Origin: a bacterium
GTDB taxonomy: Bacteria > Bacillota > Clostridia > Christensenellales > Borkfalkiaceae
Assembly (NCBI GenBank): GCA_963660735.1
Contig: CAVLAV010000001.1
Span: 1-32,789, forward strand
Reading direction: 5' to 3'
Length of the DNA stretch: 32,789 nucleotides
Below, piece by piece: positions 1 to 32,789 of the stretch. The notes under the pieces were generated by a model. The model did not search any database, was not told the origin of the DNA, and worked only from the letters and a program-made list of their open reading frames with translations. How positions within the stretch are numbered: position 1 is the stretch's first letter; each line of letters starts with the position of its first letter. The position numbers and the translations under genes are program-made.

Positions 1-2
1 AC

Positions 3-1400
3 AATTCCATAAACTTAGAGATTACGGAAAAGCAGCAGGAATTTATTGAGGCAGACGCAACGGAGGTATTGTTCGGCGGCGCGGCGGGCGGTGGCAAAAG
101 TTACGGGCAGGTTATCGACGCTATGCTGTACGCGCTGAAATATCCGAAAAGCAAGCAGATTATATTCAGAAAGACCTATCCTGAGTTGGAGCGTTCTATT
201 CTTCGTACAATGCTTGCGGTTTATCCGAGAGGGAAATATTCCTATAATCAAACGGCGCACACGTTCACGTTTATCAACGGCAGCATAATCGACTGCGGGT
301 ATCTTCAAAACGAAACCGACGTGTATAACTATCAATCGGCAGAATACGACGTTATCCGCTTTGACGAGTTGACGCATTTCACGGACTTCACCTACACATA
401 TATGCTTTCGCGTTTAAGAGGTGCAAACGGCTATCCGAAATATATGAAATCGTCCACGAACCCGACAGGTGCGGGGCGCGTTTGGGTTAAAGAACGTTTC
501 GTCGATATAGGCGAGTGGAACAAGCCGCACGACGTGGTTATAGGTTACAGACCAGACGGACAGCCGATTATTTCTCGCCGCATATTCATTCCGAGCAAGG
601 TTTACGATAACCTCTTTCTTATGGAAAAAGATCCAGATTACGTTTTACGTCTTGAAAACCTGCCAGACAGCGAAAAACAAGGGTTGCTAAACGGCGAGTG
701 GGACTACTTCGAGGGGCAATATTTTGAGGAATTTCGGCGCGAAATACACGTTTGTACACCGTTTGCTATTCCTCCCGAATGGCGGCGGTACAGAGTTTTC
801 GACTACGGACTTGATATGTTGGCTTGCTACTGGGTTGCCGTGGATAACCTGCACAACTGCTATTTTTACCGAGAATTGTGCGAAAGCGATTTGCCTATAT
901 CGACCGCCGCCCAGAAAATACTCGATTTTACGGACGAAAACGAGAAGATATACGCAACGCTCGCGCCGCCAGATTTATGGGGCAGAAGTCAGGAAACGGG
1001 CAAAGGGAAAAATACATTGTTTTATGAGGCGGGACTGGAACTCACGAAATCGAGCAACGATAGAGAGGCGGGCTGGCTTGCGCTTAAAGAACTTATGAAA
1101 CCCAATGCCGACGGTGTATCGCGACTGCATATCTTTTCAAATTGCAAGTGGCTTATAAAATACCTGCCAGAATTGCAACGCGACGAGAAACACCCGACAG
1201 ACTGCGCAACCGAGCCGCACGAAATTACGCACAGTCCAGACGCTGCAAGGTATTTTGCCGTTTACTGGACGCGCCCTGCGGCGGCAGAAAGCGATAGACG
1301 CGTCAAATACAGACCTGACGAACTGGAAGATTACAGAAATGCCAGAACGCAGGAAGAACGAGATATTATAATCAAACGCAAGGGAGGTAAACCGTTATAA
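3..1400 (+). CDS. terL: Terminase large subunit, 5'-truncated by the window edge
   Basis: The frame is open from nt 3 (NSINLEITEKQQEFIEADATEVLFGG...), so the TTG at 69 used in the ORF track is internal. Walker A GGAAGGGKS is at 75-101, with Walker-B-like YDVIRFDELTHF. The C-terminal half looks like an RNase-H-type nuclease (RVFDYGLDMLACYW, ITHSPDAARYF). Stop TAA at 1398-1400. Confidence 0.9.
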   Translation, partial: NSINLEITEKQQEFIEADATEVLFGGAAGGGKSYGQVIDAMLYALKYPKSKQIIFRKTYPELERSILRTMLAVYPRGKYSYNQTAHTFTFINGSIIDCGYLQNETDVYNYQSAEYDVIRFDELTHFTDFTYTYMLSRLRGANGYPKYMKSSTNPTGAGRVWVKERFVDIGEWNKPHDVVIGYRPDGQPIISRRIFIPSKVYDNLFLMEKDPDYVLRLENLPDSEKQGLLNGEWDYFEGQYFEEFRREIHVCTPFAIPPEWRRYRVFDYGLDMLACYWVAVDNLHNCYFYRELCESDLPISTAAQKILDFTDENEKIYATLAPPDLWGRSQETGKGKNTLFYEAGLELTKSSNDREAGWLALKELMKPNADGVSRLHIFSNCKWLIKYLPELQRDEKHPTDCATEPHEITHSPDAARYFAVYWTRPAAAESDRRVKYRPDELEDYRNARTQEERDIIIKRKGGKPL

Positions 1401-3370
1401 TGCGTGTAGATAAAGACAATAAACTTCAATTTTTTAAGGACTTGTTTGAAAACGCTAAGGGGCAGCAGACAGCCCTCCGCGACGATTTCGACAAGTGGAG
1501 CAAGCAGTACAAGGGCGATTTAACTATCGACAACAGCGACGAGCCCGCGCTTACAGGCAGAAACATTACTTACGAACTTATCGAGAGCCAGTTTTCAAGT
1601 TATTTGCCCTCTACCGCGGTAACGCCAGAGGTGTATTCCGAACGTAACGACAGGAACGCGAAAAGCATAGAAAGACTGCTTAAAAATAAGCGTAATCGAC
1701 TGCCTTTCGAGAAAATGAACGACATAGACGAACGGTATTCCCCGATTTACGGCGGCAGTATCTGGCTTGTTGAGTGGGATAACTCGATAAAGACACATAA
1801 CACGGTGGGCGACGTTAAAATAACGTGCTGGTCGCCGTCGCATTTCGTCGGGCAGCCTTGCATTTACGATATTGACGATATGGAATACTGCTTTATTACG
1901 TTTGAAACCACGAAAGAGGACTTAGTGCGTAAGTATGGCGTTTCAATAGACGTGGCAGACGACACCGAAAGCGAAAATGGCGGCGAAACTGACGAAACCG
2001 CAACCGTCAACGTTTGCTATTACAAAAACGACGAAGATAAAATCTGCCAATATATTTGGTCGGGCGATACCGAATTGCAGGACATTGAGGACTATTATTC
2101 GCGTAAGGTGTATGTTTGCAAGAACTGCGGGCGGCGTAAAGAATTATGCACCTGTGACAAGCCAGACTATGAATTGCAAGACGACGAATACGAGGAACTC
2201 GACCACGATATTGTACTTTCCGACGGCAGCGTGATACCCGCCGCCTCGCCTGTTATGAAAGACGGGCAAGTTTTAATGGAAGAATCGCAACAGCAAGCCG
2301 TTTTAGAGGACGGCAGCGTGGCTATGGACGAAGTAAACGGCATAATGATACCCGCTACCGTTCCAGTACAAGTGCCGAAACTCGAACGCACGAAACTGCC
2401 GTACTACACGCCGTCGAAATTTCCTATCATTATCAGGAAAAACACGTCGCAAGAGGATAGTCTTTTCGGTCAGTCCGATTGCGAGTTTATTCGTCCGCAA
2501 CAGCAGGCTATCAACAAAATCGAGAGCCGTATTCTTGAAAAACTTATGAACGCGGGCGTATACCCTACTGCGCCAGAAGATTATATCGGACAATTCGATA
2601 ACGGACTGTATAAGAACGTTATTAAAGTAGGCGAGGGAAATTATAAATTGTTCGGGCGCATTGATTTGCAGGTAGATTTAGGTCAGGATATTTCACAGTC
2701 GGAGCGGCTTTACCAACAATCAAAGCGCATTATGGGTATAACAGACAGTTATCAGGGGCAAGCCGATTCAACGGCTCAAAGCGGCAAGGCAAAGCAAATT
2801 CAGGTCAACCAGTCGGCTGGGCGGCTTGACAGCAAACGAAAAATGAAAAATGCCGCTTATGCCGAAATAGACGAGGTAATCTTCCTTTACTATCTTGCTT
2901 ATGCCGACGAGCCGCGCATTATGTCTTACGTTGACAGTATGGGCAGACTGCAAAACGCTCAATTCAATCGCTATGATTTTATCGAACGCGACGAGAACGG
3001 CGAATATTACTACAACACACAATATTTATTCGGAACGGACACTACGGGCGACGTAGAACAGTCAAGGGAAACGATTTGGAGCGAAAACCGCTTGAATTTC
3101 CAAAACGGCTGTTACGGAAACCCGCAAGAACTCGAAACGCTGCTTATTTTCTGGCAACAAATGGAAAAGCACCACTATCCAGACGCGAGAGATATGGTAG
3201 AGCGTATCAGAGGCATTATAGAGGCGCAAAGACAGCAACTCGAACAGCAACTTGCAGCGGAACAGCAGAAAAACCAAGACTTGCAAACGCAGGCATATAT
3301 AGAAAAAGAGCGTGCGGACGGCGCAGAGGGTTATCTGGACTACATAAGCAAACTGGGAGGTAAAGCATAA
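1400..3370 (+). CDS. Portal protein (putative)
   Basis: A 656-aa ORF directly after terL. Its ATG overlaps the terL stop (TAATG, 1398-1402) behind GGGAGG (1382-1387). The C-terminus is Q/E-rich and helical (QRQQLEQQLAAEQQKNQDLQ). The call rests on size and synteny, not on a named motif. Confidence 0.65.
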   Translation: MRVDKDNKLQFFKDLFENAKGQQTALRDDFDKWSKQYKGDLTIDNSDEPALTGRNITYELIESQFSSYLPSTAVTPEVYSERNDRNAKSIERLLKNKRNRLPFEKMNDIDERYSPIYGGSIWLVEWDNSIKTHNTVGDVKITCWSPSHFVGQPCIYDIDDMEYCFITFETTKEDLVRKYGVSIDVADDTESENGGETDETATVNVCYYKNDEDKICQYIWSGDTELQDIEDYYSRKVYVCKNCGRRKELCTCDKPDYELQDDEYEELDHDIVLSDGSVIPAASPVMKDGQVLMEESQQQAVLEDGSVAMDEVNGIMIPATVPVQVPKLERTKLPYYTPSKFPIIIRKNTSQEDSLFGQSDCEFIRPQQQAINKIESRILEKLMNAGVYPTAPEDYIGQFDNGLYKNVIKVGEGNYKLFGRIDLQVDLGQDISQSERLYQQSKRIMGITDSYQGQADSTAQSGKAKQIQVNQSAGRLDSKRKMKNAAYAEIDEVIFLYYLAYADEPRIMSYVDSMGRLQNAQFNRYDFIERDENGEYYYNTQYLFGTDTTGDVEQSRETIWSENRLNFQNGCYGNPQELETLLIFWQQMEKHHYPDARDMVERIRGIIEAQRQQLEQQLAAEQQKNQDLQTQAYIEKERADGAEGYLDYISKLGGKA

Positions 3371-5640
3371 TGGCAAAGAATATCCTTAACCAAAATTTGG
3401 CGTTAGGAACTGGTATAACGACAAATAAGACGAAAAAGATAAACAGCAGTACTGGTGGCTTGTATGCCGATTTTATCGGGAATACGGGCAGCGCGAAGAA
3501 TGTAACACTGCCTACGATAAATACGGGAAACGTAGGTTATGGCGATTTTATCAACGTTGCAACTCCATCTGTAAACAGTAAAAGCGGATATGTGGGGGCA
3601 TACACAGGCGAAGATACAAAACTTTCCAGCGTAACGCCCGCCGTGTCTGCTGTTAAGACTACGCCCTCTTACGGTTATAGCGATTACATAGGCGAGATAA
3701 CAAATCAGCCCGTACTTTCAACCTCGTTAAAAAATCAGGTGGAAATAAAGAAACCTGACTTTGCCAGCGGAGTAGTCGGAACAGTGGGCGGCGGCTTTTC
3801 AGGCGGCAATAAAGGCGGCGTAACGGACGAGGGCGTTATTGTGGGTAACCCGACCGTAGAAACAATGCCCGCAATCAAAACGTCTGGCGGTAGTAGTTCG
3901 TCGAGCAAAGCCGCGACTGAAAACGCAGATAATTTTGCGCCAGCGATACGAGAGATAATCGAGAATTTATATCCCGAAAAAAAGCAATCTACCGCAAAAT
4001 ATGCAGATTTTATAGATACGTCTAATCAATCGGTATCGGCAGAGAAAGCGGAGGCAACCACGCCCACAACTACGCCTGCAACACAAGCGCAAGCAGAAGA
4101 AACAAAAGCCGCTGAAACCGCGAACACGGCAACTGCCGCCGCCCAAGCCGAAGAAAGTAAGAGCGAGGACAGCAAAATGTCCTATGAGGACTATATTGCC
4201 GAAATGAAAAAGGGATATCAGGAACAACTCGACGCCGCAAACAAGCAGGCTGAGCAGACGAAAGCCCGCGCTATGGCAAACGCCGAAAATGCCTACGCAC
4301 AGAATAAAGCAACTTATGGAACAAACGCCGAAACGCTGGCTCAAATGGGCTTGACGGGCGGCGGCTATTCCGATTATTTACAAGCACAGGCTTACGCACA
4401 GAAACGTGCAGACGCTCAGGCTGCTACGGCGCAGGAAATCGCCTCTAAATCAAATAATCAAGCAACGTATCAGCAATATATTCAGGCGATGAACGAAAAA
4501 CTTGCAGATAAAATTCTTTACGACGAACGTCTTGCCGATCAGCGCAAGTATCAAGAAGAACAAACAAAAGCCGAAAGCGATAGAGAATATACAAAAAATA
4601 TTTACAATACGCTTTGGAGTGCTGTTCAGGACACGAACACCACTTATACGCCAGAAAGCATTAAAGCGTTAGGCGAAAAGGCAGGGCTGTCAAATGAAGA
4701 TATTACAACATTGACAAATATGCTTAACGCAACGCTTGCGCGAAAAACAGAGGAAGAGAAAAAGACGCAAGAGGAAGAAGAAAAAGTTAAAAATGAGGCG
4801 TTTGCGAAGAGCAGTTCGGCGGTTGCAGCAGATACAATTTCTTATATTGTTGCAAATAACGGTGGGCAATCTGAATATATCGAAAGTTTGAAATCTAACC
4901 TTACCGAGGAAGATTATAATAAACTTGTTTCTCAGAATCAGAAGAGCACGAGCGAATATTATACAACGGCAATAAAATCGGGCTACAATGTGAACACAAA
5001 CGAAATAGACAATATGTACAAAAAAGGCAATTTGTCCGAGGCTCAATACAACAAAATAAAGGCTCTTTGGAATGAATCGAGTATTGCGACAGATAATTCC
5101 GCTTTTGCTGACGGAAACGGGTATACGCTTTCTTTCAAAGACGCAAAAACGGTTATGAATACGGCAAAATCAAGTCAATGGATAAATGACGCGAATAAAA
5201 AAGCAATTGAATCAACCTATATGCGCCTTTACGCAAAGGATATAGCGAACGAAATAATGGTAAAATCGTCGGCAAAGGAAAAAGGCGGAAACGTCGTTGA
5301 TATTTATGCGTCCGACTTTAATACAAAAAAATTCGGCAGTTATAGCGGTATGGGCAAGTCGGGAAATACGCAAGAAAAATATGCTCAGTCTATCGTTTCG
5401 GACGCTAAGTCGGGCAAAATCAAAGCAGGCGATTACGTTATAATGAATTACGGAAACACTTGGGATGTCGAATGTATATATGTGTATATAGGCGACGGTA
5501 TATTTGTTAAGGCTAAGGACGGAAACGATAGTACCTATTTAAGCGGGGGGAAATTTGCAAGCGGTGTAAATTTCTATGTGCCGAACGGTTACAAAATCAA
5601 TATAAGTAGCAATATCGCTTTTCACGTTGATAAAAAATAG
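3370..5640 (+). CDS. Hypothetical head-module protein, 756 aa
   Basis: Translationally coupled to the portal gene (TAATG at 3368-3372, GGGAGG at 3355-3360). The N-terminal third is S/T/G-rich, the centre is A/Q/E/K-rich and coiled-coil-like, and the C-terminus looks globular. No family recognised. Confidence 0.5.
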   Translation: MAKNILNQNLALGTGITTNKTKKINSSTGGLYADFIGNTGSAKNVTLPTINTGNVGYGDFINVATPSVNSKSGYVGAYTGEDTKLSSVTPAVSAVKTTPSYGYSDYIGEITNQPVLSTSLKNQVEIKKPDFASGVVGTVGGGFSGGNKGGVTDEGVIVGNPTVETMPAIKTSGGSSSSSKAATENADNFAPAIREIIENLYPEKKQSTAKYADFIDTSNQSVSAEKAEATTPTTTPATQAQAEETKAAETANTATAAAQAEESKSEDSKMSYEDYIAEMKKGYQEQLDAANKQAEQTKARAMANAENAYAQNKATYGTNAETLAQMGLTGGGYSDYLQAQAYAQKRADAQAATAQEIASKSNNQATYQQYIQAMNEKLADKILYDERLADQRKYQEEQTKAESDREYTKNIYNTLWSAVQDTNTTYTPESIKALGEKAGLSNEDITTLTNMLNATLARKTEEEKKTQEEEEKVKNEAFAKSSSAVAADTISYIVANNGGQSEYIESLKSNLTEEDYNKLVSQNQKSTSEYYTTAIKSGYNVNTNEIDNMYKKGNLSEAQYNKIKALWNESSIATDNSAFADGNGYTLSFKDAKTVMNTAKSSQWINDANKKAIESTYMRLYAKDIANEIMVKSSAKEKGGNVVDIYASDFNTKKFGSYSGMGKSGNTQEKYAQSIVSDAKSGKIKAGDYVIMNYGNTWDVECIYVYIGDGIFVKAKDGNDSTYLSGGKFASGVNFYVPNGYKINISSNIAFHVDKK

Positions 5641-5656
5641 TTTTTAGGAGCAAAAA

Positions 5657-8600
5657 ATGGCAAAGCAATCTCTTTCGCAGATTTTTGGAAATGGAACGCA
5701 AGGTTTATCGAAAAACAAGCAAACGCTTTCTCAGGCATTCAACTTTTCGCCTACCGAACCGCGAAAAGAAGAAACGATTGATTACAATAACGGTGGTTTT
5801 CTCGGCGGCGTAGGTTATGTCGGCGGGCGTATCGGCTTAGGTGCTCTGGGTATTTTAGAGGGTATCTGGGACTATACCGCTGGCGGTATCGCTAAAATTT
5901 TTGGCGCAGACGAGTGGGCTGAACAACAGTTTGCCGACAATTTTACGGGCGATTTAACCAACGATTTGAATGAGTGGTACAACCCGTCCAAAGGCTGGCA
6001 GGTTGCAGGCGACGTCGCAGGCGGTATCGGCAACAGCCTTGTAGGTATGGCAGTTGTCGCTGGCGCGTCGCTTATATCTGGGGGAACATTGACTGCTCCT
6101 GTCGCAGCGGCTATTTCTGGCGCAACAATCGGTTTGGGAGCGGCAGGGCAATCTACCGCAGAGGCGTATCAGAAAACGGGCGAACTTGGTGGAAAAGAGT
6201 TTTTATATGGTGCTCTTTCTGGTATTACTGAGGCTGGACTTGAATATGTTTCGGGTGCGGCAGGTAAAGTCGGCGCGAAATTGTTTGCAAAACAAACGGC
6301 TAAAACCGTCGCAAAAAAGTCCATTGTGAAAGGGCTTTTAAGCGATTTTGCGGGCGAGGCTTTTGAGGAGGGAATGAGTGAAATTCTTGATCCGTATTTC
6401 CAACGCTGGACGCAAGTCGATCCCGACGCAAAAAACGCAACCGCGCAAGAGGTGGGCTATGCCGCATTGATAGGTGGTTTATCTGGCGTTATTATGGGCG
6501 GTTTTGGTGAGGCTGTTACAACCGTAAGGCAAATAAAACTCGGCAACAGTATTGCGCAAAATACTACTTCCGTAAACGAAACGCTTGATTATGCGAAAAG
6601 TTTTGCCGATTATGAACAGCAACACGCTACGGGGCGCGAAGTTTATACCGAAATTTCCGATTTGGTAACACGCTATCAGGCAGCGGATAAAGGCGACGGC
6701 ACTATATCTGTTGCACAAAAGAAAATGCTCGGTCAAATGAGCGTAGATATTGCTGCGCTTGTTCACGACGAGGGTATACAACGCAGCAAACAAAATATTG
6801 TTGCTAATGCCGACGAACTCGTCAACGCTATCAATGCGAGAGGTTATAAGGACGCAGACGGTAATGTAATTCATTTCGCAAATGCTCAGGAATTTGTCAA
6901 CAACGACGCGATTGTAACAAGGTTTGCAACAATGGACTACCTCGGACATTTACTTATGAGCAAAGATTCCGTTTATGACGCTATTTCAAATAAGCGGGCG
7001 GGCGAAATAATGCAAGCCGATTTTCGTAATTTCCAGAAAGAAGCAACGCCGCAGCAGAAAAAGAGCATAAACGACCTTTTCGGGATAGACGTTGACTCTA
7101 TTACTTACGACGATTTCGTAGATAAAATTCAAACAACGAATAGCGAAGTGCTTACGAGTAAAAAAGCCGAACTGTCGGCTATGTCGGCAGCGAAAAAGGA
7201 AATCGCGCGTGTTATCAATACAAACGAGGCGGTGGCAGACGCAGACACAATTACCGAAAAAACGGCATTTAAGGACGGTATAAGCGTATTTAAGGTAGGC
7301 GAAAAGACTTATGCAGGTATATCGAAAACTGCCGACGGGAAATATATGCTTTATTTAGACGGTAATATTTCTCACGTTCTTACGAAAACCGAACTCGTCA
7401 ACGCTATAAAAGCCCTTGTAACGCCACAGTCTGCCGCGACAAACGCTCAAACGAACGTCGGGCAGCCGCAACAGGCAAAACAAGCCGCCGCCCCCACTGT
7501 TGAAAATACGGAGGGGCAATCTTTCGTTGCGAAAAATACTGAGGCGACGAAAGAAAACGCGGCTCAGGGCGATAAAAAGTCTGTAAAACAGGCTGAAAAA
7601 GTAAAGGCTAAGAAGAAAAAGACTGCCAAAGAGAAAACCGAAAGTAAAAAAGCGGTGGAAAAATCGACGGAAACGAAAAAGACGACCGAAAAATCAACCG
7701 AAAAGGCGGCTGAGCCGAAGAAAGCGGAAAAAGAAACCACCAAAAAATCGGAGAGCGGCAAAGAAACGACCGAAAACAACGCAGACAACACCAATAGACA
7801 AAAAGAAATAAACAAACTGAAAGAAAGCCCCGTTGCGACGGAGCGCGTTATGGGCGAACTGTGCGATTTAGGCGTTGTTGATTACGATAAGGTTATTAAC
7901 ACGCAAGACGGACAGAATATCGACGCCGTTGCCGAGTACGCAATGGGCGATTTATCCGATTATGAACGGCAGGGCTTATATTCAGCAAAATCGCTGGCGA
8001 AAGCAATTTCCGAGCACGCCGACGAAATACGCGCGGGTAAAAAGCCTTACGTCGAAATTATGGATAGGGCAATCGAACTCGACGGCAAGCAAATGCCGAA
8101 ATGGTACAAAGAACAATATCATTCACAAAGCGCGGAAAGCACCGAACGGGCGGCGGCTAAGCCTACCCAAAAGAGCGAAACGTCAGAGAAAAAGTCTGCC
8201 GCAAAGAAAAGACCTAAACTCGATAAAGCGCGCGAAAGGCTTGTTTCCTTAACGCTGTCAAAAGACGTTCGGGAAAATTTACGCGGCGCGTATGTTATGA
8301 ACGGCGTTCAATATGTGGGCGACGGACTTTTTTGCGCTGCCTATACAGATACCGTGAGCGGGCTTACCGAGGCAAAGGGCGGTATTGATTTCGGGAACAT
8401 TATGGATAAATACAGGAACAGTAACGATATGCGCGAGGTTGTTATAGACGCAGACGCTATCCGTGCGGTTGTTCCCGCTAAAAAGTCCGAATTATCCATA
8501 AGTAAAATCGGCGACACTTACTATAACACGAAACTGGTGAGCCGAGTTATCGACACAATCGACAGTCCGCAGGCTTTTCTTACAGAACATAAACAAACAA

Positions 8601-11600
8601 AAGACGGTTTTAATATAGACGTGCTGTATATCAAAGGCAAAAACGGCGACGCTTGCATTATGCCTATGAAGCCTATGAATGGCGAAAGAATTAAAAGCGA
8701 TAGCGTAAAAATTGATTACACCGCGTCTTTTGCGGACGGAACGCAAGCCGCCGCCAAGACGGAGCAGACCGCAAAGCCAGTCAAGCAATCGAAAGCGAAA
8801 AAACAAGCCGAAAGCACGACTAAGACCGAAACAACGGATAAAAGCGCTGGAACGGAACTTAAAAAGGGTTTTGCCGACGGTAAAGGATATAAAGATTTCA
8901 CCGTTAAAGAATTTAAGGCTTTATCGAAAGACGTTCAGGCTTATTTTAGGGGCAAAGAGGCTTATTCCAAGAGTAAAAAGGGAAACGGAAAAGCAGTCGT
9001 GCTTATTCAGGGCGGCGAATTTTACACCGCGCTTTTCGACGACGCAAAGACGGTTTCGGACGCACTTTCGCTTACTCTTACGGGCAAAAATTCACAGGCG
9101 TATAGCGAACGTATTCAAACGACGGCTTTTTCTGTTGCTCAATTTGACGAAATGCAGTCAAAACTTGCCGCTGTTGGTTATGACGTTATAAAGACGAGTA
9201 TAGACAATCAGGGCGCAGGCACGTTGTATCAGGCAAAAACAGCCGATAGCGCGGCGAAAGAGGTTGCCGCGACGGACGCAACGGCAAAGACTGAAAAAGC
9301 CGCAAAAACGACCAAAAAGCAGGCTGATTTCGGAGAGAAAATCGGCGGTGCGCGTAAGGACGAATGGGCGGCGCGAGGGCTTACCTCTGCCGATATGGAG
9401 GGAATGAACGCTCGCGAAATTCAGAAGTATGCCAAGAAAGAGCGCGTGTGGAAACGTCCGAACTGGGAGCAGGTTGTTGCCGACGGCGGCGACAGAGGTT
9501 TATTGTACGCTCAAAACGAAATTTACAAATCTTTGGATACAACGCCGTCCTCGGCTTTCAGTTATCGGAATAAGTCCGAGGCAGATATTCTCGCTGCCGC
9601 GAAACTCTATGCCGACGAAATTACTGAGATTCGGAAAATGGCAGAAAATGCCAAGACTGCCGAAGATTTCAAGGATATGGGCGTAAAGTGGATAACCGAA
9701 AAAGGATATGCCGAACTCAAAAACGGTCGCTTGACGTGGACAGATAAATATTATCATAGCCCCGCACTTTACGGCGCACAATATCTGGGCGTTGTAGAGA
9801 GGGTGGCAAAACGTTTTGACAGCCTTAGCGAAAGTGCGCTTATGGAGGGGTTCGGCGTTCCGTCGGACAGTAAATTGCCGCGCGGATATGAAATTCGCAA
9901 GACCAGCAATTCGTTTTACGGCAGTAAAGCGGAAACGGGCAATTATTATATCGTCAAAAGCGGCTATCGCGTCGCCGTAGGCTTTAACACGGTTGAAGAG
10001 GCTATCGCTTACGGTAAAGAGCATTTCGGAACGGCTACGACGGCGGCAAAAGCGGGTAAACAGAGATATGTGCCCGAACAACTGTCAGAAGTGCACCGTG
10101 AGGGGCTCGATTATCGTCAGGGCAGAGATATTGCAGGCGACGACTATATACGCGACTTCGGAATAAAAGGCGGCGAATTTGGCAACTGGCTTTCCGAACT
10201 CGACAGAAAAACCTCGCTTAATTACGGCTACGACGCATTTTGCGACTTAGCAGACGCGCTCAGTATGGAAAAGACGGATATTTCGCTTAACGGAACGCTT
10301 AATATCGGTTTCGGCTCTCGCGGTCAAGGCTTAACGGGTGCGGCGGCACATTATGAGCCGTTGAGAAAGGTTATCAACCTTACGAAAATGAACGGCGCAG
10401 GCTCTCTTGCCCACGAGTGGTGGCACGCGTTCGAGGACTATATTTCGGGTGATACACACCAGTCGCAAATGTCGAGCGATTTAAGTAAGTTGCCGACAAA
10501 TACAAGAACTGCCGCCACCGAACTTATAAACACTATGCTTTATCGCGACGGTACGGTGGAAGAAAACGCTCTTGCAAGCCAAAAGCAAGCAGATAGAAAC
10601 CAGCAACGGCTGAAATATTATCTTGACAATAATTTTGCGGCATTAAACGGTAAAATGAGCAAGGAAACAATGCAAAATTATGTCAATCAAAAGTATTACA
10701 AGCGTATGGCGACCGAGGCAGATTTCAAACGTTTTGCCGAACTTAAAGAGCAGGCGCGTAAAGGCGACGTTCAGGCTGTTGCGAAATTCTATGACAACAA
10801 GCGTTCCGTAGTAGACGATTTGAGCGATTTGCAGAAAGAAATTACGGGTAAGGGCTTATCGAAAGAGGAAAGGCTCTCGCTTGCGCACGCCGTTCAGGAC
10901 GCAGGCTTAAAACCCGACGTTAAAGTAAAAGAGAAAACGGAATATTACAAAGACGCAATGAAATTAAGCACCGCAAGTCAAAAAGACGGCGGGTACTGGG
11001 ATTCTAACTGCGAAATGCTCGCAAGGGCGTTCGCGTCCTATATAACCGATAAAACGGCAAAGTCCAACGATTACCTTTCTGGGCATTCCGAGGGTGCGGT
11101 TCTTGCAGACGACGGAACGGTAGCGTATATAATGCCGCGAGGCGAAGAAAGAACGCGTATAAACGCGGCTTTCGATAAATTGTTTGCCGCCGCCAAAGAG
11201 GACGGACTTATCCACGAGAGTACGTCCGAAAAGCCGAAAAATACTTCCCGTTATGCGCTTTCCGAACAGGCAGAACTTAACAGTCAACCCGCAGGAAACA
11301 AAAGTCAGACCTTAAAACCGCTCGAAATGAAACGTGCCGAAATTTACGCAAGAAACAACGTAAAAGGCTACGAAAACCTTACTTACGGTGAGAAATTAGA
11401 GGTTGAGTGGACTATCGCGTCTGGGTGGCGTTATGGCGTGGATAACGTCAAAATAAAGCAAACGGCACAAATTGCCGCCGATACGGGTACTGGCATAGGG
11501 TTTGCAGATATTTCCGCTAAGAGCAGCGACGGTAAAGCGAAAGCCGTTGACGGCGTATGTTACTCGCGCAGCGGGCATAATACGATTTATTTAAGCCCCG

Positions 11601-14600
11601 ACAGCGTAAATTCCGTGGAAAAAATCACTCTTGAAGAACTTGCGCACGCTTTCGAGGGGACAGAGGGATATTCGGATATAGCAAAAATGGCAACCGAGTA
11701 TTACGACGCGCACCCCGCAGAAAAGGCGAAAATCGAGAACGCGTATAAGGAACTCTACAAGAACGAAGAGGCTTTATTTGCAGAGGAAATTTTACCGTCA
11801 GAACTCACGGCACATTATGTGAGAGAAATGCTCGGAAACCGCAATATGCTTGCAAAACTTACGGCAGAAAAGCCGACGTTTATACAACGTTGCTTAAACT
11901 GGCTTAAAGGCTTTAAGAAAAAAACCGCCGCCGTCGATACGACGGTTGAGGCAGACGTACAAATTCTCGAAAACAGATTTAAGACGTTGTATAATCAAAA
12001 TAAGGGCAATGTTGCAAACGGTATTACAAATGCAAGCCGAATGAGTATAGCGTCTATTGACGGCAAAGATACAGTTATTGTTGATACCGACCAGCATATT
12101 TTTGACGGCGTACAACGCGAAGAACTCGGCAACGTTGCAAGAAAATATATTCAAGAACGTTTCAGAGGTAAAACGATTGACGGAACGACGTACAGCAGAA
12201 TATCTGAAAAAGAGTATACTCACTCAAAAGATACGCAAAGATTATTCAACCAGAGCGGATCGGAATATTCGGCAAAAATGCGAGCGTCAACGGAACTTAC
12301 AAACCTTGTAAAGACGGGTGAACTTATCGGGCACGAAAGCGCAAAGCATACAAAACCTGTAAATGCTGGCGGCTTTAACAGGTATAATGTGTCTTTCATT
12401 CTTGACGGAAAAACTTTCAAGGGCGAATTGCTTATCGCACAGGGCAGCGACAATGTTGCTACTTTTTACGATATTGTAAAAATAAAAGAGAGCAATTCGA
12501 CCAGTAACAACACACAGGTTGCAGGGCGGTCGAACGCTCTCTCTAATAACAGTATATCCAAAAATGGCGAAAAAGTCAACAAGAAATATGCTTTGTCGTC
12601 GAAAACAGATTCAGAGGGGCGAGTTTTATCTGCCGAACAGCAAAAATATTTTGCAGACAGCAAAGTTACCGACAACGACGGAAACCTGCTTGTGGTGTAT
12701 CACGGAACGAATAATGATTTTTATACGTTTGATAGCGGAAGAGTAGGCAAAGGCATAGACCAGTTCGGCTCAGGTTATTATTTTACTACAAATAAAGACC
12801 ACGCAGGTGCTTACGGAAACAGGACGATAGAGGGCTACTTAAATCTTAAAAACCCGTTTATTATTGAGGTGGGCGACAACGGCGGTACGATAGACCAGTT
12901 TTATAGGCAGTCCGTAACGCAATCTCAGGCAGAGAAAATACTCAAAATGCACCCAGATATTTATAGTGCGGACGATAGCCCTTTGGGTAATTTCAGCGAG
13001 AGATATTGGACTGAGGGCGCGACTGAATCGGTAATAAAAGAAGTTGCCGCTCAAATGAATGAAATCGGAATGTTTATTGACAACACAATGTTTGGCTATT
13101 ATCCGAACGAGTTGAATGCTGCCATAAAGAAAGTGTTAGGTTACGACGGTATTCAGGTTAATTACGGTAAACACGAAAAATATTATGTTGCGTGGGAACA
13201 AAACCAGATAAAAGACGTAAAAAATACAAGTCCTACTACTGCCGCAGATATTCGGTACGCGCTTTCCGAAGAACAGCAGGCTAAACTTGACAGTACAAAA
13301 GGCTCGGATAAGGTTATGACGGAATTGCCGAACAGCAGAGTTTCGGTTAAAGACGTTATAACAAAAGAGGCTACGAAAGAACAGTTTGCAGAACAAGTCA
13401 AGAGCGATACAAAACAATACACAGAGGGTTTTCAAATCGCTATGACGAATGCGCAGGCTGGCGTGGAGCGAGTTATGACCGAGGCGGGAATTAAGGACGC
13501 TACCGCAATAACAAACTATGTAAGAGCAGGAAAAAATGCAGGTATGAACGCATTAGATCCGAGTGGAGCACAATTTAGTTTTGACGGCGAAACGCGTTTA
13601 GGTGAATCGTGGGGCAAAATCTGGCAGCCGATTTATAATCTTGCAAAAAAAGACGGGCAGGCTTACGCAAAATTTCAGGAATATTTGTTGCATTATCATA
13701 ATATCGACCGTATGGCGGTCGGGAAACCCGTGTTTGGTGAGAATGTAACGGCGGCAGATAGCCGCGCGGCGATAGCGCAGATTGAATCGGTTTACCCGCA
13801 GTTTAAGAAAATTGCAGAAAAAGTCTGGAAGTTTAACGATAATAATTTGCAACTTTCGGTTGATAGCGGTATGTATTCGCAGGAATACGCAGACCACCTG
13901 AGGGAACTCTATCCGCACTACGTTCCGACGCTCAGAGAGGAGCACGCGGGCGGTATTGCAACCATACAGGGTAAAAACAACATTCGCGTAAACAATGCAA
14001 AAAAACAAGCAATCGGCGCAGATACTCGTATTTTGCCGATTGACGATACCATTGCTCAGCAGACTTTACAAAAATATGCGTCGGCAAGAACAAATAAATT
14101 GCTTGTAGACGTGCTTAACGGTAAAGCGCACGACGAGTTCAGAGTTGTTTCAACAGAGGACGCAAGCATTGACGTTGATACAGATACGCTTGTAAAAACC
14201 TTTGAGGATAAGACAAAAAATACCCACCAGATAACATTTTATCACGACGGTAAACGCGTTACGGTGGAAACGTCGCGAAACTTCTACAAAGGTATTGAGG
14301 CGTTCCAGCCGTCTGGCGATAGCGCGTTCAACAACGCTATCCTCAACGGCGCGGCGAAAGTAAACTCTGCGTTTAAGAAACTCGTTACGTCGTTTAACCC
14401 GTTCTTCTCATTCTTCCGTAACCCGATACGAGATATTCAGGACGCAGGGCTTTATACCCGCTATCCGCTCAGGAAATTTACGTCGGCGTATATGGAGGCG
14501 AGAAAGCAAATCGCAAGTGACGGTGTTTACTGGCAAGAGGCAAAGGCGGCGGGTATTACTTCCGCAAGCGTTTATGACTACGAAAAAGGTTTGAATTATA

Positions 14601-16198
14601 AAAATATGAGTGCTATCAAAAAAGCGGGGCAAAAGGTAGAGGCAGCCTCGAACGCTATTGAAATGGCACCCAGACTTGCAGAATACATTTGCTCGCGTGA
14701 GGCTGGTTTATCAGTTCAGGAATCGCTTTTGAGAGCGCAAGACGTTACCACGAATTTCGGCAGAGGCGGTATATTCGCAAAGAAACTCAACGCAACGATT
14801 ATGCCGTTCTTAAACCCCGCGATTCAAGGCTTTTCAAAAATGGTAAGAGCGTATACGGGTAAAGACGCGGCACAATCGTGGATAAATCTTATCGTTCGTA
14901 GTGTTATGCTCGGTATAGCGGCAACCGCTCTTAATGATTTGCTGCACGATGACGACGAAGATTATAACAATCTTTCCGATTACGTTAAAGAAAATAACTA
15001 TGTTTTGTCGTTCGGCGACGGGAATTTCCTTAAAATTCCGAAAGGCAGAGTGGTAAGCGTTTTCGGCGGCGCGTATCTGCGTTCGAAATGGTATGCTCAG
15101 GGCGACGAGGACGCTTGGGAGGGATATTTAAGCAGTATAGCCTCAGCGGTTACACCTGTTGATAACTTTACGCGTACTATTTTCAGTCCGATTACGGATA
15201 TAAAAACAAATACGACGTGGTATGGCGGCACTATCGAGGGGCAAAAATTCGACAGCACGAAACCTTCCGACAGATACGACGAAAGCACGAGTAATATCGC
15301 TATCTGGCTCGGCAAAGTGTTTAATTATTCGCCTAAGAAGATTGACTATTTGCTCGACCAATATGGCGGTATCGTAACGGATATTGTTTTACCAGCAACG
15401 ACAATGCAAGCGGAAAGCGGCATTGTATCGAAAAACTTGCTTGCGAACTCTACAACAAATAGCAGGTGGAGCACGGAATTTTACTCTCAGATAGAAAAAT
15501 ATACCTATAAAAAGACCGACGGCGACGCACAGGCGAAAGCGACGGTAAAATATCTGAACAGCGTTAAAAGCACTATTTCGGATATGTACACGCAAAAACG
15601 CCAAATACAGACCGATACGACGTTATCAAAAGACGAAAGACTAAGCCAGACGCAGGTTATTCAGGCGGCTATCAACACTCTAATGAAAGACAGTTTGACA
15701 AATGCAAAGTATTTATACGAAGAACTCGGCAAATACGACCTTTCCGACGATAATTTCGATATGAGTTATCTCGACGCGATAAGTACCGTAGTAGGCGCAG
15801 AATATGCGTTAAAATCGTATAATAAAACCGTGTATGAAAAGGCGGCAAACCTTAACAAACTCGGTATAAGTTACGATACATATTACGATTACTATTTTGC
15901 GACGAAAAGTATCGAGGCAGACGTTACGTCAAGCGGCAAAACGGTAAGCGGCTCTCGAAAACAAAAGTTGATACAATACACAATGTCAACCGATTTGGAT
16001 ATGGTGCAAAAACTCATTCTTATTATGAGTTCGGGGTACTCAATATCCGACGGCGATATTTCTGGCGTGTCGGCAAAGCAAGTAAAGCGTGTTGTGGCGC
16101 AATACATTGCAAAATCTGGGCTTTCTTCCGAAGAAAAAACCGCACTTGCAAAAATGTGCGGGCTTACGGTGAAAAACGGAAAGGTATATCTTTCTTAA
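5657..16198 (+). CDS. Giant multidomain polyvalent protein, 3513 aa (putative capsid-packaged, ejected effector)
   Basis: A single uninterrupted 10.5-kb ORF with AGGAG 7 nt upstream of the ATG. Modules readable in the translation:
- GxxxG-rich hydrophobic N-terminus
- K/E/T low-complexity linker
- beta-clamp-like segment (...AAYTD..., ...ACIMPMKP)
- MutS-domain-I-like GGEFYTALFDDAK
- HEWWH zincin motif at 10412-10426
- ART-like VVYHGT...GSGYYFT...YYVAWEQNQIK
- C-terminal ~1000 aa with a TM helix (WINLIVRSVMLGIAATALNDLL)
It sits in the portal-proximal head module. Confidence 0.75.
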   Translation: MAKQSLSQIFGNGTQGLSKNKQTLSQAFNFSPTEPRKEETIDYNNGGFLGGVGYVGGRIGLGALGILEGIWDYTAGGIAKIFGADEWAEQQFADNFTGDLTNDLNEWYNPSKGWQVAGDVAGGIGNSLVGMAVVAGASLISGGTLTAPVAAAISGATIGLGAAGQSTAEAYQKTGELGGKEFLYGALSGITEAGLEYVSGAAGKVGAKLFAKQTAKTVAKKSIVKGLLSDFAGEAFEEGMSEILDPYFQRWTQVDPDAKNATAQEVGYAALIGGLSGVIMGGFGEAVTTVRQIKLGNSIAQNTTSVNETLDYAKSFADYEQQHATGREVYTEISDLVTRYQAADKGDGTISVAQKKMLGQMSVDIAALVHDEGIQRSKQNIVANADELVNAINARGYKDADGNVIHFANAQEFVNNDAIVTRFATMDYLGHLLMSKDSVYDAISNKRAGEIMQADFRNFQKEATPQQKKSINDLFGIDVDSITYDDFVDKIQTTNSEVLTSKKAELSAMSAAKKEIARVINTNEAVADADTITEKTAFKDGISVFKVGEKTYAGISKTADGKYMLYLDGNISHVLTKTELVNAIKALVTPQSAATNAQTNVGQPQQAKQAAAPTVENTEGQSFVAKNTEATKENAAQGDKKSVKQAEKVKAKKKKTAKEKTESKKAVEKSTETKKTTEKSTEKAAEPKKAEKETTKKSESGKETTENNADNTNRQKEINKLKESPVATERVMGELCDLGVVDYDKVINTQDGQNIDAVAEYAMGDLSDYERQGLYSAKSLAKAISEHADEIRAGKKPYVEIMDRAIELDGKQMPKWYKEQYHSQSAESTERAAAKPTQKSETSEKKSAAKKRPKLDKARERLVSLTLSKDVRENLRGAYVMNGVQYVGDGLFCAAYTDTVSGLTEAKGGIDFGNIMDKYRNSNDMREVVIDADAIRAVVPAKKSELSISKIGDTYYNTKLVSRVIDTIDSPQAFLTEHKQTKDGFNIDVLYIKGKNGDACIMPMKPMNGERIKSDSVKIDYTASFADGTQAAAKTEQTAKPVKQSKAKKQAESTTKTETTDKSAGTELKKGFADGKGYKDFTVKEFKALSKDVQAYFRGKEAYSKSKKGNGKAVVLIQGGEFYTALFDDAKTVSDALSLTLTGKNSQAYSERIQTTAFSVAQFDEMQSKLAAVGYDVIKTSIDNQGAGTLYQAKTADSAAKEVAATDATAKTEKAAKTTKKQADFGEKIGGARKDEWAARGLTSADMEGMNAREIQKYAKKERVWKRPNWEQVVADGGDRGLLYAQNEIYKSLDTTPSSAFSYRNKSEADILAAAKLYADEITEIRKMAENAKTAEDFKDMGVKWITEKGYAELKNGRLTWTDKYYHSPALYGAQYLGVVERVAKRFDSLSESALMEGFGVPSDSKLPRGYEIRKTSNSFYGSKAETGNYYIVKSGYRVAVGFNTVEEAIAYGKEHFGTATTAAKAGKQRYVPEQLSEVHREGLDYRQGRDIAGDDYIRDFGIKGGEFGNWLSELDRKTSLNYGYDAFCDLADALSMEKTDISLNGTLNIGFGSRGQGLTGAAAHYEPLRKVINLTKMNGAGSLAHEWWHAFEDYISGDTHQSQMSSDLSKLPTNTRTAATELINTMLYRDGTVEENALASQKQADRNQQRLKYYLDNNFAALNGKMSKETMQNYVNQKYYKRMATEADFKRFAELKEQARKGDVQAVAKFYDNKRSVVDDLSDLQKEITGKGLSKEERLSLAHAVQDAGLKPDVKVKEKTEYYKDAMKLSTASQKDGGYWDSNCEMLARAFASYITDKTAKSNDYLSGHSEGAVLADDGTVAYIMPRGEERTRINAAFDKLFAAAKEDGLIHESTSEKPKNTSRYALSEQAELNSQPAGNKSQTLKPLEMKRAEIYARNNVKGYENLTYGEKLEVEWTIASGWRYGVDNVKIKQTAQIAADTGTGIGFADISAKSSDGKAKAVDGVCYSRSGHNTIYLSPDSVNSVEKITLEELAHAFEGTEGYSDIAKMATEYYDAHPAEKAKIENAYKELYKNEEALFAEEILPSELTAHYVREMLGNRNMLAKLTAEKPTFIQRCLNWLKGFKKKTAAVDTTVEADVQILENRFKTLYNQNKGNVANGITNASRMSIASIDGKDTVIVDTDQHIFDGVQREELGNVARKYIQERFRGKTIDGTTYSRISEKEYTHSKDTQRLFNQSGSEYSAKMRASTELTNLVKTGELIGHESAKHTKPVNAGGFNRYNVSFILDGKTFKGELLIAQGSDNVATFYDIVKIKESNSTSNNTQVAGRSNALSNNSISKNGEKVNKKYALSSKTDSEGRVLSAEQQKYFADSKVTDNDGNLLVVYHGTNNDFYTFDSGRVGKGIDQFGSGYYFTTNKDHAGAYGNRTIEGYLNLKNPFIIEVGDNGGTIDQFYRQSVTQSQAEKILKMHPDIYSADDSPLGNFSERYWTEGATESVIKEVAAQMNEIGMFIDNTMFGYYPNELNAAIKKVLGYDGIQVNYGKHEKYYVAWEQNQIKDVKNTSPTTAADIRYALSEEQQAKLDSTKGSDKVMTELPNSRVSVKDVITKEATKEQFAEQVKSDTKQYTEGFQIAMTNAQAGVERVMTEAGIKDATAITNYVRAGKNAGMNALDPSGAQFSFDGETRLGESWGKIWQPIYNLAKKDGQAYAKFQEYLLHYHNIDRMAVGKPVFGENVTAADSRAAIAQIESVYPQFKKIAEKVWKFNDNNLQLSVDSGMYSQEYADHLRELYPHYVPTLREEHAGGIATIQGKNNIRVNNAKKQAIGADTRILPIDDTIAQQTLQKYASARTNKLLVDVLNGKAHDEFRVVSTEDASIDVDTDTLVKTFEDKTKNTHQITFYHDGKRVTVETSRNFYKGIEAFQPSGDSAFNNAILNGAAKVNSAFKKLVTSFNPFFSFFRNPIRDIQDAGLYTRYPLRKFTSAYMEARKQIASDGVYWQEAKAAGITSASVYDYEKGLNYKNMSAIKKAGQKVEAASNAIEMAPRLAEYICSREAGLSVQESLLRAQDVTTNFGRGGIFAKKLNATIMPFLNPAIQGFSKMVRAYTGKDAAQSWINLIVRSVMLGIAATALNDLLHDDDEDYNNLSDYVKENNYVLSFGDGNFLKIPKGRVVSVFGGAYLRSKWYAQGDEDAWEGYLSSIASAVTPVDNFTRTIFSPITDIKTNTTWYGGTIEGQKFDSTKPSDRYDESTSNIAIWLGKVFNYSPKKIDYLLDQYGGIVTDIVLPATTMQAESGIVSKNLLANSTTNSRWSTEFYSQIEKYTYKKTDGDAQAKATVKYLNSVKSTISDMYTQKRQIQTDTTLSKDERLSQTQVIQAAINTLMKDSLTNAKYLYEELGKYDLSDDNFDMSYLDAISTVVGAEYALKSYNKTVYEKAANLNKLGISYDTYYDYYFATKSIEADVTSSGKTVSGSRKQKLIQYTMSTDLDMVQKLILIMSSGYSISDGDISGVSAKQVKRVVAQYIAKSGLSSEEKTALAKMCGLTVKNGKVYLS

Positions 16199-16205
16199 AC
16201 AAAAA

Positions 16206-16229
16206 ACGGGCACTTTTCGGAGTGCCCGT
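16206..16229. terminator. Bidirectional intrinsic terminator between convergent genes
   Basis: An 8-bp stem, ACGGGCAC (16206-16213) with GTGCCCGT (16222-16229), and an 8-nt loop. It is preceded by AAAAAA and followed by GAGTATTTT. It lies between the + stop (16196-16198) and the - stop (16237-16239). Confidence 0.8.
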
Positions 16230-16236
16230 GAGTATT

Positions 16237-16995
16237 TTACTCGTTCTCTAACGGAATACTTTCTTGTTGCCACAGAAAATATCCGTCTACGATATTTTTC
16301 ATAAAAAAATCAGGATCGTTGTCAAATTCATTGTTGTCCAATTCGTCTAAAATTAACTGAAATATATCAGTAAATTGTTTGTCTGTTGTTGCTTGTCTTG
16401 TATAGAGATATATAAGCCCGTCTGCATTGAGAATATAATACAAGCAAAGCGCAGTGAGGGCGTTGCTGCGATTTTCTAAATTTTGTAAAGCATAACCGTA
16501 ATATTCTTGTAACAATGATATTTTTTCTTCTAAGCAGCGACGTTTCTTTTCAAAGTTATCAACCTTGCCCAAATCTTCTGCTATTCCGCGTGCTATATTC
16601 ATAAAGTCGCTACGCGATTTTAATATGACAAGTTTTGTAATATCGGCAATTTCTTCTTTGGGCTTTTGACTTGGTTTGTTCAGCGAGGGTACAATCATAA
16701 AGCGATAGCATAACGACAAAATAAATATAATTACACCTATGCCGAAACAAATTATACCAAATATAGGAGCGACTTCCGATAACGTTAATAAAAAGCCTAA
16801 TAAACACAAGCCCAGCCCGCCATAGAGCAAATTTTCAAAAACTCGTTTATTATGAGGGTTCATATCAAACCTGCCTAAAATAAAAAGTGCGCCGACCGAA
16901 GTCAGCGCACAAAAAACGCAAACTTCGTCGTCGCCAAACAACTTACAAAGATATATGTATGTAACTCTATCCCGTAAAATCTGCGTTTTTATCAA
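16237..16995 (-). CDS. Membrane-anchored hypothetical protein on the opposite strand (moron-like)
   Basis: The only convincing minus-strand gene inside the phage block. The longest ORF starts at TTG 16995. An internal ATG at 16863 (MNPHNKRVF...) is an alternative start. It has two clear TM helices (LLYGGLGLCLLGFLLTL, IFGIICFGIGVIIFILSL) followed by a ~140-aa helical soluble domain. It is flanked by its own promoter and terminator. Confidence 0.6.
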   Translation of the reverse strand: MIKTQILRDRVTYIYLCKLFGDDEVCVFCALTSVGALFILGRFDMNPHNKRVFENLLYGGLGLCLLGFLLTLSEVAPIFGIICFGIGVIIFILSLCYRFMIVPSLNKPSQKPKEEIADITKLVILKSRSDFMNIARGIAEDLGKVDNFEKKRRCLEEKISLLQEYYGYALQNLENRSNALTALCLYYILNADGLIYLYTRQATTDKQFTDIFQLILDELDNNEFDNDPDFFMKNIVDGYFLWQQESIPLENE

Positions 16996-17099
16996 ATTTA
17001 ATTAGGAATAGAGTTGTTGCGCAAAAAATAACGCAAGTTACACTCTCTCAGTGTAGAAAGAGTGCGATTTTATTCTTTTGTAAGTTATTTGGCTACTCT

Positions 17100-17128
17100 A
17101 TTATAGCATAACGATAAAATATTTGCAA
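17100..17128 (-). promoter_or_regulatory. Sigma70-type promoter for the minus-strand gene
   Basis: On the minus strand the sequence reads TTGCAA (17128-17123), a 17-nt spacer, then TATAAT (17105-17100). Confidence 0.55.
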
Positions 17129-17244
17129 TGAAAATGCGGGTGTCTAACAATGTTAAACTTGCCGTTTTCTCATTAAAACGCTTGAAAAGATAAACGTGCT
17201 GGGGCAAAGTAATATTTTTCGGGTACAATTTTGAGTAAATAGTA

Positions 17245-17253
17245 TGATATAAT
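17245..17253 (+). promoter_or_regulatory. Candidate extended -10 promoter for the Com-like gene
   Basis: TGaTATAAT at 17245-17253, about 30 nt upstream of the RBS. No good -35 element, so this is weak evidence. Confidence 0.35.
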
Positions 17254-17284
17254 TACAATGCAAAACGGTGTAAAGGAGCGCATT

Positions 17285-17455
17285 ATGTCTTTTCAACTTG
17301 AAGAAATACCGAAAGATACAGAGGTAAAAAAGGCGATTTGCCCGCATTGTAAAAAGACGATACACGCAGTCGGTTTTACGAAAGGCAGTAAATGTCAGGG
17401 AATAACCGTTGTCTGTAAGTTCTGCGGGCGTATTTATTCCATAAAAGCCGATTAG
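17285..17455 (+). CDS. Small zinc-ribbon protein, phage Mu Com-like
   Basis: ATG at 17285 lies 7 nt after AAGGAG. The 56-aa product has two CxxC pairs (CPHCKK ... CKFCGR) spaced like Com-type zinc ribbons. The upstream M at 17258 in the ORF track has no RBS. Confidence 0.5.
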   Translation: MSFQLEEIPKDTEVKKAICPHCKKTIHAVGFTKGSKCQGITVVCKFCGRIYSIKAD

Positions 17456-17500
17456 CAAAAATTGCATACACACATTTAGTGCCAAAGTCCGAAGAGATTT

Positions 17501-17547
17501 GAGCCCCCACTCTTGCCAGTAAGAGATTAGGGGGCTCATTTTCTTTT
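17501..17547 (+). terminator. Intrinsic terminator after the Com-like gene
   Basis: GAGCCCCC (17501-17508) pairs with GGGGGCTC (17530-17537). There is inner CTCTT/AAGAG pairing, and the stem is followed by ATTTTCTTTT. Confidence 0.75.
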
Positions 17548-17579
17548 AATAAAAAATTCTTAAAAGGAGGTTGTTAGTT

Positions 17580-17720
17580 ATGCAAAAATGCGGAAATAAG
17601 GGAAACCCCTACGCCACTAACAAGGGTGGCATTATCAGAGCACCTAAGCCCGTAACCGACCAGCCTAAGGCTACGGTCGTAAAAGGCTCCGACCTTAGAA
17701 ACGGAAAGAAATCGAAATAA
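17580..17720 (+). CDS. Small basic protein, 46 aa (below the ORF-track cutoff)
   Basis: The ATG lies 8 nt after AAGGAGG. Translation: MQKCGNKGNPYATNKGGIIRAPKPVTDQPKATVVKGSDLRNGKKSK. Stop TAA at 17718-17720. It sits 20 nt upstream of the scaffold gene. Confidence 0.5.
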   Translation: MQKCGNKGNPYATNKGGIIRAPKPVTDQPKATVVKGSDLRNGKKSK

Positions 17721-17740
17721 GCCAAAGGAGGAACACATAA

Positions 17741-18640
17741 ATGGCTGGCGAAATTGACGAAAAGAATTTATCGCTTTTAGACGGTGAAGATACCGACGAC
17801 AGTGAGGAAATCGAGAACGACGAGAATTTTGACCTTGACGGCGATTCAGACGAGGAACTCGGTGCGGCTGCCGACGAAGAATCGGAAACGGACGAAAGCG
17901 AAGATACCGACGACGAGGTAGATCTTGACGAGGACGACGAACTGGACGAATCCGAAAACTCGGACGAGCAAAGCGACGAAAACGGCGGCTCGGACGATAG
18001 CGGCGAAGATAACAACAGCACCGCCGCCGACAGTCAGGACGAAAAAGACGCTATCATAGCAAGCCTTAAAAAACAAAACAGTAAATTCCGCGCTCAGGCA
18101 AAGGAAACGCTGGTAAAACTCGGTATTAAGGTTGACGGTGATAACGTTGAGGAGGCATTAGAGCAAGCGGCAGCGGAATCGGACGGCGTAAGCCTTGAAG
18201 AATACCGCAAGACGAAGAACGACGCGGCAGAAGTCGAACAGGCGCGCGAAACTCTCAGACGGCAAAAGTTTGAAACTCTCGCGGCAAACGACCTTGCCGA
18301 ATTAAAAAAATCGTTCCCCGACCTGCTTGAAACTAAGCAGATTAAAGACGCTTTTACGAATATCGACGAATTTGCGAAATTCGGACGGCTCAGAGATAGC
18401 GGAATAGACGCAAAAACCGCATATCTGGCAGTTAAAGGTAACGACGTAAGGGCGAAACAGTCCGCGGCGGCAACGCAAAAAGCGGCAAACGACGGCAAAA
18501 ATCACATAACGTCCGTTGCGCCGAAAAAGGCAGCGGGCGACGGCATTACAATGCCGAAATCTACTCTCAAAGAGTGGCGGGAAATGTTCCCGCGCAAAAC
18601 GGATAAAGAGATTATCCAACTTTACAAAAAAACTTTATAA
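17741..18640 (+). CDS. Head scaffolding protein (putative) with a hyper-acidic N-terminal extension
   Basis: AAGGAGG RBS. Located two genes upstream of the capsid gene. The C-terminal ~200 aa are helical and charged (AQAKETLVKLG..., ETLRRQKFETLAANDLAELKK), which is typical of scaffolds. The first ~100 aa are roughly half D/E. Confidence 0.55.
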   Translation: MAGEIDEKNLSLLDGEDTDDSEEIENDENFDLDGDSDEELGAAADEESETDESEDTDDEVDLDEDDELDESENSDEQSDENGGSDDSGEDNNSTAADSQDEKDAIIASLKKQNSKFRAQAKETLVKLGIKVDGDNVEEALEQAAAESDGVSLEEYRKTKNDAAEVEQARETLRRQKFETLAANDLAELKKSFPDLLETKQIKDAFTNIDEFAKFGRLRDSGIDAKTAYLAVKGNDVRAKQSAAATQKAANDGKNHITSVAPKKAAGDGITMPKSTLKEWREMFPRKTDKEIIQLYKKTL

Positions 18641-18652
18641 GGAGCAAACACA

Positions 18653-19066
18653 ATGTTTAATCTTAGAAAAATTATCAATGGCAGAATGAATGTCCCCGAA
18701 ATGGAACTTTTGCCCGTAACCGCGAGCGAAAGTTTCGTTATGGGCGAGGCACTCGTTCTTTCCAGCGGGAAACTGACGAAAGCCAGTGGTACCACGAAAC
18801 CTACTCACATTGCGGCGAAAGATTATACCGCGCCCGCGTCTGGGGCTGAAAAATTGCCTTGTTACAGAATTGCAAAAAATATGGTTTTTGCTGTTCCCGT
18901 AACTTATTCCAGTACGGCAGTTGCGGTTGTTCTCGGCAGCAAAGTAACCGTTGACAGTAACGGTTTAGGCGTTACGGACGTAACCACCAGCGGCGTTGCG
19001 ACCGTTGTCGATACTCTCGACGCGAAAACTGCCGCTGGCGACGAAATCGAAGTAATCTTCGAGTAA
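18653..19066 (+). CDS. Putative head decoration or accessory capsid protein
   Basis: A 137-aa beta-rich protein between the scaffold and major capsid genes, the same position as decoration protein D in lambda. The composition is G/V/T/A-rich and DUF2190-like. The call rests on synteny and composition only. Confidence 0.35.
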   Translation: MFNLRKIINGRMNVPEMELLPVTASESFVMGEALVLSSGKLTKASGTTKPTHIAAKDYTAPASGAEKLPCYRIAKNMVFAVPVTYSSTAVAVVLGSKVTVDSNGLGVTDVTTSGVATVVDTLDAKTAAGDEIEVIFE

Positions 19067-19085
19067 TTTACAGGAGGCATATAAA

Positions 19086-20135
19086 ATGAGTATTATTTTC
19101 TCTAAACTTGCGGGCGCGAACGATCCGTATATCGGAAAGTTTGAACACCCGATTAAAGCACTTATCGAAAACGAGAGCAACGACCTCGAAAAAAAGAAAA
19201 CCCTGCTTGACGTTCTCTACAACGTCGAAAAATCGAAACGTTACGCCGAAACCGTAATGGGACAAGGCGATTTCGGTTTATTCCAGAGCGCGAAAGAGGG
19301 TGCGGGTGCGGAAAACGACGCGCCTGAGGGTGGTTTCAAAAAGACGATTGAGCATATTCCCTTTATGAAAGAGTTTACTATCACAAAGGAAATGCTCGAC
19401 GACGCGAAATTCGGACTTCCCGCAGAGTTCAGAAACAGACCGAAAGGGTTTATCCGTTCGTATTACAGAACGCGCGTTAAACTCGGCGCGTGGGCTTTGG
19501 CGCACGGCACGAGCGCAAGCGGCACGTTTAACAAGGCTACCGTCGATTTAACCGTGGGCGACGGCTTGCCGCTTTTCCACAACGCACATAAATACGCCGC
19601 AACGAAATTCAAAGGCAAAACGCAGTCGAATTTCTATTACGACGATAAACTTTGCGGCGATACCGCGAAACTTGAAAAATCTCTCGGCGTTCTCGCGAAC
19701 AAAATGCGTAACTTTAAGGACGAAAACGGCGAAACGCTCGGCTATACGCCCGATATTATCGTGTTACCGTCCAACCGCCCCGAACTCGAAATCGACGTTA
19801 AAAAGGTTATCGGTTCGGAAAGAACGACTGGTACGGACTACAACGATATCAATACGCAGTACGGCAACTGGACTATCGTAATTCTCGACGGCTGGGAAAC
19901 CGACGACGACAGATTTATGCTTATGTCCTCCGAGGCAAACGAGAATTTGCTCGGCAATATGTTCTACAACCGCGTTGCGCTCGATATTAAGAGCGAGGTT
20001 GATATTCATACCCGTAACCTTATTTACAACGGTTACTGCCGTATGGGTATAGGTTTCTCGAACTGGAAACACATTTTGCTTGCCGTCAAATCTTCGTCCG
20101 CAGTTACCAACGCCACCGATTTGGCACTTGCTTAA
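19086..20135 (+). CDS. Major capsid protein
   Basis: A 349-aa ORF with a GGAGG RBS, downstream of the scaffold gene and followed by a structured, terminator-like region. The translation has the general look of Mu gpT / lambda E-type capsid proteins (N-terminal ...DPYIGKFE..., C-terminal ...YNGYCRMGIGFSNW...). Confidence 0.7.
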   Translation: MSIIFSKLAGANDPYIGKFEHPIKALIENESNDLEKKKTLLDVLYNVEKSKRYAETVMGQGDFGLFQSAKEGAGAENDAPEGGFKKTIEHIPFMKEFTITKEMLDDAKFGLPAEFRNRPKGFIRSYYRTRVKLGAWALAHGTSASGTFNKATVDLTVGDGLPLFHNAHKYAATKFKGKTQSNFYYDDKLCGDTAKLEKSLGVLANKMRNFKDENGETLGYTPDIIVLPSNRPELEIDVKKVIGSERTTGTDYNDINTQYGNWTIVILDGWETDDDRFMLMSSEANENLLGNMFYNRVALDIKSEVDIHTRNLIYNGYCRMGIGFSNWKHILLAVKSSSAVTNATDLALA

Positions 20136-20142
20136 CCTAAAC

Positions 20143-20230
20143 TCGCAGTCGCCCGCGCGTTCCCCGCTTTGCAACACTGCGATTTAGAATTTCAGCGGGG
20201 CTTGTAGTTATGAGATACGAGCCCCGTCTG
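20143..20230 (+). terminator. Structured intergenic RNA or leaky terminator after the capsid gene
   Basis: Three possible stems:
- TCGCAGT (20143-20149) with ACTGCGA (20176-20182)
- CCCCGCT (20162-20168) with AGCGGGG (20194-20200)
- CGGGGCT (20196-20202) with AGCCCCG (20220-20226)
The last two compete for the same G-run. The region is followed by AAAATATTTT. Confidence 0.45.
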
Positions 20231-20256
20231 AAAATATTTTAACAGGAGGTTTTGTA

Positions 20257-21174
20257 ATGACCATAAAAGAACTCTACGATTCCGTAGCGCAGTTAGGCTT
20301 TGAAACCTCGCTCGAAGATAACGACAGATTTTACTTAGCCGTAAACAGGGCTGTTATTCAGATAAATCGGTTAAGACCGAAAACAAAAGTATACGAATTA
20401 AGCCATTTCCCGATAGAAAATTTACTCGGAAATGACAAGGGCGAGCCCGTCAGTAATGACGACGAGGCTCTTATTTTCGTTGCCGACGGCGCAAAGGCTT
20501 ATTATTTTGAGTGCAACGGTAACGGAACTATGATTATCGAAAAACACATTGCCGACGACGACTGGGCTGTAATCGGCTCGGAAACTCTCACGAGTGCCGA
20601 CGGCAGTTTTACCGAATACAGAGGGTTTATCAAAGACGGCAGCGATTTTTATACTGGAACAGTGCGCCTGCGCTTTGCTGGCGATTACGTTTATCAGGTA
20701 AAAAACGTTGCAATGTATGATAAATTACGCTCTGATAAAGCAGCGGATATTCCCGCATTTTCGGAATACGTTGCTTATGATTTTACTAGCCTCGCAAACG
20801 ATTTCGCCTCGTTTGTGCGTCCTCCGATAGCGGACGCGGGGCAGAGTAAGGGTTTTTTGCTCGATTCAGATTATTTTGTTTCTGGCGACAAAACGCTCCT
20901 TATTCCCGCGTCTGTTAGAGGCTTATATCGCGTTAGGTATAACAAAAAAATCGCGTCAATCAATCAAGACGAAGATACGGAAACGACGAATATCGACCTT
21001 GACGACGATTTGTGCGCGATTTTACCTAACCTTGTGGCGGCTTATATCTGGGTTGACGACGAGCCGACCAAGGCAGAGTATTATCTCTCGCTTTACCGCG
21101 AACAGGCAGCCGAAATTTATGCTACCGCAAAGAAATTCGAGCCTATCGTTTACAGGAACAGAAACGGGTGGTAA
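20257..21174 (+). CDS. Hypothetical virion structural protein (head-tail adaptor position)
   Basis: A 305-aa ORF with a GGAGG RBS, the first gene after the capsid gene. No motif recognised. Confidence 0.35.
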   Translation: MTIKELYDSVAQLGFETSLEDNDRFYLAVNRAVIQINRLRPKTKVYELSHFPIENLLGNDKGEPVSNDDEALIFVADGAKAYYFECNGNGTMIIEKHIADDDWAVIGSETLTSADGSFTEYRGFIKDGSDFYTGTVRLRFAGDYVYQVKNVAMYDKLRSDKAADIPAFSEYVAYDFTSLANDFASFVRPPIADAGQSKGFLLDSDYFVSGDKTLLIPASVRGLYRVRYNKKIASINQDEDTETTNIDLDDDLCAILPNLVAAYIWVDDEPTKAEYYLSLYREQAAEIYATAKKFEPIVYRNRNGW

Positions 21175-21177
21175 GGT

Positions 21178-23826
21178 ATGGCGTATTCATTTAAGACAAA
21201 GGAAAATCTCAGCAAAGGAACGACTGAATATAACAGATATTACGGCAGTTTCAGGGGCGTTGACTTTTCCAACGACCATACGCAAGTAAACTCGTCGCGG
21301 CTTGCTTATGCCGTAAATATGTACAAAGATTATCGCAGTAAGCAAGGCGTTGCGCTGGAAACCGTCGCAGGCTTTCGTAAACGCTGTTATTTTGCGAAAA
21401 AACCGACAATCGACGCAAACGGAAAAGCGACTGGCTTATTTACGGAAACCAGCGAAAAAGAAATTTACGGCATTATCTATTTTCAGCATAAATCGGACGA
21501 TACAGTAAAAACAAGCGTGCTCGTTCACAGCGGCAAACGCCTTTATTTGTGGCGTAATTATCCGCTCTCAATGAATGTGCCGACGGCGGGCAAAATAACG
21601 CTCTCAGAGCCTGTTTCAGAGGTTGAAACAAACGGTACGACGATTAAGACTTTCAACGTTACATTGCCGTTTTCTTGCGAGGCTGTAATCGGTCTGCATA
21701 GGCAAACGGGCGAGGATATTACGCTCAATATTTCAAAATATACAGCGTCAAGCAAGACGCTGGAAATCGTAAGTTCCGAACTGCTTGCAGAGGAAATGCT
21801 CGATATTTCGTATTATGAGGGCGTATCAAAGGATAGCAACTTGCTTTTTTCGTCTATGAACGAACATAAGAGTCAGCACTTTGTTTTTAATAACAGGCTG
21901 TATATTCTGGACGGGAAAAATTATCTCGTATACGACGGCAGCAGTATTTCGCAGGTAAAAAATTCCGCGTATATTCCGACAACGTATATCGGCATAATTC
22001 CCGCTGGCGCAAATGCGGATATAGGCACAGAGTACGAACAGCGCAATCTTCTTACGCCGAAATTTAAGCATACGTTTGTTGCCGACGGAACGACGAAAGA
22101 ATTTTTAATGAACGAGAACAATCTCGATTCCGTCGTTTCCGTTAAAGTTTACGGTGCGACAAAAACGGTAGGTACCGATTATACGGTAGACCTTACAAAC
22201 GGCAAAATAACCTTTACCGCCGCTCCCGCAAAACCCGAAAATTCGGGCTACGAACAAGGTTATGCGGGCATTGAAATAACAGCGTCAAAAGTATATACGT
22301 CAATAGACGGCGTAACCGATAATATGTCGGATATTTCGGAATTGATTTCAAAGTGTACGCTTTGTACGACTTATGACGGCAGGGTTTTCTGCACGGGAAA
22401 CCCAGATTATCCGAATTACGTTTTTTATTGCGGCAGGAACAGTACGGGCTACGCAGATCCGTCTTATTTCTGCATTCTCAATTATATGCAGGACGGTGTG
22501 GGGTTATCGCCCATAACGGGCATTATGTGCGTTTCTGATACGCTTATGGTGCTTAAAGCGGACACACAACAGGATAGTTCGATTTATTTTCATACTGCGA
22601 CAGACAGCAGTCAAAATTTACTGCCGCGCATTTATCCGTCCGTTCAGGGCTTATCTGGACTGGGTTGCGTCGGGGCGTGCTGCAACTTCCTTGACGATCC
22701 GATTTTTATTTCTCGGCTCGGCGTTGAGGGCGTTTCACAGTTAAAAATATCGTCCGAAAGAGCGAACGAGCATAGGTCTTACCTTATCGACGCAAAACTC
22801 GTTAATTCCGAACTGAAAAATTGCGTACTTGAAGAGTGGGGCGGCTATTTGTGTCTTTTGGTAGACGGAAACATTTTTCTTGCCGACAGCAGACAAAAAT
22901 ACGCCGACGAAACAGGCGCATTGCAATACGAGTGGTATTACTTAGAGGGTATCGGCGTTTATGACGGACAATATAAAGAGTATCACTATTCAAGCATTTT
23001 GCCGACCGAGTTCAAAGATATAAAGATAACCCACGAGGATATAGAGTACGATATAGAACTTGCACAGGCGGTATATTATTCCGATACGGACGAAACGAAA
23101 GATTTGCGCGGTACGGTTGCAAATTCGGCAGACGACAGCGGAAACGAAAGCCGTCAGGTATATTCGCAGTTTGTAACGGCGAATTTCAACGGTATGGAAA
23201 TACAGGTAAATATATTCTATACCATTCACGAAGTCGTTGATATTTTCACGAATACGGTTAAAGAAAGGCATTTGTATTTATGCGAAGAATACGGCAATTA
23301 CACGGGCGGCGTTTTCAAAAAAGCAACTACGCTTAGTTCGATAGACGATAATTTGTTCTTTGGCTGCGTAAACGGCGTTGTATGTTCTTTTAATTTCGAC
23401 CAAAGGAACGACGACGGCGAATTGCCGCCGAAAACATACAATTTCGACGAAAGAACGATTTTCAGCGGGTGCGCCACGCTTATGGATAACTGTCAAATTC
23501 CGCACCTTACAAAAACCACGATAAAGCGTTCTACGGTTATAAAAACAAAGTCTTTCCGCAATTCTGCCGCAAAGATTAAAGTCAGAACAAACAAAACTCC
23601 GTATAAGCAAATAGCGCGTATCAACAGTGCGTTGTTTTCGTTTGAAGATATGGACTTTTCCGATTTCTCTTTCAATACTACCGAGCAAAGCCTTTTTGCG
23701 GTAAAAGAAAAAGAGAAACAATGGGTTGAAAAGCAGTATTTTATTTATTCCGACGAGTATCTGAAACCGTTTGCGCTCTATTACGTTTCGTTCAGATACA
23801 GAGTGGCTGGACGATACAAAGAATAA
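21178..23826 (+). CDS. Large virion structural protein (putative tail or nozzle component)
   Basis: An 882-aa ORF tightly packed (3-nt gap) after the previous gene and lying before the tail fibre gene. It is beta-rich. Function inferred from position only. Confidence 0.4.
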   Translation: MAYSFKTKENLSKGTTEYNRYYGSFRGVDFSNDHTQVNSSRLAYAVNMYKDYRSKQGVALETVAGFRKRCYFAKKPTIDANGKATGLFTETSEKEIYGIIYFQHKSDDTVKTSVLVHSGKRLYLWRNYPLSMNVPTAGKITLSEPVSEVETNGTTIKTFNVTLPFSCEAVIGLHRQTGEDITLNISKYTASSKTLEIVSSELLAEEMLDISYYEGVSKDSNLLFSSMNEHKSQHFVFNNRLYILDGKNYLVYDGSSISQVKNSAYIPTTYIGIIPAGANADIGTEYEQRNLLTPKFKHTFVADGTTKEFLMNENNLDSVVSVKVYGATKTVGTDYTVDLTNGKITFTAAPAKPENSGYEQGYAGIEITASKVYTSIDGVTDNMSDISELISKCTLCTTYDGRVFCTGNPDYPNYVFYCGRNSTGYADPSYFCILNYMQDGVGLSPITGIMCVSDTLMVLKADTQQDSSIYFHTATDSSQNLLPRIYPSVQGLSGLGCVGACCNFLDDPIFISRLGVEGVSQLKISSERANEHRSYLIDAKLVNSELKNCVLEEWGGYLCLLVDGNIFLADSRQKYADETGALQYEWYYLEGIGVYDGQYKEYHYSSILPTEFKDIKITHEDIEYDIELAQAVYYSDTDETKDLRGTVANSADDSGNESRQVYSQFVTANFNGMEIQVNIFYTIHEVVDIFTNTVKERHLYLCEEYGNYTGGVFKKATTLSSIDDNLFFGCVNGVVCSFNFDQRNDDGELPPKTYNFDERTIFSGCATLMDNCQIPHLTKTTIKRSTVIKTKSFRNSAAKIKVRTNKTPYKQIARINSALFSFEDMDFSDFSFNTTEQSLFAVKEKEKQWVEKQYFIYSDEYLKPFALYYVSFRYRVAGRYKE

Positions 23827-23839
23827 GCGAGGTAACAAT

Positions 23840-25480
23840 ATGAGCGAAACAAAAACTTTACAAAAAATAACCGCTACGCAGATTACGAAAAACGGCGTTC
23901 AGGCGTTAGCAACGCGTCCGAACAATTCTTCGCAATACGGACAAGGCGGGTTATCCCCGACGGAATTAAAACTGTGGTTCGATAAACTTGCCACGTTTCT
24001 GGCTGGTAAAATCAATGAAATTCAAGACGCAATCTGCGGCGAGGACGCAGAAAGTTATATCCGCGTTGTTCTCGACGATTACGGCGTAAAAACACTGAAA
24101 GACCTTACCGAGGCGTTCATAAGCGGCGATTTTGCAAATAAAATTCTTAAACTTTATCCCACTGCGTCGGCAACGACGAAACAAACGCTGCAAGTGATTA
24201 TAAACAGTCTTGCCGCACAAATAATAAGTAACGATACGGATATTGCGACTCTTGAAAGCAAGAAACTCGATAAAGTAACTGCTACAAACACATATAAGCG
24301 GGCTTACATAATTATGCCCGACGGTTCGCAGGCTACCGTTCTTATTTCAGAAAGCCCTCTTGCTGGCGCAATTCCGCTCTATAACGCGAAAAATCAACTT
24401 TTTTGTGCAATTCCCACGGAGGCAAACGGCGCGACGAATAAGGGCTACACGGACACGCAGGACTTATTGCTCGGCTCGCAGATTGACCTTTCGATAGATA
24501 AATCTACCTACAAAATGAAAGCGGTACTAAAAAACTTTGAGGGTACTGTTTTAAGCGAAAGTAAGGAAATCGACTTACCGCTCGAACAAATGATTATTAA
24601 GGGCAGTTATAATGCGGCGACGAAAAAACTCACTTTAACGCTCCGAAATAATCAAGAGGGGGTTGATAATAACTCTATTGAAATTGATATATCCGACCTT
24701 ATCGACGGGCTTGTTTCCGAAACCCGAACGATAAACGGTAAACCGCTTAGCGGTAACATTGTGCTTTCCGCTGCCGACGTGGGGGCTTACAAGAAAAGCG
24801 AAACGTATTCAATGAGCGAAATCGACCAAAAAGAAATTTACGCTCACGCGGCTTTTTGGGCAGAAGAATCGGAACACGCGCGAAACTACACAAAGGGCGG
24901 CGGTATCGACAGAAAATTCAGGCGATACGACGACCTGCTTGCCGCCGCTGGGTTTAGCGTCGATGTATCACTCGACACGTCGAATTATCAACTTACCATA
25001 TCCCTTAAAAACAGCGAGGGCAAAGTTTTAAGTTCGGGTATGGTTGATTTGCCTATCGAAAGCCTTATATCCAACGGCTCGTATAAGAACGGAATTTTAA
25101 CTCTTACGTTGCAAAGCGGCAACGTTATAAATATCGACGTTTCTTCGCTTATAAGCGGGCTCGTTGCGGATAGCAGGAAAATCAACGGCAAGCCGCTTAC
25201 TGCGGATATTGTACTTACTGCCGCCGACGTAGGGGCTGCCGCAAGCGGCGACGTTTACAAAAAAGCGGAAACCTACTCGAATACAGAAATCAATAAGAAA
25301 GTTTCCGACGCTTGTCAGGAATTGAGAGTAACGATAGAAAACGAACACCAGAGCGTCGGCTCGTCTTATTACTCGGTAGAGGCTGAAAAAGCCGCTGGCT
25401 ATACAAAGGGCGGCGAAATCGACAAAGCAATTAAATCAATCAAAGATAGGCTCACGAGCCTTGAAAATAACAATCAATAA
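23840..25480 (+). CDS. Tail fibre protein with an internal ~160-aa duplication
   Basis: ATG at 23840 after GAGG. The longer track ORF from 23771 overlaps the previous gene. It carries two copies of the fibre-type motif INGKPL(S/T)xxIVL(S/T)AADVGA and of the surrounding module. Confidence 0.65.
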   Translation: MSETKTLQKITATQITKNGVQALATRPNNSSQYGQGGLSPTELKLWFDKLATFLAGKINEIQDAICGEDAESYIRVVLDDYGVKTLKDLTEAFISGDFANKILKLYPTASATTKQTLQVIINSLAAQIISNDTDIATLESKKLDKVTATNTYKRAYIIMPDGSQATVLISESPLAGAIPLYNAKNQLFCAIPTEANGATNKGYTDTQDLLLGSQIDLSIDKSTYKMKAVLKNFEGTVLSESKEIDLPLEQMIIKGSYNAATKKLTLTLRNNQEGVDNNSIEIDISDLIDGLVSETRTINGKPLSGNIVLSAADVGAYKKSETYSMSEIDQKEIYAHAAFWAEESEHARNYTKGGGIDRKFRRYDDLLAAAGFSVDVSLDTSNYQLTISLKNSEGKVLSSGMVDLPIESLISNGSYKNGILTLTLQSGNVINIDVSSLISGLVADSRKINGKPLTADIVLTAADVGAAASGDVYKKAETYSNTEINKKVSDACQELRVTIENEHQSVGSSYYSVEAEKAAGYTKGGEIDKAIKSIKDRLTSLENNNQ

Positions 25481-25497
25481 TAACAGGAGGACAAACA

Positions 25498-26607
25498 ATG
25501 TTATTAGAAAAAACAAAAATCTATGGCGTTGACGGCGTGGGGAACTCTACGCCCACGCTTACCAGAACGGACGCTGCGGCGGGGCTTTCTTATGCTCGCG
25601 GCGTGAGTGAAATCACGAGCGACTTCGACAAGTGTTTCCCGTGGTGTGAAATGAAAGAGGTTGTGGACGAATACGGAAACGTGTTTATTCGCATACCGAA
25701 ATTTTATACCAAAATCACGAAAAACGACGACGGCTCTTACAAACACCAAATTTCTGGTTGCCGTTACGACGGGTTCGGAACTCTTTTTGTTGACGGAAAA
25801 GGCAATGAACTCGATTATATCCTTGTCGGAAAATACGAGGGTTCTGCGGTTGCGTCGGGTGATACAAATTACGACGCAAGCAATGCGAAAGTTAAGTCGA
25901 AATCGGGGCAGACCGTTCTCGTAAATATTACGAGAGGAACGTATAGAACGCGTTGCCGTAACGTGGGTAAGGGCTACCAGCAGTACGATTTTTTAATTGA
26001 CGCAATCATTAAAGAATTGTTTATGATTGAGTTCGCAACCACGAACTCGCAGAGCGTAATGCAAGGCTGGACGGACGGCTCGAATACCGCCGCGCTTGTT
26101 ACGGGGCATACCGACCTTGTAAAAACCGCGTCGGGCTCGTGGAATACTAACCACGTTGAGGACTGCGCGACTTGCAACACGGACGGTAAGCACGCCTGCA
26201 AGTATAGAGGTATCGAAAACCCGTTCGGCAATGTCTGGAAATGGTGCGACGGTATCAATTTTGACGTTGAAAAAATTTATGTCTGCGAAGATCCCGAATT
26301 TTATGCCGACGATAAACACGACGCGCCTTATACCTATATGGGCGACAGACTTATGTCTGAGGGTTATTTGAAAGAGGTTACGCCGTTTGCTAAAAACCCT
26401 CTCTTAGGTTACGCAACCGCGATAGGCGCGAGCAGTACGACGTATTATAGCGACTATTATTACGTCAACAACACGGGCACCGTGTTGTTCTGCGGCGGGT
26501 ACTGGTATAGCGGCGCGCTTGCGGGGCTCTGGGGCTGGAATGGGCGCTACACCGCGTCGTACGCGAACTCGGACATCGGCGGGCGTCTTTGTTATAAACC
26601 TCTTTGA
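25498..26607 (+). CDS. DGR target protein: C-type-lectin/FGE-like receptor-binding tail protein carrying the VR at its C-terminus
   Basis: AGGAGG RBS. Positioned right after the tail fibre gene. The last 43 aa (TVLFCGGYWYSGALAGLWGWNGRYTASYANSDIGGRLCYKPL) are encoded by the VR and have the CGG.W...IGxR pattern typical of CLec-fold DGR variable regions. Confidence 0.85.
   Translation: MLLEKTKIYGVDGVGNSTPTLTRTDAAAGLSYARGVSEITSDFDKCFPWCEMKEVVDEYGNVFIRIPKFYTKITKNDDGSYKHQISGCRYDGFGTLFVDGKGNELDYILVGKYEGSAVASGDTNYDASNAKVKSKSGQTVLVNITRGTYRTRCRNVGKGYQQYDFLIDAIIKELFMIEFATTNSQSVMQGWTDGSNTAALVTGHTDLVKTASGSWNTNHVEDCATCNTDGKHACKYRGIENPFGNVWKWCDGINFDVEKIYVCEDPEFYADDKHDAPYTYMGDRLMSEGYLKEVTPFAKNPLLGYATAIGASSTTYYSDYYYVNNTGTVLFCGGYWYSGALAGLWGWNGRYTASYANSDIGGRLCYKPL
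26480..26593 (+). repeat. DGR variable region (VR)
   Basis: A gap-free 114-bp alignment to 26694-26807 (offset 214). 98 of 114 positions are identical, and all 16 differences fall at adenines of the other copy. Confidence 0.9.
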
Positions 26608-26616
26608 GGGGGCTAA

Positions 26617-26634
26617 CGGGGGAAACTTCCCCCG
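26617..26634 (+). promoter_or_regulatory. GC-rich hairpin downstream of the VR (DGR target-recognition hairpin; may double as a terminator)
   Basis: CGGGGGA aact TCCCCCG: a 7-bp stem with a 4-nt loop, 23 nt after the end of VR/TR homology and followed by an A/T-rich run. Confidence 0.6.
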
Positions 26635-26693
26635 AAAAAAGAAAAATTTTTCTCACAGTTATCTATAAAAATGGGGTTATAAACCGAACACAG

Positions 26694-26807
26694 CCGTGTT
26701 GAACTGCGGCGGGAACTGGAATAACGGCGCGAATGCGGGGCTCTGGAACTGGAATGGGAACAACACCGCGTCGAACGCGAACTCGAACATCGGCGGGCGA
26801 ATTTGTT
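26694..26807 (+). repeat. DGR template region (TR)
   Basis: The invariant, adenine-rich copy of the VR. It has 28 adenines, 24 of them in 12 AAY (Asn) codons when read in the VR frame. It is non-coding, located between the target gene and the RT. Confidence 0.9.
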
Positions 26808-26946
26808 GCAAAAGGAATAAAAACAGGGTTTATAATTCACAGACCACTTGGTCAGAAATAGCCGTAAAGAGTGTGGTTTAGTAAGTCGAAAGAATTTGAA
26901 ACACCATAAGGCAGCAACAAAGACTCTTTGAAAAATAAAGGACACA

Positions 26947-27990
26947 ATGAAACGAACAGGATATTTATTTGAAAAAATAGTGTCGAAAGATAACATTATT
27001 TTAGCCATACATAATGCGACGAAAAATAAAAAATCGAAGCGTGGAATTATTAAAGACGCTGCGGAAAACCCCGAACGTTATGCGGATAAAATACGAGAAA
27101 AACTAATCAGCGGAAATTACTATTTTGCCCCGCCGATATTAAAAACTCGGCGGGAGCATAAGAAAATCAGGCATATAAAAGTGCCGAAATTCTATCCAGA
27201 CCAGATTATACATTGGGCACTTATGCAAGTAATCGAGCCGATAATAAATCGCGGAATGGATAGATACTGCTGCGGTTCTGTCAAAAATCGCGGAACACTT
27301 GCGGCAAAGAGAGCAATCGAGCATTTCATTAAGAAAGATAAACGTATAAAATACGTTATGAAAGCGGATATACACCATTTCTTTGAATCGGTAGATATTG
27401 AGGTGTTAAAGCAAAAATTTCGCCGTGTAATTAAAGATAAAAAGGTATTGAAACTTATCGACGAAATACTCGATAACGGAGGTGCAGGCTTGCCGATAGG
27501 TTACTACACCTCGCAGGCATTCTCAAATTTTTACTTGCAACGTTTCGACCACGAAACGAAACAAGATTTGCGTATTAAGCATTATGCGCGATATGCGGAC
27601 GACATTGTGTTTCTGGACGCGAACAAAAGGAAATTGCATAAAGCAAAAATCGCGTTCGATAAAAGTTTGGGTAAAGAAAATTTGAAACTTAAACACGATT
27701 GGCAAATCTGGAAATTCGGCAGCCGACCTATTGATTTTGTCGGTTACAGATTTTACGGGAAATACACCGTTTTAAGAAAGAAAATGTTTTACTCACTAAC
27801 CCGCGCCGTCCGAAAAATAAAACGTTTCGGTGTGAGATTAAGGCAAGTAATGAGGTTTTTATCGTATATGGGCTGGGCGAAACGTATCAATTTCAAGAAG
27901 TATTACGTCGAAAATATAAAGCCCGTTATCACAAAAGGCAATGCGTGTAAATTTATGGCGCATAACGCAGCCGTATTGTCAGCGGCTTAA
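26947..27990 (+). CDS. DGR reverse transcriptase
   Basis: A 347-aa protein with the YADD catalytic motif (27592-27603, ...YARYADDIVFLD...). It has the DGR-diagnostic IGxxxSQ motif (IGYYTSQ, 27496-27516) and an N-terminus typical of these RTs (LFEKIVSKDNIILAIHNATKNKK). It lies 139 nt downstream of the TR. Confidence 0.9.
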   Translation: MKRTGYLFEKIVSKDNIILAIHNATKNKKSKRGIIKDAAENPERYADKIREKLISGNYYFAPPILKTRREHKKIRHIKVPKFYPDQIIHWALMQVIEPIINRGMDRYCCGSVKNRGTLAAKRAIEHFIKKDKRIKYVMKADIHHFFESVDIEVLKQKFRRVIKDKKVLKLIDEILDNGGAGLPIGYYTSQAFSNFYLQRFDHETKQDLRIKHYARYADDIVFLDANKRKLHKAKIAFDKSLGKENLKLKHDWQIWKFGSRPIDFVGYRFYGKYTVLRKKMFYSLTRAVRKIKRFGVRLRQVMRFLSYMGWAKRINFKKYYVENIKPVITKGNACKFMAHNAAVLSAA

Positions 27991-28013
27991 ATCTATTATG
28001 GAGGTAAATTAAA

Positions 28014-28205
28014 ATGGCAGCAAAACGTTTCAGTAAGCAAAAGTGGCTTGAAAAGGCGAACGCGCAAATCGCGCAGGGGTTTCTCTCGGAAAGAGAGCGC
28101 GACGACGCGCTTGAAATCTGGGTAAACGACCTTGACGGCAAAACTTACGAAGAAATAACCGCGAACGGAAACGAGTTCAGCGACGATTATTTCGTAATCA
28201 ATTAA
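28014..28205 (+). CDS. Small hypothetical protein, 63 aa
   Basis: GGAGG RBS 8 nt upstream. It lies 23 nt after the RT stop. The protein is acidic and helical. No family recognised. Confidence 0.5.
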   Translation: MAAKRFSKQKWLEKANAQIAQGFLSERERDDALEIWVNDLDGKTYEEITANGNEFSDDYFVIN

Positions 28206-28215
28206 GAGGCACGCT

Positions 28216-28674
28216 ATGAAAATGGAATACAAACTCATTGAATTTGTTAAAAAGGGCTTTATTTTAACAAGAGAGCCCGAAGTCGTTGCAGACGAACTTA
28301 TTATCACGTTTACAGGCGCGCCAGACGGGGCGACGGCAGTTTTTGAAAATGCGGGCTGTGATAGTCTTTATCGCGTGCTTGAAAAGGGAACGTGCAGCGT
28401 TCCTGCGGACTTTCTGGACAGCATTGTAAAATGTACCGTCGTTGTTCTAAACGGCAAGCCAGACGCGCCGAAATACGCGTGTGAAAGTATCTATGTAAAA
28501 CGTATTGACGGCAAAGTAATTTGCTGCCCGAACGGCGTAGACACGCCGCTGCAAATAATTGCTGTTCTCTCGGAAATTCAGGACATAAAAAACGACATTG
28601 CCCACCTGAACAACGAACAGTCAAAAATTGTGAAAAAACTCGATAGGCTTATCGAGGGTTACGACTTTGAATAA
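28216..28674 (+). CDS. Hypothetical protein, 152 aa, with a C-terminal coiled coil
   Basis: AAGAGG RBS. The N-terminal part is beta-rich and the C-terminus is helical (IQDIKNDIAHLNNEQSKIVKKLDRLIEG). Possibly fibre-associated, based on position. Confidence 0.45.
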   Translation: MKMEYKLIEFVKKGFILTREPEVVADELIITFTGAPDGATAVFENAGCDSLYRVLEKGTCSVPADFLDSIVKCTVVVLNGKPDAPKYACESIYVKRIDGKVICCPNGVDTPLQIIAVLSEIQDIKNDIAHLNNEQSKIVKKLDRLIEGYDFE

Positions 28675-28686
28675 CGGAGGTAATCT

Positions 28687-29316
28687 ATGAAAATCAGAAC
28701 TAAAAATCGCATTTATATCATTCTTTTACTTGCGGTTGTGCTTTTCTTTTGCGTGTGCTTTTTTTGCTCGGTTTCCGCGAATAAGGCTTATGCCGCCGAA
28801 ACGCAAACCGCAACGGAAAGTGCCGCCTTAGAACAAGCAGACGAACAACCGACGCAAGATAATACTTTTTTCGGGCAAATCTTTGCGTGGTGCAAGGAAA
28901 ACATTGTACCGCTACTAAGCGCAACCAATTTAGGTACGATATTTGCCGTTATTGTCAGTCTGAAAAAAGAAATTAAAGACAACAAACGGCACAAATCGGA
29001 TATTCAGGCAGAAACGGCGGCGAATACCGAAAGCAACGCGGAAGTGATAAAGGCGGCAAATACTCTAATTGAAAAATACAACGACTTTGAGATTTATGTA
29101 AAAGAACTTACGAAAACAGAACTTGAACGCAGTCCGCAGTTTCAGGAAATGATTACATACAGCAAGGCTGTACTGGATATTCTTTCAGCCGTTTATGCAA
29201 ACAACAAAAATATTCCGCAAGCGATTAAAGACCTTGTGCAATTAAAGTATGTCGGAGCGTTGAAAGACGTAACAAGCGTTGAAGATACGGAGGCAAGCGG
29301 CGACGCGGAGGTGTGA
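28687..29316 (+). CDS. Secreted or membrane protein, 209 aa
   Basis: GGAGG RBS. The N-terminus looks like a signal or anchor sequence (IYIILLLAVVLFFCVCFFCSVSANKAYA). There is a second hydrophobic helix (LGTIFAVIVSL) followed by a helical tail. Confidence 0.5.
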   Translation: MKIRTKNRIYIILLLAVVLFFCVCFFCSVSANKAYAAETQTATESAALEQADEQPTQDNTFFGQIFAWCKENIVPLLSATNLGTIFAVIVSLKKEIKDNKRHKSDIQAETAANTESNAEVIKAANTLIEKYNDFEIYVKELTKTELERSPQFQEMITYSKAVLDILSAVYANNKNIPQAIKDLVQLKYVGALKDVTSVEDTEASGDAEV

Positions 29317-29317
29317 T

Positions 29318-29734
29318 ATGAAAAATAGCACGAAAGGCAAAATAATTCGCTATTCAAGCGTTATCGTACTTGACGCTGGCGCACCGCTGGCGGCTACCTG
29401 CGCTTATTTCCCTATGTGGGTAAATAAAGGCTCAGGGGCTACCGTATCGGGTGTGTTTGTCGTTCTTGCGCTGCTTTCGCTTATTCCGCTTTTGCTTGTT
29501 TTTAAGCAGAAAATAAAAACACCTGCCGTCTGGGTAATGTGGGTAATACTTTTCGTTGCGCTTTGGGGGCTGTATCAGATAATAGAACAAATGCTCGTTG
29601 TAGCCGCCGTAGGTGCGGCAAGCAACGCCGCAGGCGCAGGACTGTACAAATTGGGTGAGAGTATTGAAAAAAGCGACAATGCACCTGCTACGGGCTTTAT
29701 ATCGCCACCAGATAACGCGGGAGGTAATGGCTAA
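29318..29734 (+). CDS. Small multi-pass membrane protein (holin-like by size and topology)
   Basis: ATG at 29318 lies 6 nt after GGAGG and 1 nt after the upstream stop. The product is 138 aa with 3-4 hydrophobic helices. The track start at 29279 lies inside the previous gene. Confidence 0.4.
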   Translation: MKNSTKGKIIRYSSVIVLDAGAPLAATCAYFPMWVNKGSGATVSGVFVVLALLSLIPLLLVFKQKIKTPAVWVMWVILFVALWGLYQIIEQMLVVAAVGAASNAAGAGLYKLGESIEKSDNAPATGFISPPDNAGGNG

Positions 29735-30753
29735 TGCAGACGATTGAAAGAAAACAGCCTACGCCGCAAGAGCCGTTGGATAAACGCATAATCAAAGCGC
29801 GGAGCGCGAAAAAGACCGTGTTTCAGAAACTACTCAGGAACACGGGTATTTTCGTAAGCGTATTTATAATGTTCGTGGTAATCGTGGCATTTACCACCGA
29901 CCTGAAATTTTCCAGCCTTGCAGACTGGACGGCTCTCGGCTTAACGTTTTTTGTTTTACTGTTCTGCTCGTACAGTATGTATTTGAACTGTTCGGACAGT
30001 GGAACGAAAGCGGGAAAGGAATCCGAAACGTTCTTGAATACGCAGGACGATTACGACGGCGTGAAAAATAAAATCGCCGTAAACAAAATGCAGGGGCGAT
30101 TGCCTGAATTTTGCCAGCATTACGTCGAGGAAGAACTCGAACTGACGAGAGCGACCATTCTTGCCGACGTTGGTATCGAATATGCCGAATATAAGGAAAA
30201 TTATTTAGGTAAAGACAAGGAAACGCTCGACAAACTCGTAGCCGAAAACAAGTTATCTAAAATGAAAGCGGACACGATTTTAAGTGCGAATAAGGTAAAA
30301 CCCATAACGCTTACGCCAGATATGATTTTCAAGCGCGGCAGGGGAAATAATAAGCGCAGCCCGCTCGGAATGAACCCGCAGACAAAGAAAAAGTGGAATT
30401 TCGGTATTAAATTCGTAACGACGCTTATAACGTCGGTGCTTATGTCTATAATCGTTTGCGAGGTCATTATAACGCCGAACTGGGCGACGTTTGCGGCGTG
30501 TTTACTCAAACTGTTTGCCGTGTCAATGCAAGGCGTTTTCGGGTATAAAATGGGCTTTGAAAATATCGTCGTCGATACCGTCGAATATATGCGCGACCAG
30601 ATAGACCTTATGCAACATTTCCTCGAATACGTTAAACTTACGCCGATTGATTTTAAGGGCGGCGCGGGCAAAAATAACGAGCCGACGGAGCCTGAAAACG
30701 GGGAAGAAACGCCGTCTGAAAAGCCGCCAGAAACAGCAAATATCACGTTATAA
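29734..30753 (+). CDS. Membrane protein, 339 aa
   Basis: TAATG overlap with the previous gene (29732-29736). Two N-terminal TM helices and two C-terminal TM helices flank a charged helical middle. The C-terminal tail is P/E-rich. Confidence 0.5.
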   Translation: MQTIERKQPTPQEPLDKRIIKARSAKKTVFQKLLRNTGIFVSVFIMFVVIVAFTTDLKFSSLADWTALGLTFFVLLFCSYSMYLNCSDSGTKAGKESETFLNTQDDYDGVKNKIAVNKMQGRLPEFCQHYVEEELELTRATILADVGIEYAEYKENYLGKDKETLDKLVAENKLSKMKADTILSANKVKPITLTPDMIFKRGRGNNKRSPLGMNPQTKKKWNFGIKFVTTLITSVLMSIIVCEVIITPNWATFAACLLKLFAVSMQGVFGYKMGFENIVVDTVEYMRDQIDLMQHFLEYVKLTPIDFKGGAGKNNEPTEPENGEETPSEKPPETANITL

Positions 30754-30756
30754 AAT

Positions 30757-30789
30757 AAAAGGTACAGCCCGAAAAGTTGTACCTTTTTA
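30757..30789 (+). terminator. Intrinsic terminator ending the phage + strand operon
   Basis: AAAAGGTACA (30757-30766) pairs with TGTACCTTTT (30778-30787), with an 11-nt loop and a T-run. Confidence 0.75.
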
Positions 30790-30812
30790 TTGTGGATAAA
30801 CACGCTGAAAAA

Positions 30813-30948
30813 GAAAATTTTCAAACTTAAAAATTTTTTTCAAGTTTTTTCAGAAAATTTTTTGAAAAATAAAAATTGTTTCGGGGTGCGAAATTTTTTT
30901 TGATTTTTTGCAATGAAAATTTTACGAAACAAAGTGTGAAAATTTTAC
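30813..30948. repeat. GAAAATTTT motif array, including two perfect 12-mers
   Basis: GAAAATTTT occurs at 30813, 30853, 30915 and 30938. The last two are part of perfect TGAAAATTTTAC copies (30914-30925 and 30937-30948), 23 bp apart. An inverted copy (TTTCAAAAATTTTCT) lies at 32494-32508. Confidence 0.6.
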
Positions 30949-30988
30949 ACAATCGCAAAACCCCTTTTATTTCCTGACTTTTTCGGCT

Positions 30989-31081
30989 ATACAAACCTTA
31001 TACTTTTGTATTTCAAATGAAATAGAATTGCTTTGCTTTTGATATTCTTTTGTAATACAAAATTATACAAAACGATACAAA
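30989..31081. repeat. ATACAAA motif cluster (helically phased direct repeats plus palindromes)
   Basis: ATACAAA occurs at 30989, 31055, 31065 and 31075; the last three have an exact 10-bp period. An inverted TTTGTAT lies at 31005-31011. A palindrome TTTTGTA-a-TACAAAA lies at 31048-31062. Confidence 0.55.
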
Positions 31082-31244
31082 TATAAATCAAAATCAAAAG
31101 AAAATATAAATATAAATAAAATACACTAACGTGTATTGATCGGTAGATAGAATTACCCGCGCTCACGCGCGCGTAAAGCACAACGACGGGAGAATGATTG
31201 TTGTTTTTTTATTTTTTGAGATTTTTCTCTTAAAAGGAAACGAG

Positions 31245-31273
31245 TTGAAAAATGTTAGACAATGTGGTATAAT
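31245..31273 (+). promoter_or_regulatory. Near-consensus sigma70 promoter of the transposase gene
   Basis: TTGAAA (31245-31250), a 17-nt spacer, then TGgTATAAT with the -10 hexamer at 31268-31273. Confidence 0.7.
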
Positions 31274-31303
31274 AGCGGTACTTTCACGACGGAGGGAAAA
31301 TAT

Positions 31304-32329
31304 ATGAGGGGTATGAGATTTACCGCTAACCAGAAAAAGCACGCTCTCAAATTGTGGCTTGTAGACAAGAAAGATATTACGAAAGTTGCATATCTGACAA
31401 AATGCGACGAGCGTACTTTATGGCGGTGGAAAGCAAAATATGACGGAACGCTGGAAAGCCTGCAAAACGGCTCGACCGTTCCGCATACGCCGAGCCCTAA
31501 GGCTCATACCCAGATCGAAATCGAACACATAAAGAAAATATTTGAGGAAAGCCCCGATATAAGTTATGCGGAGGCTTACGGTGTTTTACGCAGCGAGTTC
31601 GCCTATTCAAGAACGTATTTCGGTTTTTGGCGTTTCGTTTCTAAAAACGGAATACGCCAGCCGAAAGAGATTGTGCAAAAATACGTTGAGCAGCCATACA
31701 ATACGCCTGAAATGTTCGGTATAAAAGTGCAAATGGACGTGAAAGTCGTTCCGAAAGAATGTAAAACGGGCGAATTTAAGCACGAGAAAGACTTTCAGTA
31801 CACAATGATTGACGAGGCTACCCGCGAAAGGTTTATTTATCCGTACAAAGAGCAGAGTACATTTTCGACCGTAGATTTTGTAAAAAGAGCGTTCGTATAT
31901 TTCGGGTATCTGCCTGCAATCGTTCAGACAGACAACGGAACAGAGTTTACCCCACCGAAGAACGCAAAAGAAACAACGATAAACGCAGTAGACCAGTTTT
32001 TAATGAAATACAACATTGTTCATAAACTTATAAAGCCTCGCACACCGCGCCATAACGGAAAAGTCGAACGCTCGCACAGAACCGACCAAGAATGTTTTTA
32101 TAATCACTTGCAATATTCCACGTTCGAGGAACTGAAAGAAAAAATGGCTGAATGGCTTAACCGATACAATAATCGACCGCACTCGTCGCTTAGAAATCGC
32201 GAGGGAAAGCGCGTCTGGCTTACGCCGTTGCAAAAGCGAGCCGAACTTATGGAAGATTATAAGAAAAACGGGTTTAAGGACGAAAACGATAAGGAAATTA
32301 AAATTCGTTTTCTTAAAAAGTCGGCATAA
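31304..32329 (+). CDS. DDE transposase, rve/IS481-like
   Basis: ATG at 31304 lies 7 nt after GGAGGG. There is an N-terminal HTH (ITKVAYLTKCDERTLWRWKAKY). The DDE triad context is VQMDVKVV, VQTDNGTEF and PRHNGKVERSHRT. Confidence 0.8.
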   Translation: MRGMRFTANQKKHALKLWLVDKKDITKVAYLTKCDERTLWRWKAKYDGTLESLQNGSTVPHTPSPKAHTQIEIEHIKKIFEESPDISYAEAYGVLRSEFAYSRTYFGFWRFVSKNGIRQPKEIVQKYVEQPYNTPEMFGIKVQMDVKVVPKECKTGEFKHEKDFQYTMIDEATRERFIYPYKEQSTFSTVDFVKRAFVYFGYLPAIVQTDNGTEFTPPKNAKETTINAVDQFLMKYNIVHKLIKPRTPRHNGKVERSHRTDQECFYNHLQYSTFEELKEKMAEWLNRYNNRPHSSLRNREGKRVWLTPLQKRAELMEDYKKNGFKDENDKEIKIRFLKKSA

Positions 32330-32354
32330 CCGTTGCAACTGAATATAGAAACGA

Positions 32355-32378
32355 ACTCCACGGCGGTGGAGTGTTTTG
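32355..32378 (+). terminator. Intrinsic terminator after the transposase gene
   Basis: ACTCCAC (32355-32361) pairs with GTGGAGT (32366-32372), with loop GGCG, followed by GTTTTG. Confidence 0.7.
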
Positions 32379-32401
32379 TCGTAGGCTTTTAAGCGATACG
32401 T

Positions 32402-32430
32402 TTGACTTTTTTCTGCGGAAAAGGTATAAT
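32402..32430 (+). promoter_or_regulatory. Consensus-like promoter with no adjacent ORF
   Basis: TTGACT (32402-32407), a 17-nt spacer, then TATAAT (32425-32430). The next start codon with an RBS is about 200 nt away. Confidence 0.55.
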
Positions 32431-32559
32431 GAAGAGGCTTAAAGGCTTTTTTTATTGCGTTTTTTCGGTGCTTTTGGCACTTTCTAAAAAAAATTTCAAA
32501 AATTTTCTAAAAACTACTGAAAAATGTTTGACAAATCACACGTTTTTTGACTTTTTCTC

Positions 32560-32588
32560 TTGACAAACGCGATTTTTTGTGTTAAAGT
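32560..32588 (+). promoter_or_regulatory. Candidate promoter of the antiporter gene
   Basis: TTGACA (32560-32565), a 17-nt spacer ending in TGt, then TAAAGT (32583-32588). A second TTGACAAA copy lies at 32528-32535. Confidence 0.5.
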
Positions 32589-32628
32589 ACGGCAATATAA
32601 CCGTTTTCGGACGGATACGGGGGTTGCC

Positions 32629-32789
32629 GTGGATAAGTTCTACGAAAAATTACAAAGCACGTCGCCCGTTTCGGTGGTGGTATTGTCTATAGCGATAATA
32701 CTCGCCGCAGGTTTTTTGGCAACGCGCATAACAAAACTTTTAAAACTGCCAAACGTAACGGCTTACGTGGTGGCGGGTATGGTGATAGG
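32629..32789 (+). CDS. Cation:proton antiporter (CPA2/Kef-like), N-terminal fragment running off the window
   Basis: GTG start after a GGGGG RBS. The translation VDKFYEKLQSTSPVSVVVLSIAIILAAGFLATRITKLLKLPNVTAYVVAGMVIG matches the typical first TM and the LP.V.GY..AG...GP opening of Na+/H+-exchanger family proteins. This is a host-type gene. Confidence 0.55.
   Translation, partial: MDKFYEKLQSTSPVSVVVLSIAIILAAGFLATRITKLLKLPNVTAYVVAGMVI

Follow-up and report, generated by a model that had tools for sequence, protein, structure and literature searches.

A 10.5-kb gene in the stretch of Clostridia DNA analysed here (the window; 32,789 nucleotides) encodes a polyvalent protein of the phage type. 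We consider it likely that this protein, a member of the LPD38 group, combines a fixed delivery frame with exchangeable effector cassettes; judging from related virion proteins and gene position, it probably travels inside the capsid and enters the host together with the DNA. The protein adds a member to a class already known and does not represent a novel type of system. That it would neutralise host defences, as an earlier note on this DNA suggested for proteins of this class, is an inference: what is known of the relatives speaks for packaging in virions and for essentiality, but not for activity against defences.

A single giant gene in the head module of a podophage

The gene is one open reading frame of 3,513 codons (nt 5657-16198 on the forward strand, as are all of its parts given below), and its product has a computed mass of 386.7 kDa and pI of 6.6. 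It starts with ATG, and an AGGAG ribosome binding site, rated good, lies 6 nt upstream. At ~45% GC a run of 3,513 open codons cannot have arisen by chance. At least 45 public, unannotated metagenome proteins of 3,458-3,513 residues match it over the full length at 83-93% identity, and because full-length versions are found on at least 45 independent public contigs the gene is not an assembly chimera. The start codon, the ribosome binding site and these full-length versions thus bear out the earlier reading of the locus as one gene. No match to the gene came up by Megablast in a set of 50,697 phage records, and none to the full-length protein by phmmer among the sequences of the PDB.

The gene order read earlier (terL, portal, one further gene and then the giant gene) was confirmed by the coordinates and by a match to Pfam P22_portal. 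A terL fragment (nt 69-1400) lies upstream of a P22-type portal gene (nt 1400-3370, forward strand; E = 4.9e-10), and a gene for a 756-residue low-complexity/coiled-coil protein (nt 3370-5640, forward strand) separates the portal gene from the polyvalent gene. Genes for an acidic scaffold-like protein (nt 17741-18640) and the major head protein (nt 19086-20135, forward strand) lie downstream, and relatives keep the synteny of the polyvalent gene with the same virion genes. A weak NlpC/P60 match in the 756-residue protein (E = 0.005) was rejected; neither this protein nor an 882-residue neighbour had a significant match among PDB sequences (best E = 0.49). The portal and adaptor matches are of podovirus type and, as the earlier note stated, there is no tape-measure gene in the window, which spans ~33 kb of a ~45-kb genome. 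The phage is probably a podophage of gut Clostridia that lacks a tape measure.

Assignment to the polyvalent class

The protein contains several unrelated domains, including LPD types, and is encoded among late/virion genes. Four of the domains (LPD38, ART-PolyVal, LPD1 and MutS_I) score above curated Pfam cut-offs, which together with the gene context upholds the class proposed in the earlier note. Members of this class carry 2-15 unrelated domains per polypeptide, and their genes in phages typically adjoin virion genes, according to Iyer et al (2017, J Bacteriol, PMC5512222). Pfam and PHROG yielded no tape-measure match and no single known structural family along the whole length; the PHROG matches are all unannotated giant-protein families. 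Two further candidates were set aside: DarB of phage P1 (LPD36, N6-adenine methylase, SF2 helicase), as no methylase or helicase family appeared in Pfam or NCBIfam scans, and a fusion of the N4-like virion RNA polymerase or MuF (SPP1 gp7) type, as no RNA polymerase or MuF appeared in Pfam and PHROG scans. The claim that the domain combination may be undescribed is only weakly true: the same Pfam set occurs in dozens of public proteins, none of them informatively named, and combinations of this range have been described before.

With the proteins of Iyer et al it shares LPD1, LPD3, LPD5, LPD38, MutS-I, ART-PolyVal (H-Y-D) and a putative peptidase of the zincin type, as well as the proposed logic of delivery with DNA and peptidase-driven release. 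It differs from them in that MutS-I stands without ArdC-N, the partner reported in ~80% of cases, and in that two zincin-like domains are present, one with a decayed motif, while the MPTase-PolyVal model is unmatched; the frame-plus-cargo layout and the ~950-residue extent of the LPD38 region were not found in the available text of that study (PMC5512222).

A conserved frame

Layouts were compared across 263 relatives, comprising family proteins and wider representatives, and the comparison shows a fixed frame around exchangeable cargo. The N-terminal domain, the region that follows it (N2) and the C-terminal module are present in all 120 family proteins, and the middle is cassette-like.

The N-terminal part of the frame (residues 35-310, nt 5759-6586) is Gly/Ala-rich and hydrophobic, with invariant E/G/D positions (EGIxDY, GEAFEEG). 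It was also found in 66 of 143 wider representatives, the best of which match at 44-51% identity. The glycine-zipper and transmembrane segments described earlier correspond in part to this domain: a Gly-rich hydrophobic N-terminus (residues ~35-310) is there, but hydropathy is borderline for transmembrane helices. Searches of Pfam with its own sequence and homologues gave no match, a PDB profile search gave none below E = 0.1, and tblastn against phages gave none either, for which low-complexity masking is a possible cause. Region N2 (residues 311-620, nt 6587-7516) is unannotated and recurs in 20 of the 143 representatives.

The frame also includes a second zincin-like domain (zincin-2; residues 1870-2125, nt 11264-12031), which the earlier note overlooked. 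Its metal-binding motif has decayed to EELAH (residues 1993-1997, nt 11633-11647), where relatives have HExxH (LHELTH); E2049, further downstream, is invariant. Family matches were weak (DUF6782, M78, SprT), and a PDB profile search gave none below E = 0.1. An AlphaFold model of zincin-2 together with the adjoining LPD3 cassette was used as a Foldseek query against the PDB. The best match, to a CDI toxin complex (E = 0.09), aligned poorly overall (TM 0.17), matches to ZMPSTE24 and NTF2-like proteins were insignificant, and no fold was assigned.

The C-terminal part of the frame is a mostly helical module of ~950 residues (residues 2560-3513, nt 13334-16195). Its conserved core is Pfam LPD38 (residues 3100-3252, nt 14954-15412), which scores 114 bits (cut-off 27) and lies towards the C-terminal end, placing the protein in the LPD38 family; the Pfam model captures just one fifth of the module. 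By HMMER (E ≤ 1e-3) the module occurs in 9,469 clusters, nearly always C-terminally. Its predicted model is confident (pLDDT 82.6) and in Foldseek searches of BFVD aligned with LPD38 proteins over ~900 columns (E = 6e-52 to 1e-17); viral LPD38 proteins that share this fold bear other cargo, namely RelA/SpoT, LT_GEWL or a methylase. Against the PDB the best Foldseek match had E = 0.23, and because there is no solved structural analogue a conduit role for the module would be an analogy. Thousands of clusters of phage proteins contain this module, for which there is no solved structure.

Exchangeable cargo modules

The cargo begins after a low-complexity K/E/T/A linker (residues 621-717, nt 7517-7807). 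Such linkers had been noticed earlier and are indeed present, as K/E/T stretches at residues 621-717, 1026-1070 and 1184-1232. The first block (s715; residues 718-1030, nt 7808-8746) is found in 84 of the 120 family proteins and consists of a helical part (residues 718-835) and an alpha/beta part (residues 858-1030). It is unannotated, with no match in Pfam or the PDB; homologues of the alpha/beta part gave none in Pfam, and its PDB profile search gave none below E = 0.1.

The DNA-binding-like domain of the earlier note is a MutS domain I (residues 1102-1177, nt 8960-9187; E = 2e-11, 39 bits against a Pfam cut-off of 20.6). By eye, the MutS motif GDFYE corresponds to GEFYT here, with Phe retained and Glu lost. 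This block is missing from relatives P0023, P0047 and P0050-54.

Next comes the zincin-1 cassette (residues 1225-1848, nt 9329-11200), which starts with a conserved FGEKIGGARKD head, includes a weak LPD5 match (residues 1434-1496) and ends in LPD1 (residues 1774-1848; 61 bits against a Pfam cut-off of 27). The HExxH motif read earlier as that of a peptidase was located here: the catalytic signature HEWWH is intact (residues 1586-1590, nt 10412-10426), its H1586, E1587 and H1590 are invariant in relatives, and it lies inside a match to NCBIfam CLCA_X (residues 1480-1607; E = 4e-37) that at 128 bits is below the model cut-off of 260. Pfam MPTase-PolyVal did not match the protein.

The LPD3 cassette (residues 2131-2279, nt 12047-12493) scores 27.2 bits against a Pfam cut-off of 27, and 8 of 9 homologues match the same family. 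Residues D2145, K2207, H2231, Y2271 and D2272 are invariant, and a PDB profile search gave none below E = 0.1. The earlier note had read this region (residues ~2128-2280) as a possible nuclease-like module, which was not supported: Pfam assigns LPD3, not PBECR, and neither the PDB profile search nor Foldseek (best E = 0.09, not significant) brought up a nuclease fold.

The last cassette is an ADP-ribosyltransferase of the ART-PolyVal family (residues 2339-2527, nt 12671-13237; E = 3e-20, 73.8 bits against a Pfam cut-off of 31.2), as the earlier description of an ART-like domain implied. ART-PolyVal active sites comprise H in strand 1, Y in strand 2 and D in strand 5 (Iyer et al, 2017, PMC5512222). 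This H-Y-D signature is intact here as H2349, Y2374/2375 and D2497; H2349 and D2497 are invariant in relatives, and the Tyr, within GSGYYF, is kept by most but not all.

Exchange of these cassettes, which the earlier note had suggested looking for among related phages, was found with the frame kept. Among the cassettes that close relatives carry instead are predicted RNases (PBECR3, PBECR5 and MuF_C), with PBECR3 or MuF_C in the LPD3 slot. One LPD3-to-PBECR3 swap was confirmed at the DNA level: in P0047/L006, a 600-nt stretch that codes for PBECR3 takes the place of positions 12010-12531 of the window (LPD3), and the flanking sequences are 91% identical.

A recurrent peptide at cassette borders

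A short peptide motif recurs where cassettes meet: RYALS at the LPD1/zincin-2 border (residues 1865-1869, nt 11249-11263), KYALS at the LPD3/ART border (residues 2310-2314, nt 12584-12598) and RYALS at the border between ART and the C-terminal module (residues 2533-2537, nt 13253-13267), the last in a linker that runs on into residues modelled as disordered. A degenerate form, RMSIA, precedes LPD3 (residues 2128-2132). The three junction sites differ at synonymous DNA positions, which places the signal at the peptide level rather than in a DNA sequence for recombination.

The motif was defined after inspection of the data, and its background is ~0.02 per 50-residue window. The strict form follows the end of zincin-1 in 17 of 22 non-redundant relatives and the end of ART in 9 of 18, or in 17 of 18 when the pattern is relaxed. 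In the wider representative family there was no enrichment (9 observed, 7.9 expected), and a tetrapeptide repeat test on this protein alone was not significant (4 tetrapeptides occurring at least three times against 2.3 in shuffles). The motif could simply be inherited together with the cassettes.

Related virion proteins and alternative roles

Giant virion proteins of podophages of the 933W/Bcep22/GP4 type are among the nearest known counterparts: phi24B gp47 (2,811 residues), the 'DarB-like' JC1 gp69 and Bcep22 gp75 (~4,500 residues), the 'DarB-like' protein of Ralstonia phage GP4 (3,224 residues) and gp25 of Escherichia phage PTXU04 (2,198 residues). They share the C-terminal LPD38 module (by tblastn and fold), a podophage setting and a giant gene that takes up ~20% of the genome. 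They differ in that identity is 20-33% and confined to the C-terminal module, in cargo (lytic transglycosylase or methylase-helicase, without ART or MutS-I) and in hosts, which are Proteobacteria rather than Clostridia. Searches of the GP4 and Phage Palmer giant proteins with N-terminal and zincin-2 profiles (hmmsearch) were negative, and for this reason we do not claim the full frame for cultured relatives.

JC1 gp69, whose relatives were tied to the polyvalent protein by tblastn through the C-terminal module, yielded 51 peptides from CsCl-purified virions. phi24B gp47 (LPD5, LPD1, LPD38), linked through common Pfam domains, was detected by virion proteomics, and its authors propose an ejection protein. 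Knock-down of the polyvalent gene of PTXU04, whose product matches the C-terminal model in structure by Foldseek, strongly lowered plating efficiency.

These observations bear on a rather unlikely alternative, in which the protein is mainly an essential structural ejection protein that replaces the tape measure or forms a trans-envelope conduit, its enzymatic domains being dispensable or acting on the envelope (for example a metallopeptidase cutting peptidoglycan peptides), and is not a carrier of effectors for anti-defence or host takeover. Essentiality of the PTXU04 homologue on a laboratory host would fit such a role, as would the lack of a tape measure in the window of this podovirus-type phage, a frame conserved far above the cargo, the conduit with a peptidoglycan-degrading peptidase proposed by the phi24B authors, and the position of the C-terminal-module gene of Bacillus phage Palmer after a peptidoglycan-hydrolase gene. 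Capsid-internal proteins ejected before or with the DNA are known from phages without a tape measure (P22 gp7/gp16/gp20, T7 gp14/15/16 and the N4 virion RNA polymerase, itself an injected enzyme of ~3,500 residues), but no sequence or fold similarity to them was found and the analogy is functional. Against a purely structural role, the cargo includes MutS_I, a DNA-binding domain, and an ART whose catalytic residues are intact, with cytoplasmic targets; close relatives carry predicted RNases instead, and the fast turnover of cassettes in 91%-identical backgrounds resembles conflict-driven diversification. A structural frame is also compatible with effector cargo.

That the protein instead stays unpackaged in the cytoplasm late in infection and acts in the producing cell, for example to protect DNA, mature heads or shut off the host, is very improbable. 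A 387-kDa protein would use capsid volume, which speaks for this possibility, but homologues of the C-terminal module are present in purified JC1 and phi24B virions, the portal gene precedes it and the scaffold/capsid genes follow, and a place beside virion genes is typical of polyvalent phage genes (Iyer et al, PMC5512222). A prophage-borne polymorphic toxin secreted by the lysogen against competitors is barely credible: a modular layout with swappable toxin-like domains (ART here and PBECR in relatives) and the 125-211 kb contigs, probably prophages, that hold some relatives are in keeping with it, but Pfam showed none of the trafficking domains of secretion systems (such as LXG, Rhs/YD or PT-VENN), a neighbouring immunity gene was not recognised, and the gene is embedded in and conserved with the head module.

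A model for delivery and release

According to the frame-plus-cargo model, and judging from relatives and gene position, the polyvalent protein would be produced late, when the head genes are expressed, enter the capsid and, at infection, leave through the portal/tail channel of the podophage. The anatomy of the protein suggests that the Gly-rich N-terminal domain and the C-terminal module may serve packaging and envelope crossing, and that the zincin may cut the chain in linkers, possibly at the RYALS-type junctions. Such cleavage would free a MutS-I DNA-binding unit, a putative LPD3 effector and the ADP-ribosyltransferase, which could then modify host targets early in infection.

More tentatively, the N-terminal domain, the frame zincin and the C-terminal module might jointly make up an autonomous machine for injecting effectors that has no relation to known ejection proteins and is common to a very large group of podophages, most of them uncultured; cargo cassettes would be exchanged through recombination at its short, conserved junction peptides (RYALS type), where cleavage would also release the effectors inside the host. 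We regard this extension as doubtful. If true, it would make the protein a virion-borne counterpart of modular autoprocessing toxins. MARTX toxins likewise have conserved ends that bracket swappable effectors and an in-built protease thought to release them, but they are not known to be related in sequence or fold and they are secreted, in contrast to the virion delivery considered here.

Phages are predicted to use polyvalent proteins as a major route for delivering enzymes at infection, and very few of these proteins have been studied experimentally. In the family described here, a conserved frame is cleanly separated from fast-exchanged cargo (ART, LPD3, predicted RNases and MutS-I), and the candidate processing motifs at several cassette borders make the delivery-and-release model experimentally concrete.

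A single gene encodes a giant polyvalent protein

Positions 5657-16198 of the window (forward strand) translate as one open reading frame of 3,513 aa with an ATG start and an AGGAG sequence 6 nt 5′ of it; the product has a computed mass of 386.7 kDa and a pI of 6.6. The base composition of the gene is like that of its flanks. Full-length versions (3,458-3,513 aa, 83-93% identity) are found on at least 45 independent public contigs, so the gene is real and not an assembly artefact. At the locus of one relative (L008, 5181-14768) the N-terminal Gly-rich domain forms its own 352-aa ORF, 33 nt 5′ of a 2,831-aa ORF with the remainder (PBECR3, ART), which is either a true gene split or a sequencing error.

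From its N-terminus the protein contains a Gly/Ala-rich hydrophobic domain (aa 35-310), an unannotated region, N2 (aa 311-620), an unannotated block, s715, without Pfam or PDB match (aa 718-1030), and MutS_I (aa 1102-1177, E 2e-11), with low-complexity K/E/T linkers at aa 621-717, 1026-1070 and 1184-1232. There follow the unannotated head of the zincin-1 cassette (aa 1225-1433), a weak LPD5 match (aa 1434-1496, E 2e-4) and zincin-1, a CLCA_X-like zincin (aa 1480-1607, E 4e-37, partial match) with the motif HEWWH (aa 1586-1590). Beyond these lie LPD1 (aa 1774-1848; 61 bits, cut-off 27), a second zincin-like domain, zincin-2 (aa 1870-2125), LPD3 (aa 2156-2263; 27.2 bits when trimmed, cut-off 27, matched by 8 of 9 homologues), ART-PolyVal (aa 2339-2527; 74 bits, cut-off 31) and LPD38 (aa 3100-3252; 114 bits, cut-off 27). 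Residues H1586, E1587 and H1590 of zincin-1 are invariant among relatives, as are H2349 (in VVYHGT) and D2497 of the ART domain, whose GSGYYF tyrosine is kept in most relatives but not all; H-Y-D is the configuration given for ART-PolyVal in the survey by Iyer et al. (2017; PMC5512222). Judged from sequence, the catalytic signatures of zincin-1 and ART are intact. The mismatch-recognition motif of E. coli MutS is GDFYE; reading the translation by eye, MutS_I has GEFYT in its place (aa ~1120-1135; window 8960-9187), with the Phe retained and the Glu gone.

The earlier note had called this a polyvalent protein, and its sequence and context are indeed those of the phage type, LPD38 being listed as exclusive to phage-type polyvalent proteins in the survey (PMC5512222). 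There, MutS-I without ArdC-N is a minority case, to which this protein belongs. PHROG matches were to unannotated giant-protein families throughout; DarB, N4 RNAP, a MuF fusion and a tape measure were all rejected in Pfam, PHROG and NCBIfam scans. The suggestion that the domain combination may be undescribed held only in part: the exact string is common to dozens of public proteins, but none is informatively named.

A conserved frame carries exchangeable cargo

The protein was mapped by BLAST against 120 members of its family and a wider set of 143 representatives. The C-terminal module was present throughout (120/120 and 143/143), the N-terminal domain in 120/120 and 66/143 (44-51% identity in the best representative matches), N2 in 120/120 and 20/143, and zincin-2 in 114/120 and 43/143. 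Simpler members have the order N-terminal domain, N2, zincin-2, cargo, C-terminal module; in the clade of the query, ~1,250 aa comprising block s715, MutS_I and the zincin-1 cassette are inserted between N2 and zincin-2. Cargo varies among close relatives: homologues P0023, P0047 and P0050-54 lack MutS_I, P0060, P0061 and P0063 lack ART, the LPD3 slot is occupied by PBECR3 in P0047 and by MuF_C in P0067, and P0083 has PBECR5 behind its ART. For P0047, encoded at locus L006, a single swap was verified at the DNA level: window positions 9231-12009 and 12532-16198 are 91% identical to L006, whereas 12010-12531, encoding LPD3, shows no similarity to the 600-nt stretch for PBECR3 at that locus.

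The stretch that had been read as a possible nuclease-like module (about 12040-12495) is LPD3. Residues D2145, K2207, H2231, Y2271 and D2272 are invariant, and a confident AlphaFold model of the domain (pLDDT ~90) combines a four-stranded sheet with helices and a hairpin. No significant match came from a PDB profile search or from Foldseek, and action as a nuclease is neither supported nor excluded.

Zincin-2 had been overlooked in the initial domain list. Relatives at most 61% identical have TLHELTHxLEG, containing HExxH, and farther downstream a Glu that is invariant (E2049 in the query), and these HExxH-bearing members weakly match putative metallopeptidase families (DUF6782, 3.5e-4; Peptidase_M78, 3.5e-3; SprT-like, 0.058). 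The query and its closest clade instead have EELAH, in which Glu replaces the first His. Some proteins (P0055, P0060, P0064 and others) combine zincin-1 with an intact zincin-2, so this decay seems to be recent; redundancy once zincin-1 had been acquired may lie behind it.

The C-terminal module extends far beyond LPD38

A HMMER search of 1.84 billion representative proteins with the C-terminal module matched 9,469 clusters at E≤1e-3 and 1,500 at E≤1e-30, almost always at the C-terminal end of proteins of 850-3,500 aa. A confident AlphaFold model built from 39 sequences (pLDDT 82.6, pTM 0.73) is largely helical and had no significant match in a PDB search (best E 0.23). Pfam LPD38 has 189 positions; because the model aligns over ~900 columns with viral LPD38 proteins modelled in BFVD (TM 0.55-0.68), the Pfam family covers just the core of a ~950-aa module. 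Among these matches are proteins of Ralstonia phage Alix and of Escherichia phage PTXU04, and others whose names suggest RelA/SpoT, LT_GEWL or methylase cargo. By tblastn (20-33% identity) the module is shared with the giant "DarB-like" proteins of Bcep22/JC1/GP4-type podophages and with proteins from podophages of Vibrio, Pelagibacter and Bacillus (Pagevirus).

A short motif recurs at cassette borders

The pattern [RK]YA[LVI]S occurs three times in the giant protein (aa 1865, 2310, 2533; 0.03 expected from composition), with a degenerate copy, RMSIA, at aa 2128. All four fall at cassette borders (LPD1/zincin-2, zincin-2/LPD3, LPD3/ART and ART/C-terminal module), with modelled disorder right behind the last copy. 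Among 38 non-redundant relatives the strict motif, defined post hoc after the data had been seen, stands behind 17 of 22 zincin-1 ends and 9 of 18 ART ends (background ~0.02 per 50-aa window), and a looser pattern behind 17 of 18 ART ends. A tetrapeptide repeat test on the giant protein alone was not significant, and outside the query lineage the motif showed no enrichment. It could merely travel along with the cassettes. DIRYA is kept behind ART domains of just 28-38% identity. At the motif sites the DNA varies in synonymous positions, so it is the peptide that is under selection. As a hypothesis, the motif might be a cleavage or docking site.

The gene lies in the head module of a podovirus-type phage

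Upstream of the giant gene, a fragment of terL (69-1400) and a P22-type portal gene (1400-3370; Pfam P22_portal, E 4.9e-10) are followed by a 756-aa ORF of low-complexity/coiled-coil character (3370-5640). The product of the latter has a low-complexity N-terminal third, a long, helical, Q/A/E-rich middle and no family match beyond a weak NlpC/P60 one (aa 664-718, E 0.005). In Bacillus phage Palmer, the gene for an NlpC/P60 peptidoglycan-degrading protein is directly 5′ of the LPD38-module gene. Directly 3′ of the giant gene, a low-GC patch (37%; 16237-17539) holds two reverse-strand ORFs, one of 252 aa with at least two hydrophobic transmembrane-like segments and a doubtful one of 128 aa. Relatives have another reverse-strand gene in this slot (113 aa, Flg_new), and JC1 and GP4-type phages likewise have two behind the giant gene; the patch may serve as a site for morons or immunity genes.

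Farther 3′ are genes for an acidic scaffold-like protein, the major head protein, a weak SU10-adaptor-like protein, an 882-aa virion protein and tail fibres. The portal and adaptor matches are podovirus-type, and no tape-measure-like gene was found in the window, which spans ~33 kb of a genome that in relatives measures ~45 kb. MAG titles point to Clostridia of animal guts.

A diversity-generating retroelement occupies 25498-27990. It comprises a tail protein gene (25498-26607; phrog_5302, E 9e-66) with a variable repeat at its 3′ end (26480-26598), a template repeat (26694-26812) 85% identical to it, all differences being at template adenines, and a reverse transcriptase gene (26947-27990; phrog_1423, E 3e-88). 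A transposase-like ORF of 355 aa (31262-32329; phrog_8463, E 2e-26) lies near the window end within the phage region. A PAPS-reductase-like gene recurs alongside giant-protein phages (loci L001, 5-799, and L007, 4282-5007), in a Clostridia relative (weak Pfam match) and also in Ralstonia GP4 and Burkholderia JC1.

A proposed model for delivery of the giant protein

Among relatives, JC1 gp69 (4,515 aa) yielded 51 unique peptides from CsCl-purified virions (PMC9144972). The phi24B protein gp47 (2,811 aa; LPD5, LPD1, LPD38) was detected by virion proteomics, a cryo-EM map shows nothing of it, and its authors proposed that it is an ejection protein (bioRxiv 10.64898/2026.04.10.717836). When the polyvalent gene of PTXU04 was knocked down, plating efficiency fell strongly (PMC11879866). 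The best-supported reading, drawn from these relatives and in agreement with the gene's position, is that the giant protein would be packed in the phage head and ejected via the tail upon infection.

The division into frame and cargo, the full length of the module around LPD38, the decay of zincin-2 and the motif at the junctions are incremental additions, of which no account was found in the available portions of the polyvalent-protein literature. Going by anatomy, the frame would serve packaging and envelope crossing and the zincin would release the cargo, a step that Iyer et al. proposed for the polyvalent class (PMC5512222). The cargo (the MutS-I DNA binder, LPD3 and ART), its targets likewise suggested by anatomy, would be active in the cytoplasm at an early stage of infection.

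Follow-up and report, generated by a model that had tools for sequence, protein, structure and literature searches.

A diversity-generating retroelement without a detectable avd gene beside a predicted tail fibre gene of a putative Clostridia phage

The stretch of DNA analyzed here (the window, 32,789 nucleotides) carries a tail protein gene, a template-like repeat and a reverse transcriptase (RT) gene side by side, an arrangement which raises the questions of whether a working diversity-generating retroelement (DGR) is present and how it would function in the absence of the accessory protein Avd. Avd is not universal, being found in about 74% of DGRs; in the sole well-studied DGR it is essential. 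The reading preferred here, with a probability of roughly 0.92, is that of a functional, accessory-gene-free (TR-RT) DGR in a temperate, podovirus-like gut phage of Clostridia, probably of Christensenellales. The DGR itself is canonical, a further example of a well-known system. The wider point is how DGRs work without Avd, a question that has stood since the survey published in 2018 by Wu et al.

The order of elements at the locus is target gene, template repeat (TR) and RT, and all three hallmarks were located, adjacent to one another, where the original prediction had placed them. All coordinates refer to the forward strand, on which every feature described here lies. A 114-nt direct repeat pairs positions 26480–26593, the variable repeat (VR) at the 3' end of the 369-aa target gene, with positions 26694–26807, the TR, at an offset of 214 nt and with a gap of 100 nt between the two copies. 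The stop codon of the target gene is at 26605–26607 and the TR begins 86 nt beyond it in intergenic DNA, in agreement with the near-identical non-coding template that had been predicted. A 61-aa open reading frame (26696–26881) overlaps the TR and is merely an inherited reading frame. No further copy of the 114-nt repeat was found in the window on either strand. The VR codes for residues 328–365 of the target protein, and its mutagenised part extends from ~26488 to 26575. The two repeats differ at 16 positions, all of which (16/16) are adenines in the TR. The TR contains 28 adenines, and its 86 non-adenine positions are identical in the VR without exception (86/86; hypergeometric P = 2.4e-12 for the adenine restriction). 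Read in the frame of the VR, the TR holds 12 AAY codons. The order VR-TR-RT recurs in 115 of 145 RT relatives, with VR-TR gaps mostly of 56–180 nt and TR-RT gaps mostly of 105–146 nt. Relatives of the phage group occur as prophages in Christensenellaceae and further Clostridia. The whole element had no blastn match among the INPHARED phages, and an exact scan of IMG/VR with the adenine-masked TR pattern was likewise empty because relatives differ at 3–5 non-adenine positions.

Recent activity was assessed by comparing seven VR/TR pairs, those of the window and of L001 and L003–L007, which are related contigs rather than reads from one population. All 123 mismatches within the seven pairs fall at TR adenines and none elsewhere. 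Each of the seven phage contigs has its own distinct VR, and of 27 columns with adenine in every TR, 25 vary among the VRs of the relatives. The five non-adenine polymorphisms that distinguish the TRs of relatives are all mirrored in the cognate VR (5/5), and by this sequence comparison information flow from TR to VR is shown. The related phages are only 90–94% identical overall. Since the VR of every close relative differs, while its non-adenine positions equal those of the cognate TR despite this 6–10% background divergence, repeated and recent homing is implied. The target protein displays the same pattern. Its two clusters at 90% identity hold 130 and 626 member sequences, and 23 near-identical full-length members yielded 23 distinct VR peptides, with an entropy of 2.33 bits at TR-adenine residues versus 0.075 bits elsewhere and with 13 of the 14 hypervariable residues at TR-adenine codons. 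Polymorphism of the VR confined to TR-adenine positions, the check set beforehand, was found both between related contigs and between proteins. The comparison of relatives confirms that the DGR is real and has been recently active; the predicted hypermutation system bears every sequence-level mark of a DGR.

The same comparison bears on the alternative that the DGR has decayed or is now inactive, such that the repeats and the RT are relics and the VR differences record past activity. No Avd was found, and activity in the window genome is deduced from comparison with relatives, as such a relic would allow. However, the RT open reading frame is intact and keeps its catalytic YADD, the RNA elements and the hairpin described below are intact and conserved, the VRs of all close relatives differ while still matching their cognate TRs at non-adenine positions, and the 90%-identity clusters contain hundreds of distinct members. 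A relic is therefore considered very unlikely.

The RT gene (26947–27990) encodes a protein of 347 aa which matches RVT_1 (5.8e-16) and phrog_1423 (2.9e-88) and carries IGYYTSQ at residue 184 and YADD at residue 216, the two motifs that had been recognized at the outset. The replacement of QGxxxSP by [I/V/L]GxxxSQ is the signature of DGR RTs (PMC7826257). Among PDB sequences the best match is the RT of the Bordetella phage DGR (bRT; 8ub7_A), aligned over residues 3–306 at low identity with 94.7 bits and E = 6.5e-26, and a group II intron RT reached 4e-14 in the same comparison. The numbering of 8ub7_A (R74, I181, Q187) agrees with that published for bRT, and the equivalents of R74 and I181 are conserved in the window RT. 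The contig index contained no entry identical to the RT protein. These data support assignment of the RT, by sequence, to the DGR class. The rival view is that the locus is not a DGR, with an RT of the group II intron, retron or defence type and a duplication whose copies are kept alike by gene conversion. The top raw NCBIfam match, a group II RT/maturase model, speaks for this view, but its 101 bits are far under the cut-off of 300 bits, and every match of the RT to the NCBIfam group II intron, retron and Drt models was below the model cut-off. Rfam likewise detected neither intron nor retron RNA over positions 26300–28300, where RT-18 is the only RNA family present. The RT motif is of the IGxxxSQ rather than the QGxxxSP form, and mismatches restricted to adenines, seen in all 7 pairs and again in 115 relatives, are not expected from duplication or gene conversion. 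This view is scarcely tenable.

The 3' end of the VR may be compared with the target-recognition elements of known systems. An IMH-like segment (26577–26598) consists of the G/C block CGGCGGGCG followed at 26586–26587 by TC in the VR and AA in the TR, and is so designated by its likeness to the Bordetella GC14/IMH. These two positions are identical in all six close relatives (6/6), and one of them is a synonymous site. Because they are invariant in six close VRs despite that site, two of the 16 VR/TR mismatches are, on the alignments, fixed IMH/IMH* differences and not products of mutagenesis. A GC-rich hairpin, CGGGGGA-AACT-TCCCCCG (26617–26634), predicted as a DNA fold, begins 10 nt past the stop codon. 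An equivalent hairpin occurs within 70 nt after the VR in 94 of 116 loci and after the TR in 8 of 116. As a hairpin or cruciform it likely serves target recognition, a role assigned, like that of the G/C block and IMH, by analogy with the elements described in PMC3240598. An intrinsic terminator was considered for this hairpin and ruled out because no T-run follows it; nor was it listed in the terminator scan.

The DGR target gene (25498–26607) directly follows a tail fibre gene (23771–25480) at the end of the structural module. The upstream gene matches phrog_23008 'tail fiber protein' (2e-16) and phrog_17472 'tail protein', and its product is probably the shaft that carries the variable protein. 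The target itself matches phrog_5302 'tail protein' (9e-66), which bears out the original description of a 369-aa tail protein; comparison with Pfam, NCBIfam and PDB sequences gave no match, so that only PHROGs and fold comparison were informative. The AlphaFold model has a pLDDT of 76.9 and a pTM of 0.82, with the VR part at low confidence (pLDDT 48–73). Comparison of the predicted fold with the PDB yielded one significant match, the CLec-fold Thermus aquaticus DGR variable protein TaqVP (5VF4; probability 1.0, E = 6e-5), at a global TM-score of 0.40 and 15% sequence identity, and TaqVP is a cellular rather than a phage protein. The CLec-type variable region that had been proposed for the C-terminus is supported in the form of this predicted fold; a DGR VR commonly occupies the 3' end of its target gene, with CLec or Ig as the scaffold.

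Gene position, PHROG annotation and structural matches in BFVD to proteins named 'Tail collar fiber protein' (names assigned by automated pipelines) suggest that the target is a tail receptor-binding protein. A true DGR might instead diversify a protein that does not bind a host receptor, such as a virion-surface adhesin for mucin or glycans or a protein acting in the lysogen. Annotation and gene position are what assign receptor binding here, and the target is a separate 369-aa open reading frame, not part of the fibre, both of which leave room for such a role. Nonetheless, the gene adjoins a tail fibre gene where the structural module ends, long fibres of other phages carry the same domain at the C-terminus, one of them a 961-aa protein with 66% identity, and Mtd of BPP-1 sets a precedent (PMC5758913). 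A target of this other kind is thus regarded as unlikely, and a receptor-binding tip is retained as the preferred assignment.

No gene for Avd was identified. The 56 open reading frames of the window contain no match to the Avd/23S_rRNA_IVP family at E ≤ 0.1, and the intergenic gaps at the DGR locus are too short to hold a gene. Avd was not found in the relative L146 either, and it is absent among the families listed for 144 small RT-adjacent open reading frames in 52 relatives. As candidates for an Avd substitute, the two genes that follow the RT (63 and 152 aa) were rejected, since they match no family and, judged by eye, do not resemble basic helical bundles. A cofactor could come from outside the 32.8-kb window or be encoded by the host. 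Because there is no Avd gene, the earlier designation of the DGR as complete holds in the sense of an accessory-gene-free architecture and not beyond it. Wu et al. 2018 described such an architecture, A1 (TR-RT with no accessory gene), in 29% of 372 DGRs, and an RT 'Lineage 3' without avd (PMC5758913). The window DGR shares with A1 the target-TR-RT order, the C-terminal VR and the lack of an Avd, HRDC, MSL or CH1 gene; RNA elements are not described in that survey.

Two RNA elements accompany the TR. The first is a long-range helix that closes the TR, formed by a 5' strand GGGUUAUAAACC (26674–26685) and a 3' strand GGUUUAUAAUUC (26827–26838), the latter 3 nt ahead of the first RT-18 hairpin. 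RNAalifold on a MAFFT alignment did not recover this helix because its flanks were misaligned, and a column-wise register search also failed. The helix was assessed instead by a per-sequence stem search and an anchored register. In 78 non-redundant relatives the per-sequence stems have a mean of 10.8 bp versus 6.2 bp for shuffled sequences, compensatory changes are numerous, and the anchored register gives 68% canonical pairs versus 41–49% when slid. The helix runs continuous with the second element, RT-18 (Rfam RF03021), and lies outside the Rfam model. RT-18 occupies the TR-RT spacer at 26842–26921 and, as in the Rfam record, is immediately upstream of the RT gene; its score of 51.4 bits, over the full model (positions 1–84 of 84), exceeds the gathering score of 41.3. 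Its parts are a CUUG hairpin of 4 bp, an A-rich stretch and a helix interrupted by a UAGUA/GAA internal loop, the assignment of which to the sarcin-ricin type is from PMC13085918. RNAalifold found covariation in 11 of its 12 pairs. RT-18 occurs at the same place in all 20 diverse relatives tested and between a bona fide TR and its cognate RT in all 22 cases examined. Weinberg et al. 2017 assigned only RT-10 to DGRs and merely speculated that other RT motifs belong to them (PMC5737381).

These elements suggest the following mechanism. The transcript of TR and spacer would fold such that the helix between 26674–26685 and 26827–26838 closes the TR, with RT-18 directly after it. The RT would bind this RNA and copy the TR into cDNA, faithfully at U, C and G and with random bases opposite A. 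Priming would be provided by the spacer RNA, for which the sequence offers no convincing priming adenosine or template:primer pairing, and presumably no protein cofactor would be needed. The cDNA would then replace the VR at the 3' end of the fibre-tip gene, steered by the IMH-like end and the GC hairpin, if their roles follow the Bordetella analogy. Rewriting of the 12 AAY codons and two more could generate ~10^15 possible proteins, altered at the predicted CLec-type ligand-binding face.

The BPP-1 DGR (mtd-avd-TR-brt) shares many of these features. In both systems the target is a tail fibre protein whose C-terminus holds a VR of CLec type, and the TR precedes the RT. Mutagenesis is adenine-specific and AAY codons are present, fixed IMH/IMH* differences come after a G/C block, a GC hairpin whose loop has 4 nt lies beyond the VR, and the RT has IGxxxSQ together with the R74 and I181 equivalents. 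The window DGR differs in the absence of an avd gene, in its VR-TR gap of 100 nt, and in a spacer of the RT-18 rather than the RT-10 family. In the Bordetella 'cPRT Stop' (bioRxiv 10.1101/2023.10.23.563531) a duplex between the region upstream of the TR and the spacer precedes a short hairpin with a tetraloop and then unpaired adenosines, a layout resembled in the window by the covarying duplex followed by the CUUG hairpin and the A-rich stretch. In contrast, Avd-containing DGRs have an Avd-binding stem-loop just downstream of the TR, whereas in the window the TR and the duplex strand lie only ~19 nt apart and no stem-loop was seen between them.

On this basis RT-18 and the TR-closing helix may constitute the entire RNA scaffold in a lineage of Avd-independent DGRs, in which the RT and an RNA of ~270 nt (26674–26921) carry out self-primed adenine-mutagenic cDNA synthesis; the scaffold would have kept the 'cPRT Stop' layout and the sarcin-ricin loop and lost the Avd-binding stem-loop together with Avd. 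This proposal is given slightly better than even odds. As the TR sits in a covarying helix that leads into RT-18, with a 'cPRT Stop'-like layout from which the Avd-binding part is missing, Avd-independence is testable with the RT and ~270 nt of RNA. If the proposal is correct, the orphan Rfam family RT-18 gains a function and a minimal two-component DGR, widespread in gut Firmicutes phages, is defined. The arrangement also suggests that the toolkit for DGR-based directed evolution now being built in E. coli could be made smaller. As a DGR, the locus is mainly of value for annotation, in that it marks what determines host range or adhesion in a group of uncultivated gut phages.

Among isolated phages, the nearest by RT is Lactobacillus phage LBR48 (NC_027990.1; 41% identity over 98% of the length), which belongs to another phage genus and infects another host. 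No VR was found within the 7 kb of LBR48 that were examined. Its RT-18 RNA (702–777) lies immediately before the RT gene and is itself preceded by an AAC-rich, TR-like stretch.

The original prediction of a diversity-generating retroelement (DGR) is supported: the element is canonical, a genuine and recently active DGR of a kind already known, carried by phages of an uncultivated group. Its repeat anatomy, the class of its reverse transcriptase (RT), adenine-restricted diversity and the copying of template changes into variable regions could be demonstrated, as could a conserved, covarying RNA and a hairpin specific to the variable side. The target gene (25498-26607, + strand) encodes 369 aa and the RT gene (26947-27990, + strand) 347 aa, the latter containing LPIGYYTSQ and YADD, in agreement with the IGYYTSQ and YADD motifs first reported. 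A repeat finder returned a single long direct repeat, 26480-26598 versus 26694-26812, with 85% identity, and no third copy was found on either strand of the window. Within the 114-nt core (26480-26593 versus 26694-26807, offset 214) the copies are identical at all 86 non-A positions and differ at 16, each of which is an A in the downstream copy; by chance, 16 mismatches would be confined to the 28 A positions with a probability of 2.4e-12. Twelve AAY codons appear in the downstream copy when it is read in the frame of the upstream gene. Because of the A-only mismatches and the AAY codons, the downstream copy was assigned as the template repeat (TR) and the upstream copy as the variable region (VR). 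The TR lies 86 nt past the target stop codon, and both this distance and the near-identity of the 114-bp template stand as initially described.

Six IMG/VR contigs encode RTs 98-99% identical to that of the window, and over the common 8-11 kb their DNA identity to the window is only 90-94%. Seven VR/TR pairs were compared, those of the window, of five of these six contigs and of one 69% relative, each with both repeats present. In all seven, every mismatch between a VR and its own TR falls on a TR adenine (123 of 123, none at non-A positions). Twenty-seven columns are A in all of the TRs, and the VRs differ among themselves at 25 of these. Five non-A positions vary among the TRs, and each is exactly mirrored in the cognate VR. 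At the level of sequence, this pattern is the mark left by repeated, one-way transfer from TR to VR with adenine mutagenesis. The two nearest 90%-identity protein clusters comprise 130 and 626 distinct sequences, and no two of 23 full-length members share a VR peptide. Among these 23 proteins, 13 of the 14 columns with at least four residue types lie at codons with an adenine in the TR, and the mean entropy is 2.33 bits at such codons versus 0.075 bits elsewhere. The confinement of VR variability to TR adenines, proposed earlier as a check, thus holds between relatives, in contigs and proteins alike.

The RT matches Pfam RVT_1 (5.8e-16) and PHROG phrog_1423 'Reverse transcriptase' (2.9e-88), and it scores far below the cut-off of every NCBIfam group II, retron, Drt and Abi RT model. 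The closest solved structure is 8ub7_A (328 aa, E = 6.5e-26), followed by the group II intron RT GsI-IIC (4e-14), with retron and Drt RTs weaker still. The residue numbering of 8ub7_A in the alignment (R74, I181, Q187) equals that published for the Bordetella DGR RT (bRT), which identifies it as that enzyme. DGR RTs bear the signature [I/V/L]GxxxSQ, whereas group II and retroviral RTs have QGxxxSP, and R74 and I181 of bRT promote adenine mutagenesis (PMC7826257); both residues are kept here, as R75 and I184. One Peptococcia MAG (JBMNJH01) has several partial RT copies (loci L128-L133) spread over different contigs; they cover just query residues 73-315, lack the VR-TR-RT layout and may represent a different, multi-copy RT element.

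The target protein has no match in Pfam, NCBIfam or PDB sequences, and it matches the PHROG phrog_5302 'tail protein' (9e-66). An AlphaFold model built with 63 homologues has a pLDDT of 76.9 and a pTM of 0.82. In a PDB fold search with this model, the significant matches were three TaqVP chains only (probability 1.0, E = 6e-5), with a global TM-score of only 0.40. TaqVP is the Thermus aquaticus DGR variable protein and adopts a C-type-lectin fold. A viral structure library yielded many matches, in which the name 'Tail collar fiber protein' is an automated annotation. In a 961-aa viral protein with 66% identity, the target domain forms the C-terminus of a long fibre. By analogy with BPP-1, the target would bind the receptor. 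Across homologues (P0009-P0034, P0070; BFVD A0A8S5S5L3) the variable domain is either a stand-alone protein of ~360 aa or the C-terminus of 402-961-aa proteins; hence the fibre shaft and tip are split or fused, depending on the phage.

All close VRs read TC at positions 26586-7, where every TR has AA. These two positions are unchanging although 26586 is a synonymous third position, and therefore are not being re-mutagenised; they are fixed differences that follow the G/C block CGGCGGGCG (26577-85). This block and the fixed differences are the counterpart of the GC-rich element and IMH/IMH*, the VR and TR 3' end elements, in Bordetella. Mutagenesis stops somewhere between 26575 and 26586, and the 26 mutable adenines that remain allow about 2e15 possible proteins. 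The TR of the close relative L002 (165-278) has GGGCTAATTT in place of the GGGCGAATTT of all others, inside the G/C block of IMH*; this contig begins within the target gene, and the comparison covers its TR only. A GC hairpin, CGGGGGA-AACT-TCCCCCG (26617-34), lies 10 nt past the target stop codon. It has no T-run behind it and is accordingly absent from the terminator-scan entries. Of 116 loci in this RT lineage, 94 have a hairpin of this GGGGG/CCCCC type, its loop mostly of 4-5 nt, at most 70 nt past the VR, and only 8 have one past the TR. Such asymmetry would be expected of a target-recognition hairpin/cruciform like that described for BPP-1 (PMC3240598, PMC12875486), and targeting here may likewise proceed via IMH and hairpin.

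The TR-RT spacer contains the Rfam RNA RT-18 (RF03021, 26842-26921, + strand; 51.4 bits versus a gathering score of 41.3), whose position is the same in all 20 diverse relatives tested and in Lactobacillus phage LBR48. Over 78 non-redundant loci, RNAalifold predicted 12 pairs, of which 11 show compensatory changes. Among the motifs RT-1 to RT-19 found near RT genes, RT-10 alone was assigned to a DGR (the BPP-1 spacer), the others being speculated on (Weinberg et al. 2017, PMC5737381), and a search of one paper library found no link between RT-18 and DGRs. The conserved UAGUA/GAA internal loop of RT-18 (26879-26883 and 26897-26900 in the window) was scored as a strong sarcin-ricin motif in a 2026 paper, which also reports one in RT-10 and in several other RT-n motifs (PMC13085918); this common loop hints at a shared RT-docking element. 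Outside the Rfam model, a TR-closing helix is predicted between 26674-85, the 12 nt just 5' of the TR, and 26827-38, the 12 nt just 5' of the first RT-18 hairpin. The best ungapped stem that the two flanks can form has a mean length of 10.8 bp over 78 relatives, versus 6.2 bp in shuffles, and it reaches at least 8 bp in 69 of 78 versus 17% of shuffles. Its central base pairs show compensatory changes between lineages, and when the strands are put in a crude anchored register, canonical pairs make up 68% of cells versus 41-49% with the partner strand slid. In LBR48 (NC_027990.1), positions 560-822 contain RT-18 (702-777) and an AAC-rich TR-like stretch directly 5' of the annotated RT; no matching VR was found in the first 3 kb and last 4.2 kb of that record.

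No gene for the accessory protein Avd was detected. The ORFs adjoining the RT have no family match, no Avd-type family was found by a Pfam scan of all 56 window ORFs of 63-260 aa (E <= 0.1) or among the precomputed Pfam matches of L146, a 43.5-kb relative, and the matches listed for 144 small RT-flanking ORFs of 52 diverse relatives are to tail chaperones, holins and lysins, with no Avd family among them. The order VR-TR-RT occurs in 115 of 145 relatives, and the gaps, mostly 56-180 nt (VR-TR) and 105-146 nt (TR-RT), are too short for a gene. Avd-lessness is a known variant and no defect, since Wu et al. 2018 (PMC5758913) recognised both architecture A (29% of 372 DGRs) and an avd-less RT lineage. 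Avd-containing DGRs have an Avd-binding stem-loop just 3' of the TR, whereas here only ~19 nt separate the TR from the duplex strand; no stem-loop is seen in this linker, so the missing protein and its missing RNA site go together. In the Bordetella RNP, the avd:Sp duplex is needed for cDNA synthesis and marks its end point, and the accompanying survey covered DGRs with Avd only (bioRxiv 10.1101/2023.10.23.563531). The Bordetella cPRT Stop layout, seen there by cryo-EM, is matched here from sequence: a duplex closing the TR, a short tetraloop hairpin and unpaired adenosines. On the BPP-1 model, cDNA synthesis would self-prime from the spacer and terminate at the closing helix, possibly with no protein cofactor at all. 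Avd-less DGRs are here linked to the orphan RT-18 RNA and a TR-closing helix, which is the modest new content.

The window is a phage structural module that begins with the terminase large subunit (69-1400) and a P22/SU10-like portal (1400-3370), followed by the major head protein (19086-20135), an SU10-adaptor-like protein and a tail-fibre gene (23771-25480, + strand) directly before the DGR. A DNA search of the INPHARED phages gave no match, and the nearest isolated phage by RT is LBR48 (41%). Large contigs of Christensenella, Christensenellaceae and other Clostridia MAGs carry RT relatives with 68-70% identity, which makes the phages temperate and a host within that group probable. An IS481-like DDE transposase/integrase (31262-32329, + strand; Pfam rve; NCBIfam IS481 158 bits, under the cut-off of 224) falls in a stretch that can be aligned to the related phage contigs L001, L002 and L006, and it may therefore be an integrase of the phage itself and not an insertion. 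A 3513-aa 'polyvalent' protein (5657-16198, + strand) with MutS_I, LPD1, ART-PolyVal (ADP-ribosyltransferase) and LPD38 domains is encoded after the portal region, ahead of the head genes, and is conserved in L146 (3504 aa). Two minus-strand ORFs with no family match, of 252 aa (16237-16995) and 128 aa (17153-17539), break up the otherwise plus-strand module; at their place L146 has a 112-aa gene with a Flg_new domain. The tail-fibre gene contains an internal tandem duplication of a ~477-nt module (repeats 24527-24555/25004-25032 and 24675-24697/25053-25075), visible in the protein as repeated 'DLP(L/I)E...INGKPL...IVL(S/T)AADVGA' segments.

Follow-up and report, generated by a model that had tools for sequence, protein, structure and literature searches.

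The repeat pair was very probably the VR and TR of a functional DGR in the genome of a tailed phage, or a prophage, whose hosts are gut Clostridia of the Christensenellales type. Judging from sequence comparisons, this DGR is evidently active and rewrites 12 codons at the tip of a tail fibre. Within the window, i.e. the whole stretch of 32,789 nucleotides that was analysed, the cassette was arranged in the order target gene with C-terminal VR, GC boundary block and hairpin, TR, 139-nt RT-18 spacer, and 347-aa RT. Its main parts are as follows.

25498..26607, + strand: DGR target gene (ORF) encoding a 369-aa tail-fibre/receptor-binding protein; the VR falls within the final ~40 codons
26480..26585, + strand: variable repeat (VR) proper, the putatively cDNA-overwritten stretch, with variable sites at 26488-26575 and the GC block TCGGCGGGCG at its end (26576-26585)
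26694..26807, + strand: template repeat (TR), comprising the template of the mutagenised stretch (26694-26799) and an IMH*-like tail (26800-26807)
26842..26921, + strand: RT-18 RNA (Rfam RF03021), found by covariance model inside the TR-RT spacer (26808-26946)
26947..27990, + strand: DGR-type reverse transcriptase (RT), 347 aa, pI 10.2, recognised by RVT_1, phrog_1423 and its motifs

An earlier note had described a gap-free alignment at an offset of 214 with 16 listed differences, every one of them at a TR adenine, and had read them as the product of adenine-specific mutagenic homing. The alignment of VR 26480-26593 with TR 26694-26807 was recomputed, and it returned exactly the same set of TR positions: 16 mismatches in 114 bp without gaps, with A in the TR at all 16, opposed in the VR by T eight times, G five times, and C three times. 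The limits of homology were found again at the non-A mismatches 26479/26693 and 26594/26808. The TR is composed of 28 A, as had been counted before, 40 G, 27 C, and 19 T. The hypergeometric probability of all 16 mismatches falling on the 28 adenines was 2.4e-12, and that of the 14 adenine mismatches within the transferred stretch was 9e-11. Substitutions at non-adenine TR positions at a comparable rate were not seen (0 of 16 mismatches). A recount of codons in the VR frame agreed with the claim of 12 AAY codons, 10 of which are altered in the VR to F, Y, Y, S, L, G, R, Y, Y, and D; the further codon changes were CGA to CGT (silent) and ATT to CTT (I to L). The template stretch 26694-26799 contains 26 adenines, 24 of them in the 12 AAY codons and the others in one ACC and one ATC codon. 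In the transferred stretch 26480-26585, the VR differed from the TR at 14 of 26 A positions and was identical to it at 80 of 80 non-A positions.

The VR/TR pair was the sole long direct repeat in 20000-32789. A search of the whole window with the TR pattern, in which each A was replaced by N, gave two matches, the VR and the TR themselves (chance expectation 0), and no second VR. Control repeats within the neighbouring tail-fibre gene had mismatches distributed over all four bases, and the VR/TR pattern stands out from chance. The TR copy sits in a 61-aa ORF (26696-26881).

The reading as a DGR gained further backing from the adjoining genes, from related genomes, and from population data. Seven close relatives, ~92% identical overall, were compared. 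Seven TR polymorphisms, six of them non-A substitutions and the seventh A->G, were each mirrored in the VR of the same genome, and where TR position 81 carried G in place of A, the VR always had G. The TRs were otherwise conserved; the VRs varied at all 26 A sites, and each close relative had its own, different VR. These patterns point to one-way sequence transfer from TR to VR. When 45 VR/TR pairs were pooled, 656 of 1135 TR adenines (57.8%) differed in the VR versus 13 of 3677 other bases (0.35%). At the protein level, the 12 AAY-templated residues were the 12 highest-entropy columns among 22 proteins of 92-94% identity, with 2.89 bits at these sites versus 0.08 bits elsewhere. The two clusters at 90% identity comprised 130 and 626 distinct members. 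Of 72 IMG/VR contigs, eight ended inside the VR. The VR as assembled may combine several population variants into a consensus. The closest relative differed by 8.4% genome-wide and at four TR positions; as VR and TR of the window nevertheless agree at all 80 non-A positions, homing would have occurred later than that split. A megablast search of 24500-29500 against the phage collection gave no match.

Three elements lie at or beyond the 3' ends of the repeats.

26576..26598, + strand: IMH-like 3' boundary element of the VR, consisting of the GC block and then TCTTTGTTATAAA, which encodes the invariant R-L-C-Y-K
26790-26812, + strand: IMH*-like TR counterpart, which differs from the VR boundary element at fixed positions
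26617..26634, + strand: GC-rich inverted repeat CGGGGGA-AACT-TCCCCCG (DNA fold), which starts 23 nt past the end of VR homology

Past the GC block, the TR reads GAATTTGTTGC and the VR GTCTTTGTTAT, and these differences were fixed. In ~40 non-redundant loci, the VR continued as CG[CT] CTT TG[CT] and the TR as CG[ACT] ATT T.. at this place. Opposite TR A26800 and A26801, the VR had T and C (26586 and 26587) in all seven close relatives; the A->C difference was fixed in the ~40 family loci, with the exception of L049, in which the TR also carried C. One of the two sites is silent. GGRLC was invariant among 22 and among 49 proteins, and variable adenine sites 3' of the GC block were detected neither in the seven close relatives nor family-wide. 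The earlier count of 16 mutagenised positions was accordingly upheld for 14; the mismatches at A26800 and A26801, being fixed across relatives, are best assigned to an IMH/IMH*-type boundary and not to ongoing mutagenesis. The boundary itself, a GC-rich block followed by non-identical sequence, is discernible in both repeats and would function as the limit of mutagenesis.

The inverted repeat at 26617-26634 forms a 7-bp GC stem with the 4-nt loop AACT. Its position was conserved family-wide, with compensatory changes in the stem and loops mostly of 4 nt. Phage DGR hairpins have been described as 7-10-bp GC stems with 4-nt GRNA loops, 4-34 bp from the VR (Guo et al. 2011). The geometry found here fits that description, but the loop does not, AACT being outside the GRNA consensus and the family loops being mostly not GRNA on the sense strand. 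It was not called as an intrinsic terminator on either strand. The hairpin is regarded as a candidate hairpin/cruciform element with a presumed role in target recognition. According to Wu et al. (2018), such inverted repeats occur in only 34% of DGRs, so the hairpin is not a defining feature of a DGR.

The VR occupies residues 328-366 of the 369-aa target protein. The protein matched phrog_5302, annotated as 'tail protein' (9e-66), and sequence searches of Pfam, NCBIfam, and PDB gave no match, so that PHROGs and fold comparison were the only informative searches. An AF2 model was obtained with pLDDT 80.4 and pTM 0.85; confidence was low for an insert at residues 194-234 and reduced over the VR. 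Foldseek against the PDB ranked TaqVP (5vf4, E = 1.4e-8) first, followed by TvpA (2y3c) and then PvdO and Mtd, as would be expected from the C-type-lectin-type fold that had been anticipated. Identity to solved DGR variable proteins was 11-16%, and the TM-score to TaqVP was only 0.47 over the full length. Matches in BFVD were tail collar fibre proteins, the highest TM being 0.83. The model thus supports a predicted C-type-lectin-type fold of the kind found in DGR variable proteins.

The RT gene starts 139 nt past the end of the TR, and its ORF is intact with the catalytic motifs present: IGYYTSQ at residue 184 (aligned to IGSLTSQ) and YADD at residue 216. The protein matched RVT_1 (5.8e-16) and phrog_1423 (2.9e-88). 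Its best PDB relative was 8ub7_A (6.5e-26); a group II intron RT was 12 orders of magnitude weaker (4e-14), and the RT remained below the cut-off of all NCBIfam group II, retron, and DRT models. Judged by PDB match, motifs, and NCBIfam cut-offs rather than by RT phylogeny, the enzyme is assigned to the DGR type.

The Bordetella DGR requires Avd. No match to Avd (PF05635) was found in the 117 stop-to-stop ORFs of the window or in 28 upstream ORFs (10 kb) of a relative whose portal protein is 97% identical, the scan being confined to the phage and covering all but ~3.8 kb of a ~45-kb genome. In that scan, no Pfam match at E <= 0.01 appeared apart from three weak, unrelated ones. Between 26 and 29% of catalogued DGRs have no Avd, so it is not needed for membership.

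The spacer between TR and RT was found to contain an orphan RNA family. RT-18 matched over the full model length (1-84) with 51.4 bits versus a gathering score of 41.3. It is laid out as a hairpin P1, a helix with a UAGUA/GAAA internal loop of a type assigned to sarcin-ricin (PMC13085918), and a 3' tail. Of 18 viral relatives, 17 had the RNA at the same position, as had 13 of 14 genome loci with an RT, at 43.8-74.6 bits; four RT-less relatives lacked it. RNAalifold indicated compensatory changes in eight of nine predicted pairs. Two long-range RNA helices, one enclosing the TR and one joining the TR 3' end to the RT-18 tail, covaried across the family.

26677..26685, + strand: 5' strand of the TR-enclosing RNA helix, UUAUAAACC, pairing with 26827-26835
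26827..26835, + strand: 3' strand of the TR-enclosing helix, GGUUUAUAA, pairing with 26677-26685
26802..26809, + strand: TR-side strand of the candidate template:primer duplex, UUUGUUGC, in covarying pairing with 26914-26921
26914..26921, + strand: spacer-side strand of the candidate template:primer duplex, GCAACAAA, corresponding to the 3' tail that the Rfam RT-18 model shows as 'unpaired'

These helices were scored by purpose-made tests, in which pairing within a locus was compared with pairing across loci and with shuffles. This replaced column-based covariation because MAFFT misplaces a 1-nt indel; on the MAFFT alignment, the long-range helix was not predicted by RNAalifold. The TR-enclosing helix had an own-locus mean of 7.3 bp versus 4.7 bp in shuffles, of which 1.1% reached at least 8 bp. 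Compensatory variants specific to individual clades were numerous, and the helix arose unforced in the MFE fold of 26660-26950. For the candidate template:primer duplex, the own-locus mean was 7.8 bp versus 3.9 bp cross-clade and 4.3 bp shuffled, and in most loci the spacer-side strand ended in A, with a G following it. Single-sequence folding energies of the RNA and DNA structures were no better than shuffles (z = -0.02 to -1.5), and it is thus the covariation that carries the support for the RNA structures. No promoter for the TR RNA was identified. By analogy with the Bordetella duplex, A26801, directly 5' of the TR-side strand, would be the first template base, and A26921 would be the priming nucleotide.

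Three other explanations were weighed against an active DGR that is primed from its spacer. The adenine-specific differences could be the trace of past homing by an element that is now inactive in this genome. Activity is deduced by comparison; a few relatives show decay or mis-assembly (six non-A differences in L036, one or two in L017, L025, and L052), and relatives devoid of RT demonstrate that the module can be lost. Against such a fossil speak the intact RT ORF with its catalytic motifs, the complete non-A identity of VR and TR in spite of four TR differences from the closest relative, and the fact that the VR differs in every close relative; we consider it very improbable. An ordinary duplicated segment, kept alike by recombination and diversified by selection on Asn codons at the tip without any reverse transcription, can practically be dismissed. 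Receptor-binding tips are indeed often under diversifying selection, and the downstream copy lies within an ORF (26696-26881, 61 aa). Selection, however, would not limit changes to adenines, at codon positions 1 and 2 alike, while 3677 non-A positions stay 99.65% identical. Moreover, information flows one way from TR to VR, an RT and a DGR-type spacer RNA lie directly downstream and co-occur with the repeat, and the control repeats in the tail-fibre gene mismatch at all four bases.

The last explanation leaves the DGR itself in place and concerns the covarying helix between TR 3' end and spacer, which might control translation or transcript stability of the RT gene instead of priming. The spacer strand of clade B, GATTAAAAGG, is situated 5-9 nt from the ATG, where it overlaps the likely ribosome-binding region, and GGAG occurs in the tail of the RT-18 consensus. 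In the clade of the window, 25 nt separate the strand from the ATG downstream of it, and the strand is distinct from the AAAGGA ribosome-binding site. The geometry also fits the solved Bordetella template:primer duplex, in that pairing begins 3-4 nt past the GC block, A is the last base of the spacer strand, and the TR lies inside a second helix. Control of the RT gene is considered unlikely, and a role of the helix in priming is preferred.

An active, spacer-primed DGR would work as follows. Transcription of the + strand would give an RNA spanning roughly 26670-26946, in which the TR would be held by the helices 26677-26685:26827-26835 and 26802-26809:26914-26921, the latter involving the tail of the RT-18 scaffold. 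The 347-aa RT would copy the TR into cDNA with misincorporation at template adenines; synthesis is probably self-primed from the spacer near A26921 and would start at about A26801. The cDNA would replace VR 26480-26585 in the tail-fibre gene, with the 3' limit of transfer within the GC block, and the IMH-like sequence and the downstream GC hairpin would mark the VR, and not the TR, as recipient. Twelve NNY codons plus two further codons would allow ~2e15 possible protein variants on an invariant C-type-lectin-type scaffold, a variation that presumably retargets host-receptor binding. This biological function, the role of the hairpin, and the priming site are inferred.

DGRs are well known as a kind, and the element in the window is a textbook case that extends an already very large catalogue by one phage family. 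Like the prototype, the Bordetella BPP-1 DGR (mtd-avd-TR-brt), it carries its VR 3'-terminally in a tail-fibre gene for receptor binding, has TR/VR differences at adenines only and mostly in AAY codons as well as a GC-rich block at the 3' transfer boundary followed by non-identical IMH/IMH*-type sequence, and shows, downstream of the VR, a GC hairpin whose loop is 4 nt long. The BPP-1 RT (8ub7, E = 6.5e-26) is also the best solved relative of the RT described here. Both elements share a duplex between TR 3' end and spacer as well as one enclosing the TR; the Bordetella template:primer duplex, TR117-129:Sp47-56, has been solved experimentally. Unlike BPP-1, the window element has no detectable Avd gene, its spacer RNA is RT-18 instead of RT-10, its hairpin loop is AACT instead of GRNA, its presumed first template base is A instead of G, and its target is without detectable sequence similarity to Mtd. 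The target resembles TaqVP (5vf4), TvpA (2y3c), and Mtd (1yu0-4), its top Foldseek matches, in the C-terminal placement of the VR, but differs from them in sequence, with only 11-16% identity.

RT-10 (RF03022), the spacer RNA of the Bordetella DGR, is like RT-18 listed with a sarcin-ricin-type internal loop (PMC13085918) and likewise forms a duplex with the TR 3' end, to which it contributes one strand. It is nonetheless a separate Rfam family, without a match in the window even at E <= 1, and it works together with Avd, of which none was found here. The arrangement target-TR-RT without accessory gene is recognised as Architecture A1 by Wu et al. (2018, NAR 46:11). The window element agrees with that class in its one-strand gene order without avd, HRDC, MSL, or CH1 gene, its C-type-lectin-type target, and its predictable IMH/IMH*. 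'Lineage 3', the Avd-less RT lineage from the same work, is a possible relative of the RT in the window; the paper as read contains no description of RT-18 or of the two covarying helices.

RT-18, so far known only as 'found near RT genes', is hereby tied to the TR-RT spacer of a DGR. Furthermore, counterparts of the two helices that structure reverse transcription in the Avd-requiring Bordetella DGR are present and covary in a lineage without detectable Avd, so Avd-less priming and bounding of cDNA can be tested with a small RNA and a 347-aa protein. Tentatively, and with slightly more doubt than belief, we propose that RT-18 functions as the spacer RNA in a lineage of DGRs that work independently of Avd. 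The RT-18 3' tail would serve as the primer strand with the TR 3' end and, together with the TR-enclosing helix, would recreate the Bordetella ribonucleoprotein architecture without Avd, the positioning role of which might be taken by the RNA scaffold, including the sarcin-ricin loop, or by the RT itself. The element also offers a clean natural dataset: public sequences provide VR alleles by the hundred on a scaffold that hardly changes, sister phages without the RT can serve as natural controls, and cultivable hosts (Pumilibacter) carry prophages.

Of the genes next to the RT, orf63 (28014-28205) was considered as a new DGR accessory protein and rejected. Almost every relative has it 3' of the RT, and its conservation exceeds that of the RT. 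In L081, L117, L123, and L109, which are without TR, RT, and RT-18, it directly follows the target gene. It is a syntenic phage gene. A further ORF, orf152, was present only sporadically.

Recomputation of the gap-free alignment of the variable repeat (VR, 26480-26593) with the template repeat (TR, 26694-26807) returned exactly the numbers of an earlier note on this DNA, i.e. an offset of 214 and 16 mismatches, located at TR positions 26702, 26703, 26714, 26720, 26724, 26732, 26733, 26747, 26748, 26759, 26760, 26762, 26774, 26786, 26800 and 26801. As that note had claimed, every mismatch was an A in the TR and a T, G or C in the VR. With 28 adenines in the TR, the probability that 16 of 16 mismatches fall on adenines is 2.4e-12. 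The 12 AAY codons of the TR, read in the frame of the target gene, were likewise recovered, and ten of them encode a different residue in the VR (F, Y, Y, S, L, G, R, Y, Y and D); further VR codon changes were CGA to CGT, which is silent, and ATT to CTT. Across the 12.8 kb at the 3' end of the window, no other long direct repeat than VR and TR was present, and a TR pattern with each A replaced by N matched these two sites only. A 61-aa ORF with a GTG start (26696-26881, + strand, MLNCGGNWNNGANAGLWNWNGNN...) contains the TR; automated annotation could call it a gene, which it almost certainly is not. The cassette of this diversity-generating retroelement (DGR) was complete, with every part on the + strand.

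Features of the window
Window start: terminase large subunit, cut off; part of the phage structural module that fills the window outside the cassette
Within the structural module: P22-like portal
5657-16198, + strand: polyvalent protein, 3513 aa, a single ORF flanked by the portal region and the head genes
Within the structural module: major-head-like protein
25498-26607, + strand: target gene, 369 aa
26576-26585 (VR) and 26790-26799 (TR), + strand: GC block TCGGCGGGCG, 3' limit of transfer
26617-26634: inverted repeat CGGGGGA-AACT-TCCCCCG, beginning 23 nt past the end of VR homology
26947-27990, + strand: reverse transcriptase (RT), 347 aa, basic; the ORF starts 139 nt downstream of the TR
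28014-28205, + strand: orf63, 63 aa, acidic (pI 4.5), directly after the RT
31262-32329, + strand: rve-domain protein, 355 aa, nearest to IS481-family transposases, its 158 bits falling short of the cut-off (224)

Ongoing mutagenesis does not account for the two mismatches nearest the 3' end. In each of the seven close relatives, T stood opposite TR residue A26800 and C opposite A26801. The former is at a third codon position, where the change is silent (CGA/CGT), and the family's adenine-fate frequencies give a probability of about 1e-5 for seven independent T outcomes. In about 40 non-redundant loci the VR continued after the GC block as CG[CT]-CTT-TG[CT] (R-L-C) where the TR had CGN-ATT-T.., and GGRLC was invariant in every protein alignment. 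From these fixed differences it was deduced that the 3' limit of information transfer lies inside the GC block; beyond the block, the sequence acts in the way described in the literature for the IMH/IMH* pair of the Bordetella element. Mutagenic homing as proposed in the earlier note is supported, with a corrected count: because of this limit, mutagenesis accounts for 14 mismatches on 26 adenines rather than for 16 (P = 9e-11 that all 14 fall on the 26 adenines).

Comparison with related loci gave strong comparative evidence that, as judged from sequence, the element is a genuine and currently active DGR. A syntenic locus (L001, 91.6% identical over 15 kb) had 18 VR/TR mismatches, every one at a TR adenine; its TR differed from that of the window at four non-adenine positions, all four of which were copied in its own VR. 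Among the window and six close relatives, seven of seven polymorphic TR sites were perfectly mirrored in the cognate VRs. At TR position 81, the four genomes with G all had G in the VR, and the three with A had T, T and C. A comparison of VRs across relatives, akin to the comparison of isolates suggested in the earlier note, revealed variation at every adenine upstream of the GC block (26/26 among seven VRs). Self-comparison detected an adenine-restricted pair in 59 of 73 loci. Non-adenine substitutions at a comparable frequency, named earlier as counter-evidence, were not seen: in 45 non-redundant pairs, 656 of 1135 TR adenines differed (57.8%) versus 13 of 3677 other bases (0.35%). As a negative control, internal repeats of the 569-aa tail-fibre ORF (23771-25480) carried mismatches on all four bases. 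This ORF harbors a duplication of about 110 nt (about 24672-24783 and 25122-25233, coordinates converted from L001), encoding two copies of the motif INGKPL..IVL.AADVGA...KK.ETYS.

The same pattern was evident at the protein level. Target homologs numbered more than 1400, with 130 distinct sequences in the target's own 90%-identity cluster and 626 in the neighbouring one. In 22 full-length proteins of 92-94% identity, the 12 AAY-templated residues were the 12 highest-entropy columns of the entire protein (2.89 bits and 9.2 residue types, versus 0.08 bits for the remaining columns), followed by the ATC-templated I360. The theoretical repertoire is ~1.3e14 variants for 12 NNY codons and ~2e15 with the ACC and ATC codons. 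Of 72 IMG/VR contigs, eight (L007, L029, L030, L044, L056, L057, L058, L059) ended inside the VR, at about residues 320-363 of the target, suggesting that metagenome assemblies break at the hypervariable VR. In the window, 80 of 80 non-A positions of the transferred stretch were identical between VR and TR, so that homing is recent when set against the 8% by which the genome has diverged from L001. One locus, L036, had a VR/TR pair (4971-5074 and 5190-5293) with six non-adenine differences, and its VR resembled that expected from the TR of L033 and L035. It may be a chimeric assembly or reflect recombination between co-occurring phages.

The inverted repeat beyond the VR can form a hairpin. 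Relatives had hairpins at the equivalent place with different yet complementary stems (AAAGGGAGA/TCTCCCTTT, AAGGGGGA/TCCCCCTT, GTGAGGGGG/CCCCCTCAC, ATGGGGGT/ACCCCCAT) and mostly 4-nt loops. No T-run followed the hairpin at 26617-26634, and no terminator was called there. Its geometry fits the phage DGR hairpins of Guo et al. 2011 (GC stems of 7-10 bp, 4-nt loops, 4-34 bp spacing), whereas the loop deviates from their GRNA consensus.

The spacer between TR and RT contained the RNA RT-18 (Rfam RF03021). Of the motifs RT-1 to RT-19, which Weinberg et al. 2017 defined from the vicinity of RT genes, these authors linked RT-10 alone, from the TR-RT spacer of phage BPP-1, to a DGR; they speculated that further ones serve other DGRs. 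In the window, RT-18 immediately followed the TR, and it did so too in 17 of 18 diverse viral relatives and in 13 of 14 RT-bearing bacterial-genome loci, a count that leaves out L122 (no RT match) and takes in the distant Scopulibacillus locus L126 (RT unconfirmed). It was absent from all four RT-less relatives. Its two helices were supported by RNAalifold, with compensatory changes in eight of nine predicted pairs. A table covering RT-10 as well rates the UAGUA/GAAA internal loop of RT-18 as a strong sarcin-ricin motif. In L068, positions 5246-5337 exceeded the gathering thresholds of two Rfam families, RT-17 with 46.9 bits and RT-18 with 44.7 bits, which therefore overlap or are related. L126 (4526-4601), from the cultured Bacillales member Scopulibacillus darangshiensis DSM 19377, matched RT-18 with 67.7 bits beside a 41% identical target homolog. 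Thus, the RT-18-type DGR probably extends beyond Clostridia.

Two long-range helices involve the TR. Its 3' end (26802-26809, UUUGUUGC) pairs with 26914-26921 (GCAACAAA), the 3' tail drawn as unpaired in the RT-18 model. Other clades had UUUUAAUC/GAUUAAAA, CUUUUGU/ACAAAAG and CUUAUUU/AAAUAAG at this place, and a further one UUUAAUCUU/AAGAUUAAA with a correlated 1-bp indel. The mean length was 7.8 bp within the own locus, 3.9 bp across clades and 4.3 bp in shuffled spacer windows, of which just 2.5% reached 7 bp. The second helix encloses the TR (26677-26685, UUAUAAACC, with 26827-26835, GGUUUAUAA), its 5' strand stopping 8 nt before the TR. It covaries (GCGUGUGC/GCACACGC, GUGCGUGC/GCACGCAC, GUGUAUGC/GCAUACAC, UACGCGC/GCGCGUA, UAUGCAAUCC/GGAUUGCAUA and a 13-bp version in L068), averaged 7.3 bp versus 4.7 bp in shuffles, and was present in the unforced MFE fold. 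Single-sequence folding energies gave no support for the long-range helices. By analogy with the Bordetella element, A26921 would act as the primer and A26801, shortly after the GC block, would be the first base copied. A translational role of the spacer strand of the first helix is a live alternative, because in clade B this strand is near the start codon of the RT. Modestly new are the placing of RT-18 in a DGR spacer and the presence of Bordetella-like covarying RNA helices in a lineage where the accessory protein Avd was not detected.

The RT matched RVT_1 (5.8e-16) and phrog_1423 (2.9e-88) and contained the motifs IGYYTSQ and YADD; against group II, retron and DRT models it scored far under the curated cut-off of every one. 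Its nearest solved structure was 8ub7 chain A, named 'Reverse transcriptase' and 328 aa long (E = 6.5e-26, against 4e-14 for a group II intron RT), which we take, also from the match in length, to be the Bordetella DGR enzyme bRT. Cryo-EM structures of bRT are described in a preprint in which the accession is not printed. Avd (PF05635) was not matched among 117 stop-to-stop ORFs of the window (75-260 aa, plus orf63), nor among 28 ORFs of a relative with a 97% identical portal protein, taken from the 10 kb upstream of its portal gene, a region encoding SSB, a Lin1244-like protein, YopX, PAPS reductase and terminase. Its absence is a known variant, since Wu et al. 2018 catalogued an accessory-free TR-RT architecture in 29% of DGRs and one RT lineage entirely without avd; the window's DGR matches their architecture A1.

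A candidate accessory protein was orf63, which was found beside the RT in almost all relatives, had no Pfam, PHROG or NCBIfam match, and shared the motif FSKxKWLxSANxQ...LSQREIDDAxEIWVNDLDGKT and 52-75% identity across relatives whose RTs share just 44-50%. This role was ruled out. In four RT-less prophages (L081 3001-4332, L117 3001-4304, L123 3001-4290, L109 3001-4455), orf63 comes directly after the target, and TR, RT and RT-18 are all missing; hence orf63 is a neighbouring phage gene. The target homologs of these four still end in ...RLCYKP[LI]. Between two conserved phage genes, TR, RT-18 and RT are thus either there as a block or missing, in the manner of a module, and these prophages and their relatives represent a natural presence/absence polymorphism.

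The 369-aa target had no Pfam, NCBIfam or PDB sequence match and was similar to phrog_5302 'tail protein' (9e-66); an 882-aa virion protein and the 569-aa tail-fibre protein are encoded upstream. Its AlphaFold model, built from 49 homologs (pLDDT 80.4, pTM 0.85), retrieved TaqVP (5vf4, E = 1.4e-8, probability 1.00), TvpA, then PvdO and Mtd as top solved structures, and phage tail collar fibre proteins (TM <= 0.83) from a viral structure library. Elsewhere in the window, the polyvalent protein comprises MutS domain I, LPD1, ART-PolyVal ADP-ribosyltransferase and LPD38 domains. The first of these is notable solely because some DGRs are reported to have MutS-like accessory proteins. The rve-domain gene, found at the same place in L001, lies between two imperfect inverted repeats of 32 nt (30831-30862 and 32498-32529) ~1.7 kb apart and could represent an IS insertion or the phage's DDE-type integrase.

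The window's own target protein is recorded in NCBI and Logan, from a contig of 32,789 nt. Prophage relatives resided mainly in MAGs of Christensenellaceae, Christensenella and other Clostridia from human and animal guts, and also in cultured Pumilibacter muris and P. intestinalis. One Christensenella MAG carried two target-RT copies ~33 kb apart (L107 and L108; CAJUGI010000002.1, 264334-271574 and 297777-305017), which could be two related prophages or a duplication.
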